From: an uncultured delta proteobacterium
Lineage (GTDB): Bacteria; Myxococcota; Myxococcia; Myxococcales; Myxococcaceae
Direction of reading: 5' to 3'
Length of the DNA stretch: 64,000 bases
NCBI GenBank assembly: GCA_963771175.1
Contig: CAVYSY010000046.1
Span: 1-64,000, forward strand
Part shown: one piece after another, positions 1 to 64,000 of the stretch
Layout of the letters: every line of letters begins with the position of its first letter
Position numbering within the stretch: the stretch's first letter is position 1
Position numbers and translations under genes: made by a program
The notes under the pieces: generated by a model
Told to the model about the DNA's origin: nothing
Databases searched by the model: none
The model's input: only the letters and a program-made list of their open reading frames with translations

Positions 1-259
1 CAACGACATGCGCTACCACGCCGACCACGACCTGGTGGTGCTGGCAGTGGGCATGGAGTCGAACGTTCCGGCGGGTGTCCTGCCGGCGGGCGTCGCTATC
101 AACAAACACAATTTCATCGACCCTAGCGAGGGTGTCGGCGTGTTCGGCGCAGGCTGTTCCTCAGACGCGCTGGACGTCAATCGTGCCGCGCAGAACGCCA
201 CCGCGGCCGCACTGCGCGCCATCCAGGTGGTCAATCGAGTTGCAGGTTCGGAGGGTTAA
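1..259 (+). CDS. qmoA: C-terminal part of QmoA / HdrA-like flavoprotein (5' end outside window)
   Basis: DLVVLAVGM and GVFGAGC..ALDVNRAAQNATAAALRAIQ match an HdrA/QmoA C-terminus; lies 3 nt upstream of a qmoB-like gene. Confidence 0.75.
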   Translation, partial: NDMRYHADHDLVVLAVGMESNVPAGVLPAGVAINKHNFIDPSEGVGVFGAGCSSDALDVNRAAQNATAAALRAIQVVNRVAGSEG

Positions 260-262
260 CAG

Positions 263-2167
263 GTGGCCGATATCAAGATTGGAGCCTATGTGTGCAAGGG
301 GTGCGGCATTGATGAGCGCCTCGACGTTAAACAACTGGTAAGCACTGCCAAGCGTGATGGCAAGGCTGCCGTCGCCAAGGATCATGAGTTCCTCTGCAAC
401 GCCGACGGCGTGGCAATGATCCAGAACGACATCAGCAACGACGGCGTCAACCACGTGGTGATCGCCGCCTGCTCGCGCCGTGCCAAGACCGAAGCGTTCA
501 ACTTCGAAGGTGTCACACTCTCCCGCGCCAACCTGCGCGAAGGGGTGATCTGGGTACGTCCCGACACCGACGAAGCGCGCGAGACGACACAGGAGATGGC
601 CGACGACTACGTGCGCATGGCCTGTGCCGAAAGCAAGTACATGAACATGCCCGCCTCCAGCGGTCAGCAGGGCCTGGTGAAGCGCATCCTCGTTGTGGGC
701 GGCGGTGTTTCCGGCATGACCTCGGCCCTCGAAGCGGCCAAGGCCGGTTACGCGGTCGACATCGTCGAGAAGAATGGCCACCTGGGCGGTATCGCTGCCG
801 AGCTGTACAAGCGCGTGCCGGCCAAGAACGGTCTGGGCGGTCCGGTTGATACCGGCATCGCCGAGATGATCAAGGCCATCGAGGCGAACGCCAACATCAC
901 CGTGCATCTCAACACCTCCATCGCCAAAACCTCGGGTGCCCCGGGCCGTTTCAGCGTCGACATCGCCACCGAAAGCGGCGCGGTTAACAACCTGACCGTC
1001 GGTTCCATCATCCAGGCCACCGGCTTCACCACCTACGACATGAACAAGCTGCCTGACCTCGGCGGCGGCAAGAGCGCCAACGTGGTCGACCAGCTCGGCT
1101 TCGAGAAGATGGTCAAGGCGGCCAACGGCGGCGCCATCAAGCGTGCCGACGGCAAGGAAGTGAAGAACGTGGTGTTCGTGCAGTGCGCGGGCCAGCGCTC
1201 CGACAAGGAGGGCGAACTCCCCTACTGCTCCGGCCACTGCTGCACCACCTCCATCAAGCAGGCGATGTACGCCAAGGCGGCCGGAGCCGATGCCACTATC
1301 GTATTCGACGACCTGCGCACCCCCGGTGCCACCGGTGAGGACTTCTACCGCGCCGGCCAGAATGCGGGCGTCACCTTCTCCAAGGGCAAGGTGAACAGCG
1401 TCGAGACGGGCGACACCCTCAAGGTGAAGTTTAACGACATGCTGCTGAAGGACGAGGCGACCGCCGAGGCCGATTCGGTGGTGCTCGCCACCGGCATGAT
1501 CCCCAACAGCGGCGTCAACCTCGACACCATCACCGAAGCCAATGCCAACGAAATGCGCGAACAGTCGATCCTCAAGCTCGACTATCGCCAGGGTCCGGAC
1601 ATGCCGCAGCTCAAGAGCGGCTTCACCGACTCGCACTTCATCTGCTTCCCGTACGAAACGCGCCGCACTGGTATCTACAGCGCCGGTCCGGTACGCCGTC
1701 CGATGGACATGACGCAGACCATGGAAGATGCCACCGGCGCCGCGCTGAAGGCCATCCAGGCCTGCGAAAACGCCGCGCAAGGCCGCGCCGCTCATCCGCG
1801 CTCCGGCGACCTCTCCTTCCCGACCTTCCGCCGCGAAGGCTGCACCCAGTGCAAACGCTGCACCGTGGAGTGCCCGTTCGGCGCCATCGACGAAGACGAA
1901 CAGCGCTATCCGAAGTACAACGAGGCCCGCTGCCGCCGTTGCGGTACCTGCATGGTCGCCTGCCCGGTGCGCGTCATCTCCTTCGAAAACTACTCGGTGG
2001 AAACCATCGGCCAGCAGCTCAAGGCGGTCGACATTCCCGACGAGTTCTCCGAGAAGCCACGCATCCTGGTGCTCGCCTGCGAAAACGACGCCTACCCGGC
2101 GCTCGACATGGCCGGCATGACCAAGCAGAGCTACAGTGCCTTCGCCCGTATCATCCGTCGCGGCTGA
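263..2167 (+). CDS. qmoB: QmoB (HdrA-like FAD domain + 2x[4Fe-4S] + start of MvhD-like domain), truncated at ~2156
   Basis: VVIAACSRR, ANLRE, VVGGGVSG FAD motif, VFVQCAGQR..YCSGHCC, CTQCKRCTVECP and CRRCGTCMVACP; the MvhD-like segment RILVLACENDAYPALD breaks off after RII. Confidence 0.85.
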   Translation: MADIKIGAYVCKGCGIDERLDVKQLVSTAKRDGKAAVAKDHEFLCNADGVAMIQNDISNDGVNHVVIAACSRRAKTEAFNFEGVTLSRANLREGVIWVRPDTDEARETTQEMADDYVRMACAESKYMNMPASSGQQGLVKRILVVGGGVSGMTSALEAAKAGYAVDIVEKNGHLGGIAAELYKRVPAKNGLGGPVDTGIAEMIKAIEANANITVHLNTSIAKTSGAPGRFSVDIATESGAVNNLTVGSIIQATGFTTYDMNKLPDLGGGKSANVVDQLGFEKMVKAANGGAIKRADGKEVKNVVFVQCAGQRSDKEGELPYCSGHCCTTSIKQAMYAKAAGADATIVFDDLRTPGATGEDFYRAGQNAGVTFSKGKVNSVETGDTLKVKFNDMLLKDEATAEADSVVLATGMIPNSGVNLDTITEANANEMREQSILKLDYRQGPDMPQLKSGFTDSHFICFPYETRRTGIYSAGPVRRPMDMTQTMEDATGAALKAIQACENAAQGRAAHPRSGDLSFPTFRREGCTQCKRCTVECPFGAIDEDEQRYPKYNEARCRRCGTCMVACPVRVISFENYSVETIGQQLKAVDIPDEFSEKPRILVLACENDAYPALDMAGMTKQSYSAFARIIRRG

Positions 2168-3191
2168 TGATCGTCACCCCCATGACCTGGCTTCCCTCCG
2201 CCAGGATGGGATGGAGGCTGACGTCCATCACACGGCGGGAGCCGTCGTGCTCGTACGTCTCCTCATGGCGCAGGCGCTGGCCTTGATGCACCTGGGTGAG
2301 GCGATCCTTCCAGGGCTGGAGAATCTCGGGCTCCATATCGAGGAACATCATCTGTCCCTGCTCGAGCTCCCTGCCGAGAAGCCGCTGGTAGAAGTGCTTC
2401 ATGGCCGAGTTGGCGACGAGCAGGCGCCCCTCGGTGTCCAGCGAGGCCACGAGGTCATCGGTGCTCTCGATGATGCTGCTCAACTTGCTCTCGCTGCTCC
2501 GGAGTTGCTTCAAGGCCCGCTCGAGCGAGTGCTGGGCCGCGTCCCGTGAGATGCTGTGCAACGCGCACAGTCCCCAGATGCCCACGAAAGCGACGCCCGA
2601 CATGAGGTGCTGGACCCAGAAGCGGGAGAGGGATCTGCCCGCGGCTGAGAAGTCGACGTGCTGCGTGACGTAGAGGGGATGGATTCCGTCGACGAGCACG
2701 GCGATGACGAGGGTGTAGATCAGCGCCCGGGGCGGCCCCAACAGGAACACGGCGAAGGCGGGGAGCATCAGGAACATGGCGTGCACGCCGCCTTCGGGGT
2801 TGGTCCTGTTCGACAAGACGCCTCCCACGAAGCCAATCGTGAGGGTCGTCAACAGGATCACCGCCGGAACCACGAACCGGGAGGACTTCCGCGCCGCCAC
2901 CAGGGTCGCCACATACGTCAGGCTCGCGAGGCCGGGAACGGGGGAGTAGGGCGAGAACAGCGTGCTCACCAGGTACAGCATGGCGAGCATGAGCATGAAA
3001 CACGCGGAGCCCACGAGCACCCGGTGACGAACGAGGTCCGCGGGAGGCGCGTTGCGCAGGGGCTCCGAGAGGAAGACGTCCAGCCAGCCCAGGAGCCCCG
3101 AAGCTTTCTCGGGACCCGGGGAGGCCAATCCCCGGAGCTCGGGAGGATTGGGAACGTCCTGGCTTGTTTCGACGGATGAAGGGGGCGCCAT
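2151..3191 (-). pseudogene. Membrane-bound PAS-domain sensor (probable histidine kinase), truncated after the PAS/PAC domain
   Basis: About 6 TM segments, a coiled coil, then PAS (SIIESTDDLVASLDTEGRLLVANSA..VMGVTIISRD); stops where the DIT linker and output domain are expected. Confidence 0.75.
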
Positions 3192-3361
3192 GTCAGGGGG
3201 ACGACCGCGAGGGGGGAGGTCCTCGGTTCAGGGCGACATTGTGAGCCGGATCCGGGTTTATCCGAAGGAGAAACCAGGCAGGCAAGGGGTGCACTGCCCA
3301 GTCGTGGGGCGCCGTGCATTGGCCATACCGTTCCCCTGCTGTTGGAACCCGCGTGACCGCA

Positions 3362-3393
3362 GGGCCCCGCCCCCCTGTGCAGAGGGCGGGGCC
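3362..3393. terminator. GC-rich hairpin, probable terminator of the 3415-4020 gene
   Basis: GGCCCCGCCC...GGGCGGGGCC inverted repeat just past the stop codon. Confidence 0.5.
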
Positions 3394-3414
3394 GCCGTGC
3401 TCGCCCGATGAGCT

Positions 3415-4020
3415 CTACTCCGACTTCTTCTGCTCCTCGGGCATTCCGGAGCCGCCGACGGCGGGGGACGGAGTGTCGCCCCAGCCCGCCTCGACGAACG
3501 TCTTCCACTTCCACTGGCCATCGCGCTTCACGAGCAGCCCGGAGTTCCGGCCGGGATACTTCTTGCCGCCCGTGGTCGTGGTGTAGTCATCGGTGTAAAC
3601 GACGAGCGAGTCGGACAGCACCTTGATGTCGAGCTTGTGGTTCGTCTTCATGTCCGCGGGCATCTGCTCGTACATGGGCTTCATCATCTCCGTGAACTTC
3701 TGACGGTCATACTGCTCGGACTTGGGGATGCCCTTGCTGTCATCTGTCGTGAAGAAGACCGGGAAGTCATTCCGGGCGATCGACGCCTCGAAGTCGCGCC
3801 TCTTCATGATGGCGTCCTCTTCCTTGATGAAGGCCTCGACCTCCTTTCGGGTCTGCGCTTCGTTGGTCGGCTTGCGGGTCCATGGCCCCATCTTGGACAT
3901 GTCCATGGGCGTGCCCGCACCACCGGTGGCGGGTGAGGGCTCCTGGGTCTCCTGGTCCTGAGCCCAGACGGGCGCGGTGAGCACGAGCGAGACGAGACAC
4001 ACTGCGATTCGACGCATCAT
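3415..4020 (-). CDS. Secreted NTF2-like / DUF4440-type protein
   Basis: RBS AAGGAGG, signal peptide ending AVWA-like (APVWA|Q), C-terminal [12 protein letters not shown] typical of NTF2-fold proteins. Confidence 0.65.
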
Positions 4021-4137
4021 GTGCGACCTCCTTCTCGCCCGAATGTGGTGGCGCACCCATCCCCGGACAATCCGGCCTTCCGATGGTCGCCTCGGCCTTT
4101 GGGGCCCCCCAGGCAGCCAGGGGGGCGCTCCCGGAGG

Positions 4138-5713
4138 TCACCACGCGGTGTGGCGGTAGTCCTTGAAGAAGTTGCCCCACACGTACTGGCCGGTGTTCAC
4201 CGAGGACATGACCGGATCCACCACGCGCGCCGCGCCGTCGACGATGTCCAGCGGCGGCTGGAAGTCGAGCTCCTGCTGCTTGCGCTCCGCGTGCATGCGC
4301 CGGGTCCTCGTCGGTGACCCAGCCGGTGTCCACCGCGTTCATGAAGATGCCGTCCTTCGCGTAGTCCGGCGCGGAGGTCAGCGTCATCATGTTCAGCGCG
4401 GCCTTCGCCATGTTCGTGTGCGGGTGCTTGTCCGTCTTCGTCCCGCGCGAGAAGCTGCCCTCCATCGCGGAGACGTTCACGATGTGGCCGGGCGCGGAGC
4501 GGTCGCGCATCATCAGCGGCTTCAGCTTCCCGCAGAGGATGAACGGCGCCACCGCGTTCACCAGGTGGACCTCCAGCATCTCCGGCCGTCGAGACGTCCG
4601 CGAGCTTCATCCGCCAGGAGTTCATCTGCCGCAGGTCCACCTGCTGCAGGTCCGCGTCCAGCCGTCCCTCGGGGAAGAGGGCGCGCGTGTCGCCCTCCTG
4701 CTCGAGGGCGTACGGGAGCAGCGACAGCGCGGCGGAGGAGTGGATGCCGAGCGCGGGATCGCTGCTGCGCCACGTGGGCACGAGCGTCGAGGCGTCGGCG
4801 CCGCCTCCACCGAGGGCGGGGTGCACCGCCGCGACGCACTGCCTCGTGTCCGGCGAGCAGCGGGCGCAGCTCCGCCGGGAGCTCGTCGAAGCGGCGCAGC
4901 TCGCCCTCCAGCAGGTGCGCGTAGAAGCCGGGCGGACGGCGCACCGTCTGCGCGGCGTTGTTGATGAGGATGTCCAGCCGGTGGTGCGTCTGCTCGATGT
5001 GCCGCGCGAAGAGCTCGACGCTGGGGGCGTGCCGCAGGTCGAGGCCGTGGATGTGCAGCCGATGCGACCACGCCGCGAAGTCGGGCTCTCGCGCGTAGCG
5101 CTGCGCCGCGTCCTTCGGAAAGCGGGTGGTCGCGATCACCCGCGCGCCCGAGCGCAGCAGCATCAGCGACGCCTGATAGCCGATCTTCACGCGCGCGCCG
5201 GTGATCAGCGCGACCTTCCCGGACAGCGGCGCCCGCTGGGTGCGCTTCGCGTAGTTGAAGTCCGCGCACGCGCCGCACATCGAGTCGTAGAAGAAGTGCA
5301 GCTTCCGGTACTCCGTCCTTGCAGACGTAGCACTTGCGCGCGATCTCGAGGATCCGCTCCGGCCCCTCGGATGGGCGGCGGCGGGGAAGCTGCGGCACCG
5401 TGAACACGGCGGCGCGGCGCAGCGTGCGGATCTCGGTCGTCGCGCGGACGTTGCGGTCGTGCTCGAGCTTCGTCTGCTTCCGGTCGCGCCTCAGCGCCTT
5501 CGCGAGCCGCGACTTCGTGTCGCGATCCGGGTGCACCACGCGGCCGGCGGCGGTCAGGAGCGCGATCCGCTCCGGCTCCGGGAGACTCGCCAGCAGGAAG
5601 CGGTCCTCGGCCATCGCCTCGAGGAGGTGCGTGCACCGGCGCACCTCGTCCAGCGACAAGGCGGACGGCGGTGCTGCGGACGGTGGAGTCTGGGCTATCT
5701 CAGCGTTTTTCAT
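4138..5713 (-). CDS. SDR-family oxidoreductase with N-terminal Cys-rich region (several frameshifts)
   Basis: Split across frames: [70 protein letters not shown]. Confidence 0.8.
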
Positions 5714-6005
5714 CGCCCCGGTGCATAGCTCCCGGGGCGGTGCGAGAAAAGGGAAGAGGAGGGGTCAGGCTCGATGGGCGGGCGGGGGTCCGTGCGGCCG
5801 AGCCGCAGCTCTTGCCATGGGGCCTCTGTCATGGGTCAGGACCCGGTCACGACCCCTCGGTGACATTCTTCGCCCAGGGAGTGACGCAAAACGTCCGTTG
5901 GCCGCTGCCCGCTGCCCCGTCGCCGAGAGGGGGGTTGGGGTGCGCCCGGTGCTGGCCCATCCGGTGCATCCGCGGGCGAGGCTCACGTCGCTGAAAGGGC
6001 TCGTC

Positions 6006-6686
6006 ATGTGCCGCAACCCGCTGCTGCTCCTCCTGGTGGTGCTCCTCACCGCATCGACCGCTTCAGCGCAGTACGACGAGGAAGAGGCTTCGCCGATGCT
6101 CGAGAGCTCGAGCCGCTTCTCGCTCCAGACCGGCTGGCGGTACACCCCCAACACCCGGTTCTTTGACGACTACTACTCGCAGGCGAAGAACCAGAACCTG
6201 GCGCGCGCGGGGGGAGCGATGGGGGGCCCCCTGCTGGCGGCCACCTTCGCGTATTCGCCGCTGGAGTGGCTGGAGCTGGGAATCGATCTCTTCACCACCT
6301 ACGAGCGAATGCAGCTCACCGCCCGGCCAGGGCTGAACGCCGTGACGTTTGGAGCACTCGTGGGCCTTCGCCTCCAGAAGCGGCTGGAGCTCGGACCCAA
6401 GGTGCTGGTTCCTTCGGTGGGAGTCCTCATGGGACCCATGTTCGCCGCCTCGTACTTCGATGGAGGGCGCTCGGTGGAGAACGCCGCCCAGACGGTCGGA
6501 GGAGCGGTGGGGGCGACCCTGCGCCTCAGCGAGAAATGGGGGCTCGCTTTCGAGTACCGGCTGCTCTTCGGCAAGGGTGTGGCGGAAGAGGCAGGAGCTT
6601 ACGATGCGGCCGGGAACTGGTTCTCCGTGGGCATGACCTACCAGTTCCCCTCCGTGCCGGACCGGCCCATGAGCAGACGCTTCTAG
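6006..6686 (+). CDS. Outer-membrane beta-barrel protein
   Basis: Signal peptide (TASA|Q), alternating amphipathic strands, near-terminal FSVGMTYQF. Confidence 0.65.
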   Translation: MCRNPLLLLLVVLLTASTASAQYDEEEASPMLESSSRFSLQTGWRYTPNTRFFDDYYSQAKNQNLARAGGAMGGPLLAATFAYSPLEWLELGIDLFTTYERMQLTARPGLNAVTFGALVGLRLQKRLELGPKVLVPSVGVLMGPMFAASYFDGGRSVENAAQTVGGAVGATLRLSEKWGLAFEYRLLFGKGVAEEAGAYDAAGNWFSVGMTYQFPSVPDRPMSRRF

Positions 6687-6913
6687 CGTCCTCACCAACC
6701 CCCCAGGCGCAGCTCTCCCGAGAGGCCCTCGGCGGTTGAAACGAGGGCGGGCAGGCGGGGCTGGACAGGAGGGAGGGTTCCCCTTGGCGGCAGAGCGCCA
6801 TGCTGTCGCGGCGTGGACACAAGAGCATCACTCGGGAACAGCGGTCCCATCCGGTGTGCGTCTCCACCATTCAACGCCAGGGCCCAGGGGGGCTCCCAGG
6901 GGAGGGGAAGCGC

Positions 6914-8245
6914 ATGAAACGGATGGTGAGAGGGTTGTGGTGCGTGTTGCTGTGGGCGGGGCTCGTGGCGTGCGGTGTCCCGATGCCGGAGGAGGCGTCG
7001 GAGCCGACGGTGCCGGAGGAGGGCTCGGAGCTTAGCGTGAGCTCGGCCGAAGCGAAGCACCGGACTCCGCCGTTCACGGAGCCGTCGTGGGTGCGCACCA
7101 TCACCAGCGACACCGGCGAGCAGGAGAGCCAGGCCATCGCGCAGGACCGGCGAGGCAACGTGTACGTCCTGGTGACGGACATCGGAGGGCCGCTCGACTT
7201 CGGCTCTGGGCCCGTCACCTTGCCGTACCCGGTCTCGCGCATCGCGGGGCTCGCGAAGTACTCGCCTGGGGGTGAGCTGCTCTGGGCCCGCGTCATCGCG
7301 GCCGAGCCCACGACGGAGTTCCCCATCTCCTACACCCTGGGCACCGCGATGGCGGTCGACCCCCGGGGCCGCATCGTGCTCGGCATGCATGTGGAGGGGA
7401 GGCTCGTGCTCGGGGATATCGATGTGGGCCCGGGGGACTACCTGATGAAGCTGGACGAGGACGGCGAGGGGCTCTGGGCGCGCCGGCTGCCCACCCGGGC
7501 GACGGACGTGGCGATCGACGACAAGGGCCACATCGGCATCAACGGCCTGCTGCGGGGCGCGCCCGCGGCCACGTTCGACTTTGGAGACGGGCCCATCACG
7601 GCGGCGAAGGAGTATGCCTTCGTGGCGCGCTACTCCTCGCGGGGCGAGCTGGATTGGGTCTTCGTGGATGACGAGGTGGTCTTCACCCAGGGGTTCACCA
7701 CGGACGAGGATGGGAACTTCTACTTCAGTGGCAGCCGCTTCCCGGACATTCCGAGCGGCGTCGGCTCGCCCTACCTGCGCAAGGTGACGCGCGGGGGCAG
7801 GGGCTCGTGGGTGTACCACCTGGAGGATATGCTCGGCGGGTTCGCGGACCTCGCGGCGCACCATGACCGGGTGGTGGCGGTGGGCTCCTTCAGCGGCACG
7901 TTCCGTTTCGCGGGACGGACGTTGAGCGCGGAGCCCGAGGAGTTCGCGAGCATGCTGCTCACCTTCTCGCAGGGGGGCCGGGAGCGCTGGGGCCGGAGGG
8001 TGGACCACCAGCTGCTCGCGGTGGACCTGGACCACAAGGGCGGGGTGTACGTCGGGGGGACGCTGAGCTCCACGGGGGGGCCGTCGATGCTGTACCTCGC
8101 GCGCTACTTCAAGGAGAGCGGCAACCTGGACTGGGAGCTCGGCTTCCCGGAGCGCTTCTCCTTCGCGAGGGACCTCTCCGTGACGCCGAGAGGGGACCTG
8201 GCCGTCACCGGCGGGGCCATCGACGTGCTGCTCTTCAGGCGCTGA
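6914..8245 (+). CDS. Lipoprotein with beta-propeller (SBBP-like) repeats
   Basis: RBS GGAGG, lipobox LVAC, repeats such as AIAQDRRGNVYV, AKYSPGGELLW, ARYSSRGELDW. Confidence 0.7.
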   Translation: MKRMVRGLWCVLLWAGLVACGVPMPEEASEPTVPEEGSELSVSSAEAKHRTPPFTEPSWVRTITSDTGEQESQAIAQDRRGNVYVLVTDIGGPLDFGSGPVTLPYPVSRIAGLAKYSPGGELLWARVIAAEPTTEFPISYTLGTAMAVDPRGRIVLGMHVEGRLVLGDIDVGPGDYLMKLDEDGEGLWARRLPTRATDVAIDDKGHIGINGLLRGAPAATFDFGDGPITAAKEYAFVARYSSRGELDWVFVDDEVVFTQGFTTDEDGNFYFSGSRFPDIPSGVGSPYLRKVTRGGRGSWVYHLEDMLGGFADLAAHHDRVVAVGSFSGTFRFAGRTLSAEPEEFASMLLTFSQGGRERWGRRVDHQLLAVDLDHKGGVYVGGTLSSTGGPSMLYLARYFKESGNLDWELGFPERFSFARDLSVTPRGDLAVTGGAIDVLLFRR

Positions 8246-8271
8246 GCACCGGTGGCGCGCCATGCCAGACT

Positions 8272-8988
8272 TCATGACGACGGTGGGCGCGAACCCGAGG
8301 CTGCTGAAGGGGGAGGGAGCGTCACCGCGCCGCGCCGCGGGCCCGGCAGGGTCGAGAGCGCGATGCCGAGCTGTCCGGCCCAGTACAGCAGGATGGAGGC
8401 GTAGCTCATGCCCGCGACGGGATGCACGAACAGCCGGAAGGCGAGCAGCGTGTCGCTCAGGCCGAAGCACAGGGCCCCGAGCAGCGCGGCCCACTGTTCG
8501 CGCCGGGCGAGCCCCTCCTCGCCCATCAGGGCGGACGCGCGCCACATCATCGTGCAGATGACGGCGACGTAGAGTCCCACGGGCGGGCCCAATGCGCCCA
8601 GTCTGGGCGCGAGGAACAGCCAGAGGCCCGTGCCCAGGAGAAGGAAGGGGACACCCAGGCCCCAGCGCGGCGTGCGGGTGGCAGTCAGATACGCGGCGAT
8701 ATAGGCCACGTGGGCCAGCAGGAAGGCACCCAGGCCGTGTAGGAACAACGCCTCGTGAATCTCCAGCAGCAGATCGCCCAACATGGAGAGGGCGAGGCCG
8801 GCGGCGATCCACCGGGTGTAACGATTGCTCGGAGGCCACAGCCATACGGTGAGGCAGAGCAGGGGCACGGCCTTGCTCGCGAGTCGCAGCCAGAAGAGCT
8901 GCAGATGGATGCCGGAGAGGAAGGCGGCGACAGCCAGCCCTCCTACCAGGGCGAGCATGGGAGTCCACGGGGCGGTACGGAAGCGCAT
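8272..8988 (-). CDS. Lysoplasmalogenase (YhhN/TMEM86 family)
   Basis: LASKAVP, GLALSMLGDLLL, GLGAFLLAHVAY, FGLSDTLLA, YWAGQLGIA. Confidence 0.85.
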   Translation of the reverse strand: MRFRTAPWTPMLALVGGLAVAAFLSGIHLQLFWLRLASKAVPLLCLTVWLWPPSNRYTRWIAAGLALSMLGDLLLEIHEALFLHGLGAFLLAHVAYIAAYLTATRTPRWGLGVPFLLLGTGLWLFLAPRLGALGPPVGLYVAVICTMMWRASALMGEEGLARREQWAALLGALCFGLSDTLLAFRLFVHPVAGMSYASILLYWAGQLGIALSTLPGPRRGAVTLPPPSAASGSRPPSS

Positions 8989-9086
8989 GTGGCGCTCCAC
9001 GCTCGCATACCGGGCTTCCGGTATGGAGGCCGTTTGTCCTGAGCGCGGTTGACGGCCCCCATTGTCAACGTCATAACCCGCACATA

Positions 9087-12000
9087 ATGATTTCCCCGCA
9101 TAGGTTGACGCTCCTGCTTTCTCTGTTCGTCCTTTCGTTCGCGGATGGCGCAGTCGCCGCCAGCCTGAACTCCGCGTCATCCACTGTCTTCACCGTTCCC
9201 AACGGGACGTTCGAGACGCCCGCCCTCCCGGCGTCGCCCGGGTACCTGTACGCCCCCTCCGGAACCGGATGGACGCTCGTCAACGGCGCGGGCCTCTCCA
9301 GGGACGCCACCGCGTTCACCTCGGGCAACCCGAACGCTCCGGAAGGCGCCCAGGTGCTCTTCCTCCAGGGAACGGGCTCCGCTTCGCGGACCCTCAACTT
9401 CACGGCGGGCTACTACATCTTCAGCTTCTTCGCGGCGCAGCGCGGAAACACCCCCAGCACCCAGCGAGTCGAGCTGCGGATCGACGGGGTGGCCATCCAG
9501 GGGTTCACCCCCGCCGGAGCCGCTTACCAGCGCTTCAGCTCGGGCGCGGTGCTGCTGTCCTCCGGCCCTCACTCCATCGAGCTGCGCGGGCTCAACCCCC
9601 AGGGCGGCGACAACTCCGCCTTGGTGGACGACCTCGGGGCTACGCGAGTCAGGGAGCTCGGCATCAGCGGATTCGAATCCCCGGCCATCCCCACCTCCCC
9701 TGGGTACGCCTATGCACCGTCGGGCGGATCATGGACCTTCAACGGGCTCAGTGGTCTCAGTCGCAACGCCAGCGGGTTCACGGTCGCCAATCCCGCCGCG
9801 CCTGAGGGCAGCCAGGTGCTCTTCCTACAGGGCGCCTCCACGGCCTCCACCACCGTCACCATCCCGCGCAGCGGCTATTACCGGTTCCGCTTCAAGGCCG
9901 CCCTCCGCGCCAACGACCCGGTCCAGCCGTCGGCCAAGAACGTCCGCATCACCATCGGCGGCACCCAGGTCGGCGAGTTCCGCCTCGCCAGCATCCAGTA
10001 CCTCGAGCAGATCTCGGCCGCGATCTACCTGGACGCGGGCGCCAGCACGGTGAGCCTGACCGGCGTGGACACTGCGCCCGGAGACCACACGGGGCTGGTG
10101 GATGACCTCCGGATGGAGATGCTCCTCGATTGGCAAGACCCGTACGTCTGGGGCGGCGCGTTGCCCGGCGCGAACGATGACGCCACCGTGATCGCTGGCA
10201 GCGCCGTCTGCCTCCAGGGAATCCTCGCTCCGAAGAGCATCACCGTGAGTGGCGAGCTGCTCGGCGTCCAGAACCGGAACGTGGCCGTCACCACCCAGTA
10301 CGTGATGGTGATGGGCAGTGGCTCCCTGCTCGAGCTGGGACAGGAGCTACGCCCTATCCAGGCTCCGCCGTCTTCACCCTCAACGCCACGCCGGCCGATC
10401 CCAAAGTCATGGGGATGGGCAACAAGTTCATCGGCGCCATGGGCACTGGCACCATCCACCTCCACCGCTTGGAGCGGTCAGCTGGACGAACTCGGCGCGA
10501 ACGTGAGCGCCGCGGGGAGCTCCAGCGTGGTCTTGGAGAAGAGCCCGTGGACTGGCGGCCGGGCGACAGCATCGTGATCGTCTCCAGCCACCGGAACTGG
10601 AACGAGGCCGAGCAGCGGACCATCACGTCCGTCCTCCCGGGAAACACGACCCTCATGCTGGAGAGCCCGCTCACGTACTCGCACACCGGTGTGGTGAAGA
10701 GCTACACCGACGGCACGCGCACCTGGACCGCGGATTTCTGCGCGCCCAGGTGCGGCTGCTCACGCACAACATCCTGGTGCAGGGCGATGCGGCGTCCGCG
10801 TCCTCCGGTGGGTTCGGCGGACACGTGATGTATTTTATGGACGACTCGGCGGCGTACGTCAGCGGGGTCGAGCTTCAACATGGGCCAGAAGGCGCTCCTC
10901 GGACGCTACCCGTTCCACTGGCGCATGCTGGGCAGCGTGGGCGCGGGCCAGTACTTAACTCCAGCATTCACCAGTCCTACAACCGGGCCATCACCATCCA
11001 CGGCACCGAGAGCACGCTGGTCGAGAACAACTTCTTCTATGACCACGTCGGGCATGGCGTGTTCCTGGAGGACGGCAGCGAGCGCTTCAACGTGATCAAG
11101 AAGAACGTGACCCTGCTCACCAGGCGCCCCGCGCCGGGCGAGGAGGTCACGCCGTCCGATAACCAGTTCGACCAGGTCCAGAACCGCTCTCCGGCCAGCT
11201 ACTGGATCACCAATCCCCAGAACACGTTCGAGGACAACGTCGCGGCGGGCACCGAGGGGACCGGGTTCTGAGTACACACTCCCGCCCGCCCGCTGGGATT
11301 GTCCGCGACCGACCCGCGTCTTCTCGTCGATGCGCCCCAACGCGCTCCCGATGATCTCGTTCAAGGGGAACAGCGCCCACAGCACCATGACCGGGTTCGA
11401 CATCTTCGACGGGCTGGATGCCAACCACTCGATCCTCCCGAACGCGGGCTGGTCGGACACCGGCATCCACCTCATCGAGAACAACACTGGTGGTACGCGA
11501 ACGACCTGGGCATCTACACGGGATCGGCGCCGGCGGTCCGTCCGACAACCTCATCTTCCGCAACAACGTCCTGGTCGAGAACACGGTGGGCGACATGATG
11601 GCCAGCTACGGCATCGTCGACCAGAGCGTGTTCGTGGCCAACTCCGGCGAGAACCTCGTCGGCGGCATCCGCTACGCCTACCGCGTGTATGACGGCGCGG
11701 GCCAGGTCCGGGACTCCCACTTCATCGGGTGGGATGCCACCAACGCCAACTTCCTGATCAACACGGGCGCCGCGATCAAGCACCCCAATCACACCTTCAC
11801 CGGGAACACGATGTCTCCCGCCGGCCCACCGCGCACGAGCCTGGAGGACTTCGATATCCGCCCTGTTCCGGGCACCCACGCAACCACCCCGGGCACCCGC
11901 GGTACTCGTCCATCGTGCTCCGTGACGTCACGGGCGGCATCAGCGGGAAGGCCGACACGTCCATCGTGTCCAATACCCGTTCTTGCGGGTCGGCGACGAG

Positions 12001-13003
12001 TACCGCCCGTCGAACTGCGAGTCGCACGTACCGGAGCGACCACCGGTTCGCCCTGTCGCGGCTCACCTACGGCGTGCCGTTCGAGCAGACGCCCAACATC
12101 ACCTGCACGCGCGAGAAGGCGGGGACGACCCCCGCCTCCGTCTTCTACATCGACGTCGACGGTTGACCACGAGTGGCACAGCTCCCGGTCCTCGTCAGCG
12201 AAGGCTTTGAATACACCTATGCCTAGGGTGCCCTCCCCGCCGTGAAGGCGGTGACGATGAACATGGAGGACGCCACGGCGCGGGCGACAGCTACGTCGCC
12301 CACTTCAAGGACTTCGGGAAGCTGGGGGCGTCACGCTCTCCTCGAGCCAGAGCAGCTTCCCCGCCCACTCCTCCCTCGCCAGTCTGCGCGGCTCCGCCAC
12401 CTCGGGCTACTACCTGCAGCCGGGCGGCGACCTCTCCATCAAGGCGGTCGCCACCGGCAAGAGCCGGTCTTCACCCTCACCTGGACCACTGACTTCGCGG
12501 TGCCACCGCTCGACACGGACGGAGACCAGATCGACGGATTCCGCCGAGGTTGGTTCCTCGCGTCATCCCTTCGACGCCGCCGACCTCGTGGCGGAGTTCG
12601 CCACGCCAGGAGAATTCGAGGGCTGGACGGCGTTCGGCAACATCACCGGACAAGCGGTGTCCAGCGGCGTGCTGACCGGCACCTCCTCCGGCAACGGCGA
12701 CGCGCAAATGGTGAACAGCGCCTACAACTTCAGCGCCAGCCGCGTGCCGACGCTCCAGGTCCGCATGCGGGCCTCCCAGAACACCAGCGTCCAGATTTTC
12801 TTCGCCACCGACACCCAGCCCGGTTTCTCGGCGCGCGCGTGGCCAGCGCGACCTATACCGGCAACGGCGCCTACCAGACGCTCACCTTCGACATGACGGG
12901 CCAGGTCGATTGGGCCGGTACCCTCACCGATCTCCGCCTCGACCCGGTGTCGGGGGTGGGCATCCAGTTCGACATCGACTGGATCCGCGGGCCAGGGATG
13001 TAG
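9087..13003 (+). CDS. Large secreted G8-domain / parallel beta-helix protein (TMEM2/CEMIP/PKHD1-like), many frameshifts
   Basis: Signal peptide; two tandem N-terminal beta-sandwich repeats; WQDPYVWGGALPG G8 start; DWRPGDSIVI; LLTHNILVQG; LGRYPFHW; SSIHQSYNRAITIHGT; GHGVFLEDGSE; C-terminal LRLDP..FDIDWIR module. Confidence 0.75.
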
Positions 13004-13015
13004 TCGCCCATCGCT

Positions 13016-13272
13016 CTACTGGCCCGAGATGCCCGCCGTGGCTGTCGCGCTGCCCTGATGGCCTCCAGCCCGAGCTTCGCCTGCCGAGCCCTGGTGCCTC
13101 CACCGGGCCCAGCGTGCCCGCCGTGGCTGCTGCCGGACCCGGGGAGCCCCACCGGCCCGAGCTTCGCCTGCCGGGCCCTGGGGGCCTCCACCGGCCCGAG
13201 GCGCCTGCCGTGGCTGCCGGTGCCCTGGTGGCCCCACCGGCCCGAGTCTCGGCTGCCGTGCCCTGGTGGCCG
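13016..13272 (+). repeat. Degenerate tandem repeat, 6 units alternating long and short (~85-bp dimer x3)
   Basis: Recurring CCACCGGCCCGAG and GC(C/T)GCCG.GCCCTGG(T/G)GGCC motifs. Confidence 0.75.
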
Positions 13273-13480
13273 TATATCCCGAGGGACAACCAACCCGCAG
13301 GGTCCTCCATAACCCTCACGACTGACTTCTAGCGTCCGGAAACCGACTCACCTGACCCGCTATGACAAATAGGCGGGCCGAAAAGCTGAGCCACCGGGGT
13401 AAACAAATGACTCATCCACTCAGCCGAGGTTGAACGGGAGTGCAGACAGGCAACGCAGCGAAGCACTGAGGGACAAGGCG

Positions 13481-13984
13481 ATGCACCCAGCAGGTCCAAC
13501 GCGATTGGTGGCGCTGCTCGTAGCGGTGGCAATGGCAAACCTCGGATGCGCCCACACGCAAGCGCCCGAGCGCAAGATGTACCTGATTGCCGAGGACGCA
13601 AGCAGCATCAACTTCCAAGAAGATGCACGCGGGATCGGCGGCGCTGGCGCAGAGGCTTACTGCAACGAACTGCAAATACAGTGCTACGACAAGTGTTGGA
13701 GGCGCAAGCCTCCGGTTTGGAGCATCAAGAAACACTCCGCTGTGCACCGCGAATACTGCACCAGGACGTGCCGCGAAGAATTTAATGAGTGCGTCGACAA
13801 ACAAGAGGAGCTTGAGCGACAAGAATCACAGAGCAAGAAACTGACATTTCAAAATATCAGCGAAGCGCTCGACTGGCTCAAAGAGCACACACCCGAGGCG
13901 CCGCCCGGAACCCATGTGGTAGTGGCCGGAGTAGGCTTTATTATTGCGATAATTGGTGGCGCGCTCTTTCTTGTCCCCATCTAA
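13481..13984 (+). CDS. Cys-rich lipoprotein with C-terminal hydrophobic segment (toxin-like)
   Basis: Lipobox-like NLGC; six further Cys; terminal GTHVVVAGVGFIIAIIGGALFLVPI; visibly lower GC than flanks. Confidence 0.65.
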   Translation: MHPAGPTRLVALLVAVAMANLGCAHTQAPERKMYLIAEDASSINFQEDARGIGGAGAEAYCNELQIQCYDKCWRRKPPVWSIKKHSAVHREYCTRTCREEFNECVDKQEELERQESQSKKLTFQNISEALDWLKEHTPEAPPGTHVVVAGVGFIIAIIGGALFLVPI

Positions 13985-14019
13985 ATCTACCACCAGAAAA
14001 CGAAAGGGGCGGCACCGCC

Positions 14020-14415
14020 ATGCCCTATATCTCAGACTTCGACACAGAGGCAATCCTCAACATTCTTAACTCAATCATCGAGAGGCATCCGGAGGGATCA
14101 CCAGAGAGGGACGCAATCGAACTTGCGCAGATTGCATTGATCTACCCCCGCCACATCCGGAAAGAGGATGATTTTCGCAGGTTCTACCGAGACGTTTTTG
14201 ACCCCTCATTCAAGCTCAAAGTCTCCCATGAGTTCGCCACCCGGGAAGAGGCAGACAAATGGCTGGCCAGCGGGAAGGCAGAGGACGCGGAGCGCGTCAG
14301 AATCGCCGGTAAGGGTTTCATGGTTGTTCGATTGCCTGGGAGGTTTACGTTTATGAGCGCACCTCTTGAGGGGGAAGAGGTGGAGACAGACGAATCAGAG
14401 GAGGATTCCGAGTAG
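14020..14415 (+). CDS. Small acidic cytoplasmic protein, possible immunity partner
   Basis: 131-aa ORF 35 nt downstream of the lipoprotein with the same lower-GC composition; FATREEADKWLASG..VRIAGKGF. Confidence 0.6.
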   Translation: MPYISDFDTEAILNILNSIIERHPEGSPERDAIELAQIALIYPRHIRKEDDFRRFYRDVFDPSFKLKVSHEFATREEADKWLASGKAEDAERVRIAGKGFMVVRLPGRFTFMSAPLEGEEVETDESEEDSE

Positions 14416-14601
14416 GCAATTCATGCCTACGGGAATGTCACCTTGACGATTGCAACCGTGCGCCTCTCGGCGTCCCACAGTATGGTCCGGTGCACGCAAC
14501 CATCTTGCGCAGCACGAACACCGGGTGGCCGTCCTTGCCGTTGAAGGTCTGCCCCCCCCTTCCACTTCCCTGTCCACACTCTGAGAGGCGGGTTACTTCT
14601 A

Positions 14602-14627
14602 ATGGAGGCGGCGGGAATCGAACCCGC
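14602..14627 (-). mobile_element. tmRNA (ssrA) 3'-end-like fragment, possible att remnant; also forms a hairpin after the VWA gene
   Basis: Minus strand reads GCGGGTTCGATTCCCGCCGCCTCCAT (T-arm plus acceptor 3' strand) with no matching 5' half. Confidence 0.5.
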
Positions 14628-14652
14628 CGCCCTCGGCTCCGTCCCGCGTGAC

Positions 14653-16446
14653 TCAGCGGCCGTCGCGAGCCATGGAACTGCCGAGCAGGCCGCGCGCCCG
14701 GGCCACGAGCTTGGCGAACTCCTCGCGGTCCGCCTGTCCGTCGGTGGAGCCCTCCGCGAGCTTCTGCGCCGTGGCGAGGTTCCACCCCTGGGCGCTCGGG
14801 CTGCCGCGCAGCACGTCGGCGGCGGAGGCCACGGCCAGGGCGAAGCGGAAGTCCGTCGAGGCCGTGTCCAGCGAGGCGCGCATCATCCGCTGCTCGAAGG
14901 GGAAGGCCTGCTCGGCGGCCTCGGTGCCGTTGGGGGCCTTGGCGCGGATGCGCACCGTGCCCAGCGACGCCTTCTCGCCCGTCAGCTCCACCTCGTAGAC
15001 GGCGGTGACGCTGTGGCCGGCGCCAATCTCTCCCGCGTCCACCTTGTCGTCGCGGAAGTCCTTGTCGGCGATGTCGCGGTTCTCGTAGCCCACCAGCCGG
15101 TAGCGGCGCACCACCTTCGGGTCGAACTCCACCTGAATCTTCACGTCCTTGGCGATGACCTCCAGCGTGCCGGTGAGCTGCGTCTCGAAGACCTTCTTCG
15201 CCTCCTTGTAGCTGTCGATGTAGAAGCAGTTGCCGTTGCCCTTGTCGGCCAGCTTCTCCATCAGGTCATCCCGGTAGTTGCCCATGCCGAAGCCAATGGC
15301 GGACAGGGTGACGCCCTCCTTCACGAAGCCCTGGATGCTGTTGAGCATGGCGTCCGCGGAGACGTTGGGGCCGATGTTGGCGTCACCGTCCGTGAGCACG
15401 ACGACGCGCGACACCACGCTGCCCGACGCCTTCTTCACCGCGTGCCGGTACGCCATCTCCATGCCCGAGCCCATGGCCGTACCGCCGCCGGACTCCAGCG
15501 TGTCGATGGCCTTGTAGATGCGCTCCAGGTTGGTGGCCGGGGTGGGCTCGAGCACGCTCCGGGTGCTGCCCGCGTACGTGACGAGGGCCACCGTGTCGTT
15601 CTCGTTGAGGTTCTTCACGGCGATCTTCATCGCCTCCTTGGCCAGCGGCAGCTTGTCCTGCTGGTTCATGGAGCCGCTGGTGTCCACCAGGAAGACGAGG
15701 TGCGCGGGCTTGCGCTGCGAGCGCGAGACGACCTTCCCCTGCACGCCCACGCGCACGAAGTGGCGGTTCGCGGCGAAGGGGGAGGGCGCGCCCTCGAGAT
15801 GCACCGTGAAGGCGCCCTGCTCGGGCGGGGTGTAGCGGTACTTGAAGTAGTTGACGAACTCCTCGACGCGGACGGCGGCGTGCGGAGGCAGGGCGCCCTG
15901 GTTGAGGTAGCGGCGCGACACCGCGTACGACGCCGTGTCCACGTCCACCGCGAAGGTGGAGAACCGGTCCGCGGCCGTCTCGGTGAAGGCGTTGGGAGCA
16001 TGGGCGGCGAAGCTGTTGCCCTGGGACTGGGGCTCCGGCGGCTGCGACGTCACCGGCGGGGACGCGGGCGGAGGCGGAGTCATCCTGGGGTCGGCGGCTA
16101 TCTTGCCCGCGGGCGCGGAGCGCGTCCTCTCTGCGCGGGCCACGCGCTCCTGGGCCATCATGGGGCCCCCAGCGGTGGAGGGACTCGGCTTCGCGGCAGC
16201 GGGCCTCGCGGGGTACTCGGCCATCTTGTCGTCAGCCTCGACCTCCGACTCCGCAACGGCCTGGGCCGGCGCCTCGGCGGGAGCCAGCGCGCCTTCGTCC
16301 TTGGGGGCGCTCTGCTGGGAACTCAACTCGATGGACTGCGCGACCTCTCCGTTGGTCTTGGGGGCGGACATGCACCCGGGGGCGAGGCTCAGGGCGAGGG
16401 CGGCGCTCCCCCAGCGGGTCAGGCGGTTCTGCTTGGACGAGGACAT
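14653..16446 (-). CDS. VWA-domain lipoprotein (YfbK-like: vWF_A + VWA + DUF3520)
   Basis: STFAVDVDTASY, VRVEEFVNYFKY, MIDAS LVDTSGSM, LTDGDAN, IAKDVKIQVEFDP, YRLVGYENR, DAGEIGAGHSVTAVYE. Confidence 0.9.
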   Translation of the reverse strand: MSSSKQNRLTRWGSAALALSLAPGCMSAPKTNGEVAQSIELSSQQSAPKDEGALAPAEAPAQAVAESEVEADDKMAEYPARPAAAKPSPSTAGGPMMAQERVARAERTRSAPAGKIAADPRMTPPPPASPPVTSQPPEPQSQGNSFAAHAPNAFTETAADRFSTFAVDVDTASYAVSRRYLNQGALPPHAAVRVEEFVNYFKYRYTPPEQGAFTVHLEGAPSPFAANRHFVRVGVQGKVVSRSQRKPAHLVFLVDTSGSMNQQDKLPLAKEAMKIAVKNLNENDTVALVTYAGSTRSVLEPTPATNLERIYKAIDTLESGGGTAMGSGMEMAYRHAVKKASGSVVSRVVVLTDGDANIGPNVSADAMLNSIQGFVKEGVTLSAIGFGMGNYRDDLMEKLADKGNGNCFYIDSYKEAKKVFETQLTGTLEVIAKDVKIQVEFDPKVVRRYRLVGYENRDIADKDFRDDKVDAGEIGAGHSVTAVYEVELTGEKASLGTVRIRAKAPNGTEAAEQAFPFEQRMMRASLDTASTDFRFALAVASAADVLRGSPSAQGWNLATAQKLAEGSTDGQADREEFAKLVARARGLLGSSMARDGR

Positions 16447-16507
16447 GGGACGCTCCGGTTGTTTCCGTGAGAACGGACGCTCGGAACGCACCAGCCGCGA
16501 GTTCGGT

Positions 16508-17612
16508 CTAACGGGATCTCGCGAATTTTTCCCCGAACCCCCCGGGGAGTACCTCCGCCAGGAAGCGGACCCCCCGACGCACGGCGTTCAGGGCCGGGTC
16601 CACCGCGAGGCACAGCCCGTACGTCAGGCAGATGAGCACCCCCGTCAGCAGCGCGTACTGCCCCCAACCGCTCCGGTTGCCCCACACCACCTCGAAGGAG
16701 AAGCCGAAGACGCGGAAGTAGAGCAGCGCCTCATGGAAGAAGTACGCGGACATGGAGGAGGTGCCGAACGTCTCCACGAAGCGGCGCACGCGCGAGGGGG
16801 CGGCGTCCGAGGCCGTCCACCTCTCCAGTCCCACCAGCCCGAGCAGCACCATGCATATCCACATCCACCGGGTGCCCGCGTTGGACGGGTTGGTGACGAA
16901 GAAGCGGTGCTCCGGGTAGAGGTCGCGGAGGGGCTCGGCGGCCAGCGTGCACGCGAGCCCGAGCACGATGAGGAAGAGCAGTGCCCGGACGAGCCCGGCG
17001 CGACCCTGCTCGCCAGCCACGGCCCCGGCATAGGCCCCGAGCCAGGTGAAGCCGAGCCACGGCAGCAGGGGGAACACGGCCCCGGTGGTCTTGTTGAGCA
17101 CGTACGCCCAGGGCCCGTCCACGGCCTCGCCGAGCGGCGAGAGGAAGAAGGTGACGAGCGCCAGGGCCAGGGCCATGCCCCGGCAGCACCCGGGGGCGCG
17201 AGGCCAGCCCGGCGGCGATGGGCAGGACGATCATCAGCGACAGGCCCACGCAGTGGAGGATGTCCATGCGGACCAGCCACCGGGGCTCGCGGAAGAGGGG
17301 GAACCACATCCAGTTGACCAGCGTGGCCACGCCGAGCACCTGGGCGGCGCGCTTCAGGTTGCGCCCGAGCCGCTGCCACCGCTTGCCTCCCGCCGCGCTG
17401 CGCACCATCAGCAGTGCCAGCGCGAAGCCCGCCGCGAAGAGGAACGCGGGGGCCACCAGCCCATCGATCGAGAGCAGGAACTTCGTGGTCTCGCTCTGAC
17501 GCAACTCCGGGTTCAGCAGCACCAGCGCGTGGCACTGCACCATGAACAGCACCGCGATGCCGCGCAGCCAGTCGATGGCGCGGACGCGCTCCTGGGTTGG
17601 CGAGGGGTTCAT
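16508..17612 (-). CDS. DUF1624 / heparan-alpha-glucosaminide N-acetyltransferase-like membrane protein (frameshift ~17180)
   Basis: RVRAIDWLRGIAVLFMVQCH, APAFLFAAG, MDILHCVGLS, FPLLPWLGF; ATGA overlap with upstream gene. Confidence 0.75.
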
Positions 17613-18125
17613 GGCAGGCATGAGAGACCGGGCTCGGGGGCGTCGACGTCCTGGTGCTTCAACAAGCAGCGCACGGCCTGGGGGTCCATCGTGTCCGCCA
17701 CCCAGGACCGCCGCCAGAGGAGGGCGGCCACGCGGTTGGGGATGCAGCGAGTCCGGGGCGACCACGGCGCGGAGTCCCGCCTCCTGCCGGAGCGAGTCCA
17801 GCGAGGCCACGATGTCGGGGCAGCCCTCGGGGCAGTTGTAGAGGAAGACCGCGTGCCCGTGCTCCAGGTTGTGCAGCCACACGCACCGGTTCTGCTCGGT
17901 GTCATGGACACGGCAGCGCAGGGTGCTGCCGCAGTGGTCGCCGCTGGTGGGCGGATTCAGCCCGTCTCCGCACGCGGTGCTCGTGCAAGACAGGTGGTTC
18001 GCGGTCGCGGGGGGCGGCGAGAGCGGGAACTCGTAGCCGGAGCACTCGGGATCCAGCTCGGTCGGACCGCAGGCGAGCACTGGAGCCAGGAGGAGGGCGG
18101 GGAGGGCGCGGGAGAGCAAGGACAT
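17609..18125 (-). CDS. DUF3105-domain lipoprotein (frameshift ~17740)
   Basis: Lipobox VLAC, NPPTSGDH, LHNLEHGHAVFLYNC. Confidence 0.75.
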
Positions 18126-18184
18126 CGACGGTCCTCCTTTACCGCATACATGGTATCCACGTCAGCAGGTGGCCTACACTGGTC

Positions 18185-19668
18185 ATGGAAAACTCCATGT
18201 CCGACCTGCTGCGCCACGCTCACGCCGCTCTCTTCGAGTCCACGCCCGATGGCGTGCTGGTGCTCGATTCCCAGGACCGAGTCGTGGAGGCCAACGGCGC
18301 CGCGCAACGACTCCTCGGGGAACTGGGCGACACGTTCCGGGGCAGGCCCATCTCGGAGCTGCTGCCGGAGTGGACTCCGCCCGAGCCGTTGTCCCCGGGG
18401 AGCAACCGCGGGAAGGGGAGCTCGTGTGGCACGGGTCCGCGGGGTCGACGCGCCAGGCGCGCGTGCTGCGCGTCCGGAGCCTGCCCCTTCCGGAAGGGCA
18501 GGTGCTGTTGCTTCGCGATCTGACGGCGCACGCGGAGGTCGAGGCCAGCCTGCGCCGGCAGAAGGAGTATTACGAGTCGCTGGTCCTCAACAGCCCGGTG
18601 GCCATCGTCACCATCAACCTCCGCTTCAACGTGGTGTCCTGGAACCCCGAGGCGGAGCGGCTGTTCGGCTACACGGCCCGGGAGGCCATCGGCCGGAACA
18701 TCCTGCGGCTGGTGGCCTCCGAGGGGCCGATCCGGGAGGAGGCCGAGAGCACCGCACGCGAGGCGCTCCAGCGCGGCCGGGTCCACTCCCTCACCCGACG
18801 GCTGCGCAAGGATGGGACGCCCATCGACGTCGAGCTCCTGGCGCTGCCGGTGTCGGTGGAGGGCGAGCAGGTGGGCTTCATCGCCATCTATCACGACATC
18901 ACCGAGCTCCAGCGGCTGCACCAGCAGGAGGTGGCGCACCTGCGTGCCCTCGAGCGCGAGCGCGAGCGGGCGGATCAGCTCCTGCTCAACATCATGCCGA
19001 GACCCGTGGCCGACCGGCTCAAGATGGGCCAGCGGATCATCGTGGAGAACTTCCCGGACGTCACCGTGCTGTTCGCCGATCTGGTGGACTTCACCCGCTT
19101 CGCCGCCCAGCACATGCCGGCGGACGTGCTGCAGGTGCTGAACATGGTGTTCTCGGTGTTCGACCAGCTCACGGACGAGTTCGGGGTGGAGAAGGTGAAG
19201 ACGATCGGGGACGCGTACATGGTGGTGGGCGGGCTGACGCTGCCTCGGAGCGACCATGCCGATGCCGTGGCGGGCCTGGCGCTGGCCATGCGCGCGGAGC
19301 TCTTGAAGCTGGGCGAGCAGCTCCAGATCCCCCTTCACCTGCGCATCGGCATCCACTTGGGCCCGGTGATCGCCGGGGTCATCGGCGACAAGAAGTTCGC
19401 CTATGACCTGTGGGGAGACACGGTCAACACCGCGAGCCGGATGGAGTCGCACGGCGTGGTGGATGGCATCCACATCTCCGAGACGGTCCACGAGCGGCTG
19501 CGGGGCCGCTACCGCTTCCAGGACCAGGGCGTGGCGCACGTGAAGGGGAAGGGCCCCATGCGGACGTGGCTGTTGCTCGGCGCGGGCGAGGGCGACTCAG
19601 AGTCCGTGGAGGACGTGCTGGCTCACGCCGCCTTGCGCACCGGCAACACGTCGCGCAACTCCGCGTGA
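18185..19668 (+). CDS. PAS-PAS class III adenylate/guanylate cyclase (frameshift ~18400)
   Basis: Two PAS domains, LLLNIMP, VTVLFADLVDFT, EKVKTIGDAYM, RIGIHLGPV, YDLWGDTVNTASRMESHG. Confidence 0.9.
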
Positions 19669-20703
19669 GCGCGCAGCAGCATCTCCTCGGTGGTGTTCCA
19701 GTCGACGCAGGCGTCGGTCACCGAGCAGCCGTAGCGCAGTTGTGAGAGGTCGGCGGGGATGGGCTGGTTGCCGGCCTCGATGAAGCTCTCGATCATCAGG
19801 CCGACCATCGAGCGGTTGCCGTCGCGGATCTGATGCACCACGTCGCGCATCACCAGCGGCTGCAGCTCCGGCTTCTTCCAGGAGTTGGCGTGCGAGCAGT
19901 CGACCACGATGTTGCTGCGGCAGCTTCGCCTTGGTCGAGCGCCTGCTCGGCGAGCGAGATGGACACCGTGTCGTAGTTGGGCCGCCCGCCGCCGCCGCGC
20001 AGCACCAGATGGCCGTAGGCGTTGCCGCGGGTCCGGATGATCGCCGACGCGCCGTTGTCGTTGAGCCCAGGAAGCTGTGCGGGCTGGCGAGGCGGAGAGG
20101 ATGCGCGTTGACCGCGCGCCTCCAGGGAGCCGTCGGTGCCGTTCTTGAAGCCGACCGGGGTGGAGAGCCCCGAGGCCATCTCGCGATGGGTCTGGGACTC
20201 CGCGGTGCGAGCGCCGATCGCGGTCCAGGCGATGAGGTCGCCGTAGGTATTGCGGCGCGATCGGATCGAGCGCCTCGGTCGCTGCCGGCAGGCCGAGCTC
20301 GGCCACGTCCAGCAGGAAGCGACGCGCCCCGCTCCATGCCTTCCTCGATGTGGAAGGAGTCGTCCATCCGCGGATCGTTGATGAAGCCCTTCCACCCGGT
20401 GGAGGTGCGCGGCTTCTCGAAGTACACCCGCATCACCAGGTGCATCGTGTCCCGGACGGTGGCGGCGAGCTTGTGCAGCCGGCGCGCGTAGTCGATGCCC
20501 GCCTCGGGATCGTGGATGGAGCACGGGCCCACGATCATGAACAGGCGCGGGTCCTTGTGATCCAGGATGTCCATCAGCGAGCGGCGGCCGAAGAGCACGG
20601 TCTCGGCCGCGCGCTCGGTCAGCGGCACACGGGCCTTGATCTCGGCCGGCGAGGGCATGTGGTCGAAGCCAACGACATTCAGGTTTTCGGTACGGGAGGT
20701 CAT
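19623..20703 (-). CDS. 3-deoxy-7-phosphoheptulonate (DAHP) synthase, class I-alpha, several frameshifts
   Basis: IVGPCSIHD, VMRVYFEKPRTSTGWKG, IGARTAESQTHREMASGLS, VDCSHANS, YGCSVTDAC. Confidence 0.9.
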
Positions 20704-20987
20704 GGCGCGAGGGCCGCAGGCGCGGCGCGGAAATGCAGATGGAGTCGCATGGGAACAGAGGCCAGGGGGGCTTTCATCATGCCATGTTCCCTCCGCCCGG
20801 TCGCACGCTCCCCGTGCTGGGAAGTGGAAGAGGTGAGCGGGCTTCATCGGATAGAGGGAGGGGGTCTCCCCGGCTTGTGACACGGATGAGGGGGGAATCG
20901 AATCTCCCGGGTTGGGTCCTCCTCCCGTGAACAGCCCGTTACTTTGGGGTGTGTTTCGCGCGGGCGTTCTTCTACGGTGCGCCCCCT

Positions 20988-22887
20988 ATGAACCGCACCT
21001 CTCCCGTCAAGCTCTTCCTGAGCGCGGCCCTCGCGGTCGTGCCGCTCATCGCCCACCCGGGCTGTGCGTCCTCGGCGCACGGTTCCACCGCCGGAGCGCC
21101 CGTGGCAGCGAGCGCTCCTCCCGTCGAGCAGAAGCCCGCCGAGGTCGCTCCCTCGGCCGAGGATGCTCGCCAGTTCACCACCCGAGTGAACGAGGATCTC
21201 AAGCGGCTGTGGACGAGGCAGGCCACGGCCGAGTGGATCAAGGCCACCTACATCACCGACGACACCGAGCGGAACGCGGCCATGGTGAACGAGGAGGTGA
21301 TGGCCTACCTGAACCAGGCCATCAAGCAGGCCGCGCGCTTCAAGGACGTGCAGAGGCTGGACGCGGACACCGCGCGCATGCTGCACCTGCTGCGCGTGTC
21401 CTCCGCGCTGCCGGCGCCGAGCGATGCGCAGAAGCGCGCGGAGCTGGCCGGCATCGCCGCGAAGCTCGAGGGCCTCTACGGCAAGGGCAAGTACTGCGGC
21501 AAGGATGGCAAGGGCCAGTGCAAGGACCTGGGCGAGCTGTCCGACGTCATCGCCAAGAGCCGCAACTACGACGAGCTGCTCGAGGCCTGGGTGGGCTGGC
21601 ACGCCATCTCGCAGCCGATGCGCCCGCTCTACGAGCGCCTGGTGGAGCTCTCCAACGAGGGCGCCCAGGAGATCGGCTTCCAGGACCTGGGCTCGCTCTG
21701 GCGCTCCAGCTACGACATGCCGCCCGAGGCCTTCGAGCAGGAGGCCCAGCGGCTGTGGGGGCAGGTGAAGCCGCTCTATGACGAGCTGCACTGCTACGTG
21801 CGCGCCCGGCTCGCGAAGCAGTACGGCGAGGACAAGGTGCCCGCTGGCCAGCCCATCCCCGCGCACCTGCTCGGCAACATGTGGGCGCAGGAGTGGAACA
21901 ACATCTACCCCCTGGTGGAGCCCTACAAGGGGCAGCCCAGCCTGGACGTGGACGCCGAGCTGAAGCGGCAGAAGTACGACGCCCTGCGGATGGTGAAGCA
22001 TGGGCGAGTCCTTCTTCACCTCGCTGGGCCTCAAGTCGCTGCCGGAGACCTTCTAGCAGCGCTCGCAGTTCACCAAGCCGAGGGATCGCGATGTGGTGTG
22101 CCACGCCAGCGCGTGGGACGTCACCTACGACAACGATCTGCGCATCAAGATGTGCATCAAGCCCACCGAGGAGGACCTCGTCACCATCCACCACGAGCTG
22201 GGCCACAACTACTACTACACGTACTACTACAAGCTCCCGGTGCTCTATCAGCAGGGCGCCAACGACGGCTTCCACGAGGCCATCGGCGATGCGCTGACGC
22301 TCTCCATCACCCCGGGCTACCTCAAGCAGGTGGGCCTGCTGAAGCAGGTGCCGCAGGGCGACAAGGGTCTCATCAACCTGCAGATGAAGGACGCCCTGGA
22401 GAAGGTGGCCTTCCTGCCCTTCGGTCTGCTCATCGACCAGTGGCGCTGGGATGTCTTCAACGGGAAGACGAAGCCGGAGGACTACAACAAGGCCTGGTGG
22501 GCGCTGCGCGAGAAGTTCCAGGGCGTGCGCGCGCCGGTGGCTCGCTCCGAGCAGGACTTCGATCCGGGCGCCAAGTACCACGTGCCCGCCAACGTCCCCT
22601 ACACGCGCTACTTCCTGGCGCGCATCCTCCAGTTCCAGTTCCACCGGGCGCTGTGCCAGGCCGCCGGCATCCAGGGGGCCCTCCACGAGTGCTCTGTCTA
22701 CGGCAACAAGGAGGCCGGGAAGCGGCTCCAGGCCATGCTGGAGATGGGCGCGAGCAAGCCGTGGCCGGATGCGCTCCAGGCCATGACGGGGCAGCGGGAG
22801 ATGGATGCCTCGGCCATGCTGGAGTACTTCGCCCCCCTGCGCCGCTGGCTCCAGGAGCAGAACAAGGGCCAGAAGTGCGGCTGGTAG
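20988..22887 (+). CDS. M2-family metallopeptidase (peptidyl-dipeptidase A / ACE-like); frameshift ~22000 and in-frame TAG at 22054
   Basis: [50 protein letters not shown]. Confidence 0.9.
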
Positions 22888-23014
22888 CGCGATACCGGGT
22901 GGACACGGCTAAAGGGCCCGCTTAAATTCTCGGCCCAGCTTGGTCGGCTGGTTAGCAGGCGACCAGGTTCGGGCAGCGGATTTTCGCGCTCGTTTTGGAA
23001 AGAAGAAGAGAGCA

Positions 23015-23218
23015 ATGGCGACTGGTACCGTGAAGTGGTTCAACGATGCGAAGGGCTTCGGGTTCATCACGCAGGACGGCGGTGGCGAGGACGTGTTCTG
23101 CCACCACACCGCCATCAACATGGACGGCTTCCGCACCCTGGCCGAGGGCCAGCGCGTGGAGTTCGAACTGGCCAAGGGCCCCAAGGGCCTGCAGGCGCAG
23201 AACGTTCGCGCCGCCTGA
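23015..23218 (+). CDS. Cold-shock protein (CspA family)
   Basis: [28 protein letters not shown]. Confidence 0.95.
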
Positions 23219-23246
23219 TTCGGCTCTCTCTTCGTAAGTTGTGCCC

Positions 23247-23284
23247 AAAAAAGGGTCCGGCCCACGGTGGTCGGGCCCTTTTTC
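23247..23284 (+). terminator. Intrinsic terminator after csp
   Basis: AAAAAGGGTCCGGCC...GGTCGGGCCCTTTTT. Confidence 0.75.
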
Positions 23285-23301
23285 ATGTCTGGAGTCCTCG
23301 C

Positions 23302-25412
23302 GTGTCCTTCCTTCCGAAGCCCAGGTTCTTCTCGCGGCGTGCTCCGCTGCTTCCCCTGCTGGCCGCGCTCGGTTGCGCGTCAGGCCAGCCCCACGTTCAG
23401 GCGGGTGCTCCGCCCACGGAGGCCCGTCCCATGATGCAGACCGCCGACCTCGCCGCCCTGAAGGCCGAGCTCGTTGCCCGCCACGGCGAGGCCTCGCGCG
23501 CCCGCATCGAGCGCGGCGTGGAGCAGGTGGCCGCGCTGTGGCGCCAGGAGGACGGGGACCTGGTCGCCTTCGCGCGCGAGCACTTCATCGCCGACGAGAA
23601 GCAACTGGAGGCCACCCTCGCCCGGCTGGAGGCGGTCTTCGAGCAGCTCGACGGGCACTTGAACGAGATCGGCCGGGAGCTGCGTCGTCCCACGGACCTG
23701 GACCTGGGGCCGCTGCTGCCGGTGGACCCGCTGCTCGCGGCGTTCGACCCGGCCGCGCACCTCACCGAGGACCTCTTCAAGGCGAAGGTGGGCTTCGTCG
23801 CGCTGCTCAACTTCCCGCTCACCACGCTGGCCGAGCGGCTGGCGCAGGGCCCTCGCTACAGCCGCCGGCAGTGGGCCGAGGCGCGGCTCACCGGGCGCTT
23901 CAACCGCCGCGTGCCCGGGGAGGTGCAGCAGGCCTCGACGCGCGCGGCCGCGGACGCCGACCTCTACATCGCCGAGTACAACGTCTGGATGCACCACCTG
24001 CTGGACGAGCAGGGGCAGCGGCCCTTCCCCAAGGGGATGCGGCTGATCAGCCACTGGAACCTGCGCGACGAGCTGAAGCCCGGCTACGCGGATCCGGAGG
24101 GGCTGGCGAAGCAGCGGATGATCGTCAAGGTGATGGAGCGCATCGTCACGCAGACGATTCCGGCGGCGGTCATCGACAACCCGCGGGTGGACTGGAACCC
24201 GTTCACCAACGAGGTGAAGGCGGCGCCGGCCGAGGAGGTGGAGGAGGACGCGCCCCAGCGCCCGGCGGGCAGTGGACGGCAGGCCCGAGGCGGACGTGCG
24301 CTACGCGAAGCTGCTGGCGCAGTTCCAGGCGGCGCGGCGGGCGGACCCGTACGTGCCGGTGGCGCCCACGGCGATCGCTCGCAGCTTCGAGCTGGGGCGC
24401 GAGCTGCCCGAGGCGCGGGTGAAGGCGCTGCTGGAGCAGGTGCTGACGTCGCCGCTGGTGCCGAGGGTGGCGAAGGAGATCGAGCCGCGGCTGGGACGCA
24501 AGCTGGAGCCGCAGGACCTGTGGTACGCCGGCTTCAAGGCGAGCGGGAAGCTGTCCGAGGCGGAGCTGGACGCGCTGACGCGCAAGCGCTACCCGACGGC
24601 GGAGGCCTTCGCGAAGGACATGCCGCGCATCCTCCAGGGGCTGGGCTTCTCGAAGGAGCGGGCGAGCTTCCTGTCGGAGCACATCCGGGTGGATCCCTCG
24701 CGCGGCGCGGGCCACGCGATGCCGGCGATGCGGCGCGGGGACTTCCCCCGGCTGCGCACGCGGGTGGGCCCGAGCGGCATGGACTACAAGGGCTACAACA
24801 TCGCGGTGCACGAGCTGGGGCACAACGTGGAGCAGGTGTTCTCGCTCTACGACGTGGACCACACGCTGCTGGCGGGCGTGCCCAACAACGCCTTCACCGA
24901 GGCGCTGGCCTTCGTCTTCCAGGCGCGCGACCTGGAGCTGCTGGGACAGGCGAAGCCGGACGCGGCGAGCGAGCGCGAGCGGGTGCTCAACGACTTCTGG
25001 CAGACGTGGGAGATCGCCGGGGTGGCGCTGGTGGACATCGCGGTGTGGCACTGGATGTACGAGCACCCGGACGCCACGCCGGCCCGAGCTGCGCGAGGCG
25101 GTGGTGCGCATCTCGCAGGAGACGTGGGACCGGTACTACGCGCCGGTGCTGGGAGGGCAGGGGACGCCGCTGCTGGGCATCTACAGCCACATGATCTCCT
25201 ACCCGCTGTACCTGACGGACTATCCGCTGGGGCACCTGATCGCGTTCCAGATCGAGGAGCACCTGCGGAAGTCGGGCAACCTGGGCGCGGAGTTCGAGCG
25301 GATGGCGAGCCAGGGCGCGGTGACGCCGGACGTGTGGATGACGAACGCCACGGGAGCGCCGGTGAGCGCCGAGCCGCTGCTGCGCGCCACCGAGGCCGCG
25401 CTGGCCCGCTGA
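23302..25412 (+). CDS. Uncharacterised lipoprotein with gluzincin-type HEXXH motif (frameshifts ~24270, ~25085)
   Basis: GTG start after GGAG, lipobox ALGC, IAVHELGHNVEQ followed by NNAFTEALA. Confidence 0.65.
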
Positions 25413-25473
25413 GGCGGGCCCCCGGAGAGGGCTGGGGCGGGGGTCTTCCAGCCACCCCCACCCCGGCTCCCGA

Positions 25474-26163
25474 CTACTTGCCGCTCGGCTTGCCGCCGCC
25501 CGGGGGGGTGCCCGGGGCCTCGTTGCCGATGCCGAGCAGCTCGATCTCGAACACGAGGGTGGCGTTGGGGGGGATGACCGGAGGCGAGCCCATCTCGCCG
25601 TAGGCGGTCGAGCCCGGGCAGACGAGCTGGGCCTTGCCGCCCACCTTCATCTTCTGCACGCCCTCGGTCCAGCAGGCGATGACTCCGTTGAGCGGGAAGG
25701 CGGCGGGCTGGCCACGCTTGTAGGAGCTGTCGAACTCGGTGCCGTTGGTGAGGGTGCCGCGGTAGTTCACCCGCACCGTGTCGGTGGCCTTGGGGCTCGG
25801 GCCCTTGCCGGGCGTCAGCTCCTTGTAGACGACGCCGGAGGGCAGCTTGACGGCTCCCTTCTCCTTGCCGGCATCCTCGACGAAGCGCTTGCCGGCGCGA
25901 TCCTGCCGGCCCTTCGCGAATCCCTGCAGCTTGGGCCCGTACTTCTCCAGCTCCACGGCGGGCTTGGTGCCGGTGGCGGCATCCACCAGGCCCTTCTTGA
26001 GGATCTCGAGCTCGGCCGGGGTCAGGTCGTAGTTCTTGACGCTCCGCCCGATCGACAGCCCGAGCGCGTAGATCGTCTTGTCATCCTCGGTCTTGAGCTC
26101 CTGCGCCTTCGCCTGGAGCCCCACCAGACCGATCACTACCGCGATCATCACTCCCAAACGCAT
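25474..26163 (-). CDS. FKBP-type peptidyl-prolyl isomerase (FkpA/Mip-like)
   Basis: Signal peptide, YALGLSIG, VNYRGTLTNGTEFDSS, VIACWTEGV, IPPNATLVFEIELL. Confidence 0.92.
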   Translation of the reverse strand: MRLGVMIAVVIGLVGLQAKAQELKTEDDKTIYALGLSIGRSVKNYDLTPAELEILKKGLVDAATGTKPAVELEKYGPKLQGFAKGRQDRAGKRFVEDAGKEKGAVKLPSGVVYKELTPGKGPSPKATDTVRVNYRGTLTNGTEFDSSYKRGQPAAFPLNGVIACWTEGVQKMKVGGKAQLVCPGSTAYGEMGSPPVIPPNATLVFEIELLGIGNEAPGTPPGGGKPSGK

Positions 26164-26321
26164 GTTGCCATCCGCCTTTCTCGACGACGGGGGGATGATA
26201 GGTCCACCCGTTCTTCCTGCCGGCCGTTTTCTTGCCACTCGGCCGGATGCGCCTACCCTCGCGACAGCTTGCTGCATCACTGAAGCACTCTGTAGCAGTC
26301 GCGGCCACCGGGAGGGAGGAG

Positions 26322-26661
26322 ATGAGCGACAAGCGGAAGAACGCGCGGGTTCCCCTCGACATCTACCTGAACAAGTACATGAGGGGGGTGCCGTACATGG
26401 CGCGCGCCGCCGACATCAGCCAGGAGGGGGTGAGTCTGGCGCGCCTCATCGAGCCGCGAGCACGAGGCTCGGCGGGTGGGGCTGCAGTTCCAGCTCCCCG
26501 GTTCCGAGGAGGTCATCTACGCCGAGGGCGAGGTGGTGCGCGAGTGGGTGGAGGCCGGTCCGCGCCGCGACGAGCGCTCGGGCGTGCGCTTCACGCTCCT
26601 CACCGAGCGCCACCGGCGGATGATTGACGACTACGTGACACGCGGCACGCAGGGGCACTGA
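26322..26661 (+). CDS. Single-domain PilZ protein (frameshift ~26460)
   Basis: RBS GGAGGAG, DKRKNARVP (RxxxR), DISQEG, GEVVR, GVRF. Confidence 0.75.
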
Positions 26662-26760
26662 GCCGCGCTCCGCTGGAGGGCGTGCCGCCGGGCTTGCCTT
26701 GACTTGGCTCGGAGCCGGCCGATTGAATCCCGCCGTTCCGAGAGAGCGGGGAGGAGTCAC

Positions 26761-27519
26761 GTGAGGCGCACGCTGTGGGCGTTGGTGTTGGTGGCTCCGT
26801 TGTCGGTGCTGGCGCAGGGCAATGGGGTGGATTGGCAGCGGCAGGTCCTCCGGGTGACGGGGGATGGGCCGCCGGACGTGAAGGCCTCCAACCCGTCCCA
26901 GGCGAGGTTGGGCGCGGAGCGCTCGGCGAAGGAGGATGCCTTCGAGGACCTGCTGGAGCAGGTGAAGGGCGTCCACCTGCGCGCGGACCGCACCGTGGGC
27001 GACGAGATGGCCCGCGAGGAGACCCGGCGCAAGGTCGAGGACGTGCTGCGCGACTACAAGGTCGTCCAGAAGCGCTACTACTCCGACAGCGGCGTAAGGA
27101 TGGAGGTGGAGGTGCCGCTCGCGGCGCTCATCTCGGTGCTGGTTCCCGCCGCCGAGGCGAAGCAGGACGCTCCGGTGAAGAAGGACGCGCGGAAGAAGCA
27201 CACTGGGCTGGTGGTGGACGCGCGGAAGCTGGGCCTGGAGCCGGTGCTGGCGCCCCGGTTGCTCGATGCGTCCGGCCAGCCGCTCTACGGAGTGGAGACG
27301 CTGTCCGCGGAGGCCCGGAAGATCACGGGCGTGGCGGGATTCTTCGGGAGCCTCGAGCAGGCCAGGAAGTCGACGCGGGTGGGCGAGCGACCGCTGGTGC
27401 TCGAAGCGGCGCGGATTCAGGGCTCGGACCTCGTGCTGGAGTCGGATGCGGCGAAGGCGCTCGCCGGTCTGGACCCGCGTCTCCTGGCCGAGGGCCGGGT
27501 GGCGATTCTCATCCGGTAG
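26761..27519 (+). CDS. Secreted LPP20-like protein
   Basis: Signal peptide; ARLGAERSAKEDAFEDLLEQVKGV; TGLVVDARKLGLEPVLAPRLLD. Confidence 0.55.
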   Translation: MRRTLWALVLVAPLSVLAQGNGVDWQRQVLRVTGDGPPDVKASNPSQARLGAERSAKEDAFEDLLEQVKGVHLRADRTVGDEMAREETRRKVEDVLRDYKVVQKRYYSDSGVRMEVEVPLAALISVLVPAAEAKQDAPVKKDARKKHTGLVVDARKLGLEPVLAPRLLDASGQPLYGVETLSAEARKITGVAGFFGSLEQARKSTRVGERPLVLEAARIQGSDLVLESDAAKALAGLDPRLLAEGRVAILIR

Positions 27520-27532
27520 GTAGGGAGTAGGC

Positions 27533-27946
27533 GTGAGTGTATCGGTGCTGAAGGTGCGGTGGAGCGGGTGGTGGCTGGGGTCCCGGATGGCCCTGGGCCT
27601 CATGATGTGGGGGGGTGGCTGTGCGTCGGGACCCGAGCAGGTGGACTCGCCGGCGGCCGACCGGGCGCGCGAGGTGTTGCGCTCGATGAAGTCCCGCCAG
27701 GGGAACCTGCTGTTGCGGTGCGAGCCCGCGGACGCCGACGTCTATCTGGACGGGGTGATCCAGGGCGTGTGTACCGACTTTGGCGGGGGGCCGAGCGGTC
27801 TCAACGTGGGTACGGGGTTGCACCGCATCGACGTGAAGAAGGACGGCTACTGGCCGTACACCACGTATTACGAGCCCAGCAATGCCCGTGCGGGGCTGAC
27901 CATCCGGCTCAAGTCGATGGGGCCGGAGCGCGGCGATGCCCCCTGA
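27533..27946 (+). CDS. PEGA-domain lipoprotein
   Basis: GGC lipobox-like site; CEPADADVYLDG..GLHRIDVKKDGY. Confidence 0.7.
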   Translation: MSVSVLKVRWSGWWLGSRMALGLMMWGGGCASGPEQVDSPAADRAREVLRSMKSRQGNLLLRCEPADADVYLDGVIQGVCTDFGGGPSGLNVGTGLHRIDVKKDGYWPYTTYYEPSNARAGLTIRLKSMGPERGDAP

Positions 27947-27947
27947 C

Positions 27948-28072
27948 ATGACGACCCTTGCCTCACCCTGGCCGCGGCCGCCGTCGAGCACAGCTTCCTG
28001 CCCGAGCCCCGGAAGCGTGAGCTGATCGCCGCCCAGCGCGCGAGCGCGAGTGGCCTTCGCGAGGGACGCTGA
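27948..28072 (+). pseudogene. Short gene remnant resembling an adenosine deaminase C-terminus
   Basis: ATG at 27948 is out of frame with LAAAAVEHSFLPEPRKRELIAAQ; resemblance judged by eye only. Confidence 0.35.
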
Positions 28073-29378
28073 CCCCCTCTATGATGGTGCTGGACCCGGT
28101 TCGGGCACACACGAAGAGGAGCTCACCATCGGACGCAACAAGAGAGGAAAGGCTCGTGCGGTGACGGCGCCGGCGGCGCCAAAGGCCCCGGTTCAGGCCC
28201 CCCTGCACGCGGTCGGGTCCGGCGCTCAGCCGCCACAGGTATCCGCACCACCGGCACAGCCCCTGCCGTCAGGGCTCTCCGAGGCGGCGCTCTCCGAGGT
28301 GGAGGCCCGGCGGGTGGACTTCGCCTGGTCGGCGGCCATGGTGGGCTTGTTGGCGCTGGTGTTCGCCCTGTTGTCGGTGTTCGGCGGAGTGGCGGTGCCG
28401 GTGCTGCTGGCGCTCAGTATGGCGTACGTGCTGAATCCGCTCGTGACCGCGCTGGAGCGCCGGGGCCTCAACCGGTCCCTGGGGACGACCGCGGTGTTCG
28501 CAGGGTGCGCGCTGCTGACGGTTGGGGCGGTGCTGTACCTCATCCCGGTCTTCCGGGATGAGGCGCAGAAGCTGCCGGACTTCTTCGTCCGCGCGAGTCA
28601 GCGGGTGGTGCCGCAGGTGGAGTCGTTGCTGGGGCGTCCGCTCCCGGAGCTGCTTCGCCAGCGCATGGCGGAGCTGGGCGGGCAGGCCTCGGAGTTGCTC
28701 CAGAGCGCGGGGCCCACGGCGGCGCGGCTGGTGGCGAGCTTCGCCGGCAACACCGCTCGCCTCGTGACCACGTTGCTGGGCCTGCTGGTCGTCCCGGTGC
28801 TGGGCTTCTTCTTCCTGCAGGACTACCCGAGCCTCATGGAGTTGGTGAAGGGGCTGGTGCCGCGCCGGGCCGTGGGGCTGGTCGTCCGGCGCTTCTCCGA
28901 GGTGGATGACGTGCTGTCCGCCTTCGTGCGGGGTCAGATCACGGTGGGCGCCATTCTCTCGGTGCTCTACAGCACGGGTCTGGGACTGGCGCGCATCGAC
29001 ATGGCGATCGTCATCGGCGTCATCGCCGGCTTCGGCAACATGGTGCCCTACCTGGGAACGAGCGTGGGCGTGGTGCTGGCGCTGCTGGGGTTGATGCTGT
29101 CCTGGCAGGGGCCGTGGCAGCTCGCGGCGGTGATCGGCACGTTCGTGGTGGGCCAGATGGCCGAGGGCTTCTTCATCACCCCTCGCGTGGTGGGGGACAA
29201 GGTGGGCCTCTCCTCGGTGTCCGTCATCATCGCCATCCTGGCCTTCGGCGAGCTGTTCGGCTTCACCGGCATCCTGCTCGCGGTGCCCGTGACGGCCATC
29301 CTCAAGGTGGTGCTGAGCGTGGTGGTGGAGCGCTACCAGCGGATGACCGTCTACACCGGCGAGGGGCCGAGCGCCTGA
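28050..29378 (+). CDS. AI-2E family transporter (start uncertain; GAGGAG precedes an in-frame ATC at 28128)
   Basis: AYVLNPLVTALERRG, FVRGQI, NMVPYLG, EGFFITPRVVGDKVGL, FGFTGILLAVP. Confidence 0.88.
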   Translation: MAFARDADPLYDGAGPGSGTHEEELTIGRNKRGKARAVTAPAAPKAPVQAPLHAVGSGAQPPQVSAPPAQPLPSGLSEAALSEVEARRVDFAWSAAMVGLLALVFALLSVFGGVAVPVLLALSMAYVLNPLVTALERRGLNRSLGTTAVFAGCALLTVGAVLYLIPVFRDEAQKLPDFFVRASQRVVPQVESLLGRPLPELLRQRMAELGGQASELLQSAGPTAARLVASFAGNTARLVTTLLGLLVVPVLGFFFLQDYPSLMELVKGLVPRRAVGLVVRRFSEVDDVLSAFVRGQITVGAILSVLYSTGLGLARIDMAIVIGVIAGFGNMVPYLGTSVGVVLALLGLMLSWQGPWQLAAVIGTFVVGQMAEGFFITPRVVGDKVGLSSVSVIIAILAFGELFGFTGILLAVPVTAILKVVLSVVVERYQRMTVYTGEGPSA

Positions 29379-29449
29379 GCCATCCCCGGACCCCGGGCGA
29401 AGCCGAAAGGGGTGGCGGTGGGGAAGGGCGGGGCGCTAGGGAAGAGGCC

Positions 29450-30178
29450 GTGGCGAAGAGCAAGGCAGCAGGGAAGGGGGCGGCGGAGCTCGCTCGCCTC
29501 CAGGAGGAGATCGTCGCCTGTCGGGCCTGTCCCCGGCTGGTGGAGTGGCGGGAGCAGGTGGCTCGGGAGAAGCGCCGCGCCTACCGCGACTGGACGTACT
29601 GGGGACGGCCGGTGCCCGGTTTCGGGGACCCGCGGGCGGAGATGGTCATCATCGGGCTGGCGCCAGCGGCACATGGGGCCAACCGGACCGGCCGCGTCTT
29701 CACCGGGGATCGCTCGGGAGACTTCCTCTTCGCGGGGCTGCACCGGGCGGGCTTCGCCAACCAGCCCCGGAGCGAGCACCGGGAGGACGGCCTCGCGCTG
29801 ACGGGGGCCTACATCGTCGCGCCGTGCAAGTGCGCTCCCCCGGACAACAAGCCCCTGCCGGAGGAGCTGGCCCGGTGCGCGCCCTTCCTTGACCGGGAGA
29901 TGGCCCTGTTGCCGACCCGGGTGGTGCTGACCCTGGGGGCCATCGCCTGGAATGCGACGCTCACCTGGCTGGAGAGGACGGGGGTGGAGCTCCCCACGCC
30001 CCGACCCGCCTTCGGCCACGGCGCGGAGCTGGCCCTGCCGGGGGCTCCGGTGCTGTTGGGCTGCTACCACGTGAGCCAGCAGAACACCCAGACGGGTAGG
30101 CTCACCCCCGCCATGTTCGATGCCGTGATGGCCCGAGCCCGGGTGCTGATCGAAAATCAGCGGGGAACAGCACCCTAG
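29450..30178 (+). CDS. Uracil-DNA glycosylase, family 5 (UdgB-like)
   Basis: CRACPRL, GLAPAAHGANRTGRVFTGDRSG, KCAPPDNKP, YHVSQQNTQTG. Confidence 0.9.
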   Translation: MAKSKAAGKGAAELARLQEEIVACRACPRLVEWREQVAREKRRAYRDWTYWGRPVPGFGDPRAEMVIIGLAPAAHGANRTGRVFTGDRSGDFLFAGLHRAGFANQPRSEHREDGLALTGAYIVAPCKCAPPDNKPLPEELARCAPFLDREMALLPTRVVLTLGAIAWNATLTWLERTGVELPTPRPAFGHGAELALPGAPVLLGCYHVSQQNTQTGRLTPAMFDAVMARARVLIENQRGTAP

Positions 30179-30193
30179 GGTGTCGATGTTTCC

Positions 30194-30223
30194 TTGACAG
30201 TGCCGGGAGCCCGCTGTTATTCC
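30194..30223 (+). promoter_or_regulatory. sigma70-type promoter for tRNA-Val/thrS
   Basis: TTGACA, 17-18 nt spacer, then TTATTC/TATTCC. Confidence 0.45.
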
Positions 30224-30269
30224 CCGCCCGCCTTCGACGACACGAGTCCCGGGGCGGCAGCAAGAAGAA

Positions 30270-30341
<72 letters not shown>

Positions 30342-30413
30342 CTCAGTAAGGGTTTCAAACAGCGGGCGGCAGGCTGATCAGCCTGCCGCCCGCATTCTTT
30401 TCCGAGGTCTCGC

Positions 30414-32342
30414 ATGGCGGATCAGATCACGGTGACGCTTCCCGACGGCAGCCAGAAGCAGGCGGCACGGGGTACGACCATCGCGGACTTCGTGCGCGAG
30501 AGCATCGGGGCGGGCCTGGCCAAGGCCGCCCTCTTCGCGCGCGTGAATGGTCAGGACACGGATCTGTCGCGTCCCCTCGATGAGGACGCGAAGCTCCAGA
30601 TCTTCACCCCCAAGAGCCCCGAGGCCCTGGAGCTCATCCGGCACGATGCCGCCCACGTGGTGGCCAGTGCGGTGCAGCGCCTCTTCCCGGGCACCCAGGT
30701 GACGATCGGCCCGGCGACGGAGGAGGGCTTCTACTACGACTTCTTCCGCGAGAAGCCCTTCACCCCCGAGGACCTCGAGAAGATCGAGGCCGAGGCCAAC
30801 AAGGAGATCTCCCAGAACCTCCCCTTCGTCCGGACGGAGATCTCCATGGACGAGGCGATCAAGCTCTTCGAGGGCAAGGGGGAGAAGTTCAAGGTCGAGA
30901 TCGTCAAGGACATCGCGGCCAAGGGCGCCAAGACGCTGACGCTCTACACCCACGGTGACTGGGTGGACTTCTGCCTGGGGCCCCACGCGCCGAGCACGGG
31001 GAAGATCGGCGTCATCAAGCTGCTGTCCACGAGCGGGGCCTACTGGCGCGGAGACCATCGCAACCCGATGCTCCAGCGCATCTACGGCACGGCCTTCTTC
31101 GACAAGAAGGCGCTCCAGGAGTACCTCACCCGGATGGAGGAGTCGCGCAAGCGCGACCACCGCAAGCTGGGCAAGGAGCTGGACCTCTTCCACTTCCACC
31201 CGTACTCGCCGGGCGCGGCCTTCTGGACCCCCAAGGGCACCACGCTCTACAACACGCTGGCCAACTTCATGCGCCGGATGACGAGCGAGACCGGCTACGT
31301 GGAGATCAAGACCCCGCTGCTCTACAACAAGGGCCTGTGGGAGACGAGCGGCCACTGGGGCAAGTACAAGGAGAACATGTTCCTCGTGCTCGACAGCGAG
31401 ACCGGGGAGCATGACTTCTCGCTGAAGCCGATGAACTGCCCCAGCCATCACCTGTACTACGGCTTCAAGAAGCACAGCTACCGCGACCTGCCCATGCGCC
31501 TGCACACCCAGGACGTGCTCCACCGCAACGAGGCGGCGGGCTCGCTGGGCGGTCTCACCCGCGTGCGCCAGTTCGCCCAGGACGACGCTCACATCTACTG
31601 CATGGAGAGCCAGATCCCCGACGAGGTGCGGCGCTTCGTGCAGCTGCTGGATCGCGTCTACAAGGCGGTGGGCCTGGACTATTCGGTGAAGCTGTCCACC
31701 CGGCCGGAGAAGCGGCTCGGCGATGACTCCCTGTGGGATCGCGCCGAGGCGGGCCTCAAGAGCGCCCTGGAGAGCCTGGGTCTGCAGTACGAGCTGAAGC
31801 CGGGCGACGGCGCCTTCTACGGCCCGAAGATCGACTTCGACGTGTCCGACAGCATCGGCCGCAAGTGGCAGCTGGGCACCATCCAGCTCGACTACCTGGC
31901 CCCCGAGCGCTTCGATCTCACCTACGTGGGCGAGGACAACGCCGAGCACCGCCCGGTGGTGCTCCACCGCGCCATCTTCGGCTCCTTCGAGCGCTTCATC
32001 GCCATCCTCATCGAGCACTTCGCGGGCGCCTTCCCGGCGTGGCTGGCCCCGGTGCAGGCCGTGCTCGTCACGGTGGCGGACCGTCAGACGGAGTACGCAC
32101 TCAAGGTGCGCGACCAGCTCCGGGCCAAGGGCTACCGGGTGGACGTGGACGAGCGCGGCCTCACCCTCAACGCGAAGATCCGCGACGCCCAGCTGCAGAA
32201 GATCCCCTTCACCCTCGTCATCGGCGACAACGAGGTGGATGGCGGGGCGGTGTCCCCCCGGCGCTACGGCGGCGAGGACCTCAAGAGCATGAAGCTCGAG
32301 GCCTTCGAGGCCCTCCTGGCGAAGGAAGCCGCCTGGCCGTAG
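30414..32342 (+). CDS. thrS: Threonine--tRNA ligase
   Basis: TGS domain, [54 protein letters not shown]. Confidence 0.98.
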
Positions 32343-32450
32343 TCGCACTGGGAGTCACAGCCTGTTGACAGCCCTTGACTCCCTCGGGCTGGCAAGTATC
32401 TTGCCCCCCTTCAGAGGGGGGTACTTACTCCCACCACTGGAGGACCGCAC

Positions 32451-33167
<717 letters not shown>

Positions 33168-33224
33168 TTGGACGCGGCTGACGGCTTCAACTCCGTCAGC
33201 CCTTGGAAGTCGAGGATCGGCAAC

Positions 33225-33434
33225 ATGCCCAAGATGAAGACCCGTAGCGGCGCCAAGAAGCGCTTCCAGGTGAAGAAGTCCGGCCAGGTGAAGTTCGGCA
33301 AGGCCCACGGCAAGCACCTCTTCACCCACGGGAAGACCCCGAAGGCGAAGCGGACCCACCGTGGCACCGGTCACCTGAAGGACATGGACGCCAAGAAGGT
33401 TGTCAAGGAGCTGTTCCCCTTCGGGGCGAACTAG
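33225..33434 (+). CDS. rpmI: 50S ribosomal protein L35
   Basis: MPKMKTRSGAKKRF; position between infC and rplT. Confidence 0.95.
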   Translation: MPKMKTRSGAKKRFQVKKSGQVKFGKAHGKHLFTHGKTPKAKRTHRGTGHLKDMDAKKVVKELFPFGAN

Positions 33435-33520
33435 TAGGACCGCAGTCCAGAGGGCCCTGTCGGTGAGACCATAGGCCCGCACCGGGGGTTCAAACACCTC
33501 GCAGCAGTCAGGAGTCAGCA

Positions 33521-33868
33521 ATGCGCGTCAAAAAGGGATTCAAGGCCCGTCGCCGTCGTAATAAGATTCTGAAGCTGGCCAAGGGCTACCGTGGCCGCCG
33601 CAAGAATTGCTACCGCCGGGCCAACCAGGCCGTCGAGCGCGCGCTCGACTACGCCAGCCGCGACCGCGCCGCGCGGAAGCGCAACTTCCGCTCGCTGTGG
33701 ATCGTCCGCATCAACGCGGCCGCCCGCACCGTGGGCCTGTCCTACTCCCGGCTGATCGCCGGCCTGGCCAACAAGAAGATCGCGCTGGACCGCAAGGTCC
33801 TGGCCGACCTGGCCGTGGCGGATCCCGCCGGTTTTGCCGCCGTCGCCAACATCGCGAAGGCGGCCTGA
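33521..33868 (+). CDS. rplT: 50S ribosomal protein L20
   Basis: [38 protein letters not shown]. Confidence 0.97.
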
Positions 33869-33951
33869 GAATGACGCCGGCCTTCACGGGCCGGCACCGA
33901 AAGCGCGCGGTCGCGGTCTCCTCCCGGAGGCCGCTGCCGCACGCGGGTTTG

Positions 33952-33987
33952 AAAACGGGCTGCCCCTGAGGGCGGCCCTTTTTTTTG
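33952..33987 (+). terminator. Intrinsic terminator between rplT and pheS
   Basis: GGGCTGCCC-CTGA-GGGCGGCCC followed by a T run. Confidence 0.7.
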
Positions 33988-34021
33988 GCCCCGGCATGGC
34001 CGGGGAGGGAGACGAAGTCCC

Positions 34022-35071
<1,050 letters not shown>

Positions 35072-35120
35072 GCGGCCGCGGTCGGACCTCGCAACTCATT
35101 TTTCGCAATCGGGTGGAACC

Positions 35121-37532
35121 GTGAAGATTTCGGTGAAGTGGCTCGGAGAGTACGTGGCGTTGCCGTCGTCCGTGGACGAGCTGGCGCGTCGGTTGACGGC
35201 GGTGGGCCTGGAGATCGAGGGCATGGAGCGCCCCGGCGAAGGCCTGCGCGGCGTGGTGGTGGCCCAGATCAAGGAGTCCGTCCAGCACCCCAATGCGGAC
35301 AAGCTGTCCGTCACGAAGATCGACATGGGCGGCAAGGATCCGCTCCAGGTGGTGTGCGGCGCCAAGAACTTCAAGGTCGGCGACAAGGTGCCGCTGGCCA
35401 CCATCGGCACGAAGTTGCCCAATGGCGTGGAGATCAAGCAGGCCCCCCTGCGCGGCGTGGACAGCTTCGGCATGCTCTGCTCCGCCAAGGAGCTGGGCAT
35501 CTCGGAGGAGTCCTCCGGCCTGCTCATCCTCTCGCCGGACGCGAAGGTGGGCATGCCCATCGCCGAGGCGCTCGGGCTGGATGACACCGTGCTGGAGGTG
35601 AACGTCACCCCCAACCGGCCGGATGCCCTGTCGCACCTGGGCGTGGCTCGCGAGGTGGCGGTGGCCACCGGCGGCGCCCTGCGCCCGCCCCAGCCCAAGC
35701 CCTCGGAGTCCGGCGCTCCCGCCTCCGAGAAGGTGAAGGTTCGGATCGAGGACCCGGTGCGCTGCCCGCGCTACGCGGCCCGCGTCATCGAGAACGTGAA
35801 GATCGGTCCTTCCCCCCAGTGGCTGCAGGACCGGCTCAAGGCCTGCGGGGTGCGCCCGATCAGCAACGTGGTGGACGTCACCAATTTCGTCCTCCTCGAG
35901 TACGGCCAGCCCTTGCACGCCTTCGACCTGGAGAAGGTCGCCGGCCAGGAGATCATCGTCCGCACCGCGAAGCCGGGCGAGAAGATGACCACGCTCGACG
36001 GCAAGGAGCGGGCGCTGGAGCCCGAGGACCTGCTCATCTGCGACCGCGACCGGGCCCAGGCCCTGGCCGGCGTGATGGGCGGCTCGGACAGCGAGGTGAG
36101 CGCGAGCACCACGCGCGTGCTGCTCGAGTCCGCCAACTTCCAGCCCTCCAGCATCCGCCGCACCTCCAAGCGCCACGGCCTGCACACCGAGGCCTCGCAC
36201 CGCTTCGAGCGCGGCGTGGACATCGACGCCGTCATCCCCGCCGTCGACCGGGCCGCGGCCCTCATCGCCGAGCTGTCCGGCGGCACGGTGGCCCCGGGCC
36301 GGGTGGACGTGTACCCGCAGCCCCAGCCGCCGCGCCGGGTGACGCTGCGCTACGCCCGGGTGGAGAAGGTGCTGGGCGTGGTCATCCCCGAGGCCGACTG
36401 CCGGCGCATCCTCGGCACCCTCGGCTTCCAGGCGGTGGAAGAGGGAAGTGGGCAGACCACCTTCGAGGTGCCCCGCGCCCGCGTGGACGTGGAGCGCGAG
36501 GAGGACCTCATGGAGGAGCTCGCCCGCGTCCACGGCTACGACAACATCCCCGCCCGGCTGCCGCGCGGCATCGCCGAGCTGGCACCCGAGCCCGCCATCT
36601 CCGAGGCCGAGCGCCGCGCCCGTCAGGCCCTGGCCGGCGTGGGGCTGAGCGAGGTGGTGAACTACTCGTTCGTCGCGCCGCGCTCCCTGGAGGTCCTCGG
36701 TGGGAAGGAGAAGCCGGTGGCGCTCCTCAACCCGCTGAGCGTGGAGCAGTCGGTGATGCGCACCAGCCTGTTGCCGGGCCTGCTGGAGAACCTCTCCCGC
36801 AGCGTGCGGCACCAGGTGGAGTCGGTCGCCCTGTACGAGATGGGTCGCGCCTACTTCCAGGAGCCCGAGGGCGGTCAGGGCCAGCGCCCGGCCGCTCGCG
36901 AGGTGCACCGGATCGCCGGCCTCGTGTACGGCCAGCGCGGTGGGCGCACCTGGACGCAGAAGGACGCGCGCGCGGACTTCTATGACGCCAAGGGCGCCCT
37001 GGAGTCCGTGCTGCACGCACTCCACGTGGAGGGCGTCCGCTTCGTCTCCGCCGAGGCCCCGGCCTTCCACCCCCGCGCCTGCGCCCGGCTGGAGCTGGCC
37101 GACGGCACCGTGCTGGGCCATGTGGGAGAGCTGCACCCCCGGGTCACCAAGGCCCTGGAGCTGCCTCGGGACGTCTTCGCCTTCGAGGTGGACACGTCGC
37201 CCCTGTACTCGGCCGCCCGGCTGGTCCCCTCATACCAGGGCCTGCCCCGCTTCCCCGCCGTGCTGCGCGACCTGGCCGTGGTGGTGCCCCTGGAACTCCA
37301 GAACGACGAGGTGCGCCGCGTCATCCTCGAGGTCGGTGCTCCCCTGGTGGAGGACGCCCTCATCTTCGACGTCTACACCGGCAAGCCCATCCCCGAGGGG
37401 CGGAAGAATCTGGCCTACGCCATCCGCTACCGCTCGCCCGAGCGCACCCTCACCGACGCCGAGGTGAGCGCCGCCCACCAGCGCATCATCTCAGAGGTCA
37501 ACCAGCGCTTGGGCGGCGCCCTGCGGACCTGA
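35121..37532 (+). CDS. pheT: Phenylalanine--tRNA ligase beta subunit
   Basis: HPNADKL, VTPNRPDALSHLGVARE, GQPLHAFD, FERGVD, RFPAVLRDLA, C-terminal RTLTDAEV. Confidence 0.98.
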   Translation: MKISVKWLGEYVALPSSVDELARRLTAVGLEIEGMERPGEGLRGVVVAQIKESVQHPNADKLSVTKIDMGGKDPLQVVCGAKNFKVGDKVPLATIGTKLPNGVEIKQAPLRGVDSFGMLCSAKELGISEESSGLLILSPDAKVGMPIAEALGLDDTVLEVNVTPNRPDALSHLGVAREVAVATGGALRPPQPKPSESGAPASEKVKVRIEDPVRCPRYAARVIENVKIGPSPQWLQDRLKACGVRPISNVVDVTNFVLLEYGQPLHAFDLEKVAGQEIIVRTAKPGEKMTTLDGKERALEPEDLLICDRDRAQALAGVMGGSDSEVSASTTRVLLESANFQPSSIRRTSKRHGLHTEASHRFERGVDIDAVIPAVDRAAALIAELSGGTVAPGRVDVYPQPQPPRRVTLRYARVEKVLGVVIPEADCRRILGTLGFQAVEEGSGQTTFEVPRARVDVEREEDLMEELARVHGYDNIPARLPRGIAELAPEPAISEAERRARQALAGVGLSEVVNYSFVAPRSLEVLGGKEKPVALLNPLSVEQSVMRTSLLPGLLENLSRSVRHQVESVALYEMGRAYFQEPEGGQGQRPAAREVHRIAGLVYGQRGGRTWTQKDARADFYDAKGALESVLHALHVEGVRFVSAEAPAFHPRACARLELADGTVLGHVGELHPRVTKALELPRDVFAFEVDTSPLYSAARLVPSYQGLPRFPAVLRDLAVVVPLELQNDEVRRVILEVGAPLVEDALIFDVYTGKPIPEGRKNLAYAIRYRSPERTLTDAEVSAAHQRIISEVNQRLGGALRT

Positions 37533-37642
37533 GCCGCGGGGCCCGCGGGAAAACCTGAGTGAAACCGGTGGGTTGACAGCTGTCGGGGAAGGCTGTCACA
37601 GTCCGCCGGGTTCACCGCAGAGAGGGGCGCGAAGGTACTCGC

Positions 37643-38087
37643 ATGACCAAGGCGGATATCATCGAAGGCGTCTACGAGAAAGGTCGGCTTCTCCAAGAAG
37701 GAGTCGGCCGAGATCGTCGAGCTCGTCTTCGACACCTTCAAGGAGACGCTCGAACGCGGGGACAAGATCAAGATCTCGGGTTTCGGGAATTTCCAGGTGC
37801 GTCAGAAGAAGGCGCGCGTGGGCCGCAACCCCCAGACGGGGAGGGAGATCGAGATCTCGGCTCGCCGGGTGCTGACCTTCCGGCCGAGTGCGGTGCTGAA
37901 GGCCGCCCTCAACGGCGAGCAGATTCCGGAGAACCACGCCGCCCTGGATGCCGCGGAGGACGCCGCCGCCGACGCCGCCGAGGCCGCGGGGCTGGATCCC
38001 GAGGATCTCGACGAGGGGATGGAGGATCTCGAGGAGGTCGAGCCTCTCAAGGCCTCCGCGAGCGGAATGAAGGCCAAGGCCGAATGA
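37643..38087 (+). CDS. ihfA: Integration host factor alpha with acidic C-terminal tail (+1 frameshift at the A run ~37679)
   Basis: [13 protein letters not shown] / [39 protein letters not shown]; follows pheT. Confidence 0.92.
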
Positions 38088-38177
38088 GTTTTTGAAGGGC
38101 TGCCCGATCTCTTTCTTGACCCGAGAAACGGGCAGAGGCATAAGGCAGCCACCTCGCCGACGCCGGCGGGACACACA

Positions 38178-38255
<78 letters not shown>

Positions 38256-38327
38256 ATAGAAGACCCTGGAGTTTTGCCTCGCGGTGGGCTCCAGGGTCTT
38301 CGCCTTCTCCCTCGGGAGAGGTGCTGT

Positions 38328-38404
<77 letters not shown>

Positions 38405-38407
38405 ATA

Positions 38408-38448
38408 GAAGGGCCCGGAATCGCAAGGTTCCGGGCCCTTCGTCTTTT
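38408..38448 (+). terminator. Terminator after tRNA-Asp
   Basis: GAAGGGCCCGGAA..TTCCGGGCCCTTC followed by GTCTTTT. Confidence 0.8.
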
Positions 38449-38556
38449 CCGCCCCTCCACCCCCCTGGGGGGTACACCGAAAAGCCGGCGAGTGACGTAG
38501 ACTCCGCGTGCGCTGCCGTGGGGCCTCCGCTCCCCCGGCCGAGGAGACACGTGACG

Positions 38557-40028
38557 ATGTTTTCGAGATGGACCGTGGGGCGGCAGTTCCTGCTGGGCTT
38601 GTTCCTGATGTGTTCGTTGATCGGGGCATTCATCCTCCTGAACCGTATGGGCACCTATGGTTTGACGGGCGCCTCCAACCTCGTGCTGCGGAGCCAGAAG
38701 ACGCTCCTCCAGATCGAGCGGATCCTCTTCCCACATCAAGGATGCGGAGATGGGGCAGCGCGACTACCTCCTCACCGGCAACGAGGCCTCCCTCGCGCCC
38801 TACCGCCAGGCCCTGGACGGCGTGCCCAAGGAACTCGAAGCTCCTGCGCGAGTCCCTCTCCGACAACCCCGAGCAGCTACGGCGTCTGGAGGCGCTGAAG
38901 GCTCTCGTCGAGCAGCTGCTGGCCAGCCTGAGCGCCAACGTGGAGCTTCGCCGCGACCAGGGCTTCGAGGCCGCCCTGGCCCGCGTCAACACGGGTGAGG
39001 GCTCGCGGCAGACGGACAGCGTCTACGCGGCGATTGCGGACCTGCGCCAGCAGGAGGAGCAACGGCTCGCGGAGCGCGATGGGCAGGAGGAGAAGGAGAT
39101 GCGCTCCCTGGATCGGTTCTACGTCATCGATGGCGCCGCGCTCCTGTTCTTCTGTGGGCTGATCGCCCTGCTCATCGGCAGGAACCTGGAGCGGAGGCTC
39201 CAGACCGCCATCGCGCAGGTGCAGGGCTCGTCGGCCGAACTCCATACGGCGGCCTCGCAGCAGAGCACCGGCGCGCGGGAGCAGGCCTCGGCCACCACGG
39301 AGATCTCCACCACCGTCAAGGAGCTGCTGTCCACGTCGCGGCAGATCGCCGGCAGCGCGCAGCAGGTGGCGCGCGTGGCGGACGAGACGGCCGGCGCCGC
39401 CCGCACCGGCAACGAGACGGTGCAGCACGCCCAGGAGGCCATCGACGCGGTGCGCCGCCAGGTGGACGCCATCGTCAATCACATGCTGGAGCTGGGCAAG
39501 CGCTCCCAGGAGATCGGCGGCATCCTGGACATCATCAACGAGCTGGCCGAGCAGACGAACATCCTCGCCATCAACGCCACCATCGAGAGCGCCGGGGCGG
39601 GGGAGCACGGCAAGCGCTTCGCCGTGGTGGCCGAGGAGATCCGCAAGCTGGCGGACCGCGTGGGCAGCTCCACCAAGGACATCCGCGTGCTCATCGACGA
39701 GATCCGCGCCGCCTCCAACACCACCATCATGGCCACCGAGGACGGCTCCAAGGCGGTGCAGAGCAGCGCGAAGCAGTTCTCCGACGTGGCCGGCAGCTTC
39801 CGGCGCATCGCCGAGCTGGTGCGCGCCAACCTGGACGTGGCGCGGGAGATCGAGCTGAGCACCCAGCAGCAGACGACGGCGGTGGAGCAGGTCAACACCG
39901 CCATCCTCGAGGTGGCGCAGACGGCCCGTCAGGCCGAGTCCACCTCCTCGCAGACGCTGCAGACGGCCAACCAGCTCTCCCAGCTCTCCAAGCAGCTCAA
40001 CGCCATCCTCGACTCGAAGGCCGCCTGA
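38557..40028 (+). CDS. Methyl-accepting chemotaxis protein with CHASE3 sensor (frameshifts ~38730-38840)
   Basis: TM1, [18 protein letters not shown]3 motif, TM2, [37 protein letters not shown]. Confidence 0.9.
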
Positions 40029-40032
40029 GCCT

Positions 40033-40638
40033 GTCGACCAGGACGTCCAAGGCCTCTACGATGACCTTGGCCAGAAGTACGACACGTGGACCCTTCTGCC
40101 GGACCGCCTCTTTCTCGACGGGTGGCGACGCGAGCTGCTCTCGAACGCACGCGGTGACGTGCTCGAGGTGGCCGTTGGGACGGGGAAGAACCTCCAGTTC
40201 TACCCCGAGGGTTGCCGGGTGACGGGCGTGGACTTCTCGCGGTCGATGCTCGACGAGGCCTCGCGCCGCGCCCGCGCCTTGGGGCGTGTGTTCGAGCCGC
40301 GGGAGGGCGACGTCACCGCGTTGCCGTTCGCCGATGCGAGCTTCGATACGGTGGTCTGCACGCTCGGGGCCTGCACGTTTGATGATCCGCTCGCCGCGTT
40401 TCGCGAGATGCGCCGGGTGTGCCGCACCGATGGGTCGGTGCTGTTGCTGGAGCACGTGCTCCCACGGGACCGGCCCCTGGCGTGGCTCGCGAAGGCCATC
40501 ACCCCCTTCGCGCGCAGGGCGGTGGGCTGCAATCCCAACCGCGACACGCTGGCGCTCGTGCGCGAGGCGGGGCTGCACGTCGTCTCGGTGCGCGGGCGAG
40601 CGCGGGACATCGTGCTTTCGGTGGTCGCGCGCCCCTGA
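40033..40638 (+). CDS. Class I SAM-dependent methyltransferase; no start codon visible for the N-terminal part
   Basis: In-frame VDQDVQGLYDDLGQKYD..RRELLSNARGDVLEVAVGTG, VTGVDFSRSML, GDVTALPFADASFDTVV. Confidence 0.8.
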   Translation, partial: VDQDVQGLYDDLGQKYDTWTLLPDRLFLDGWRRELLSNARGDVLEVAVGTGKNLQFYPEGCRVTGVDFSRSMLDEASRRARALGRVFEPREGDVTALPFADASFDTVVCTLGACTFDDPLAAFREMRRVCRTDGSVLLLEHVLPRDRPLAWLAKAITPFARRAVGCNPNRDTLALVREAGLHVVSVRGRARDIVLSVVARP

Positions 40639-40681
40639 CGCGTACCCGGCCCCGCTCCTGGTGGGGCCGGTGGGGTGTCCC

Positions 40682-41281
40682 TCACACCGGCCCGCGTGCC
40701 CCTCGCCGTGACAGCCACTGGGCGAACTGCGCGTATACCGAGTGGGCCTGCCACCGGGCGAACTGCGCGTTGCGCTCGGCCGGTGACAGCGCGGAGAGGG
40801 GCTTCGAGGCTCCCTCCGGAATGAAGACGTTCCACGTCGTCGACCAGGCCTCGGCGCAGCGGGTGCCGTCCACCTCCAGGGCCAGGGTCCCCACGCCCTG
40901 CTTGTCGACGAAGGTGTGGGTCACCCCGTCCTCGTCCACGTAGACCAGGGCGCCGACGAAGCGGCAGGTCCGGGACGGCAGCCCGTTGGCGAGCCTCAAC
41001 AGGCCGGCCACCCCGATCGTCTCGAGCATGAATTTCGTCACCGGTCCTGGGAAGCCCGCAAGCCCGTCCACGCACAGGCCGCTGTCCTCCACCACCAGCG
41101 GCTCCTCGATCATCGAGAACGCCTGCCGGGCCTTGTCCAGTGCCACGGCCTCCAGCGTGCTCCCCTGGGGCTCGATGATCGGGAGCTCGATGCGCTGCAA
41201 CTCGGCGCCCACCGCCGCGAGGCACTCCGCGAGGACCTTCGCCTTCCCGCGGTTGGTGCTCACGAACTTGATGCTCTCCAC
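40682..41281 (-). CDS. Divergent Ham1/ITPase-family nucleoside-triphosphate pyrophosphatase (alternative ATG at 41320)
   Basis: FVSTNRGK, EPQG..VALDKARQA, VVEDSGLCVDGLAGFPGPVTK, VFIPEG; no FGYDP or SHR motif. Confidence 0.85.
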   Translation of the reverse strand: MESIKFVSTNRGKAKVLAECLAAVGAELQRIELPIIEPQGSTLEAVALDKARQAFSMIEEPLVVEDSGLCVDGLAGFPGPVTKFMLETIGVAGLLRLANGLPSRTCRFVGALVYVDEDGVTHTFVDKQGVGTLALEVDGTRCAEAWSTTWNVFIPEGASKPLSALSPAERNAQFARWQAHSVYAQFAQWLSRRGARGPV

Positions 41282-41324
41282 GGAACGCTCTCCTCGTGTC
41301 GCGTCGGGATTCAGAAGCATGTCA

Positions 41325-42437
41325 TCAGGCCGCTACCAGGGACACGCCATCGAGCGCGCGCAGGAGCTGCTCCTCGGTGACGAGATCCACGCCCTTGCAG
41401 CGCCGCAGCCGGTCCACCCAGGTGCTGGTCAGCTCCTGGATGACCGGGCGGTACTCGGGCGGGGTGGAGGCGACACAGGTGCGGTAGTCCGAGATGACGT
41501 GGGCGGCGGTGCCGTGGATGCCCACCTCGTGGATGGCCTTGCGGATGGGGCGGGCCAGCTTCTCCAGCAGGGCGTGCGAGTGCGTCGGCTCCCGGTACAC
41601 CTCCGCCACGGAGGCGCAGGCCGTGGACCGGCAGATCTCCCACAGGGCCGCCAGGTCCGCGCGCAGGTCCGGGTATTTCTCGAGCGCCAGCAGCAACGGC
41701 CTCGTCACGGCCCCCATCAGCAGATCGTCATTCTCGCCCTCGGTCCAGCGGTTCTCGACGATGTTCACGATGTCGTCCACGTCCTGGAAGATGCGCCCGA
41801 AGGACTCCGCCACGCTGAGGGGGAGGGGGTCGCTCCCGTTGAGCAGCAGCGCCGTGTCCAGCCCGAAGGCGACTCCGGCCGTGTTCTCGCTGTAGCGGTT
41901 CTCCAGCCACTGATCGAACAGGTTCTCGGTGGGATAGATGTTGTTCCGCTCCCAGAGCTGGAGGGAGTACAGCTCGACGAAGAGGTTCGTCGTGGCATCG
42001 AGCAGGCGCGGGTCGATGCGCGCCGCCTCCCGGGTGGCGATCGCGACCAGGGTGCTCACGAAGGGAGCCGTGCTGGCCTCGCCGAAGTTGATGGGGAAGG
42101 TGGGCCGTCCCGAGCGCATGGGCGTGCGATCCACCGTGTCATCCACGATGGCGCAGGCCTCCATGCTGAGCATCATCACGGGCAGGAATTTCCGGTGCGA
42201 GGCATGGATGCCTCCCGAGGCCTCGCCCAGGACCAGGAACATGAGCGGCAGCAGCATGAACGACGGTTGCGGGTTGTCGCGCACCACCGTGTCGTAGAAG
42301 GGCCGCAGCTTCTCGGGCAGGGGGAGGGTGTCGAGCACCCGTCGGGCCTCCTCGACGAGTGGCGCGAAGACCTCTCGCCGGCGGGCGAAGACCCCTTGGA
42401 AGTACCGGGGATAGCGCAGGGGGACCAGTTCCTTCAT
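41325..42437 (-). CDS. Divergent isoprenyl-diphosphate-synthase-fold (polyprenyl synthetase-like) protein
   Basis: First Asp-rich motif IVDDTVDRTPMRSGRPT, second FGRIFQDVDDIVN, then DDLLMGAVTRPLLLALE. Confidence 0.8.
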   Translation of the reverse strand: MKELVPLRYPRYFQGVFARRREVFAPLVEEARRVLDTLPLPEKLRPFYDTVVRDNPQPSFMLLPLMFLVLGEASGGIHASHRKFLPVMMLSMEACAIVDDTVDRTPMRSGRPTFPINFGEASTAPFVSTLVAIATREAARIDPRLLDATTNLFVELYSLQLWERNNIYPTENLFDQWLENRYSENTAGVAFGLDTALLLNGSDPLPLSVAESFGRIFQDVDDIVNIVENRWTEGENDDLLMGAVTRPLLLALEKYPDLRADLAALWEICRSTACASVAEVYREPTHSHALLEKLARPIRKAIHEVGIHGTAAHVISDYRTCVASTPPEYRPVIQELTSTWVDRLRRCKGVDLVTEEQLLRALDGVSLVAA

Positions 42438-42441
42438 GTCG

Positions 42442-43008
42442 TCACCCCGCCACCGTCCGCGCCGCCGGCTGGACACCGAGCGCGGGAAGGAGCTCCTGCA
42501 CCTGGGACACCACGGTGAACAGCGCCTCGGCCCGCGCGTACGCGAAGCCGTGTCGCACCACCGAGTCGGCGAGCGCGACGAGCGGCTGGAAGAAGCCCCG
42601 CGTGTCGAGCAGCACGATGGGCTTGTCGAACATGCGCATCTGCTTCCAACTGATGACCTCCAGGGTCTCCTCCAGCGTCCCGAAGCCGCCCGGCAGGACG
42701 ACGAAGGCATCGGCCAGCTCCGCCATCCGCCGCTTGCGCTCGTGCAGATCGGCGGTCCAGATGAGCTCGCTCAGCCCACGGTGCGCGACCTCGTACCGTT
42801 CCAGATCCCGGGGCATGACACCCACCACTCGACCCCCCCGGGCGAGCGCGGCATCCGCGATGGCGCCCATCAGTCCTGCTCGGGCACCTCCGTACACGAG
42901 CTGGATTCCCTGGTCTGCCAGGGCCGTGCCCAGGGCTGAGGCGGCGCTCATATGCTCTTCGTACACACCCGGTGAGGATCCACAGAAAACACAAACGGAT
43001 TTCGTCAT
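42442..43008 (-). CDS. LOG-family nucleotide 5'-monophosphate phosphoribohydrolase (TIGR00730-type)
   Basis: VCVFCGSSPG, LVYGGARAGLMG, LHERKRRM, PGGFGTLEE. Confidence 0.93.
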   Translation of the reverse strand: MTKSVCVFCGSSPGVYEEHMSAASALGTALADQGIQLVYGGARAGLMGAIADAALARGGRVVGVMPRDLERYEVAHRGLSELIWTADLHERKRRMAELADAFVVLPGGFGTLEETLEVISWKQMRMFDKPIVLLDTRGFFQPLVALADSVVRHGFAYARAEALFTVVSQVQELLPALGVQPAARTVAG

Positions 43009-43155
43009 GAGTGGGGGATGGGGGGCGAGGGGGGGGCTCGACTCTTTGACGCCCCATTGTCTACCCGAATGACTCCGATTCACAACGAGCGACCAGTCAG
43101 GCTGCTGACGCAGTGGGTCGGGTTGTCCATCCGAGGTCTATACTCCGCGCCCTGA

Positions 43156-44514
43156 ATGATGGCGGACAAACTCAAGGAACAGCTCCGGCGTACGTGGCGA
43201 CGTGACCTGTGGCTCACGCTCGCACCCGTGGTCCTCATCATCGGCGCCGCGTTCGCCGCCACGTTCTACTTCGTCAAGCCCGCGCCTCCCAAGACGCTCG
43301 TCCTCGCGATGGCTCCGGACGAGGGTGGATTCCGGTACTTCGCACGGCGGTACAAGGAGGTCCTCGCGCGGGACGGCATCTCGTTGGTGCTGCACCCGAC
43401 AAAGGGCTCGGTCACCAACGTCGAGCTCCTCGCCAACGACACCGCGGGGGTCGACGTCGCGTTCGTGCAGAGCGGCTCGGTGGGTGGAAAGAAAGCGGCG
43501 AACATCGTCTCGCTCGGCAGCCTCTCGTACGTGCCCCTGTGGGTCTTCTACCGGGGCGAGCCTATCGACGACGTGCTCGGGCTGCGGGGCAGGCGCATCG
43601 CCGTCGGGCCCACCGAGAGCGGGACGCGCGCGCTCGCCCTCACGCTCCTGGAGGCGACCGGCGCCGCCGCGGCCCCGACGGAGCTCCTGCCCCTCGAGCG
43701 CGACGAGGCCATCGCGCAGCTCAAGCAGGGCCACATCGACGCGGTGGTCCTCGTCTCTCCCGCCGAGTCGCCGGCCATCCAGAAGCTCGCCGCGACACCC
43801 GGAGTGCGGCTCCTCAGCTTCGCGCGCGCCGATGCCTTCGTCCGCCGGTTCCCCTACCTGTCGAAGCTCGTGCTGCCGCGGGGCGTGTTCAATCTCGAGG
43901 CGGACATCCCCGAGCGCGACGTGGTGCTGCTCGCGCCGACCGCGAACCTCGTGGCTCGGGACACGCTGCATCCAGCCCTCGCGTACCTGCTCATGCGCGC
44001 CGCGAGCGAGATCCACGGCGGCGCCGGGATGCTCGACCGCTCGGGCGAGTTCCCGGCACCGCTGGAGACCGACTTCCCCCTCAGCGGCGAGGCCCGTCGC
44101 TATTACCAGGCCGGCGTCCCGCTCCTGCAACGCTACCTGCCGTTCTGGGCCGCGAACCTCGTTGACCGGCTCTGGGTGATGCTCGTGCCGATCATCGCCG
44201 TGGTGGTGCCCCTCGGGCGGATCGTGCCGGCGCTGTACCTGTGGCGGTTGCGGTCCCGCATCTTCCGCTGGTACGCGCGCCTCAAGGAGCTCGAGCTCCA
44301 GCTCGAGGAGGACCTCGACAGGCTGATGCTCGAGGACATGCTCAAGCGGCTGGAGGAGATTGAGCGCGCGGTGAACCGGATCCCCATGCCCGTCTCGTAC
44401 GCGGAGAACCTCTACTTCTTCCGCGAGCACATCGACCTCGTCCGCCGGCGGATCATCCGGCGGCTCGCGGGTGGCCCCGAGAGCACCGACGCCGCGACGC
44501 GGGTGACCGTCTGA
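43156..44514 (+). CDS. TAXI-family solute-binding protein with N- and C-terminal membrane anchors
   Basis: TKGSVTNVELL, VDVAFVQSG, LRGRRIAVGPTESGT, LHPALAYLL, LQRYLPFWAANLVDR. Confidence 0.8.
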   Translation: MMADKLKEQLRRTWRRDLWLTLAPVVLIIGAAFAATFYFVKPAPPKTLVLAMAPDEGGFRYFARRYKEVLARDGISLVLHPTKGSVTNVELLANDTAGVDVAFVQSGSVGGKKAANIVSLGSLSYVPLWVFYRGEPIDDVLGLRGRRIAVGPTESGTRALALTLLEATGAAAAPTELLPLERDEAIAQLKQGHIDAVVLVSPAESPAIQKLAATPGVRLLSFARADAFVRRFPYLSKLVLPRGVFNLEADIPERDVVLLAPTANLVARDTLHPALAYLLMRAASEIHGGAGMLDRSGEFPAPLETDFPLSGEARRYYQAGVPLLQRYLPFWAANLVDRLWVMLVPIIAVVVPLGRIVPALYLWRLRSRIFRWYARLKELELQLEEDLDRLMLEDMLKRLEEIERAVNRIPMPVSYAENLYFFREHIDLVRRRIIRRLAGGPESTDAATRVTV

Positions 44515-44535
44515 AGGGCACCCGCTCGGGCCGTG

Positions 44536-46290
44536 TCAGGGGTCCGAGAGCGCCAGCCGCGTCCCCACCGGCGGCGGGGTGAACCGGCGCAGCCCGTCCG
44601 ATCTCGATTGCAGGAACACGAGCGAGGGAGCCTCGAGCGGCGCATCGAACTCGAAGCCCACGCGGGTCGGCCCCTCGGCATCCGCGGCCAGCACCGTCAC
44701 CCTCATGCCCTCCAGCTCCACCCGCGCGCCCACGCCGAGCTTGTGCTCGGGTCCGCGGAGGCTCTGCTCGATATCGCTGGCGAGGAAGCGGCCCTGGGGG
44801 AGCTCCAGCTCGAGCGACGCCGGCCCGGTGCGGGTGAGGATGGGGGACACCGGCGCCAGCGACAGCGGCCACCACGCGCGCGGGAGCGGCTGGTCTCGCA
44901 GGGCCCACATGACGGGGGTGTACAGGGCCACCCCCATGTCCTTGGCATCGAGGAGCACCACCCGCTGCTGGGGAAGACGCTGGAGATCCAACTCGGCCTG
45001 CGCCTTGAGCGCCATCTCCTCGGTGCTCGTGCCGAGCTGGCGGATCAGCATCGACATCGCCGGCCAGCTCACGGGCGCGAGGACGAGGTGCAGGAGCGCG
45101 AGCACCCCACCCGCCACGACGAGGCCTCGCGGACGCCAGCCCTGCTTGCGCGAGCGCCACGCCTGGAGGAGCACCACGGCCAGGAGCACCGAGGCCCCCA
45201 GGCCAGGCACGAGCAGCAGCCGCCCCATGGGCATGGTGGAGGCCACGGGCAGCAGGGACAGCGCCGCCCCGGCGGAGAGCCAGCGGCAGTGCCGGCGCTC
45301 CTCCTCGGAGAGGCCGTGCCAGGAGGTGCGCACCAGGAGCATGAATAGCGCGAGTCCGGCGAGCCCCATGCCCACCAGCACGGGCCGGCTGCTCGGGCTC
45401 AGCGCCCAGAGGTCCACGGGCACTCCCAGCAAGCCACCGGCGAGCGCGGGCACCCGGCCGAGCGCGGCCGACAGGTATTGGACGGGCTCGCCCACGGGAT
45501 CCACATACATGGTGGAGCCTCGGGCGCCGTACCCGAGCGCCTTGTAGAGCCCGAGGTAGGCAAGCGCGAGCACCGCCGCGGGGACGAGGGCACGGAGCCG
45601 CTCCGCCCTCGTGCCCCGCGCGCCGAGCAGCTCATAGGCCAGCAGGTAGGCGAAGACGCCCAGGGCGGTCTCTCCCGCCGTCAGGCTCACGGCGAGTGCG
45701 AGCAGGGAGAGAGGCAGGGCCCAGGACTTGCGGGCCTCGCGCCACTCGAGGTGCAGCCACAGGCCCCCCAGGGCGAGGGTGGTGGACACCAGGGCATTGC
45801 GGTTGGCGAGCCACCCCACGGGGAGCAGGTGCGCATCGTCCACGGTGAAGAGCAGCAGCGCGAGCGCTCCGAGCGCCCCCGGGAGGAAGCGCCGCAGCAG
45901 GGCGCCGAAGAGGGCCACCAGGCCGAGGTGCCAGACCACCGAGTGCAGGTGGTAGCCCACCGGGTTGCGGCCGAAGAGTCGATGGTCCAGCACCGCGAGC
46001 GCGCTCGACAGGGGGCGCCAGAAGGAGATCTTCAGCTCGGGCAGCGTCCACCAGGGATAGGGCCCCTCCTGCACGATGCGCCGCATGCCCTCGGCGGGGC
46101 CTCCGGCGAAGCGGAAGAGATCGAAGGGCGAGCCCAGGGGCCACCTGCCCTCGAGGATGAGGAGGTGGATGTTGTCATCCAGGGCGAAGCCCATGCCGAG
46201 CGTGGGCAGGGACAGCACGAGGGCGGCCAGCAGGGTGAGCCAGTAGGCGCGCGAGGAGTCGAGCCACCGCTTCGGGGAAGGGTTTTCCAT
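44536..46290 (-). CDS. Polytopic membrane protein, GT-C-like glycosyltransferase candidate
   Basis: DD after TM1 (GFALDD), FWRPLSS, GYHLHS, VGWLANRN, many TM helices. Confidence 0.55.
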   Translation of the reverse strand: MENPSPKRWLDSSRAYWLTLLAALVLSLPTLGMGFALDDNIHLLILEGRWPLGSPFDLFRFAGGPAEGMRRIVQEGPYPWWTLPELKISFWRPLSSALAVLDHRLFGRNPVGYHLHSVVWHLGLVALFGALLRRFLPGALGALALLLFTVDDAHLLPVGWLANRNALVSTTLALGGLWLHLEWREARKSWALPLSLLALAVSLTAGETALGVFAYLLAYELLGARGTRAERLRALVPAAVLALAYLGLYKALGYGARGSTMYVDPVGEPVQYLSAALGRVPALAGGLLGVPVDLWALSPSSRPVLVGMGLAGLALFMLLVRTSWHGLSEEERRHCRWLSAGAALSLLPVASTMPMGRLLLVPGLGASVLLAVVLLQAWRSRKQGWRPRGLVVAGGVLALLHLVLAPVSWPAMSMLIRQLGTSTEEMALKAQAELDLQRLPQQRVVLLDAKDMGVALYTPVMWALRDQPLPRAWWPLSLAPVSPILTRTGPASLELELPQGRFLASDIEQSLRGPEHKLGVGARVELEGMRVTVLAADAEGPTRVGFEFDAPLEAPSLVFLQSRSDGLRRFTPPPVGTRLALSDP

Positions 46291-46349
46291 GGGGTTCCTT
46301 CGTCCAGGTGCCCCACCGACAACCGCGCCGGATCCCGGGTTCCAGGCGC

Positions 46350-47321
46350 CTACTCGCGCTGGAGAGGCCGAGCGTAGATGCCCAGGTGGTTGGCCACGGG
46401 GCGCTCCCAGAAAGTCAGTCGGAAGTTGATGGGCGAGTTGGCCCACCGGGCGCGTCCGTTCGCGTCCCGCCGGACGAGCGTAGCGGAGCCGCCGCCGTCG
46501 AGCTGGATGCCGGTGTGCCCGCCATGCCTCAAGAGGATGTCCGCCACCTCCGCGAGCGTCGCGCCCTCGCTGTAGCCGGGCTGCTTGCCATCGACCACCA
46601 GCAGCAGCAGGTAGCGCCCGGTGGCATCGACGGCGGCGGCGACGCGAGGGTAGGGCACGGCGTTGAACCCTTTCGCCGGGTGCACCACGGGCGAGCCATC
46701 CCGCACCACATACCCCAGGCCCGAGATGGCCTGCCAGACCTCGCCGGGAGGCCGCTCGAAGCCGAGGCGCCGGTCTCGCGACAGGTACAGGGTGACCGCG
46801 TCCTCGTTGCTCTCCCCGTAGAGCATCCCACCCGAGGCCGCCGGGCCGACGACGCGGACCGGGTCCCCGACGTGGGGCGCGTAGTCGAGGGGATGGTGGA
46901 CGTGGAACGGGTAGAAGAAGTTGGCGTTGATCGCCACCTGCACGCCATGGCGGACCGCGAACGAGCTGGTCGTATCGGCGAGGAGATCTCCCGCCGCCGA
47001 GGGTTGGCTCGGGGTCACCCGGAAGTCGATGCCGGGCTCCGTCAGATCGACGCGGACGAGGTGCACGACGATCGGCCGTGGCTGTCGGAGCACCTCGCGC
47101 TCGTACCGCACACCGGCGAACCAATCCTCTCGCGTCGGCTCCGGCGGATTCCGGTGGGTGAACCAGGACCAGTATCCCCCCACCGCGAGTCCGAGCACCC
47201 CCAGAGCGCTCAACGAGAGGCCGCTCGTCCACCGGAGCCACCGGCGAACACGCCACCGGCGCACCACCGCCACGCTGACGGCGAGCACCCCGCAGGAGAT
47301 CGCCAGGATCAGTGGGCCCAT
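46350..47321 (-). CDS. Phosphodiester glycosidase (NAGPA-like) family protein
   Basis: VAINANFF, YPRVAAAV, LLVVDGKQPGYSEG, LDGGGSATL, RPVANHLGI. Confidence 0.85.
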   Translation of the reverse strand: MGPLILAISCGVLAVSVAVVRRWRVRRWLRWTSGLSLSALGVLGLAVGGYWSWFTHRNPPEPTREDWFAGVRYEREVLRQPRPIVVHLVRVDLTEPGIDFRVTPSQPSAAGDLLADTTSSFAVRHGVQVAINANFFYPFHVHHPLDYAPHVGDPVRVVGPAASGGMLYGESNEDAVTLYLSRDRRLGFERPPGEVWQAISGLGYVVRDGSPVVHPAKGFNAVPYPRVAAAVDATGRYLLLLVVDGKQPGYSEGATLAEVADILLRHGGHTGIQLDGGGSATLVRRDANGRARWANSPINFRLTFWERPVANHLGIYARPLQRE

Positions 47322-47369
47322 GAAGAACCGCTCTCTATCGAGGGAACGGTCCTCCCGGAAGAGCCTTCC

Positions 47370-47936
47370 TCAACGCAGGCCGGCCGTGCTGACCAATGAT
47401 GGGGACAGCGACAATACGATGGCCTTACCGATGGCGGGGGCGGCCTCGGGGAACCGCCCGCGAGCCAGCTCCCGACCCGAGGGGCTCAGCGCCTGGATGA
47501 GCACCTGGTGGAAGTCCTCCTCCAGGCCCAGCGCCTGGTGGGACGCACCGTTGGAGTCGGCCACCATGAAGAACGAGTCCTCCAGATCGGCGGGTGGCTG
47601 CTGGCCCTGATCGCGGAACAGCTTCCGGATGATCTCGAGCGAGTCGCGGTGGATCTTGCGGAGCTCCCGGCTCGCGGCACCCCGGAAGAGGCGAGGGACG
47701 TCACGCAGGTCCACGTGCACCACCACGATGGGGCGCTCCCGGCGCAGGTCGTAGGCGAACTGGAAGGCGTGCTCGTGCAGCACCTGGCGCGTGCCGCGGT
47801 TGGCATACAGCACCACCGCCGGCCGCCCCTGCCCGAGGGGGATCTCCCGGCCGAACACGTCCTCGAGGGCGGCGGCGTGGGCCGGCAGGGCTCCCAGCAG
47901 TCCCATCAAGCAGGCGAGTGCCACGATCATTCGCAT
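47370..47936 (-). CDS. Secreted hypothetical protein (possibly thioredoxin-like fold without CxxC)
   Basis: Signal peptide ending AHA|A; LEDVFGREIPL..GRPAVVLY. Confidence 0.5.
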   Translation of the reverse strand: MRMIVALACLMGLLGALPAHAAALEDVFGREIPLGQGRPAVVLYANRGTRQVLHEHAFQFAYDLRRERPIVVVHVDLRDVPRLFRGAASRELRKIHRDSLEIIRKLFRDQGQQPPADLEDSFFMVADSNGASHQALGLEEDFHQVLIQALSPSGRELARGRFPEAAPAIGKAIVLSLSPSLVSTAGLR

Positions 47937-48252
47937 CGGCAAGGTCTCCTCCAGGTGTGACTCCGGGCGATGGGTTGGGGTCGCTCCGGCCACCAGTCCC
48001 TCGCCGTGGGGACTCGCGGGCCCGTGATTGTACGGCTCGGACTGACATGGCCGGCGCGTCCTGACGGCCTCCGCCAACAGGGGTTTCCGGCCTCTTCTGC
48101 CCCGCCGTTTGCCCTCGGGAGTCCCAGGGGCGCCAGCCCGCTTGCCCCCCAGGCGCCTGCTCCGTCGAGGAGCGACCCGCCACACTGGGATTCGCGTGGA
48201 ATGACGCATCGCGTATAAGGCGTCGCGCATACCGTGGAGATGAGGAGACGGA

Positions 48253-49122
48253 ATGAGTCGCGTCCTGGATGACCTGCTGGGGCTCCTGAAGCTGGAGCCC
48301 ATTGAGGAGAACCTGTTCCGCGGACGGAGTCAGGATCTTGGCTTCCGACAGCTTTTTGGCGGTCAGGTGCTCGGTCAGTCGCTGTCGGCGGCCAGCCAGA
48401 CGGTGGAGCCCGAGCGACACGTCCACTCGCTGCACGGCTACTTCCTACGCCCCGGCGATGTCAGCCTGCCCGTGGTCTACACCGTGGATCGCGTGCGCGA
48501 TGGCGGCAGCTTCACCACCCGCCGCGTGGTGGCCATCCAGAAGGGCCAGCCCATCTTCACCGGGATGGCCTCCTTCCAGGGGGATGAGCCCGGTTTCGAG
48601 CACCAGGCGAAGATGCCCGAGGTGCCCGCGCCGGAGAGCCTCCTCTCGGACATCGAGCTGCTGCGCCGCAAGGCCCACCTCATCCCCGAGCAGGTGCGCG
48701 ACAAGTTCCTCTGCGACAAGCCGATCGAGATCCGTCCGGTGACGCGGGTCGATCCGTTCGATCCCAAGCCGTGCGAGCCCATCAAGTACGTGTGGTTCCG
48801 CGCCGACGGCCCGATGCCGGAGGATCCGCAGACGCACAAGTACGTGCTGGCCTACGCCTCGGACTTCAACCTCATCACCACCGCGCTGCAGCCGCACGGC
48901 ACCAGCTTCATGCAGCGCAACATGCAGATGGCGAGCCTCGATCACGCCCTATGGTTCCACGGGAACATGAAGGTGAACGACTGGCTGCTGTACGTCATGG
49001 ACAGCCCGTGGGCGGGCAACGCGCGAGGGCTGGCGCGCGGCCACATCTTCACCCGTGAGGGCCGATTGGTGGCCTCGGTGGCCCAGGAGGGCCTCATGCG
49101 CCTGCGCCAGGACGGGCGCTGA
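48253..49122 (+). CDS. tesB: Acyl-CoA thioesterase II
   Basis: FGGQVLGQSL, HSLHGYFLRPG, RDGGSFTTRRV, LAYASD, ASLDHALWFH, VAQEGLMR. Confidence 0.95.
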   Translation: MSRVLDDLLGLLKLEPIEENLFRGRSQDLGFRQLFGGQVLGQSLSAASQTVEPERHVHSLHGYFLRPGDVSLPVVYTVDRVRDGGSFTTRRVVAIQKGQPIFTGMASFQGDEPGFEHQAKMPEVPAPESLLSDIELLRRKAHLIPEQVRDKFLCDKPIEIRPVTRVDPFDPKPCEPIKYVWFRADGPMPEDPQTHKYVLAYASDFNLITTALQPHGTSFMQRNMQMASLDHALWFHGNMKVNDWLLYVMDSPWAGNARGLARGHIFTREGRLVASVAQEGLMRLRQDGR

Positions 49123-49256
49123 GCGGCGGGTTTCCGTCGCGACTCCTCGATGATGGAGCACCGGGTTCGCCTACGGGTGAGCCCGAAACGGCCTTGTCTT
49201 GCCTTATCGGTCCCGAGGGGGTTGTCCGGGCCGTGGACCTGGTCCGCTGGAATGTC

Positions 49257-49880
49257 TGCCTACATTTCTTGATGTTTGCAGACATGACCGCGCAGGTCGG
49301 TTCTTGCCTACATTTGCCGACGTTTTGTCCGTGTTTCATGTAGGGGTCTTTGCCTACATTTGGTCATGCATGCGGACATGTGTCGCGCAGGTATGTCAAT
49401 GTGGGGAGTGGTTCGGAATCAGTGCGTCCCAATCGCAGACCCCGACCCCCTGGTCGAGTGGTGCACAAACCTGTCCGACTGTCGGACAGGTTTTTCGAGA
49501 ACACGCCCGCCTGGGGGGTCCTTCGGATGGCGAGTCGGTCTGCGTGCGTCAGGTTCCTTCGGAGTTTGATGGGATCCTGCGGAGCTCGTTGGTTCGCCCG
49601 GTCGCGTGAGCGGCTCGTCTCTTCGGCCGCGCTTTCACTGCCAGATGACCGCTGAGCAACTCACGGCTTTTACGCATCGGATATCGTGCCTACATCTCAC
49701 GACCTTCGCGGACATGCTTCATGCAGGTATATCGTGCCTACATTTCCCGACTTTCGCAGACATGCTCTGAATGCGTTATATCGTGCCTACATTTCATGCC
49801 TCAGACGGACATGGTCGGAGTCATGTCGTGCCTACATTGGTCTGTATTGGCCTCCAAGGTCCCACTGTCGCGCCTATTTA
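49257..49880 (+). repeat. Two clusters of ~45-49-bp direct repeats, core TGCCTACATTT-N10-GC(A/G)GACATG
   Basis: TGCCTACAT at 49257, 49305, 49351, 49687, 49735, 49784, 49829; degenerate copy at 49871. Confidence 0.85.
49467..49493. repeat. Perfect palindrome AAACCTGTCCGAC-T-GTCGGACAGGTTT (dispersed intergenic repeat)
   Basis: 13-bp arms around a 1-nt centre; half copy AAACCTGTCCGACAG at 56290-56304. Confidence 0.8.
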
Positions 49881-49899
49881 ATGGCATATCAAAACATAA

Positions 49900-50100
49900 T
49901 CGTTCTTGTCTTGTTTTGTTTCGAGCGCGCGGTGTGTGTTTTTATTGTTTTATTATTGTTAATGATTGCATGTGCTTGTGTTTGATTGCATGTGTTTGGT
50001 GTTTTGTTTGTGTTTGTTTGGTTTGCGAGTTTGTGTTTTATTGATTGGTGTGAGGTTGTTTGTGTTTTGTTTGGCTGTTGTGGTTGTGTTTGTTGGGTAA
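49900..50100. other. T/G-rich low-complexity tract
   Basis: Almost only T and G (TTGTTTTGTTT, GTGTTTGG) within a GC-rich genome. Confidence 0.8.
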
Positions 50101-50178
50101 TGACAGACGGATTTCGGGCGCGCGGGAGCTCCCAGTCGCCGTCCCCCAGCGCGCACTCCCAGCCGCTCACTGCCGGCA

Positions 50179-51216
50179 TCAGGGAGACGTCTTGGGGACC
50201 GGCTGCGTGAACTCCTGCAGCAGGAACTCGTCCACGGCCGGGGCCTTCTCGATGATGCCCAGCTCCACGAGCTGCCGCCCCAGCGTCTCCCACCGCTCGC
50301 GACTCATTGTCCCCAGGCCCCTGGCCTTCGTCTCCTCCGTCTCGATGAGAGGCTTCTGGGCCTGCGCCGCCGCCGCGAACGTCTCCGCGTCCATCGTGGT
50401 GTTCAGCTTCGCCATGACCGCGTTGGCCGGCGCCGGATCCTCCAGGTAGGCGCGCCAGCCCTCTCGCACCGCCGCCACGAAGGACTTCACCCGCTCCGGC
50501 TGCTCCTTCCACTGCTCGCGGCGGGTGATGACCACGGCCACGTACGGGTTGAAGCCCTCGTCGGCCACCAGGAACACGACTGGATCCGCGCCCTGGCGCC
50601 GGGCGGCGATCGGCTCGGAAGTGATGAAGCACTGCTGCGCGAAGCTCTTGTCCGCCACGAAGCGCGCCACGCCGCCGTCGTAGGGCACCACCTTCACCTT
50701 CTCGAAGCCGTACTTCTTCTTGAGGTAGGCGGCGTACGGCAGGCCGGGCTCCAGGGCCACGGTGCCGCCGGAGGTGAGCACGTCCTTGATGCCCTTCGCC
50801 CCGCTCGAGGCGTGGGCCATGATTCCCTGTGGCGACGTCTGGTACACGGCGAAGAGCGGCAGCACGTCCACGCCACGCGCTCGGGCGGTGAGGAGCTCAT
50901 CCGCACCGGCGATGCCGAAGTCCGCCTGCCCCGAGGCCACCATCTGCACCACGGGCACGCCGGCCCCGCCGCCGAGGATGTCCACCTCCAGCCCATGGCG
51001 GGTGAACTCGCCCCTCTCCCGTGCGGCGTAGAAGCCACCGAACTCGGGCTCGGGCACCCAGTTCAGGGCCAGCTTCACCTTGGCGCGGGCCGCCTGCGCG
51101 CCACCCCCCGCATCCGTGCCCTCGGCCCGCTTCGCGCCTTCCTTCGAGCGCGAGCACGCCCCCGCCACAACCACCAGCGCCACACATCCCAGCAATCCGA
51201 CGAGACGTCCTCTCAC
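50179..51216 (-). CDS. ABC transporter substrate-binding lipoprotein, NMT1/THI5 (SsuA/TauA-like) family
   Basis: GTG start after GGAGG, lipobox AGAC, LALNWVPEPEFGGFYAA, VASGQADFGI. Confidence 0.85.
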   Translation of the reverse strand: MRGRLVGLLGCVALVVVAGACSRSKEGAKRAEGTDAGGGAQAARAKVKLALNWVPEPEFGGFYAARERGEFTRHGLEVDILGGGAGVPVVQMVASGQADFGIAGADELLTARARGVDVLPLFAVYQTSPQGIMAHASSGAKGIKDVLTSGGTVALEPGLPYAAYLKKKYGFEKVKVVPYDGGVARFVADKSFAQQCFITSEPIAARRQGADPVVFLVADEGFNPYVAVVITRREQWKEQPERVKSFVAAVREGWRAYLEDPAPANAVMAKLNTTMDAETFAAAAQAQKPLIETEETKARGLGTMSRERWETLGRQLVELGIIEKAPAVDEFLLQEFTQPVPKTSP

Positions 51217-51248
51217 TTGCGGTTTCCTCCCAGAAGCAGAAGTGGGCC

Positions 51249-52025
51249 TCACGACTCCCTGGCCGAGGGGTGCCAGCGCCGCAGCAGGCGGGCTCCGGCC
51301 AGACTCACCGCGCCGAACAGCGCCAGGCCCAGCACCGAGGCCGCCAGCACGGCGGCGAAGAGCAGATCCGTGCGCAGTTGCCGGTAGGCGGACAGCACGA
51401 GGATGCCCAGCCCGGCGGCGTCCTCGGAGAAGCCGGCGACGAACTCGCCCACGATGGCGCCGATGACGGCCAGGCCCGAGGCGATGCGCAGGCCGGTGAA
51501 CAGGTGCGGCAGCGCGGCGGGCAGCTCCAGCTTCCGCAGCGTGGCCACCCGGCCCGCGCCATAGAGGCGGAACAGGTCGCGCAGCGGCGGCTCCACCGAG
51601 CGCAGCCCGGTGAGCGTGTTGGCGATGACGGGGAAGAGGGAGACGATGAACGACGAGATGGCCACCGCGCGCGCTCCCGGGCCGAACCACAGCACCAGCA
51701 GGGGGGCGATGGCGACGATGGGCACCGTCTGCAGGAAGAGGGTGTACGGGTAGAGCGCCCGCTCCAGCAGCCGGGACGAGGACAGGATGATGGCGGCGAG
51801 CACGCCCACTCCGGCGCTCAGCCCGAAGCCCACCAGCGCCGAGCGGCCGGTGGTGAGCGCCGCGCCCAGCAGCGTGGCCCCATCCCGGACCGCCGCGGCG
51901 GCGATGGCGGAGGGCGGCGGAAACAGCCACGCGGGAATGGCGAGGACGCGCGTCAGGGTCTCCCAGAGGGTCAGGAAGATGGCGAGCGCGGTCAGCGGCG
52001 CCAGGGCCGAGCGGACGGCGTTCAC
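51249..52025 (-). CDS. ABC transporter permease (SsuC/TauC type)
   Basis: FPPPSAI, QTVPIVAIAPLLVLWFG, LPAALPHLFTGLRIA, GAIVGEFV. Confidence 0.9.
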   Translation of the reverse strand: MNAVRSALAPLTALAIFLTLWETLTRVLAIPAWLFPPPSAIAAAAVRDGATLLGAALTTGRSALVGFGLSAGVGVLAAIILSSSRLLERALYPYTLFLQTVPIVAIAPLLVLWFGPGARAVAISSFIVSLFPVIANTLTGLRSVEPPLRDLFRLYGAGRVATLRKLELPAALPHLFTGLRIASGLAVIGAIVGEFVAGFSEDAAGLGILVLSAYRQLRTDLLFAAVLAASVLGLALFGAVSLAGARLLRRWHPSARES

Positions 52026-52840
52026 GGGGCGTCTCCTCGCTCCAGGGCCTCGTGGAGGTGGCCGATCTCCCGGGCGAAGTCGGGCTCGGCGCGCAGGGCG
52101 GGGGAGCGCTCGGAGGGGAGGGCGAGGTGCCGGTCCAACATCACGCGCGCGGGCCTCCGGGAGAGCACCACGACGCGCTCGGCGAGGTAGGCCGCCTCGG
52201 AGAGTGAGTGGGTGACGAAGAGGACGGTCATCCCCAACTCCCGCCACAGCACGCGGAGCTGGTCGTCGAGCCGGTTGCGCGTCAGCTCATCCAGGGCGGC
52301 GAAGGGCTCGTCCAGGAGCAGCAGCCGGGGGCGGGTGACGAGCGCGCGGGCCAGGGAGACGCGCATGCGCATGCCGCCGGAGAGCTCGGCCGGGTAGCGC
52401 GAGGTGGCGTCGCCGAGCCCCACGTGCTCCAGCACGGCCCGCGCGGAGGCGCGGCGCTCCGGCGCGGGCACACCGGCCAGCTCCAGCGGCAGGGCGGCGT
52501 TGTCCAGCACGGAGCGCCAGGGCAGCAGGTGCGCGTCCTGGAAGACGTAGGCGATGGGGGCGCGTGTGTCGCGGGTGCGCTCGAGGGGAGGGGAGAAGGA
52601 GAGGGTGCCGGCGTCGGGCCTGTCCAGCCCGGCCACGAGGCGCAGCAGGGTGGACTTGCCACAGCCGGAGGGACCGACCAGGGCCACGAAGGAGCCGGCG
52701 GCGATGTCCAGGTCCATCCCGTCGAGCACGGGGAGGCCACCCGGGAAGACGCGCCGCAGGCCGGACAGCCGCACGCGGACGCCACCCCTGTCGTCATCGG
52801 GTGCGAGGGGGGCGGAGGGGAGCGGGCCGGGGGGAGCCAT
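52022..52840 (-). CDS. ABC transporter ATP-binding protein (SsuB/TauB type)
   Basis: GPSGCGKST, LSGGMRMR, LLLLDEPFAALD, FVTH. Confidence 0.93.
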   Translation of the reverse strand: MAPPGPLPSAPLAPDDDRGGVRVRLSGLRRVFPGGLPVLDGMDLDIAAGSFVALVGPSGCGKSTLLRLVAGLDRPDAGTLSFSPPLERTRDTRAPIAYVFQDAHLLPWRSVLDNAALPLELAGVPAPERRASARAVLEHVGLGDATSRYPAELSGGMRMRVSLARALVTRPRLLLLDEPFAALDELTRNRLDDQLRVLWRELGMTVLFVTHSLSEAAYLAERVVVLSRRPARVMLDRHLALPSERSPALRAEPDFAREIGHLHEALERGDAP

Positions 52841-52965
52841 GGGGGATACAGGTTTCTATCCGCCCGGCCCTCGAACGGCCAGTGTGGTTACGCGGCTGCA
52901 CGGATGTGAATCCGGCTACACAGCGGCCCCAAGTCCCGCTAGAGGGATGGTGCGTTTCCAACAGT

Positions 52966-52981
52966 TGGCACGAAGTCCGCA
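52966..52981 (+). promoter_or_regulatory. Candidate sigma54 (-24/-12) promoter for the 53042 operon
   Basis: TGGCACGAAGTCCGCA: GG-N10-GC with an exact TGGCAC, ~60 nt before the start. Confidence 0.45.
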
Positions 52982-53041
52982 ATGCCACATGCGCCCCTCC
53001 TCCTGGGGTGTCTGGCCCCGCCCGTGGGCCACCGAGAGGTG

Positions 53042-54587
53042 ATGATGAGGCTCCTCCTGCTTCTGCTGCTGGCCGCTCCCGCCCTCGCGGCGACGCGCCC
53101 GGCGTATGTCCTGCGCATCGAGGGCTCGGATGCCTTCGTCGATCTCGGCCGCGCGGATGCCACCTCGCCCGGAGAGCGGCTGCGCGTCTACCGCGTCGTC
53201 GAGGCCCGCCACCCCGCCACGGGAAAGGTGATGCGCGACCGTTTCCTCCTCGGAGAGGTGGAGGTGCTGGAGGCGGGCGAGTCCCTCTCCCGCATCGCCG
53301 CCCCCGACGAGCTCCTCGCGCGCATGGAGGTGGGCGACGAGGTGGAGCCGGTGGATGCGCCCGAGTCGCGTGAGCGCCCCACTCCGGCCGCCCCCAAGCA
53401 GGCGCCCTCGGCGTCCGCGCCCTCCGGCGGAGCGACCGATGCCGAGCGGGCCGCCCTGCGCACCGCGTGGAACGCCGCCCTGAAGCTCCCTCCCGCCGAG
53501 CGCGCGAAGGTCTGGGAGGAGTTCCTCGCCGCCTGGCCCCAGTCGGACCTGGCCGGCCCCATCCGTTCCGAGATCGCCCTGCTGCGTCAGGCTCCCGCGG
53601 CGAGCGCTTCCGCGAAGGGGACCGCCCAGCCGACGGCGTCCGTCCTCAAGGTGAGCGCCCCCACCGTCGCGCTCACCGACGAGCCCATCGTCATCTCCGC
53701 TCGCCAACCTCGCCGGTCCCATGCCGCGCGCGGCGATGGTGCACTGGCGCGAGCAGGGCTCGCCCACCTTCCGCACCGTCCACATGGCCGTCGAGCCCAC
53801 CGGTCACTTCCGCGCCTCGCTGCCCGAGGACGCGGCGGTGGAGCCCGCCCTCGAGTACTACGTCGAGGCCGTGGATTCCGAGGGCGCCACGGCCGCCGCG
53901 GCCGGGAGCTCCACCCGCCCGCGGCGCATCGACATCCGCCGGCCCCCGCGCGACGAGCGCGTCGAGCACCTCAAGCGCAGCCGGGTGCGCATCAGCGACG
54001 AGTACGTCGACTTCAACCGCTTCAAGGGCAATGACGTCTACAACCTCTTCGAGGCGGACTTCCTCTACCGCGTCTACACGGCGGTGCACGCGGTGCGCGT
54101 GGGCTTCGGCAACTACCGGGGCACCGGCACGCCGCGCGAGCAGCTCGACACGGACGTCACCGGCGAGGCGGTGACCTATACCTATGGCTTCACCGAGCTG
54201 GAGCTGCGCCTCCACCCGTCGCTCGCGGTGCTGCTGAAGGGGAGCGCGGGTGTCAACCGCAGCGGCCTCTCGGGTGGCTTCGACCTGGGCCTGCGCATCG
54301 GCAGCGAGACGGGCACCTCCCTGCTGATTCGCGGAGCCTCCATCGCGAACATCGGCCAGCGCGCCAGCCTCACGCTCGCCTGGGACGCCGTGAAGGGGTG
54401 GCCCATGAGCGGCGAGGTCGTCGTCACCAACGAGCCCATCGGCGAGGACCTCGGTGTGCGCCTCATCTACACGGTGGGCCGCTCGGTGACGCCCTGGCTC
54501 GATGTGTCCGGCCGCGTGAGCTACCAGCTCCGCGACATCAACCACTCCGGCCTCGGCTTCGGCCTGGGCACCACCTTCCACTGGTAG
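53042..54587 (+). CDS. Secreted multidomain protein with Ig-like domain and C-terminal beta-barrel (frameshift ~53705)
   Basis: Signal peptide; AFVDLG N-terminal domain; LEYYVEAVD; EADFLYRV; ends GTTFHW. Confidence 0.6.
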
Positions 54588-54601
54588 CGGGAACGCCTCC
54601 G

Positions 54602-55696
54602 ATGATGACCCTTTCCACCGCCACCTGTCTCCTGCTGCTGCTCACCGCCCAGACGCCGCCGGCCAGTGCCGCGAAGCCTCCCTCCGCGGAGCCCCTCGAG
54701 GTGCGGCACGTGCCGCTCGCGCAGGTGTACGCGGGCACGCCGTTCGTGCTCAAGGCCGAGGTGGCCCCGGCCTGGCGCCTCGGGGCGCTCGTCGCCCACT
54801 ACCGCACCACCGGGGAGACGGCCTTCCACGACGTGGCCTTCGAGCTCAGCTCCGATGGTACCTACGCCGCGGTCCTTCCCGTGTCGCCGGATCAGCGACT
54901 CCCCGTGGAGTACTACCTCACCGCCCGTGACACCGACGGGGTGGAGTCGGCGCGCTTCGCCAGCGCCGGAGCGCCGTACCCGGTGCTCATCGAGGTGGAC
55001 TCGTCCTCGCTGGAGCGCGAGGCCCTGCTGGAGGTGTACGGGCAGCGGCGCTCGCGCGTGGGGGTCTTCTCCGAGTACGTGAACTACGGCTCGCAGACGA
55101 TCAACGGCACGCGCTACTCGGACAGCTACTACCGCCTGGAGGCGGACTTCCTGTACCGCCTCTTCACCCAGGTGGGAGGCCTGCGGATCGACTCCATCCG
55201 CATCGGGGTGGGCCACCTGCGCGCGCACACGCCGCCCTTCGACATGGAGGCCCCGGACGTGGGCTCCCTGCCGGAGCTGCGCCCGGGTCTCGACTACGGT
55301 TTCTCCGAGGTGGACGTGGCCCTCGGCCGGTTCTTCGGCCTTGGCGCGCGCCTGGTGCTCGGAGGTAACGCGAGCGGCTTCGCGGCGGGCTTTGGCGGGC
55401 GGATCCGCATCGGCAGGCCTCATGGCGCGCGCGCGGAGTTCGAGGGCGAGTACACGGGAGGTCTCGGTGGGGCGGGAACGTTCCGGCTCGCCTGGGACAC
55501 GGTGCCCCGCTTCCCCATGAGCGCGGCGGTTCAGGTGACGAACGTCCCCTCGGGCCCCGCTGGCGTCCGGCTGCTCTACCGCGTGGGCTACCAGCTCACC
55601 GACTCCTTCCTCATCGGCGCCCAGGCCGGCTACCAGGCCCGCGCGGCGGTGGGCGGCGGGCCGACGCTGGGGTTCGCCGCGAGCTACGGTTGGTAG
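54602..55696 (+). CDS. Paralogous Ig-like + beta-barrel outer-membrane protein
   Basis: VEYYLTARD, EADFLYRL, LAWD..P.S..V.VTN shared with the upstream gene; ends AASYGW. Confidence 0.6.
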   Translation: MMTLSTATCLLLLLTAQTPPASAAKPPSAEPLEVRHVPLAQVYAGTPFVLKAEVAPAWRLGALVAHYRTTGETAFHDVAFELSSDGTYAAVLPVSPDQRLPVEYYLTARDTDGVESARFASAGAPYPVLIEVDSSSLEREALLEVYGQRRSRVGVFSEYVNYGSQTINGTRYSDSYYRLEADFLYRLFTQVGGLRIDSIRIGVGHLRAHTPPFDMEAPDVGSLPELRPGLDYGFSEVDVALGRFFGLGARLVLGGNASGFAAGFGGRIRIGRPHGARAEFEGEYTGGLGGAGTFRLAWDTVPRFPMSAAVQVTNVPSGPAGVRLLYRVGYQLTDSFLIGAQAGYQARAAVGGGPTLGFAASYGW

Positions 55697-55710
55697 GGGA
55701 GGGTGCGCCG

Positions 55711-56262
55711 ATGATGCTCACCACGCTGACGCTGCTGTTGCTCTCGGCGGATCCGGGCCCGGCCCAGTCCGCTTCCTCGCTGGCGGTAGTGTCCACCTCC
55801 TCGCCCGGGCTCGAGAAGGTGGCCGGCGAGGCGGGCCGGACGCTCGGCACCCGGCTCGAGGCGCCCTATGTGGACCTGGGGGGCTTCCTCAAGTCCCGGG
55901 GCGCCGGGTGCCAGAACGACCTGCGCTGCCTCGTGACCGCTCCCGGGCTCTCCGGTGCCTCGCGCCTGCTGCACCTGCGCTTGCGCCCGCTCTCGGCCGG
56001 ACGGCTCGCCGCCGATCTGCGCCTCATCGAGGTCCGGACCCGGAAGTCCCTCGGCCGGAGCGCCTCGGTGGTGGAGCAGGGGGAGCTCGCCGCGTGGCTG
56101 GAGCGCGCCTCCGGCCAGCTCCTCACGCGGGTCGATCCGTTCGCGCAGCATCCTCCTCCGAGCCCCTTCGCGGTGAAGCCCGCCGAGGAGGTGCCCGCCG
56201 CGCCAATGCCTCGGGCCGAGAACCCCGAGGCTCGGCCGAGTCCCACACCGGAGAAGAAATAG
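55711..56262 (+). CDS. Secreted hypothetical protein
   Basis: Signal-like N-terminus, C..D..C pair (CQNDLRC); 14 nt after the previous stop. Confidence 0.55.
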   Translation: MMLTTLTLLLLSADPGPAQSASSLAVVSTSSPGLEKVAGEAGRTLGTRLEAPYVDLGGFLKSRGAGCQNDLRCLVTAPGLSGASRLLHLRLRPLSAGRLAADLRLIEVRTRKSLGRSASVVEQGELAAWLERASGQLLTRVDPFAQHPPPSPFAVKPAEEVPAAPMPRAENPEARPSPTPEKK

Positions 56263-56380
56263 CCGCCGGCCTCCCGGAGCACTCTTCAGAAACCTGTCCG
56301 ACAGCAGGGTTGAGCGGAAGAGCGATTCCGGGTGTTCGAGCGCGCGGAGCTGCGCTGAGCGTGCGCGGTGGGAGCGGTGC

Positions 56381-57103
56381 TCAGGGCGAGGGCTCGACCG
56401 TGGCGGAACTGGCCAGGTTCCGCAGCACCTGTTCGGAGGCTTCGGGCGATGCGAGGTCCACTCCGTCCAGCCATCGGTCATAGGCCAGGCGGAAGGTGCG
56501 GCTCGCCTCCAGCGCGTCCTCGGTGAGGGACAGCCCCTCCAGCCACACCTCGGCGTTGCCGACGCTGGCGCTCTCCAGGCGGAAGGGCTTCGCGGGTCCT
56601 CCCTCGGCGGGAACTCGCTCGCCCTCCAGCAGCAGCGTCTTCCCCTCCATGCCCACTCCGGCGGGCAGGCCCTCGGCGTCCGCGTCCGCCGGCCCGAAGA
56701 CGAGGTGGGCGCGGCAGTAGCTGCCAGGAGGCGGTTGCAGGGTGCCCAGCAGGCGCGCCTCTCCATCCGGGCGCTCCAGGCCGATCACGTGCGGCGTGCC
56801 CAGCCGCCGGGGGCTGGTGGTGGAGTGCGCCTCGGCCGTTCCGATGGGGGAGAGCTGGCGCAGCCACCGCCACGCGCTGCTCGTCGGACACGGGAAGAGC
56901 TCCACGCTGCTCAAGGTGACGTGGGCTCGGGTCAGGGTGATGCGCTCGCCTCGGTCGTTGGTGAACTGGCGGGTGGAGCCTTCCGCCTGTCCATCCCGGG
57001 CCGGGCGGAGATCGAGCTGGAGGTGGAGTCGGATGCCTTCTTCGCGCGCTCCACACGCGCAGAGGGCCAACAGGAGGAGAACGGGGACGAGGCGATGCGT
57101 CAT
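56381..57103 (-). CDS. Hypothetical lipoprotein
   Basis: Lipobox LCAC; AEAHSTT and GTPH; PPGSYC; ATGA overlap with upstream gene. Confidence 0.65.
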   Translation of the reverse strand: MTHRLVPVLLLLALCACGAREEGIRLHLQLDLRPARDGQAEGSTRQFTNDRGERITLTRAHVTLSSVELFPCPTSSAWRWLRQLSPIGTAEAHSTTSPRRLGTPHVIGLERPDGEARLLGTLQPPPGSYCRAHLVFGPADADAEGLPAGVGMEGKTLLLEGERVPAEGGPAKPFRLESASVGNAEVWLEGLSLTEDALEASRTFRLAYDRWLDGVDLASPEASEQVLRNLASSATVEPSP

Positions 57104-57993
57104 AGGTCGTAGGCGAGGGCCGCCTGGAGGATGGGGGTCTGGCGGACATTGCCGCGCAGGAGGTTGAGGACGGGCACGCGCACGCCGAGCTCCACCACCA
57201 CGTCGGTGGCTGGGCTGAAGAGCACGTCCGGGGAGAGGTAGGTGATGAAGCCGCTGCCCACCGGGTCGGGCTCGCCCAGCGTGTCGCTCGGGCCCTCCAG
57301 GCGGCTGTCCATGGCGAGGCGCAGGGCCCAGCTCGGGCGCGGCTGATATTGGGCGGCCAGTGTGGTGCGCAGGGCGGCTCCGGCGCGGAAGCCCTCGCGC
57401 CCGCGCGTGGGGAGGTAGCCCGTGGCGCTGGCGAGGAAGGACCAGTCAGCGCGGAAGGCCGTGTAGGCCAGTCCCAGGAAGGGGTCCACGGAGGCGGTGC
57501 CGAGCTGGGCATCGAGCGACAGCGGGCGTCCCTCCGCGTCGCGCTGCGTGGGTGAGGTGGGGAGCCGGGTACCCACGAGGACACCGAGGAGGTGGTTTGG
57601 CGAGAAGTCGCGATCCCGGAAGACGAAGGCCTTGGCGCTCACCTCCATGTCCCCGACTCCCCACGCCGTCTCGCGCGCGAGGCTGACGTCTCGCACCGTC
57701 CGGGCCTGCAGGGGCAGCGTGGCCGACAGGAAGAGCCAGGGCAGGGGGGCGTAGGCCACCGAGAGATCCATGCGCAGCTCGCGCAGGGCGAGGGCATCGA
57801 GCTGTTCCTGGCCCGTCGTCATGCCCCAGGCGCGCACCTGGGTGGCGAACCGCAGGCGCCCGGCGAAGGGCTGTTCGGTACCCATGGAGGTGAGGGTGGG
57901 ATCGCCACAGGCGCAGGTGGCGCAGGCGAGCCCCTCCAGGGGGAGGAGGAGGGTGGCCACGGCCACGGCGACGACGGCGGGGAACTTCCACAT
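57100..57993 (-). CDS. Outer-membrane beta-barrel ('transporter') with N-terminal CxxCxC
   Basis: Signal peptide then CATCACGDPT; GVGDMEV, LPT, QLGTASVD; ends LAYDL. Confidence 0.7.
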   Translation of the reverse strand: MWKFPAVVAVAVATLLLPLEGLACATCACGDPTLTSMGTEQPFAGRLRFATQVRAWGMTTGQEQLDALALRELRMDLSVAYAPLPWLFLSATLPLQARTVRDVSLARETAWGVGDMEVSAKAFVFRDRDFSPNHLLGVLVGTRLPTSPTQRDAEGRPLSLDAQLGTASVDPFLGLAYTAFRADWSFLASATGYLPTRGREGFRAGAALRTTLAAQYQPRPSWALRLAMDSRLEGPSDTLGEPDPVGSGFITYLSPDVLFSPATDVVVELGVRVPVLNLLRGNVRQTPILQAALAYDL

Positions 57994-58210
57994 GATGGCG
58001 CGCACTGTAGCCGCCAGGGTGCTCCGGCTCCCTGCGGCGAGTTGTCGCGGGAAGCGGGTGCGCGGCATCAGAGCGCCGGGATCCTCCATGACACGGGTGT
58101 CTCGATTTCCAGGTCCCGGCGTGGCGTAAGCCCGCGATCACACGGGGTGTGCATCCGGCACCCAAAATGCTACTGCCTCGGCCGCTGGCCCTTTCCCGAT
58201 GGGAGCCACG

Positions 58211-59887
58211 ATGCCACGCGCATTTTCCTGGATGACATTGACCCTGCTGGTCCTCGGACTCGGAGCCGCGGGTTGCGCCGCCTCCGCAGCGGATGAGTAC
58301 GCGCCCGATATGGGTGGAGGAGGGACCGGCGCCCCCGATCCCGGCGCCGGAGCCCCCGCGATCTGCACGACGGCCGCGGACTGTCCGGCTGGCTACACCT
58401 GCACCCAGTCCGCCTGCATCCCGCCGGAGGTCGAGCAGGACGCCTCGGACGAGCGCCCGCCGCTGGCCAGCAAGAGCTACGTCTACGTGCTCTCCCCGGC
58501 CGCCAACAGCCTCACGCGGATTGATCCGCGCACGCTCTCCCTGGAGGCCATCCCGGTGGGCGCCACGCCGGTGGACATGGCCGTGGTGCCCGGCGAGGAC
58601 GCGGCGGTGACGCTGTCCTCCGTGGAGGCCTCGTTGTCGGTGGTGGACTCCAGCGTACTGCCGTCGCGCGTGCTGCGAGTGCCGCTCGGCCGCCGCTATG
58701 GGCGACTGGCGGTGTCGGCGGATGGGGCGTACGCGCTGGCCTGGCCGGACCCGTCCTCTCCCCCCGGCTCCGGTGCCGAGGGCGTGGTGGCGCTGGTGGA
58801 TCTGCGCGCGGTGCGGCGCGGCGAGCCTCCCGAGAAGACCGTCCTCGAGCGCGCCGCCGGGTTCCGCGTCACGGACGTGATCTTCCGCCTGGAGGGTGGG
58901 GTGGCCACGCGCGCCTACGTCTTCGCCAAGAGCACGGTGACGGTGCTCGACCTCTCCGCCCCGAGCCAGCAGCCGCTGCCGGTGCGCGTCTCGCTGCCCG
59001 AGGCCATGGCGCAGGACGTCACCTCGCGCGAGGTGACGTCCACCCCCGATGGGCAGCGCGTCCTGCTGCGCGCCACCACCGCGGCCCTGCTGGCGACCTT
59101 CGACGGGACGGGCTTCCGTACGGTGTCGCTGCCCGAGGTGGCCACGGACGTGGACCTGCTCCCGGATGGCTCGGGGGCCGTGGCGGCGCTGCGCACCGCG
59201 CAACAGCTCGCACTCCTCGAGCTGCCGGCGGACTTCGAGGACCCCACGGGCATCCAGTTCCTCTCCGTGCCGGGGACCTCGGTGGGCCAGGTGGTGCTCC
59301 CTCCCCAGGCCGGCGGCGCCCGCTTCGCGCTGGTTTACACCTCCGTCCTCAATGATGAGTCGGTGACCCGGGTGGACTTCCCCGCGGGCACCGTCACCCG
59401 CTACCCGCTGGAGAAGCGCGTGGAGCGGGTGGCGCTCTCGGCGGATGGCCGCACGGCGCTCATCGTCCACAAGCCCGAGTCCGCCTCCACCGCGACCGAT
59501 CCCTACGAGCGCGCCGTGGACGCGGACCGGGGCTACTCCGTGCTCGACATTCCCACGGGCTACCTGCAGCTCCGCCGCACGGGGAAGCTCGATCCGGCGC
59601 AGTTCGCCTTCTCGTCGAGCGGGGGTTTCGTCGGGGTGACGTTGCGCGGTGACGCCGAGCGCCGCTATGCCGTGGACGCGGTGGACCTCTCGACGCTCGT
59701 GGCCCGCTCCGTCTCGCTGGCCTCGGCCCCGGCCTTCGCGGGCGGCTTCTCCGGCACCTCCGAGGAGACGCGCCACCGCATCTTCGTGTCCCAGCTCCAC
59801 CCGGCCGGCCGCATCAGCTTCGTCGACCTCGACGACAGCCAGATTCGCACCGTGACCGGCTTCACCCTCAACTCGCGGATCGAGTGA
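58211..59887 (+). CDS. Lipoprotein with short Cys-rich module and YncE/YVTN-like beta-propeller
   Basis: Lipobox AAGC, CTTAADCPAGYTCTQSAC, IPVGATPVDMAV, repeated S/TPDG turns. Confidence 0.7.
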   Translation: MPRAFSWMTLTLLVLGLGAAGCAASAADEYAPDMGGGGTGAPDPGAGAPAICTTAADCPAGYTCTQSACIPPEVEQDASDERPPLASKSYVYVLSPAANSLTRIDPRTLSLEAIPVGATPVDMAVVPGEDAAVTLSSVEASLSVVDSSVLPSRVLRVPLGRRYGRLAVSADGAYALAWPDPSSPPGSGAEGVVALVDLRAVRRGEPPEKTVLERAAGFRVTDVIFRLEGGVATRAYVFAKSTVTVLDLSAPSQQPLPVRVSLPEAMAQDVTSREVTSTPDGQRVLLRATTAALLATFDGTGFRTVSLPEVATDVDLLPDGSGAVAALRTAQQLALLELPADFEDPTGIQFLSVPGTSVGQVVLPPQAGGARFALVYTSVLNDESVTRVDFPAGTVTRYPLEKRVERVALSADGRTALIVHKPESASTATDPYERAVDADRGYSVLDIPTGYLQLRRTGKLDPAQFAFSSSGGFVGVTLRGDAERRYAVDAVDLSTLVARSVSLASAPAFAGGFSGTSEETRHRIFVSQLHPAGRISFVDLDDSQIRTVTGFTLNSRIE

Positions 59888-59891
59888 AACC

Positions 59892-61391
59892 ATGAGCATC
59901 GTTCGACGGCTGTTGCCCGCGGTGTGGCTGCTCGCGGCCGGATGTGGCGACCGCGGAGACCTCTACAGTCAGGCCCTCAAGCCCCTGCCGCTGCTCACCA
60001 CGGGTGATGCCCTCGTCTCGGTGGTGCCGACGACGCGGCGGGTGGTCCGGGTGCGCAAGGGCGAGGGGCCCCAGTCCATCCCCATCGCGGACGGGGCGCG
60101 CATGGCGGCGCGGCTCCAGGAGGACCTGGTGGCCGTGCTGGCCGGGGATCAGCGTCACCCGTTGTTGCAGCTCGTGTCGGTGGACGGCGGGGAGGTGTGG
60201 ACGCTGGACCTGCCGGGCGCGTACGACACGGTGGCGTTCAGCACCGACAGCCGCTACGGCGTCCTCTCCTACAGCACCGCGAGCCTGGGCCCGGACGTGG
60301 TGGCGCGCAACCTCAACGAGGTGGCGGTGGTGGACGTGGATGCGCGCGCGGTGACGCGGGTGGCGCTGGGCACGGAGAGCCTCGCGCCGCGCTCGGTCGT
60401 CTTCGCCCCGCCGCGCGAGGACCGGCAGTTCGTGGCCATCACCCTGGATCGGGGCGTGGTGGTCTTCGACGCGAAGGACCCGCGGCGTGCGCTGCGGCGC
60501 ATCCCCACCCGCCTGTCGGAGACCCAGCCCGAGATGGCCGTGCAGGAGGCGCTCTTCTCGCCGGGCGGGGACGTGCTCTTCCTGCGGCTCGCCGGCATGG
60601 ATGACGTCTTCGCGGTGGAGCTGGCCAGGGAAGGGGACGAGCTGCTCGCGTCCGTGAACTTCCTCGCCGGAGGCACGGGGCTCAGCGATATCGAGCTCCC
60701 GCCGGCGTCAGTGCCGGGCTCGGAGCGCTCGGTGCTGGCCGTCTTCGCGGGCAGCCAGGAGGCCATGGTGCTCGACGCGCGCGGGCTGCAGGACGTGGCC
60801 CGGCTGCCGCTCGGGGCGCCGCTGACGAGCACCCACGTGCTCGCGGACGGGCGCGCGCTCTTCTACGACGGGAAGCTGCGCACGGTGGTGGCCTGGGATG
60901 TGGTCACCGGCAAGAGCGGGACGGTGCTGCTCACCGCCGGCTTCGACGGGGTCCGCTTCAGCGACGCGCTCGGTGCGGCCGTGTTCCGCCACCCCAGCTC
61001 GGGCACCGGCGGCGCGGCGCTCTCGGTGGTGACGGTGCGCGAGGAGGACACCCGCCTGCGCGTGCGCATCAGCCCCATCCCCGTGTCGCGCACGGTGCAG
61101 GCCGACGTCATGGACCAGTCCCGGGGCCGGTTGTACTTCGCGCCCCAGGGGCAGCCCGTCGTGGCCCGCCTGGACGTGGAGACGCTCGGCATCGAGCAGA
61201 TCACCCTGGATGCCCCCATCATCGCGCTCCACTACCTGCCGGAGCGGGACGTGGTGGTCGCCCAGCACGCCGAGCCGGTCCTGGGAGACGTCACCCTGAT
61301 CGCCGCGGACCCGTTCGAGCGCGGCGCCGCGGAGCGCGTGCGGTACTTCACCCTCGCGGACGAGCTCGACCGCGCCTCGGAGGGCCCCTGA
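59892..61391 (+). CDS. Second beta-propeller lipoprotein
   Basis: Lipobox AAGC; AFSTDSRY, NEVAVVDV, LFSPGGD; 4 nt after the previous stop. Confidence 0.65.
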   Translation: MSIVRRLLPAVWLLAAGCGDRGDLYSQALKPLPLLTTGDALVSVVPTTRRVVRVRKGEGPQSIPIADGARMAARLQEDLVAVLAGDQRHPLLQLVSVDGGEVWTLDLPGAYDTVAFSTDSRYGVLSYSTASLGPDVVARNLNEVAVVDVDARAVTRVALGTESLAPRSVVFAPPREDRQFVAITLDRGVVVFDAKDPRRALRRIPTRLSETQPEMAVQEALFSPGGDVLFLRLAGMDDVFAVELAREGDELLASVNFLAGGTGLSDIELPPASVPGSERSVLAVFAGSQEAMVLDARGLQDVARLPLGAPLTSTHVLADGRALFYDGKLRTVVAWDVVTGKSGTVLLTAGFDGVRFSDALGAAVFRHPSSGTGGAALSVVTVREEDTRLRVRISPIPVSRTVQADVMDQSRGRLYFAPQGQPVVARLDVETLGIEQITLDAPIIALHYLPERDVVVAQHAEPVLGDVTLIAADPFERGAAERVRYFTLADELDRASEGP

Positions 61392-61392
61392 C

Positions 61393-62055
61393 ATGAGACT
61401 CCTTCCCATTGCCTGCGTCGTCCTGCTGGCCGCCGTGCTCTCTCCCTCGACGGCCTCGGCCCGCGCGCCGGTGTCCCTGCGCCTGGGCTACGCCGGCCAG
61501 GTCAGCACTCCGCGCGCGTATGATCTGGTGGACGAGGACGATCACCTGCCGCTGTTCCGTCTGGGGGCCGCCTACGCGTTCCTCCTGCCGGGTGGCCGGC
61601 TGGAACTGGAGGGCGGCTTCCTCACCGGAGGCAGCTCCGCGTCACTCCACGGGCTCACCGAGGCGAAGTTGGGGCTGGTGGGCGTGGAGCTCGGGGCCGC
61701 GTACCGCGTGCGGCTCGGCTCCTTCTTCGAGCCCTATGCCCAGGCCCTGGTCGGCTATGACTCGCTGAACCTGCGAATCGGCGCGCTGAACCAGGAGGTC
61801 GGGCAGGTGTCCGCGACGGGGCTGCTGGGCATCTCGCTCCTGTTCCGCACCCATCCGAGCGTCGCGAGCAGCCCCGTCTTCCTCGTGGACCTCGGGGTGG
61901 GGTACGGCTTCCGACCCGAGGCCCGCTTCGACGCGCTCGCGCCGGAGCCTCCGGACGAGGACGCCGAGGAGCCCGTGCCCTCGGTTCCCCTCCGGGTGGG
62001 CGACCTCCCCCTGTCCGGGGTGGCGTACCGCCTCCAGGTCGGCCTGCGCCTCTGA
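61393..62055 (+). CDS. Small outer-membrane beta-barrel protein
   Basis: Signal peptide ASA|R; amphipathic strands; ends YRLQVGLRL. Confidence 0.6.
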   Translation: MRLLPIACVVLLAAVLSPSTASARAPVSLRLGYAGQVSTPRAYDLVDEDDHLPLFRLGAAYAFLLPGGRLELEGGFLTGGSSASLHGLTEAKLGLVGVELGAAYRVRLGSFFEPYAQALVGYDSLNLRIGALNQEVGQVSATGLLGISLLFRTHPSVASSPVFLVDLGVGYGFRPEARFDALAPEPPDEDAEEPVPSVPLRVGDLPLSGVAYRLQVGLRL

Positions 62056-62155
62056 GCCGTGCCTCGGGACGGGGTGTGGGAGTCGTGCTCACCCTCGTCT
62101 CGATTCCTGGGGGGGCTGACGAGTGTGCTAGATATCGCACACCTCGCCGACCCCT

Positions 62156-62632
62156 ATGCTGGAATCCCTCTCTATTCCGAAGCGACGTGTAGCGGCCCAG
62201 TTCGTCCTGCCGGGCGGTTCCTCGCGTGACGTGGCCGTGTTCCTCGCCGAAGCCGCTCCCGGACACTCCGGTGGCGAGCGGCTCTCGGACCTGCTCAACA
62301 ACAGTGGCTCGCAGTTCATCCCCGCGGTCGACGCGGAGACGAACAATATGACGTTCGTCCAGTGCGAGAACCTCGCCCTGGCGCGCGTGGCCGCCGAGCT
62401 CGAGCCCATCGCCGTCGATCAGTTCACCATTCCCACCGAGCACGAGGTGGAGGTGCGGCTGGTGGATGGCCAGAAGCTGCGCGGGCTCATCACCTACGTG
62501 CTGCCCGAGGCGCACTCACGCCTGACGGACTACCTCAACAGCGCGCCTTCGTTCATCCCCCTGCTCGAGGGGGAACGGGTCGCCCTCATCAACAAACGCC
62601 ACGTCGCGTACGTGGAAACCCTTCGCCGCTGA
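62156..62632 (+). CDS. Hypothetical protein with an internally duplicated small domain
   Basis: ERLSDLLNNSGSQFIP and SRLTDYLNSAPSFIP halves; 11 nt upstream of the PilT-like gene. Confidence 0.65.
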   Translation: MLESLSIPKRRVAAQFVLPGGSSRDVAVFLAEAAPGHSGGERLSDLLNNSGSQFIPAVDAETNNMTFVQCENLALARVAAELEPIAVDQFTIPTEHEVEVRLVDGQKLRGLITYVLPEAHSRLTDYLNSAPSFIPLLEGERVALINKRHVAYVETLRR

Positions 62633-62643
62633 GCTGACACACC

Positions 62644-64000
62644 ATGGCCCGCTTCGACGCTTTCATCGAGAAGCTCTACAAGGAATCTGGTGTCGCGATC
62701 ATGCTGGAGACCGGCAGCGGCATCACGCTGCGCACCGCCGCGGGCAACGTGCCCATCGTCAAGGCGGGGCTCAACTCCCAGCAGATCATCGGCGCGCTCT
62801 CGGAGATCATCCCCGCTGACATGCGCGGGGGCTTCCCCGCCGAAGGTGTCACCACCTTCCCGTACTCCGCTCCCTCCGGCTCGGTGAACGTGAAGGTGCA
62901 GAACGTCGGGGGCCACATGAAGGTGGCCCTGGTGCCCTACAAGCCGACACAGGCGGTGAACAGCGTGGCGGCGGTGCCCGCGGTCAGGGAGGCCCTGGAG
63001 CTGCCGCCCGCGTCCGAGGAGGACAAGCTGGAGCTGGCCACGCCGTCCGACATGATGGACCTGGCGGCCCGCGGTACCGGTGGGGCCTATGCCGCCGCTC
63101 CCGCCACCCCGGCGCGCGCTCCCACGGTTCCGCCGACCGCGTCCCGGGCGATTCCCACCGTCCAGCCGGCCGCCGCCAAGGCCCCCACGCCCGCGCCGGC
63201 CGCCGAGTCCAAGTCGAGCATCCAGGTGCTGCCGCCCCAGGAGGACTCCGAGGCGGGTGCCGCCCTGCGTGCGCTGATGGATCGCATGCTCGACAAGAAG
63301 GCCTCGGACCTCCACCTGTCGAGCACCGTGGTGCCCATGCTGCGCATCGACGGCGACATGGTTCCCCAGGAGGACTACCGCGCCCTGTCGCCCGAGCGCC
63401 TCAAGGCGATGCTCTGGAGCATCGCCCCGGAGAAGAACAAGAAGCAGTGGGAGGAGATGCACGACACGGACTTCGCCCACGAGACCGAGCGGGCCCGCTT
63501 CCGCGTCAACGTCTTCGAGGATCGCAAGGGCATCGGCTCGGTGATGCGGCAGATCCCCAGCAAGATCATGACCGCCGAGGAGATGGGGCTGTCCAAGCAG
63601 ATCCTCGACCTGTGCTTCCTCAGCAAGGGGCTGGTGCTCGTCACCGGTCCCACCGGCTCGGGCAAGTCCACGACGCTGGCCGCGATGGTCGATTTCATCA
63701 ATCGCAATCGCGAGGACCACATCATCACGATCGAGGACCCGATCGAGTTCGTCCACCCGAACAAGAAGTGCCTGGTCAACCAGCGCGAGGTGGGCGTCCA
63801 CACCCACGGTTTCAAGAACGCCCTGCGCGCCGCCCTCCGCGAGGATCCGGACATCGTGCTGGTGGGCGAAATGCGAGACCTGGAGACGATCGCCATCGCC
63901 ATCGAGACGGCCGAGACGGGCCACCTCGTCTTCGGAACGCTGCACACCAACACGGCGCCCTCGACGGTGGACCGCATCATCGACCAGTTCCCCGCGGACC
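62644..64000 (+). CDS. PilT/PilU-family ATPase with long N-terminal extension (runs off window)
   Basis: ASDLHL, RFRVNVF, Walker A GPTGSGKSTT, IITIEDPIE, ALREDPDIVLVGEMRD, AETGHLVFGTLHTN. Confidence 0.92.
   Translation, partial: MARFDAFIEKLYKESGVAIMLETGSGITLRTAAGNVPIVKAGLNSQQIIGALSEIIPADMRGGFPAEGVTTFPYSAPSGSVNVKVQNVGGHMKVALVPYKPTQAVNSVAAVPAVREALELPPASEEDKLELATPSDMMDLAARGTGGAYAAAPATPARAPTVPPTASRAIPTVQPAAAKAPTPAPAAESKSSIQVLPPQEDSEAGAALRALMDRMLDKKASDLHLSSTVVPMLRIDGDMVPQEDYRALSPERLKAMLWSIAPEKNKKQWEEMHDTDFAHETERARFRVNVFEDRKGIGSVMRQIPSKIMTAEEMGLSKQILDLCFLSKGLVLVTGPTGSGKSTTLAAMVDFINRNREDHIITIEDPIEFVHPNKKCLVNQREVGVHTHGFKNALRAALREDPDIVLVGEMRDLETIAIAIETAETGHLVFGTLHTNTAPSTVDRIIDQFPAD

Follow-up and report, generated by a model that had tools for sequence, protein, structure and literature searches.

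What might a myxobacterium make with a LOG-type nucleoside 5'-monophosphate phosphoribohydrolase, an IDS-fold (trans-prenyltransferase-fold) protein, and a Ham1/ITPase-like NTP pyrophosphatase when the three are encoded by adjoining genes? The genes lie in a 64,000-nucleotide stretch of contig CAVYSY010000046.1 (assembly GCA_963771175.1, from an uncultured delta proteobacterium of the Myxococcaceae) which we call the window, and a first-pass annotation had read them as an operon providing a candidate new route to a prenylated purine.

The operon and its surroundings

All three genes are encoded on the minus strand in the order LOG (42442..43008; 188 aa, ATG at 43008, TGA at 42444-42442), IDS-fold protein without an IPP site (41325..42437; 370 aa, ATG at 42437, TGA at 41327-41325), and Ham1-like protein with a changed base pocket (40682..41320; 212 aa, ATG at 41320, TGA at 40684-40682). 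Reading the minus strand confirms the order and spacers originally proposed: exactly 4 nt separate LOG from the IDS-fold gene (42441-42438), and exactly 4 nt separate the latter from Ham1 (41324-41321), or 43 nt if Ham1 starts at an alternative in-frame GTG (41281) that has the sequence aggagag 6-12 nt upstream and would yield a 199-aa form already present as an entry in the protein database (P0230). The window is 68-70% GC, and all three ORFs have the GC3 pattern of real genes. A scan of positions 40000-43400 found neither a sigma-70 consensus nor an intrinsic terminator, and because no such consensus was found, the promoter is presumed from layout only to lie in the 147-bp divergent intergenic region 5' of LOG (43009..43155).

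Beyond that region a divergent NMT1/TAXI-like gene starts at 43156 and runs opposite to LOG; the other close neighbors are an MCP gene and a plus-strand class I SAM methyltransferase gene convergent with Ham1 (40159..40638; PF08241, 3.6e-22), and the wider surroundings are housekeeping (thrS-infC-rplT-pheST). The methyltransferase, which had been considered a possible addition to the trio, may be an accessory, but the link is weak: a homolog (phmmer 6e-21) follows Ham1 in the same orientation only in Streptomyces (L020/L021, 2 of 24 loci and a single genome), and the conserved N-terminal part of the window copy is in frame from about 40033 with no ATG, GTG, or TTG before 40159, suggesting that the gene may be truncated or have an unusual start.

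An IDS fold without an IPP site

The central protein matches PF00348 (1.1e-10, 41.6 bits against a cut-off of 27) over profile positions 52-248 of 251, leaving positions 1-51 unmatched, while it falls far short of the cut-off of every NCBIfam model (30.5 bits against 383 for the best IDS model). An AF2 model (pLDDT 90.0, pTM 0.90) finds its best Foldseek matches among solanesyl- and octaprenyl-diphosphate synthases (TM 0.69/0.78 for 9jr6), so that AF2, Foldseek, and Pfam agree on the all-alpha fold of the PF00348 trans-IDS class. The protein resembles canonical trans-IDS (solanesyl, octaprenyl, and GGPP synthases) in this fold and in keeping both Asp-rich motifs, DDxxD and DDxxN, but differs from them in the deletion of GGKRxR, the change of RRG to RSG, the loss of the KT and GK lysines, and an identity of just 13-20%. 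Specifically, the family shows no variation in DDTVD (99-103) or QDVDD (218-222), with D99, D100, D103, D221, and D222 unchanged in 15 family members and aligned with canonical IDS; the second motif reads DDIVN, consistent with the canonical DDxx(D/N). Conservation at these two motifs led us to reject a regulatory, non-catalytic IDS subunit. A terpene-cyclase motif of the NSE/DTE type was also rejected on inspection, since D221, N225, and E228 are not spaced as that motif requires.

In canonical IDS, GGKRxR and the second Arg of RRG bind IPP, and the KT and GK lysines bind the allylic diphosphate. Where canonical P0082 and P0083 have GGKRLRP, the window protein has QPSFM and a 5-column gap, the Ser of RSG is invariant in the family (S109), GK has become GE, and the lysines of both KT and GK are gone; the loss of GGKRxR and of these lysines is shared by the family. 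Elongation with IPP is very unlikely because the IPP site is deleted; binding of a prenyl diphosphate is plausible but not assured because the lysines are lost. The family has also acquired invariant residues of its own (W162, E163, Y168, W177, R181, Y182, E228, R230, and GENDD at 234-238). It is small and sharply bounded, with 34 representatives at E<=1e-30 followed by a drop to about 66 bits, and it is rare and patchy across phyla; a protein atlas search returned only clusters named 'polyprenyl synthetase'.

The LOG and Ham1-like partners

The window LOG matches PF03641 (6.3e-40) and TIGR00730 (193.6 bits against a cut-off of 96.35), although it stays below the cut-off of a further LOG/TIGR00730 membership test (140.8 bits against 300). 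Among solved structures it is closest to cytokinin LOGs (5zbj at 8.7e-50, then 1t35, 2a33, and 5its), and it carries GGARAGLMG, LHERK, and PGGFGTLEE, thus retaining PGGxGTxxE together with a catalytic Arg and Glu that correspond, by motif counting, to R99 and E122 of CgLOG. The residues named for the CgLOG prenyl pocket are M96, H97, K100, E125, and W129 (PMC4979012); the same counting gives L, H, K, E, and W in the window protein, four identical and one conservative, as in a pocket of the cytokinin type. Among partner LOGs at other loci the pocket His is replaced by Arg or Ser in L004, L012, L014, L017, and L020, and the Trp by Leu, Met, Ala, or Ser in these five and in L005; the LOG Met start is kept in L001, L002, L004, and L005. 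The window LOG resembles an ordinary cytokinin-type LOG that could also serve general metabolism, which counts against the reading we prefer.

The Ham1-like protein belongs to the Ham1/ITPase family by score (PF01725, 4.2e-23, 82.6 bits against a cut-off of 22.5) and by its catalytic segments STNRGK, EPQ, VEDSGL, and GFPGPVTKF, which align with those of its best solved relatives, Mj0226 (1b78, 1.4e-18) and PH1917. It thus shares fold family and catalytic segments with the house-cleaning pyrophosphatases of the ITPase/Ham1/RdgB type (Mj0226, PH1917, human ITPA), but differs from them in lying below the equivalog cut-offs (83.3 against 145.35 for TIGR00042; 94.8 against 203 for NF011396), in being encoded within an operon rather than alone, and in the segments that recognize the base of ITP or XTP: AWSTTWNVF stands in place of the G(F/Y)G(Y/F)DP(I/V)F of the solved archaeal ITPases, and FARWQA in place of SHRG. 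The Trp-rich replacement recurs, with C..AWS.LW(N/R)VF(I/V)P at one base-pocket segment in 5 of 6 Ham1 variants (window, L011, L012, L014, L017) and W(Q/R).HSVY at the other in 4 of 6 (the same set without L012), but not in the Streptomyces variant (L020), which has diverged at both. The first-pass annotation was therefore correct in calling both the prenyltransferase fold and Ham1 altered, GGKRxR being absent from the one and the base-pocket segments replaced in the other. The variants form a discrete subfamily of 82 clusters, and their base pocket is common to several phyla, as would fit a Ham1 specific to the module. For 15 of these clusters the longest contigs are, by eye, equal in length to those of IDS-like clusters, from which equality only we infer that 15 Ham1-variant and IDS-like cluster pairs lie on the same contigs.

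Conservation of the gene neighborhood

We compared 24 independent loci with an IDS-like gene from Myxococcota, Chloroflexota, Acidobacteriota, and Streptomyces. At 12 of them, in three phyla, LOG either adjoins the IDS-like gene or is joined to it in a fusion, and 17 of 83 database homologs are IDS-LOG fusion proteins; because the adjacency recurs in this way, it exceeds what chance would give. A nucleoside hydrolase adjoins the IDS-like gene at 5 loci, so that an N-ribohydrolase of either kind is found at 17 of 24, a phosphohydrolase at 20 (HAD at 14, Ham1 at 6), and both together at 16; among the 8 loci without both kinds of hydrolase, 4 are cut by a contig end adjoining the gene. In one fusion (P0054) the IDS domain occupies residues 1-348 and LOG residues 382-538, and an AF2 model of a natural IDS-LOG fusion (pLDDT 80.5, pTM 0.60) has a disordered linker at 362-378 and no fixed arrangement of the two domains. 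A weak search for further fusions of 649-2000 aa returned none, missing as well the single ORF at L018 in which an IDS-like domain is joined to HMG-CoA reductase.

Five gene orders are spread over Myxococcota, Acidobacteriota, and Streptomyces (LOG>IDS>HAD, IDS-LOG fusion>Ham1, IDS>LOG>Ham1, LOG>Ham1>IDS, and LOG>IDS>Ham1>methyltransferase), and LOG with Ham1 occurs at no fewer than four places on the tree. The trio thus belongs to a conserved functional unit, as had been supposed, and the recurrence in related loci disposes of the objection that it might not be conserved elsewhere; the exact combination of LOG, IDS-fold protein, and Ham1 is likewise conserved, but only as one of several interchangeable layouts. 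In some other clades a lipoprotein nucleoside hydrolase takes the place of LOG. The commonest layout among the closest relatives of the window is LOG with a HAD where the window has Ham1 (the layout of L001-L006), the HAD partners giving only generic HAD-IA matches in a subfamily search; a linear scheme from NTP to NMP to base does not neatly explain this layout, which counts against the reading we prefer. So do three Chloroflexota loci (L007, L009, L010), where the fetched flanks hold no hydrolase partner and only an RsbR-like STAS protein. Chemoreceptor/CheA, RsbR-type STAS, and LuxR-type proteins recur beside the module.

One Archangium locus (L013) is fas-like, with genes, in this order, for methyltransferase, IPT-like, CysK-like, IMPDH-like, P450, CKX-like (PF09265, 1.1e-27), HAD, and IDS-like proteins. 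Its IPT-like gene (PF01715, 8.5e-11) is of the adenylate-IPT type, and it is the only IPT seen in the 24 loci, the IPT models having been scanned only in ORFs picked by GC3. The original expectation that no IPT-type enzyme would be used is upheld for the trio, which has no PF01745 or PF01715 match, and for the window ORFs scanned, but not for L013; and because L013 has an adenylate-IPT-like gene of its own, its IDS-like enzyme must do more than replace IPT.

Comparison with known systems

ComQ, encoded together with comX and comP, is an IDS-fold enzyme that prenylates an acceptor other than IPP, the tryptophan of the ComX peptide. What is shared is the idea of an IDS-fold enzyme that ionizes a prenyl diphosphate and then prenylates a nucleophile other than IPP; the differences are that the trio has no comX-like peptide or comP kinase among its neighbors, and that no specific ComQ model was matched.

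A closer parallel in pathway logic is provided by de novo cytokinin synthesis, for which PMC8234997 describes adenylate IPT and LOG modules (the Rhodococcus fascians fas operon, Agrobacterium Tzs/Tmr) and IPT-LOG fusion proteins that make cytokinins (R. fascians A21d2, Claviceps purpurea), the latter being the known precedent for a prenyltransferase-LOG fusion. In both, a prenyl-transfer enzyme (a putative one in the IDS-like module) is coupled or sometimes fused to a LOG that releases, or here would release, free prenyl-adenine, and the fas region as described there shares accessory P450, CKX, and methyltransferases with L013. The IDS-like module differs in its all-helical trans-IDS fold in place of the P-loop IPT, in the addition of a dedicated Ham1 or HAD phosphohydrolase, and in residing on the chromosomes of free-living soil bacteria rather than on a virulence plasmid; it may work like an IPT and LOG pair, but its prenyltransferase-fold protein is not an IPT. 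Terpene-nucleoside pathways also join a terpenyl diphosphate to an adenine nucleoside, and one myxobacterial producer falls in the same family as relatives of the window organism. According to PMC7321100, the tuberculosinyl-adenosine transferase Rv3378c is unlike classical cis-prenyl transferases, and the candidates in the proposed sora (sorangiadenosine) cluster of Vitiosangium are 'eudesmadiene transferases' of about 518 aa beside a class I cyclase; their products keep the ribose that the IDS-like module appears built to remove. We rejected the sorangiadenosine cluster as a match, its enzyme set as given there being different, with no IDS-like, LOG, or Ham1 protein. The cyanobacterial adenine N6-prenyltransferase TvAPT uses C10 and C15 donors, and LOG can free the base from such longer-chain prenyl-adenine nucleotides in vitro (10.64898/2026.04.03.716432). 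Its prenyl-adenine nucleotides longer than C5 and its nearby polyprenyl-synthetase-like gene recall the module, but it too was rejected as the same system, being an IPT-family enzyme. The trio had been thought undescribed, and we found no paper on the IDS-like family or gene set in the literature searched, which had limited reach into subscription journals.

A putative prenyl-purine module and its alternatives

To us it is about an even chance that the operon serves as a small biosynthetic module whose product is a cytokinin-like metabolite, a prenylated purine base. What we observe is how the genes are arranged, which domains they encode, which motifs are lost or kept, the fold, the fusions, and the neighborhoods; from these we infer every chemical step of such a module, as well as acceptor, base position, chain length, and order of steps. 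The IDS-fold enzyme would bind an allylic prenyl diphosphate through its two Asp-rich motifs, ionize it, and, having no IPP site, pass the prenyl cation to a purine (most probably adenine) nucleotide with release of PPi; the Ham1-like protein, whose catalytic segments are intact and whose base pocket is rebuilt, would convert the prenylated NTP to NMP, either as a pathway step or to prevent the modified nucleotide from entering the NTP pool; and LOG would cut the N-glycosidic bond of the prenylated NMP, yielding prenyl-base and ribose 5-phosphate. In relatives with swapped parts, a HAD phosphatase might convert NMP to nucleoside and a lipoprotein nucleoside hydrolase, probably outside the cytoplasm, nucleoside to base. 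The sugar released would differ (ribose 5-phosphate with LOG, ribose with the nucleoside hydrolase), so that only the base would be a product of both routes. Sequence comparisons support a tie of the IDS-fold protein to N-ribohydrolases (fusion and repeated neighborhood), to isoprenoid supply (the HMG-CoA reductase fusion of L018), and to cytokinin-type chemistry (the IPT/P450/CKX-like cluster of L013). Of the prenyl-purine route first proposed, the unit of IDS-fold protein and hydrolases, the loss of the IPP site, and these isoprenoid and cytokinin ties stand; a route that is universally IPT-free and confined to the exact trio does not.

It is unlikely, though worth weighing, that the IDS-fold enzyme instead makes or reshapes an unusual prenyl donor or side chain (by irregular coupling, methylated, or longer) which a separate IPT-type enzyme places on adenine, with LOG and Ham1 or HAD processing the product. 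L013 does cluster an IPT-like gene with HAD and IDS-like genes, the cyanobacterial IPT-family prenyltransferase is reported to co-cluster with a polyprenyl-synthetase-like gene thought to supply longer donors (10.64898/2026.04.03.716432), R. fascians methyltransferases reshape IPP before IPT acts (PMC8234997), and a methyltransferase adjoins the trio in the window and in Streptomyces; yet the GC3-picked ORFs reveal an IPT at only that one locus, no IPT or other terpenoid gene was found among the window ORFs scanned, the GGKRxR site for a second diphosphate substrate is deleted, and fusion to LOG is easiest to understand if the two domains work on one and the same nucleotide. We regard as decidedly unlikely a transfer of the prenyl group to ribose or phosphate, or to a free base released beforehand, so that the product is a prenyl-ribose(-phosphate) or the hydrolases act before the transferase. 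Fusions and neighborhoods do not fix the order of steps, and LOG then HAD, or HAD then nucleoside hydrolase, would both end in the same ribose derivative, which would explain the LOG with HAD layout of L001-L006; but layouts with LOG and Ham1 and no phosphatase would yield some other sugar compound, the IPT, CKX-like, and IMPDH-like genes of L013 point to base-centered chemistry, the rebuilt Ham1 pocket fits a modified base, and free adenine needs no dedicated Ham1 and LOG supply.

The partner enzymes also invite explanations in which no prenyl-purine is made. House-cleaning and salvage are the classical roles of Ham1, HAD nucleotidases, and nucleoside hydrolases, in yeast HAM1 and LOG1 each give protection from base analogs (PMC5940212), and the window neighborhood is itself housekeeping; but a module in which Ham1 and LOG clean non-canonical purine nucleotides, the IDS-fold protein playing an unrelated or non-prenyl role (for example on some other diphosphate compound), strikes us as very unlikely, for it leaves unexplained the invariant Asp-rich motifs, the IDS-LOG and HMG-CoA reductase fusions, and the CKX/IPT/P450 cluster, and the family is rare and patchy, unlike a housekeeping function. 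Most improbable of all is a nucleotide-depleting or nucleotide-signaling defense system, an alternative raised by the first-pass annotation that has found no support: the solved structures related to the Ham1 gene include that of KomB, a Ham1-like defense protein (8zsg, 7.2e-11), SLOG/LOG-like domains occur in defense proteins, and LOG gives a weak partial PsyrA match (1.6e-06, residues 15-76), but PADLOC 2.0 has no match for the IDS-like or Ham1 proteins, the window contains no defense-island neighbors, and the recurrent partners are biosynthetic (HMG-CoA reductase, P450, CKX-like, IPT) or signaling proteins.

Implications

Should a nucleotide prove to be what the IDS-fold enzyme prenylates, two unrelated folds would each have given rise to prenyl-purine (cytokinin-type) biosynthesis, and a very well studied enzyme superfamily would gain a new catalytic class. 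An orphan Ham1 subfamily would also acquire a job, as a candidate for the step from prenylated tri- or diphosphate to the monophosphate that LOG needs; we know of no enzyme assigned to this step in plants. According to PMC8234997, plant LOGs accept neither di- or trinucleotides nor nucleosides, which would call for the phosphates to be trimmed first. A cryptic metabolite family would then be opened in myxobacteria, Streptomyces, and uncultured soil phyla.

We further speculate, while thinking it doubtful, that the IDS-like family is a second, non-IPT class of nucleotide prenyltransferases producing secreted prenyl-purine signals in Myxococcota, Chloroflexota, Acidobacteriota, and Streptomyces, which would be released by the lipoprotein nucleoside hydrolases and read by the adjoining chemoreceptor/CheA, RsbR-type STAS, and LuxR-type proteins. 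Dictyostelium makes discadenine, and in such signals social and filamentous soil bacteria would have their own counterpart of this compound and of the plant cytokinins; the repeated neighborhood with chemosensory, stressosome-type, and LuxR proteins would make a signaling role directly testable in genetically tractable myxobacteria.

Gene organization of the trio

The three genes of the trio lie on the minus strand of a GC-rich window (about 0.62-0.74), all show coding-type GC3, and are separated by intergenic spacers of only 4 nt each: LOG, from 43008 (ATG) to 42442 (TGA), encodes 188 aa (Pfam PF03641, 6.3e-40); the IDS-fold gene, from 42437 (ATG) to 41325 (TGA), 370 aa (PF00348, 1.1e-10); and the Ham1-like gene, from 41320 (ATG) to 40682 (TGA), 212 aa (PF01725, 4.2e-23). 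Translation from an alternative in-frame GTG (41281), which has aggagag upstream of it, would shorten the Ham1-like protein to 199 aa, the form found in the protein database (entry P0230). Pfam searches of the window ORFs place the trio among housekeeping genes (thrS, infC, rplT, pheS, pheT, and an HU-like gene) and sensory genes, with a CHASE3 methyl-accepting chemoreceptor at 38508-40028 (+), a class I methyltransferase convergent with the Ham1-like gene at 40159-40638 (+), and an NMT1/TAXI-like binding protein divergent from LOG at 43156-44514. Elsewhere the window encodes an adenylate/guanylate cyclase with a PAS domain (18037-19668, +; PF00211, 5.3e-59), an AI-2E family transporter (28026-29378, +; PF01594, 1.5e-48), and an ORF (22057-22887, +) which, as picked, matches the C-terminal half of the angiotensin-converting-enzyme family (Peptidase_M2, 1.9e-136, profile positions 302-581) and does not include the N-terminal half.

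A conserved N-terminal region of the methyltransferase (DQDVQGLYDDLGQKYD…) continues in frame from about 40033, immediately after the chemoreceptor stop codon, and no ATG, GTG, or TTG could be found for it ahead of 40159; the window methyltransferase (40033-40638, +) may thus have lost part of its coding sequence or start at a non-canonical codon. Its suggested partnership with the trio is weak: the association recurs in one other genome, and the window copy has no canonical start for the conserved N-terminal region.

A small and divergent family with an IDS fold

To judge from its sequence, the window IDS-fold protein differs from ordinary synthases. It scores only 41.6 bits against PF00348, with no match to profile positions 1-51, and 30.5 bits against the best NCBIfam IDS model, for which the cut-off is 383. 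A confident AF2 model (pLDDT 90.0, pTM 0.90) superposes on solanesyl- and octaprenyl-PP synthases with TM 0.69/0.78 at 13-20% identity. Alignment of 15 IDS-like members, and separately of IDS-like members with two canonical IDS, reveals that i) the Asp-rich motifs DDTVD (99-103) and QDVDD (218-222, followed by xVN) are invariant; ii) where the two canonical IDS have GGKRLRP, the family has QPSFM plus a gap; iii) canonical RRG has become RSG and the GK lysine GE; and iv) W162, E163, Y168, W177, R181, Y182, E228, R230, and GENDD (234-238) are new invariant residues. In FPPS the IPP-binding residues are GGKRxR and the second Arg of RRG, and canonical IDS are thought to use lysines for the allylic diphosphate; these lysines are absent from the IDS-like proteins.

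The family is a small one with a sharp boundary. When 1.84 billion representatives were searched with a profile, 34 IDS-like proteins lay at E<=1e-30; below them, scores fall from 107 bits to the level of the first ordinary IDS, about 66 bits. A word-indexed search gave 83 matches, 81 of them family members (E<=1e-53), and 17 of the 83 carry IDS and LOG domains in one protein of 555-578 aa, as in P0054 from Archangium lansingense (IDS 1-348, 45% identity to the window protein; LOG 382-538, 46%). The predicted structure of the IDS-LOG fusion has no fixed packing between the domains. In a MAG locus (L018:7959-10478), a single ORF joins an IDS-like region (residues 106-277 matched) to HMG-CoA reductase (417-782, 2.5e-98), a link to isoprenoid chemistry. 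The nucleoside hydrolase that follows lies in two frames (10658-11191 and 11248-11805), possibly split by an assembly frameshift.

Conserved partners in 24 gene neighborhoods

A genome scan identified 24 loci (L001-L024) with IDS-like relatives in Myxococcota, Chloroflexota (Herpetosiphonaceae), Acidobacteriota, and Streptomyces sp. NBC_01077; one species contributes two strains (L002 and L006). The loci were annotated by six-frame phmmer with window proteins as queries, by Pfam searches of 110 ORFs chosen by GC3 with later additions, and by clustering of an all-against-all BLAST. LOG adjoins the IDS-like gene in 12 of the 24 (L001-L006, L011 where it is fused, L012, L014, L017, L020, L021), an inosine-uridine-type nucleoside hydrolase in 5 (L008, L018, L019, L022, L024), HAD phosphatase in 14 (L001-L006, L013, L015, L016, L018, L019, L022, L023, L024), and a Ham1 variant in 6 (L011, L012, L014, L017, L020, L021). 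An N-ribohydrolase (LOG or nucleoside hydrolase) is thus present in 17/24 loci, a phosphohydrolase (HAD or Ham1) in 20/24, and both together in 16/24. Among the eight loci without both, the contig ends beside the IDS-like gene in four (L008, L015, L016, L023); L013 has HAD alone of the two partner kinds; and in three from Chloroflexota (L007, L009, L010) neither partner lies next to the IDS-like gene, these carrying only an RsbR-like STAS protein (6qcm, 6.6e-22) whose N-terminus may be a membrane sensor.

In a quick maximum-likelihood tree of 28 IDS-like rows with 4 canonical IDS as outgroup, the window protein is nested in a LOG>IDS>HAD clade (77% identity to Vitiosangium, L001); the sister clade consists of IDS-LOG fusions with Ham1; and acidobacterial LOG>Ham1>IDS loci are nested within a separate HAD>IDS(>hydrolase) clade. 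By these placements the LOG and Ham1 pairing occupies at least 4 separate positions in the tree. The syntenic site next to the CHASE3 chemoreceptor has three different layouts: LOG-IDS-HAD in Vitiosangium, LOG-IDS-Ham1 in the window, and an IDS-LOG fusion followed by Ham1 in an Archangium MAG (L011). In Streptomyces sp. NBC_01077 (NZ_CP108669.1), LOG>IDS>Ham1>MT is present in duplicate (368684-385655 and 9645567-9662538), the copies being placed symmetrically in a terminal inverted repeat, each about 0.37 Mb from its end of the chromosome; an adjoining IS110-family transposase suggests mobility.

Sensory and regulatory genes recur beside the module, and may reflect synteny or hint at signalling: CHASE3 chemoreceptors in the window (38508-40028, +), L001 (9780-11627, -), L011 (3616-5172, -), and L012 (Kofleriaceae; 11790-16207), the last also with a CheA gene; LuxR-type (GerE) genes in L004, L005, L012, and L019; and STAS or RsbW-like genes in L005 and L007-L010. 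A conserved protein of ~125 aa lies between the IDS-like and nucleoside hydrolase genes (L015:9081-9524, L019:9057-9536, L022:9131-9520); it matches nothing in Pfam or NCBIfam, and in its pattern (…PSGPIRMVAAALSFGFDLRLKIFATREEAL…) there is a loose resemblance to SpoIIAA-like/STAS proteins. Upstream, L019 and L022 also have weak SpoIIAA-like ORFs.

LOG, Ham1, and nucleoside hydrolase partners

The window LOG is a typical type-I enzyme with intact catalytic residues (best solved relatives 5zbj, 8.7e-50, YvdD, AtLOG, and CgLOG). At the five prenyl-pocket positions proposed for CgLOG in PMC4979012 (M96, H97, K100, E125, W129) it has L, H, K, E, and W, four of five identical by motif counting. Among partner LOGs, those of the window, L001, and L002 alone retain the pocket Trp, and five others have R or S in place of the His.

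Among solved structures, Mj0226 and PH1917, both archaeal ITPases, are closest to the Ham1-like protein, which keeps the catalytic segments. One base-contact segment has become C..AWS.LW(N/R)VF(I/V)P in the window, L011, L012, L014, and L017, and a second W(Q/R).HSVY in the window, L011, L014, and L017; both have diverged in the Streptomyces protein (L020). The variants form a discrete set of 82 clusters, bounded by a leap in E-values from 1e-34 to 1.6e-17, with the L011 protein closest to that of the window (3.5e-112). When the tables were compared by eye, the longest contig of 15 Ham1-variant clusters was equal in length to that of an IDS-like cluster (7 unfused, 8 fused); we infer that each pair shares a contig, in which case several metagenomic relatives (IDS 58-70% identical) carry the IDS-like gene beside the Ham1 variant.

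All five nucleoside hydrolases (L008:1707-2969(-), L018:10658-11191, L019:9617-10723, L022:9524-10393 with ATG at 9563, and L024:6262-7809) have an N-terminal hydrophobic stretch leading to a lipobox-like Cys (VGC, TGC, TAC, LGC, and TGC), followed by the catalytic motif DTDxDFDD. They look like exported lipoproteins, suggesting that the last step is extracytoplasmic, on an exported riboside.

A cytokinin-like cluster and the proposed pathway

Archangium minus Cbm 6 (L013, NZ_CP043494.1) carries a co-oriented run (876-9071) of genes for a methyltransferase (876-1598), an adenylate isopentenyltransferase (IPT)-like protein (1709-2458; 249 aa, PF01715 8.5e-11), a CysK-like PLP enzyme (2400-3317), an IMPDH/GMP-reductase-like protein (3324-4445), a P450 (4469-5707), a cytokinin-dehydrogenase-like (CKX-like) protein (5753-7174; PF09265 1.1e-27), HAD (7273-7971), and the IDS-like protein (7968-9071). 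The CysK-like enzyme brings to mind the alanylation of cytokinins of the lupinic-acid type, and the locus is a candidate for making a cytokinin-derived product with extensive tailoring. The run resembles the Rhodococcus fascians fas cytokinin operon, which has IPT, P450, CKX, and LOG, and upstream of these IPP methyltransferases (PMC8234997); the same review reports that IPT-LOG fusion proteins have both activities, and that di-/trinucleotides and nucleosides are not substrates of the plant LOGs characterised.

The first-pass annotation had proposed a route to prenylated purines without an IPT. Pfam found no IPT or other terpenoid gene among the 44 window ORFs scanned, but the IPT-like gene of L013 means that the IDS-like enzyme does not stand in for an IPT everywhere; in L013 it may act at another position of the purine or make a side chain of a different kind. 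In the proposed route, the IDS-fold enzyme would ionise a prenyl diphosphate and alkylate a purine nucleotide; Ham1 would convert NTP to NMP, or HAD would convert NMP to nucleoside; and LOG or nucleoside hydrolase would free the base. The LOG and HAD layout is not neatly explained by this linear scheme, and the lost canonical lysines, the Chloroflexota loci without hydrolase partners, and the L013 IPT-like gene are further weak points. Ham1 and HAD may also be self-protective, draining modified nucleotide from the pool, by analogy with yeast HAM1 and LOG1, which are reported to protect against base analogues (PMC5940212).

The alternative of an anti-phage module found no backing, PADLOC making no defence assignment. 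The enzymes of the proposed sorangiadenosine cluster are of other kinds, and the cyanobacterial adenine prenyltransferase TvAPT is an IPT. Our literature search on the family and gene set, nearest papers included, found no description of either. We would classify the module as prenyl-purine biosynthesis of the transferase and LOG type, but with an IDS-fold transferase and a dedicated phosphohydrolase; and since LOG and nucleoside hydrolase release the same base and differ in the sugar they leave, it is the base that would be the point of the pathway.
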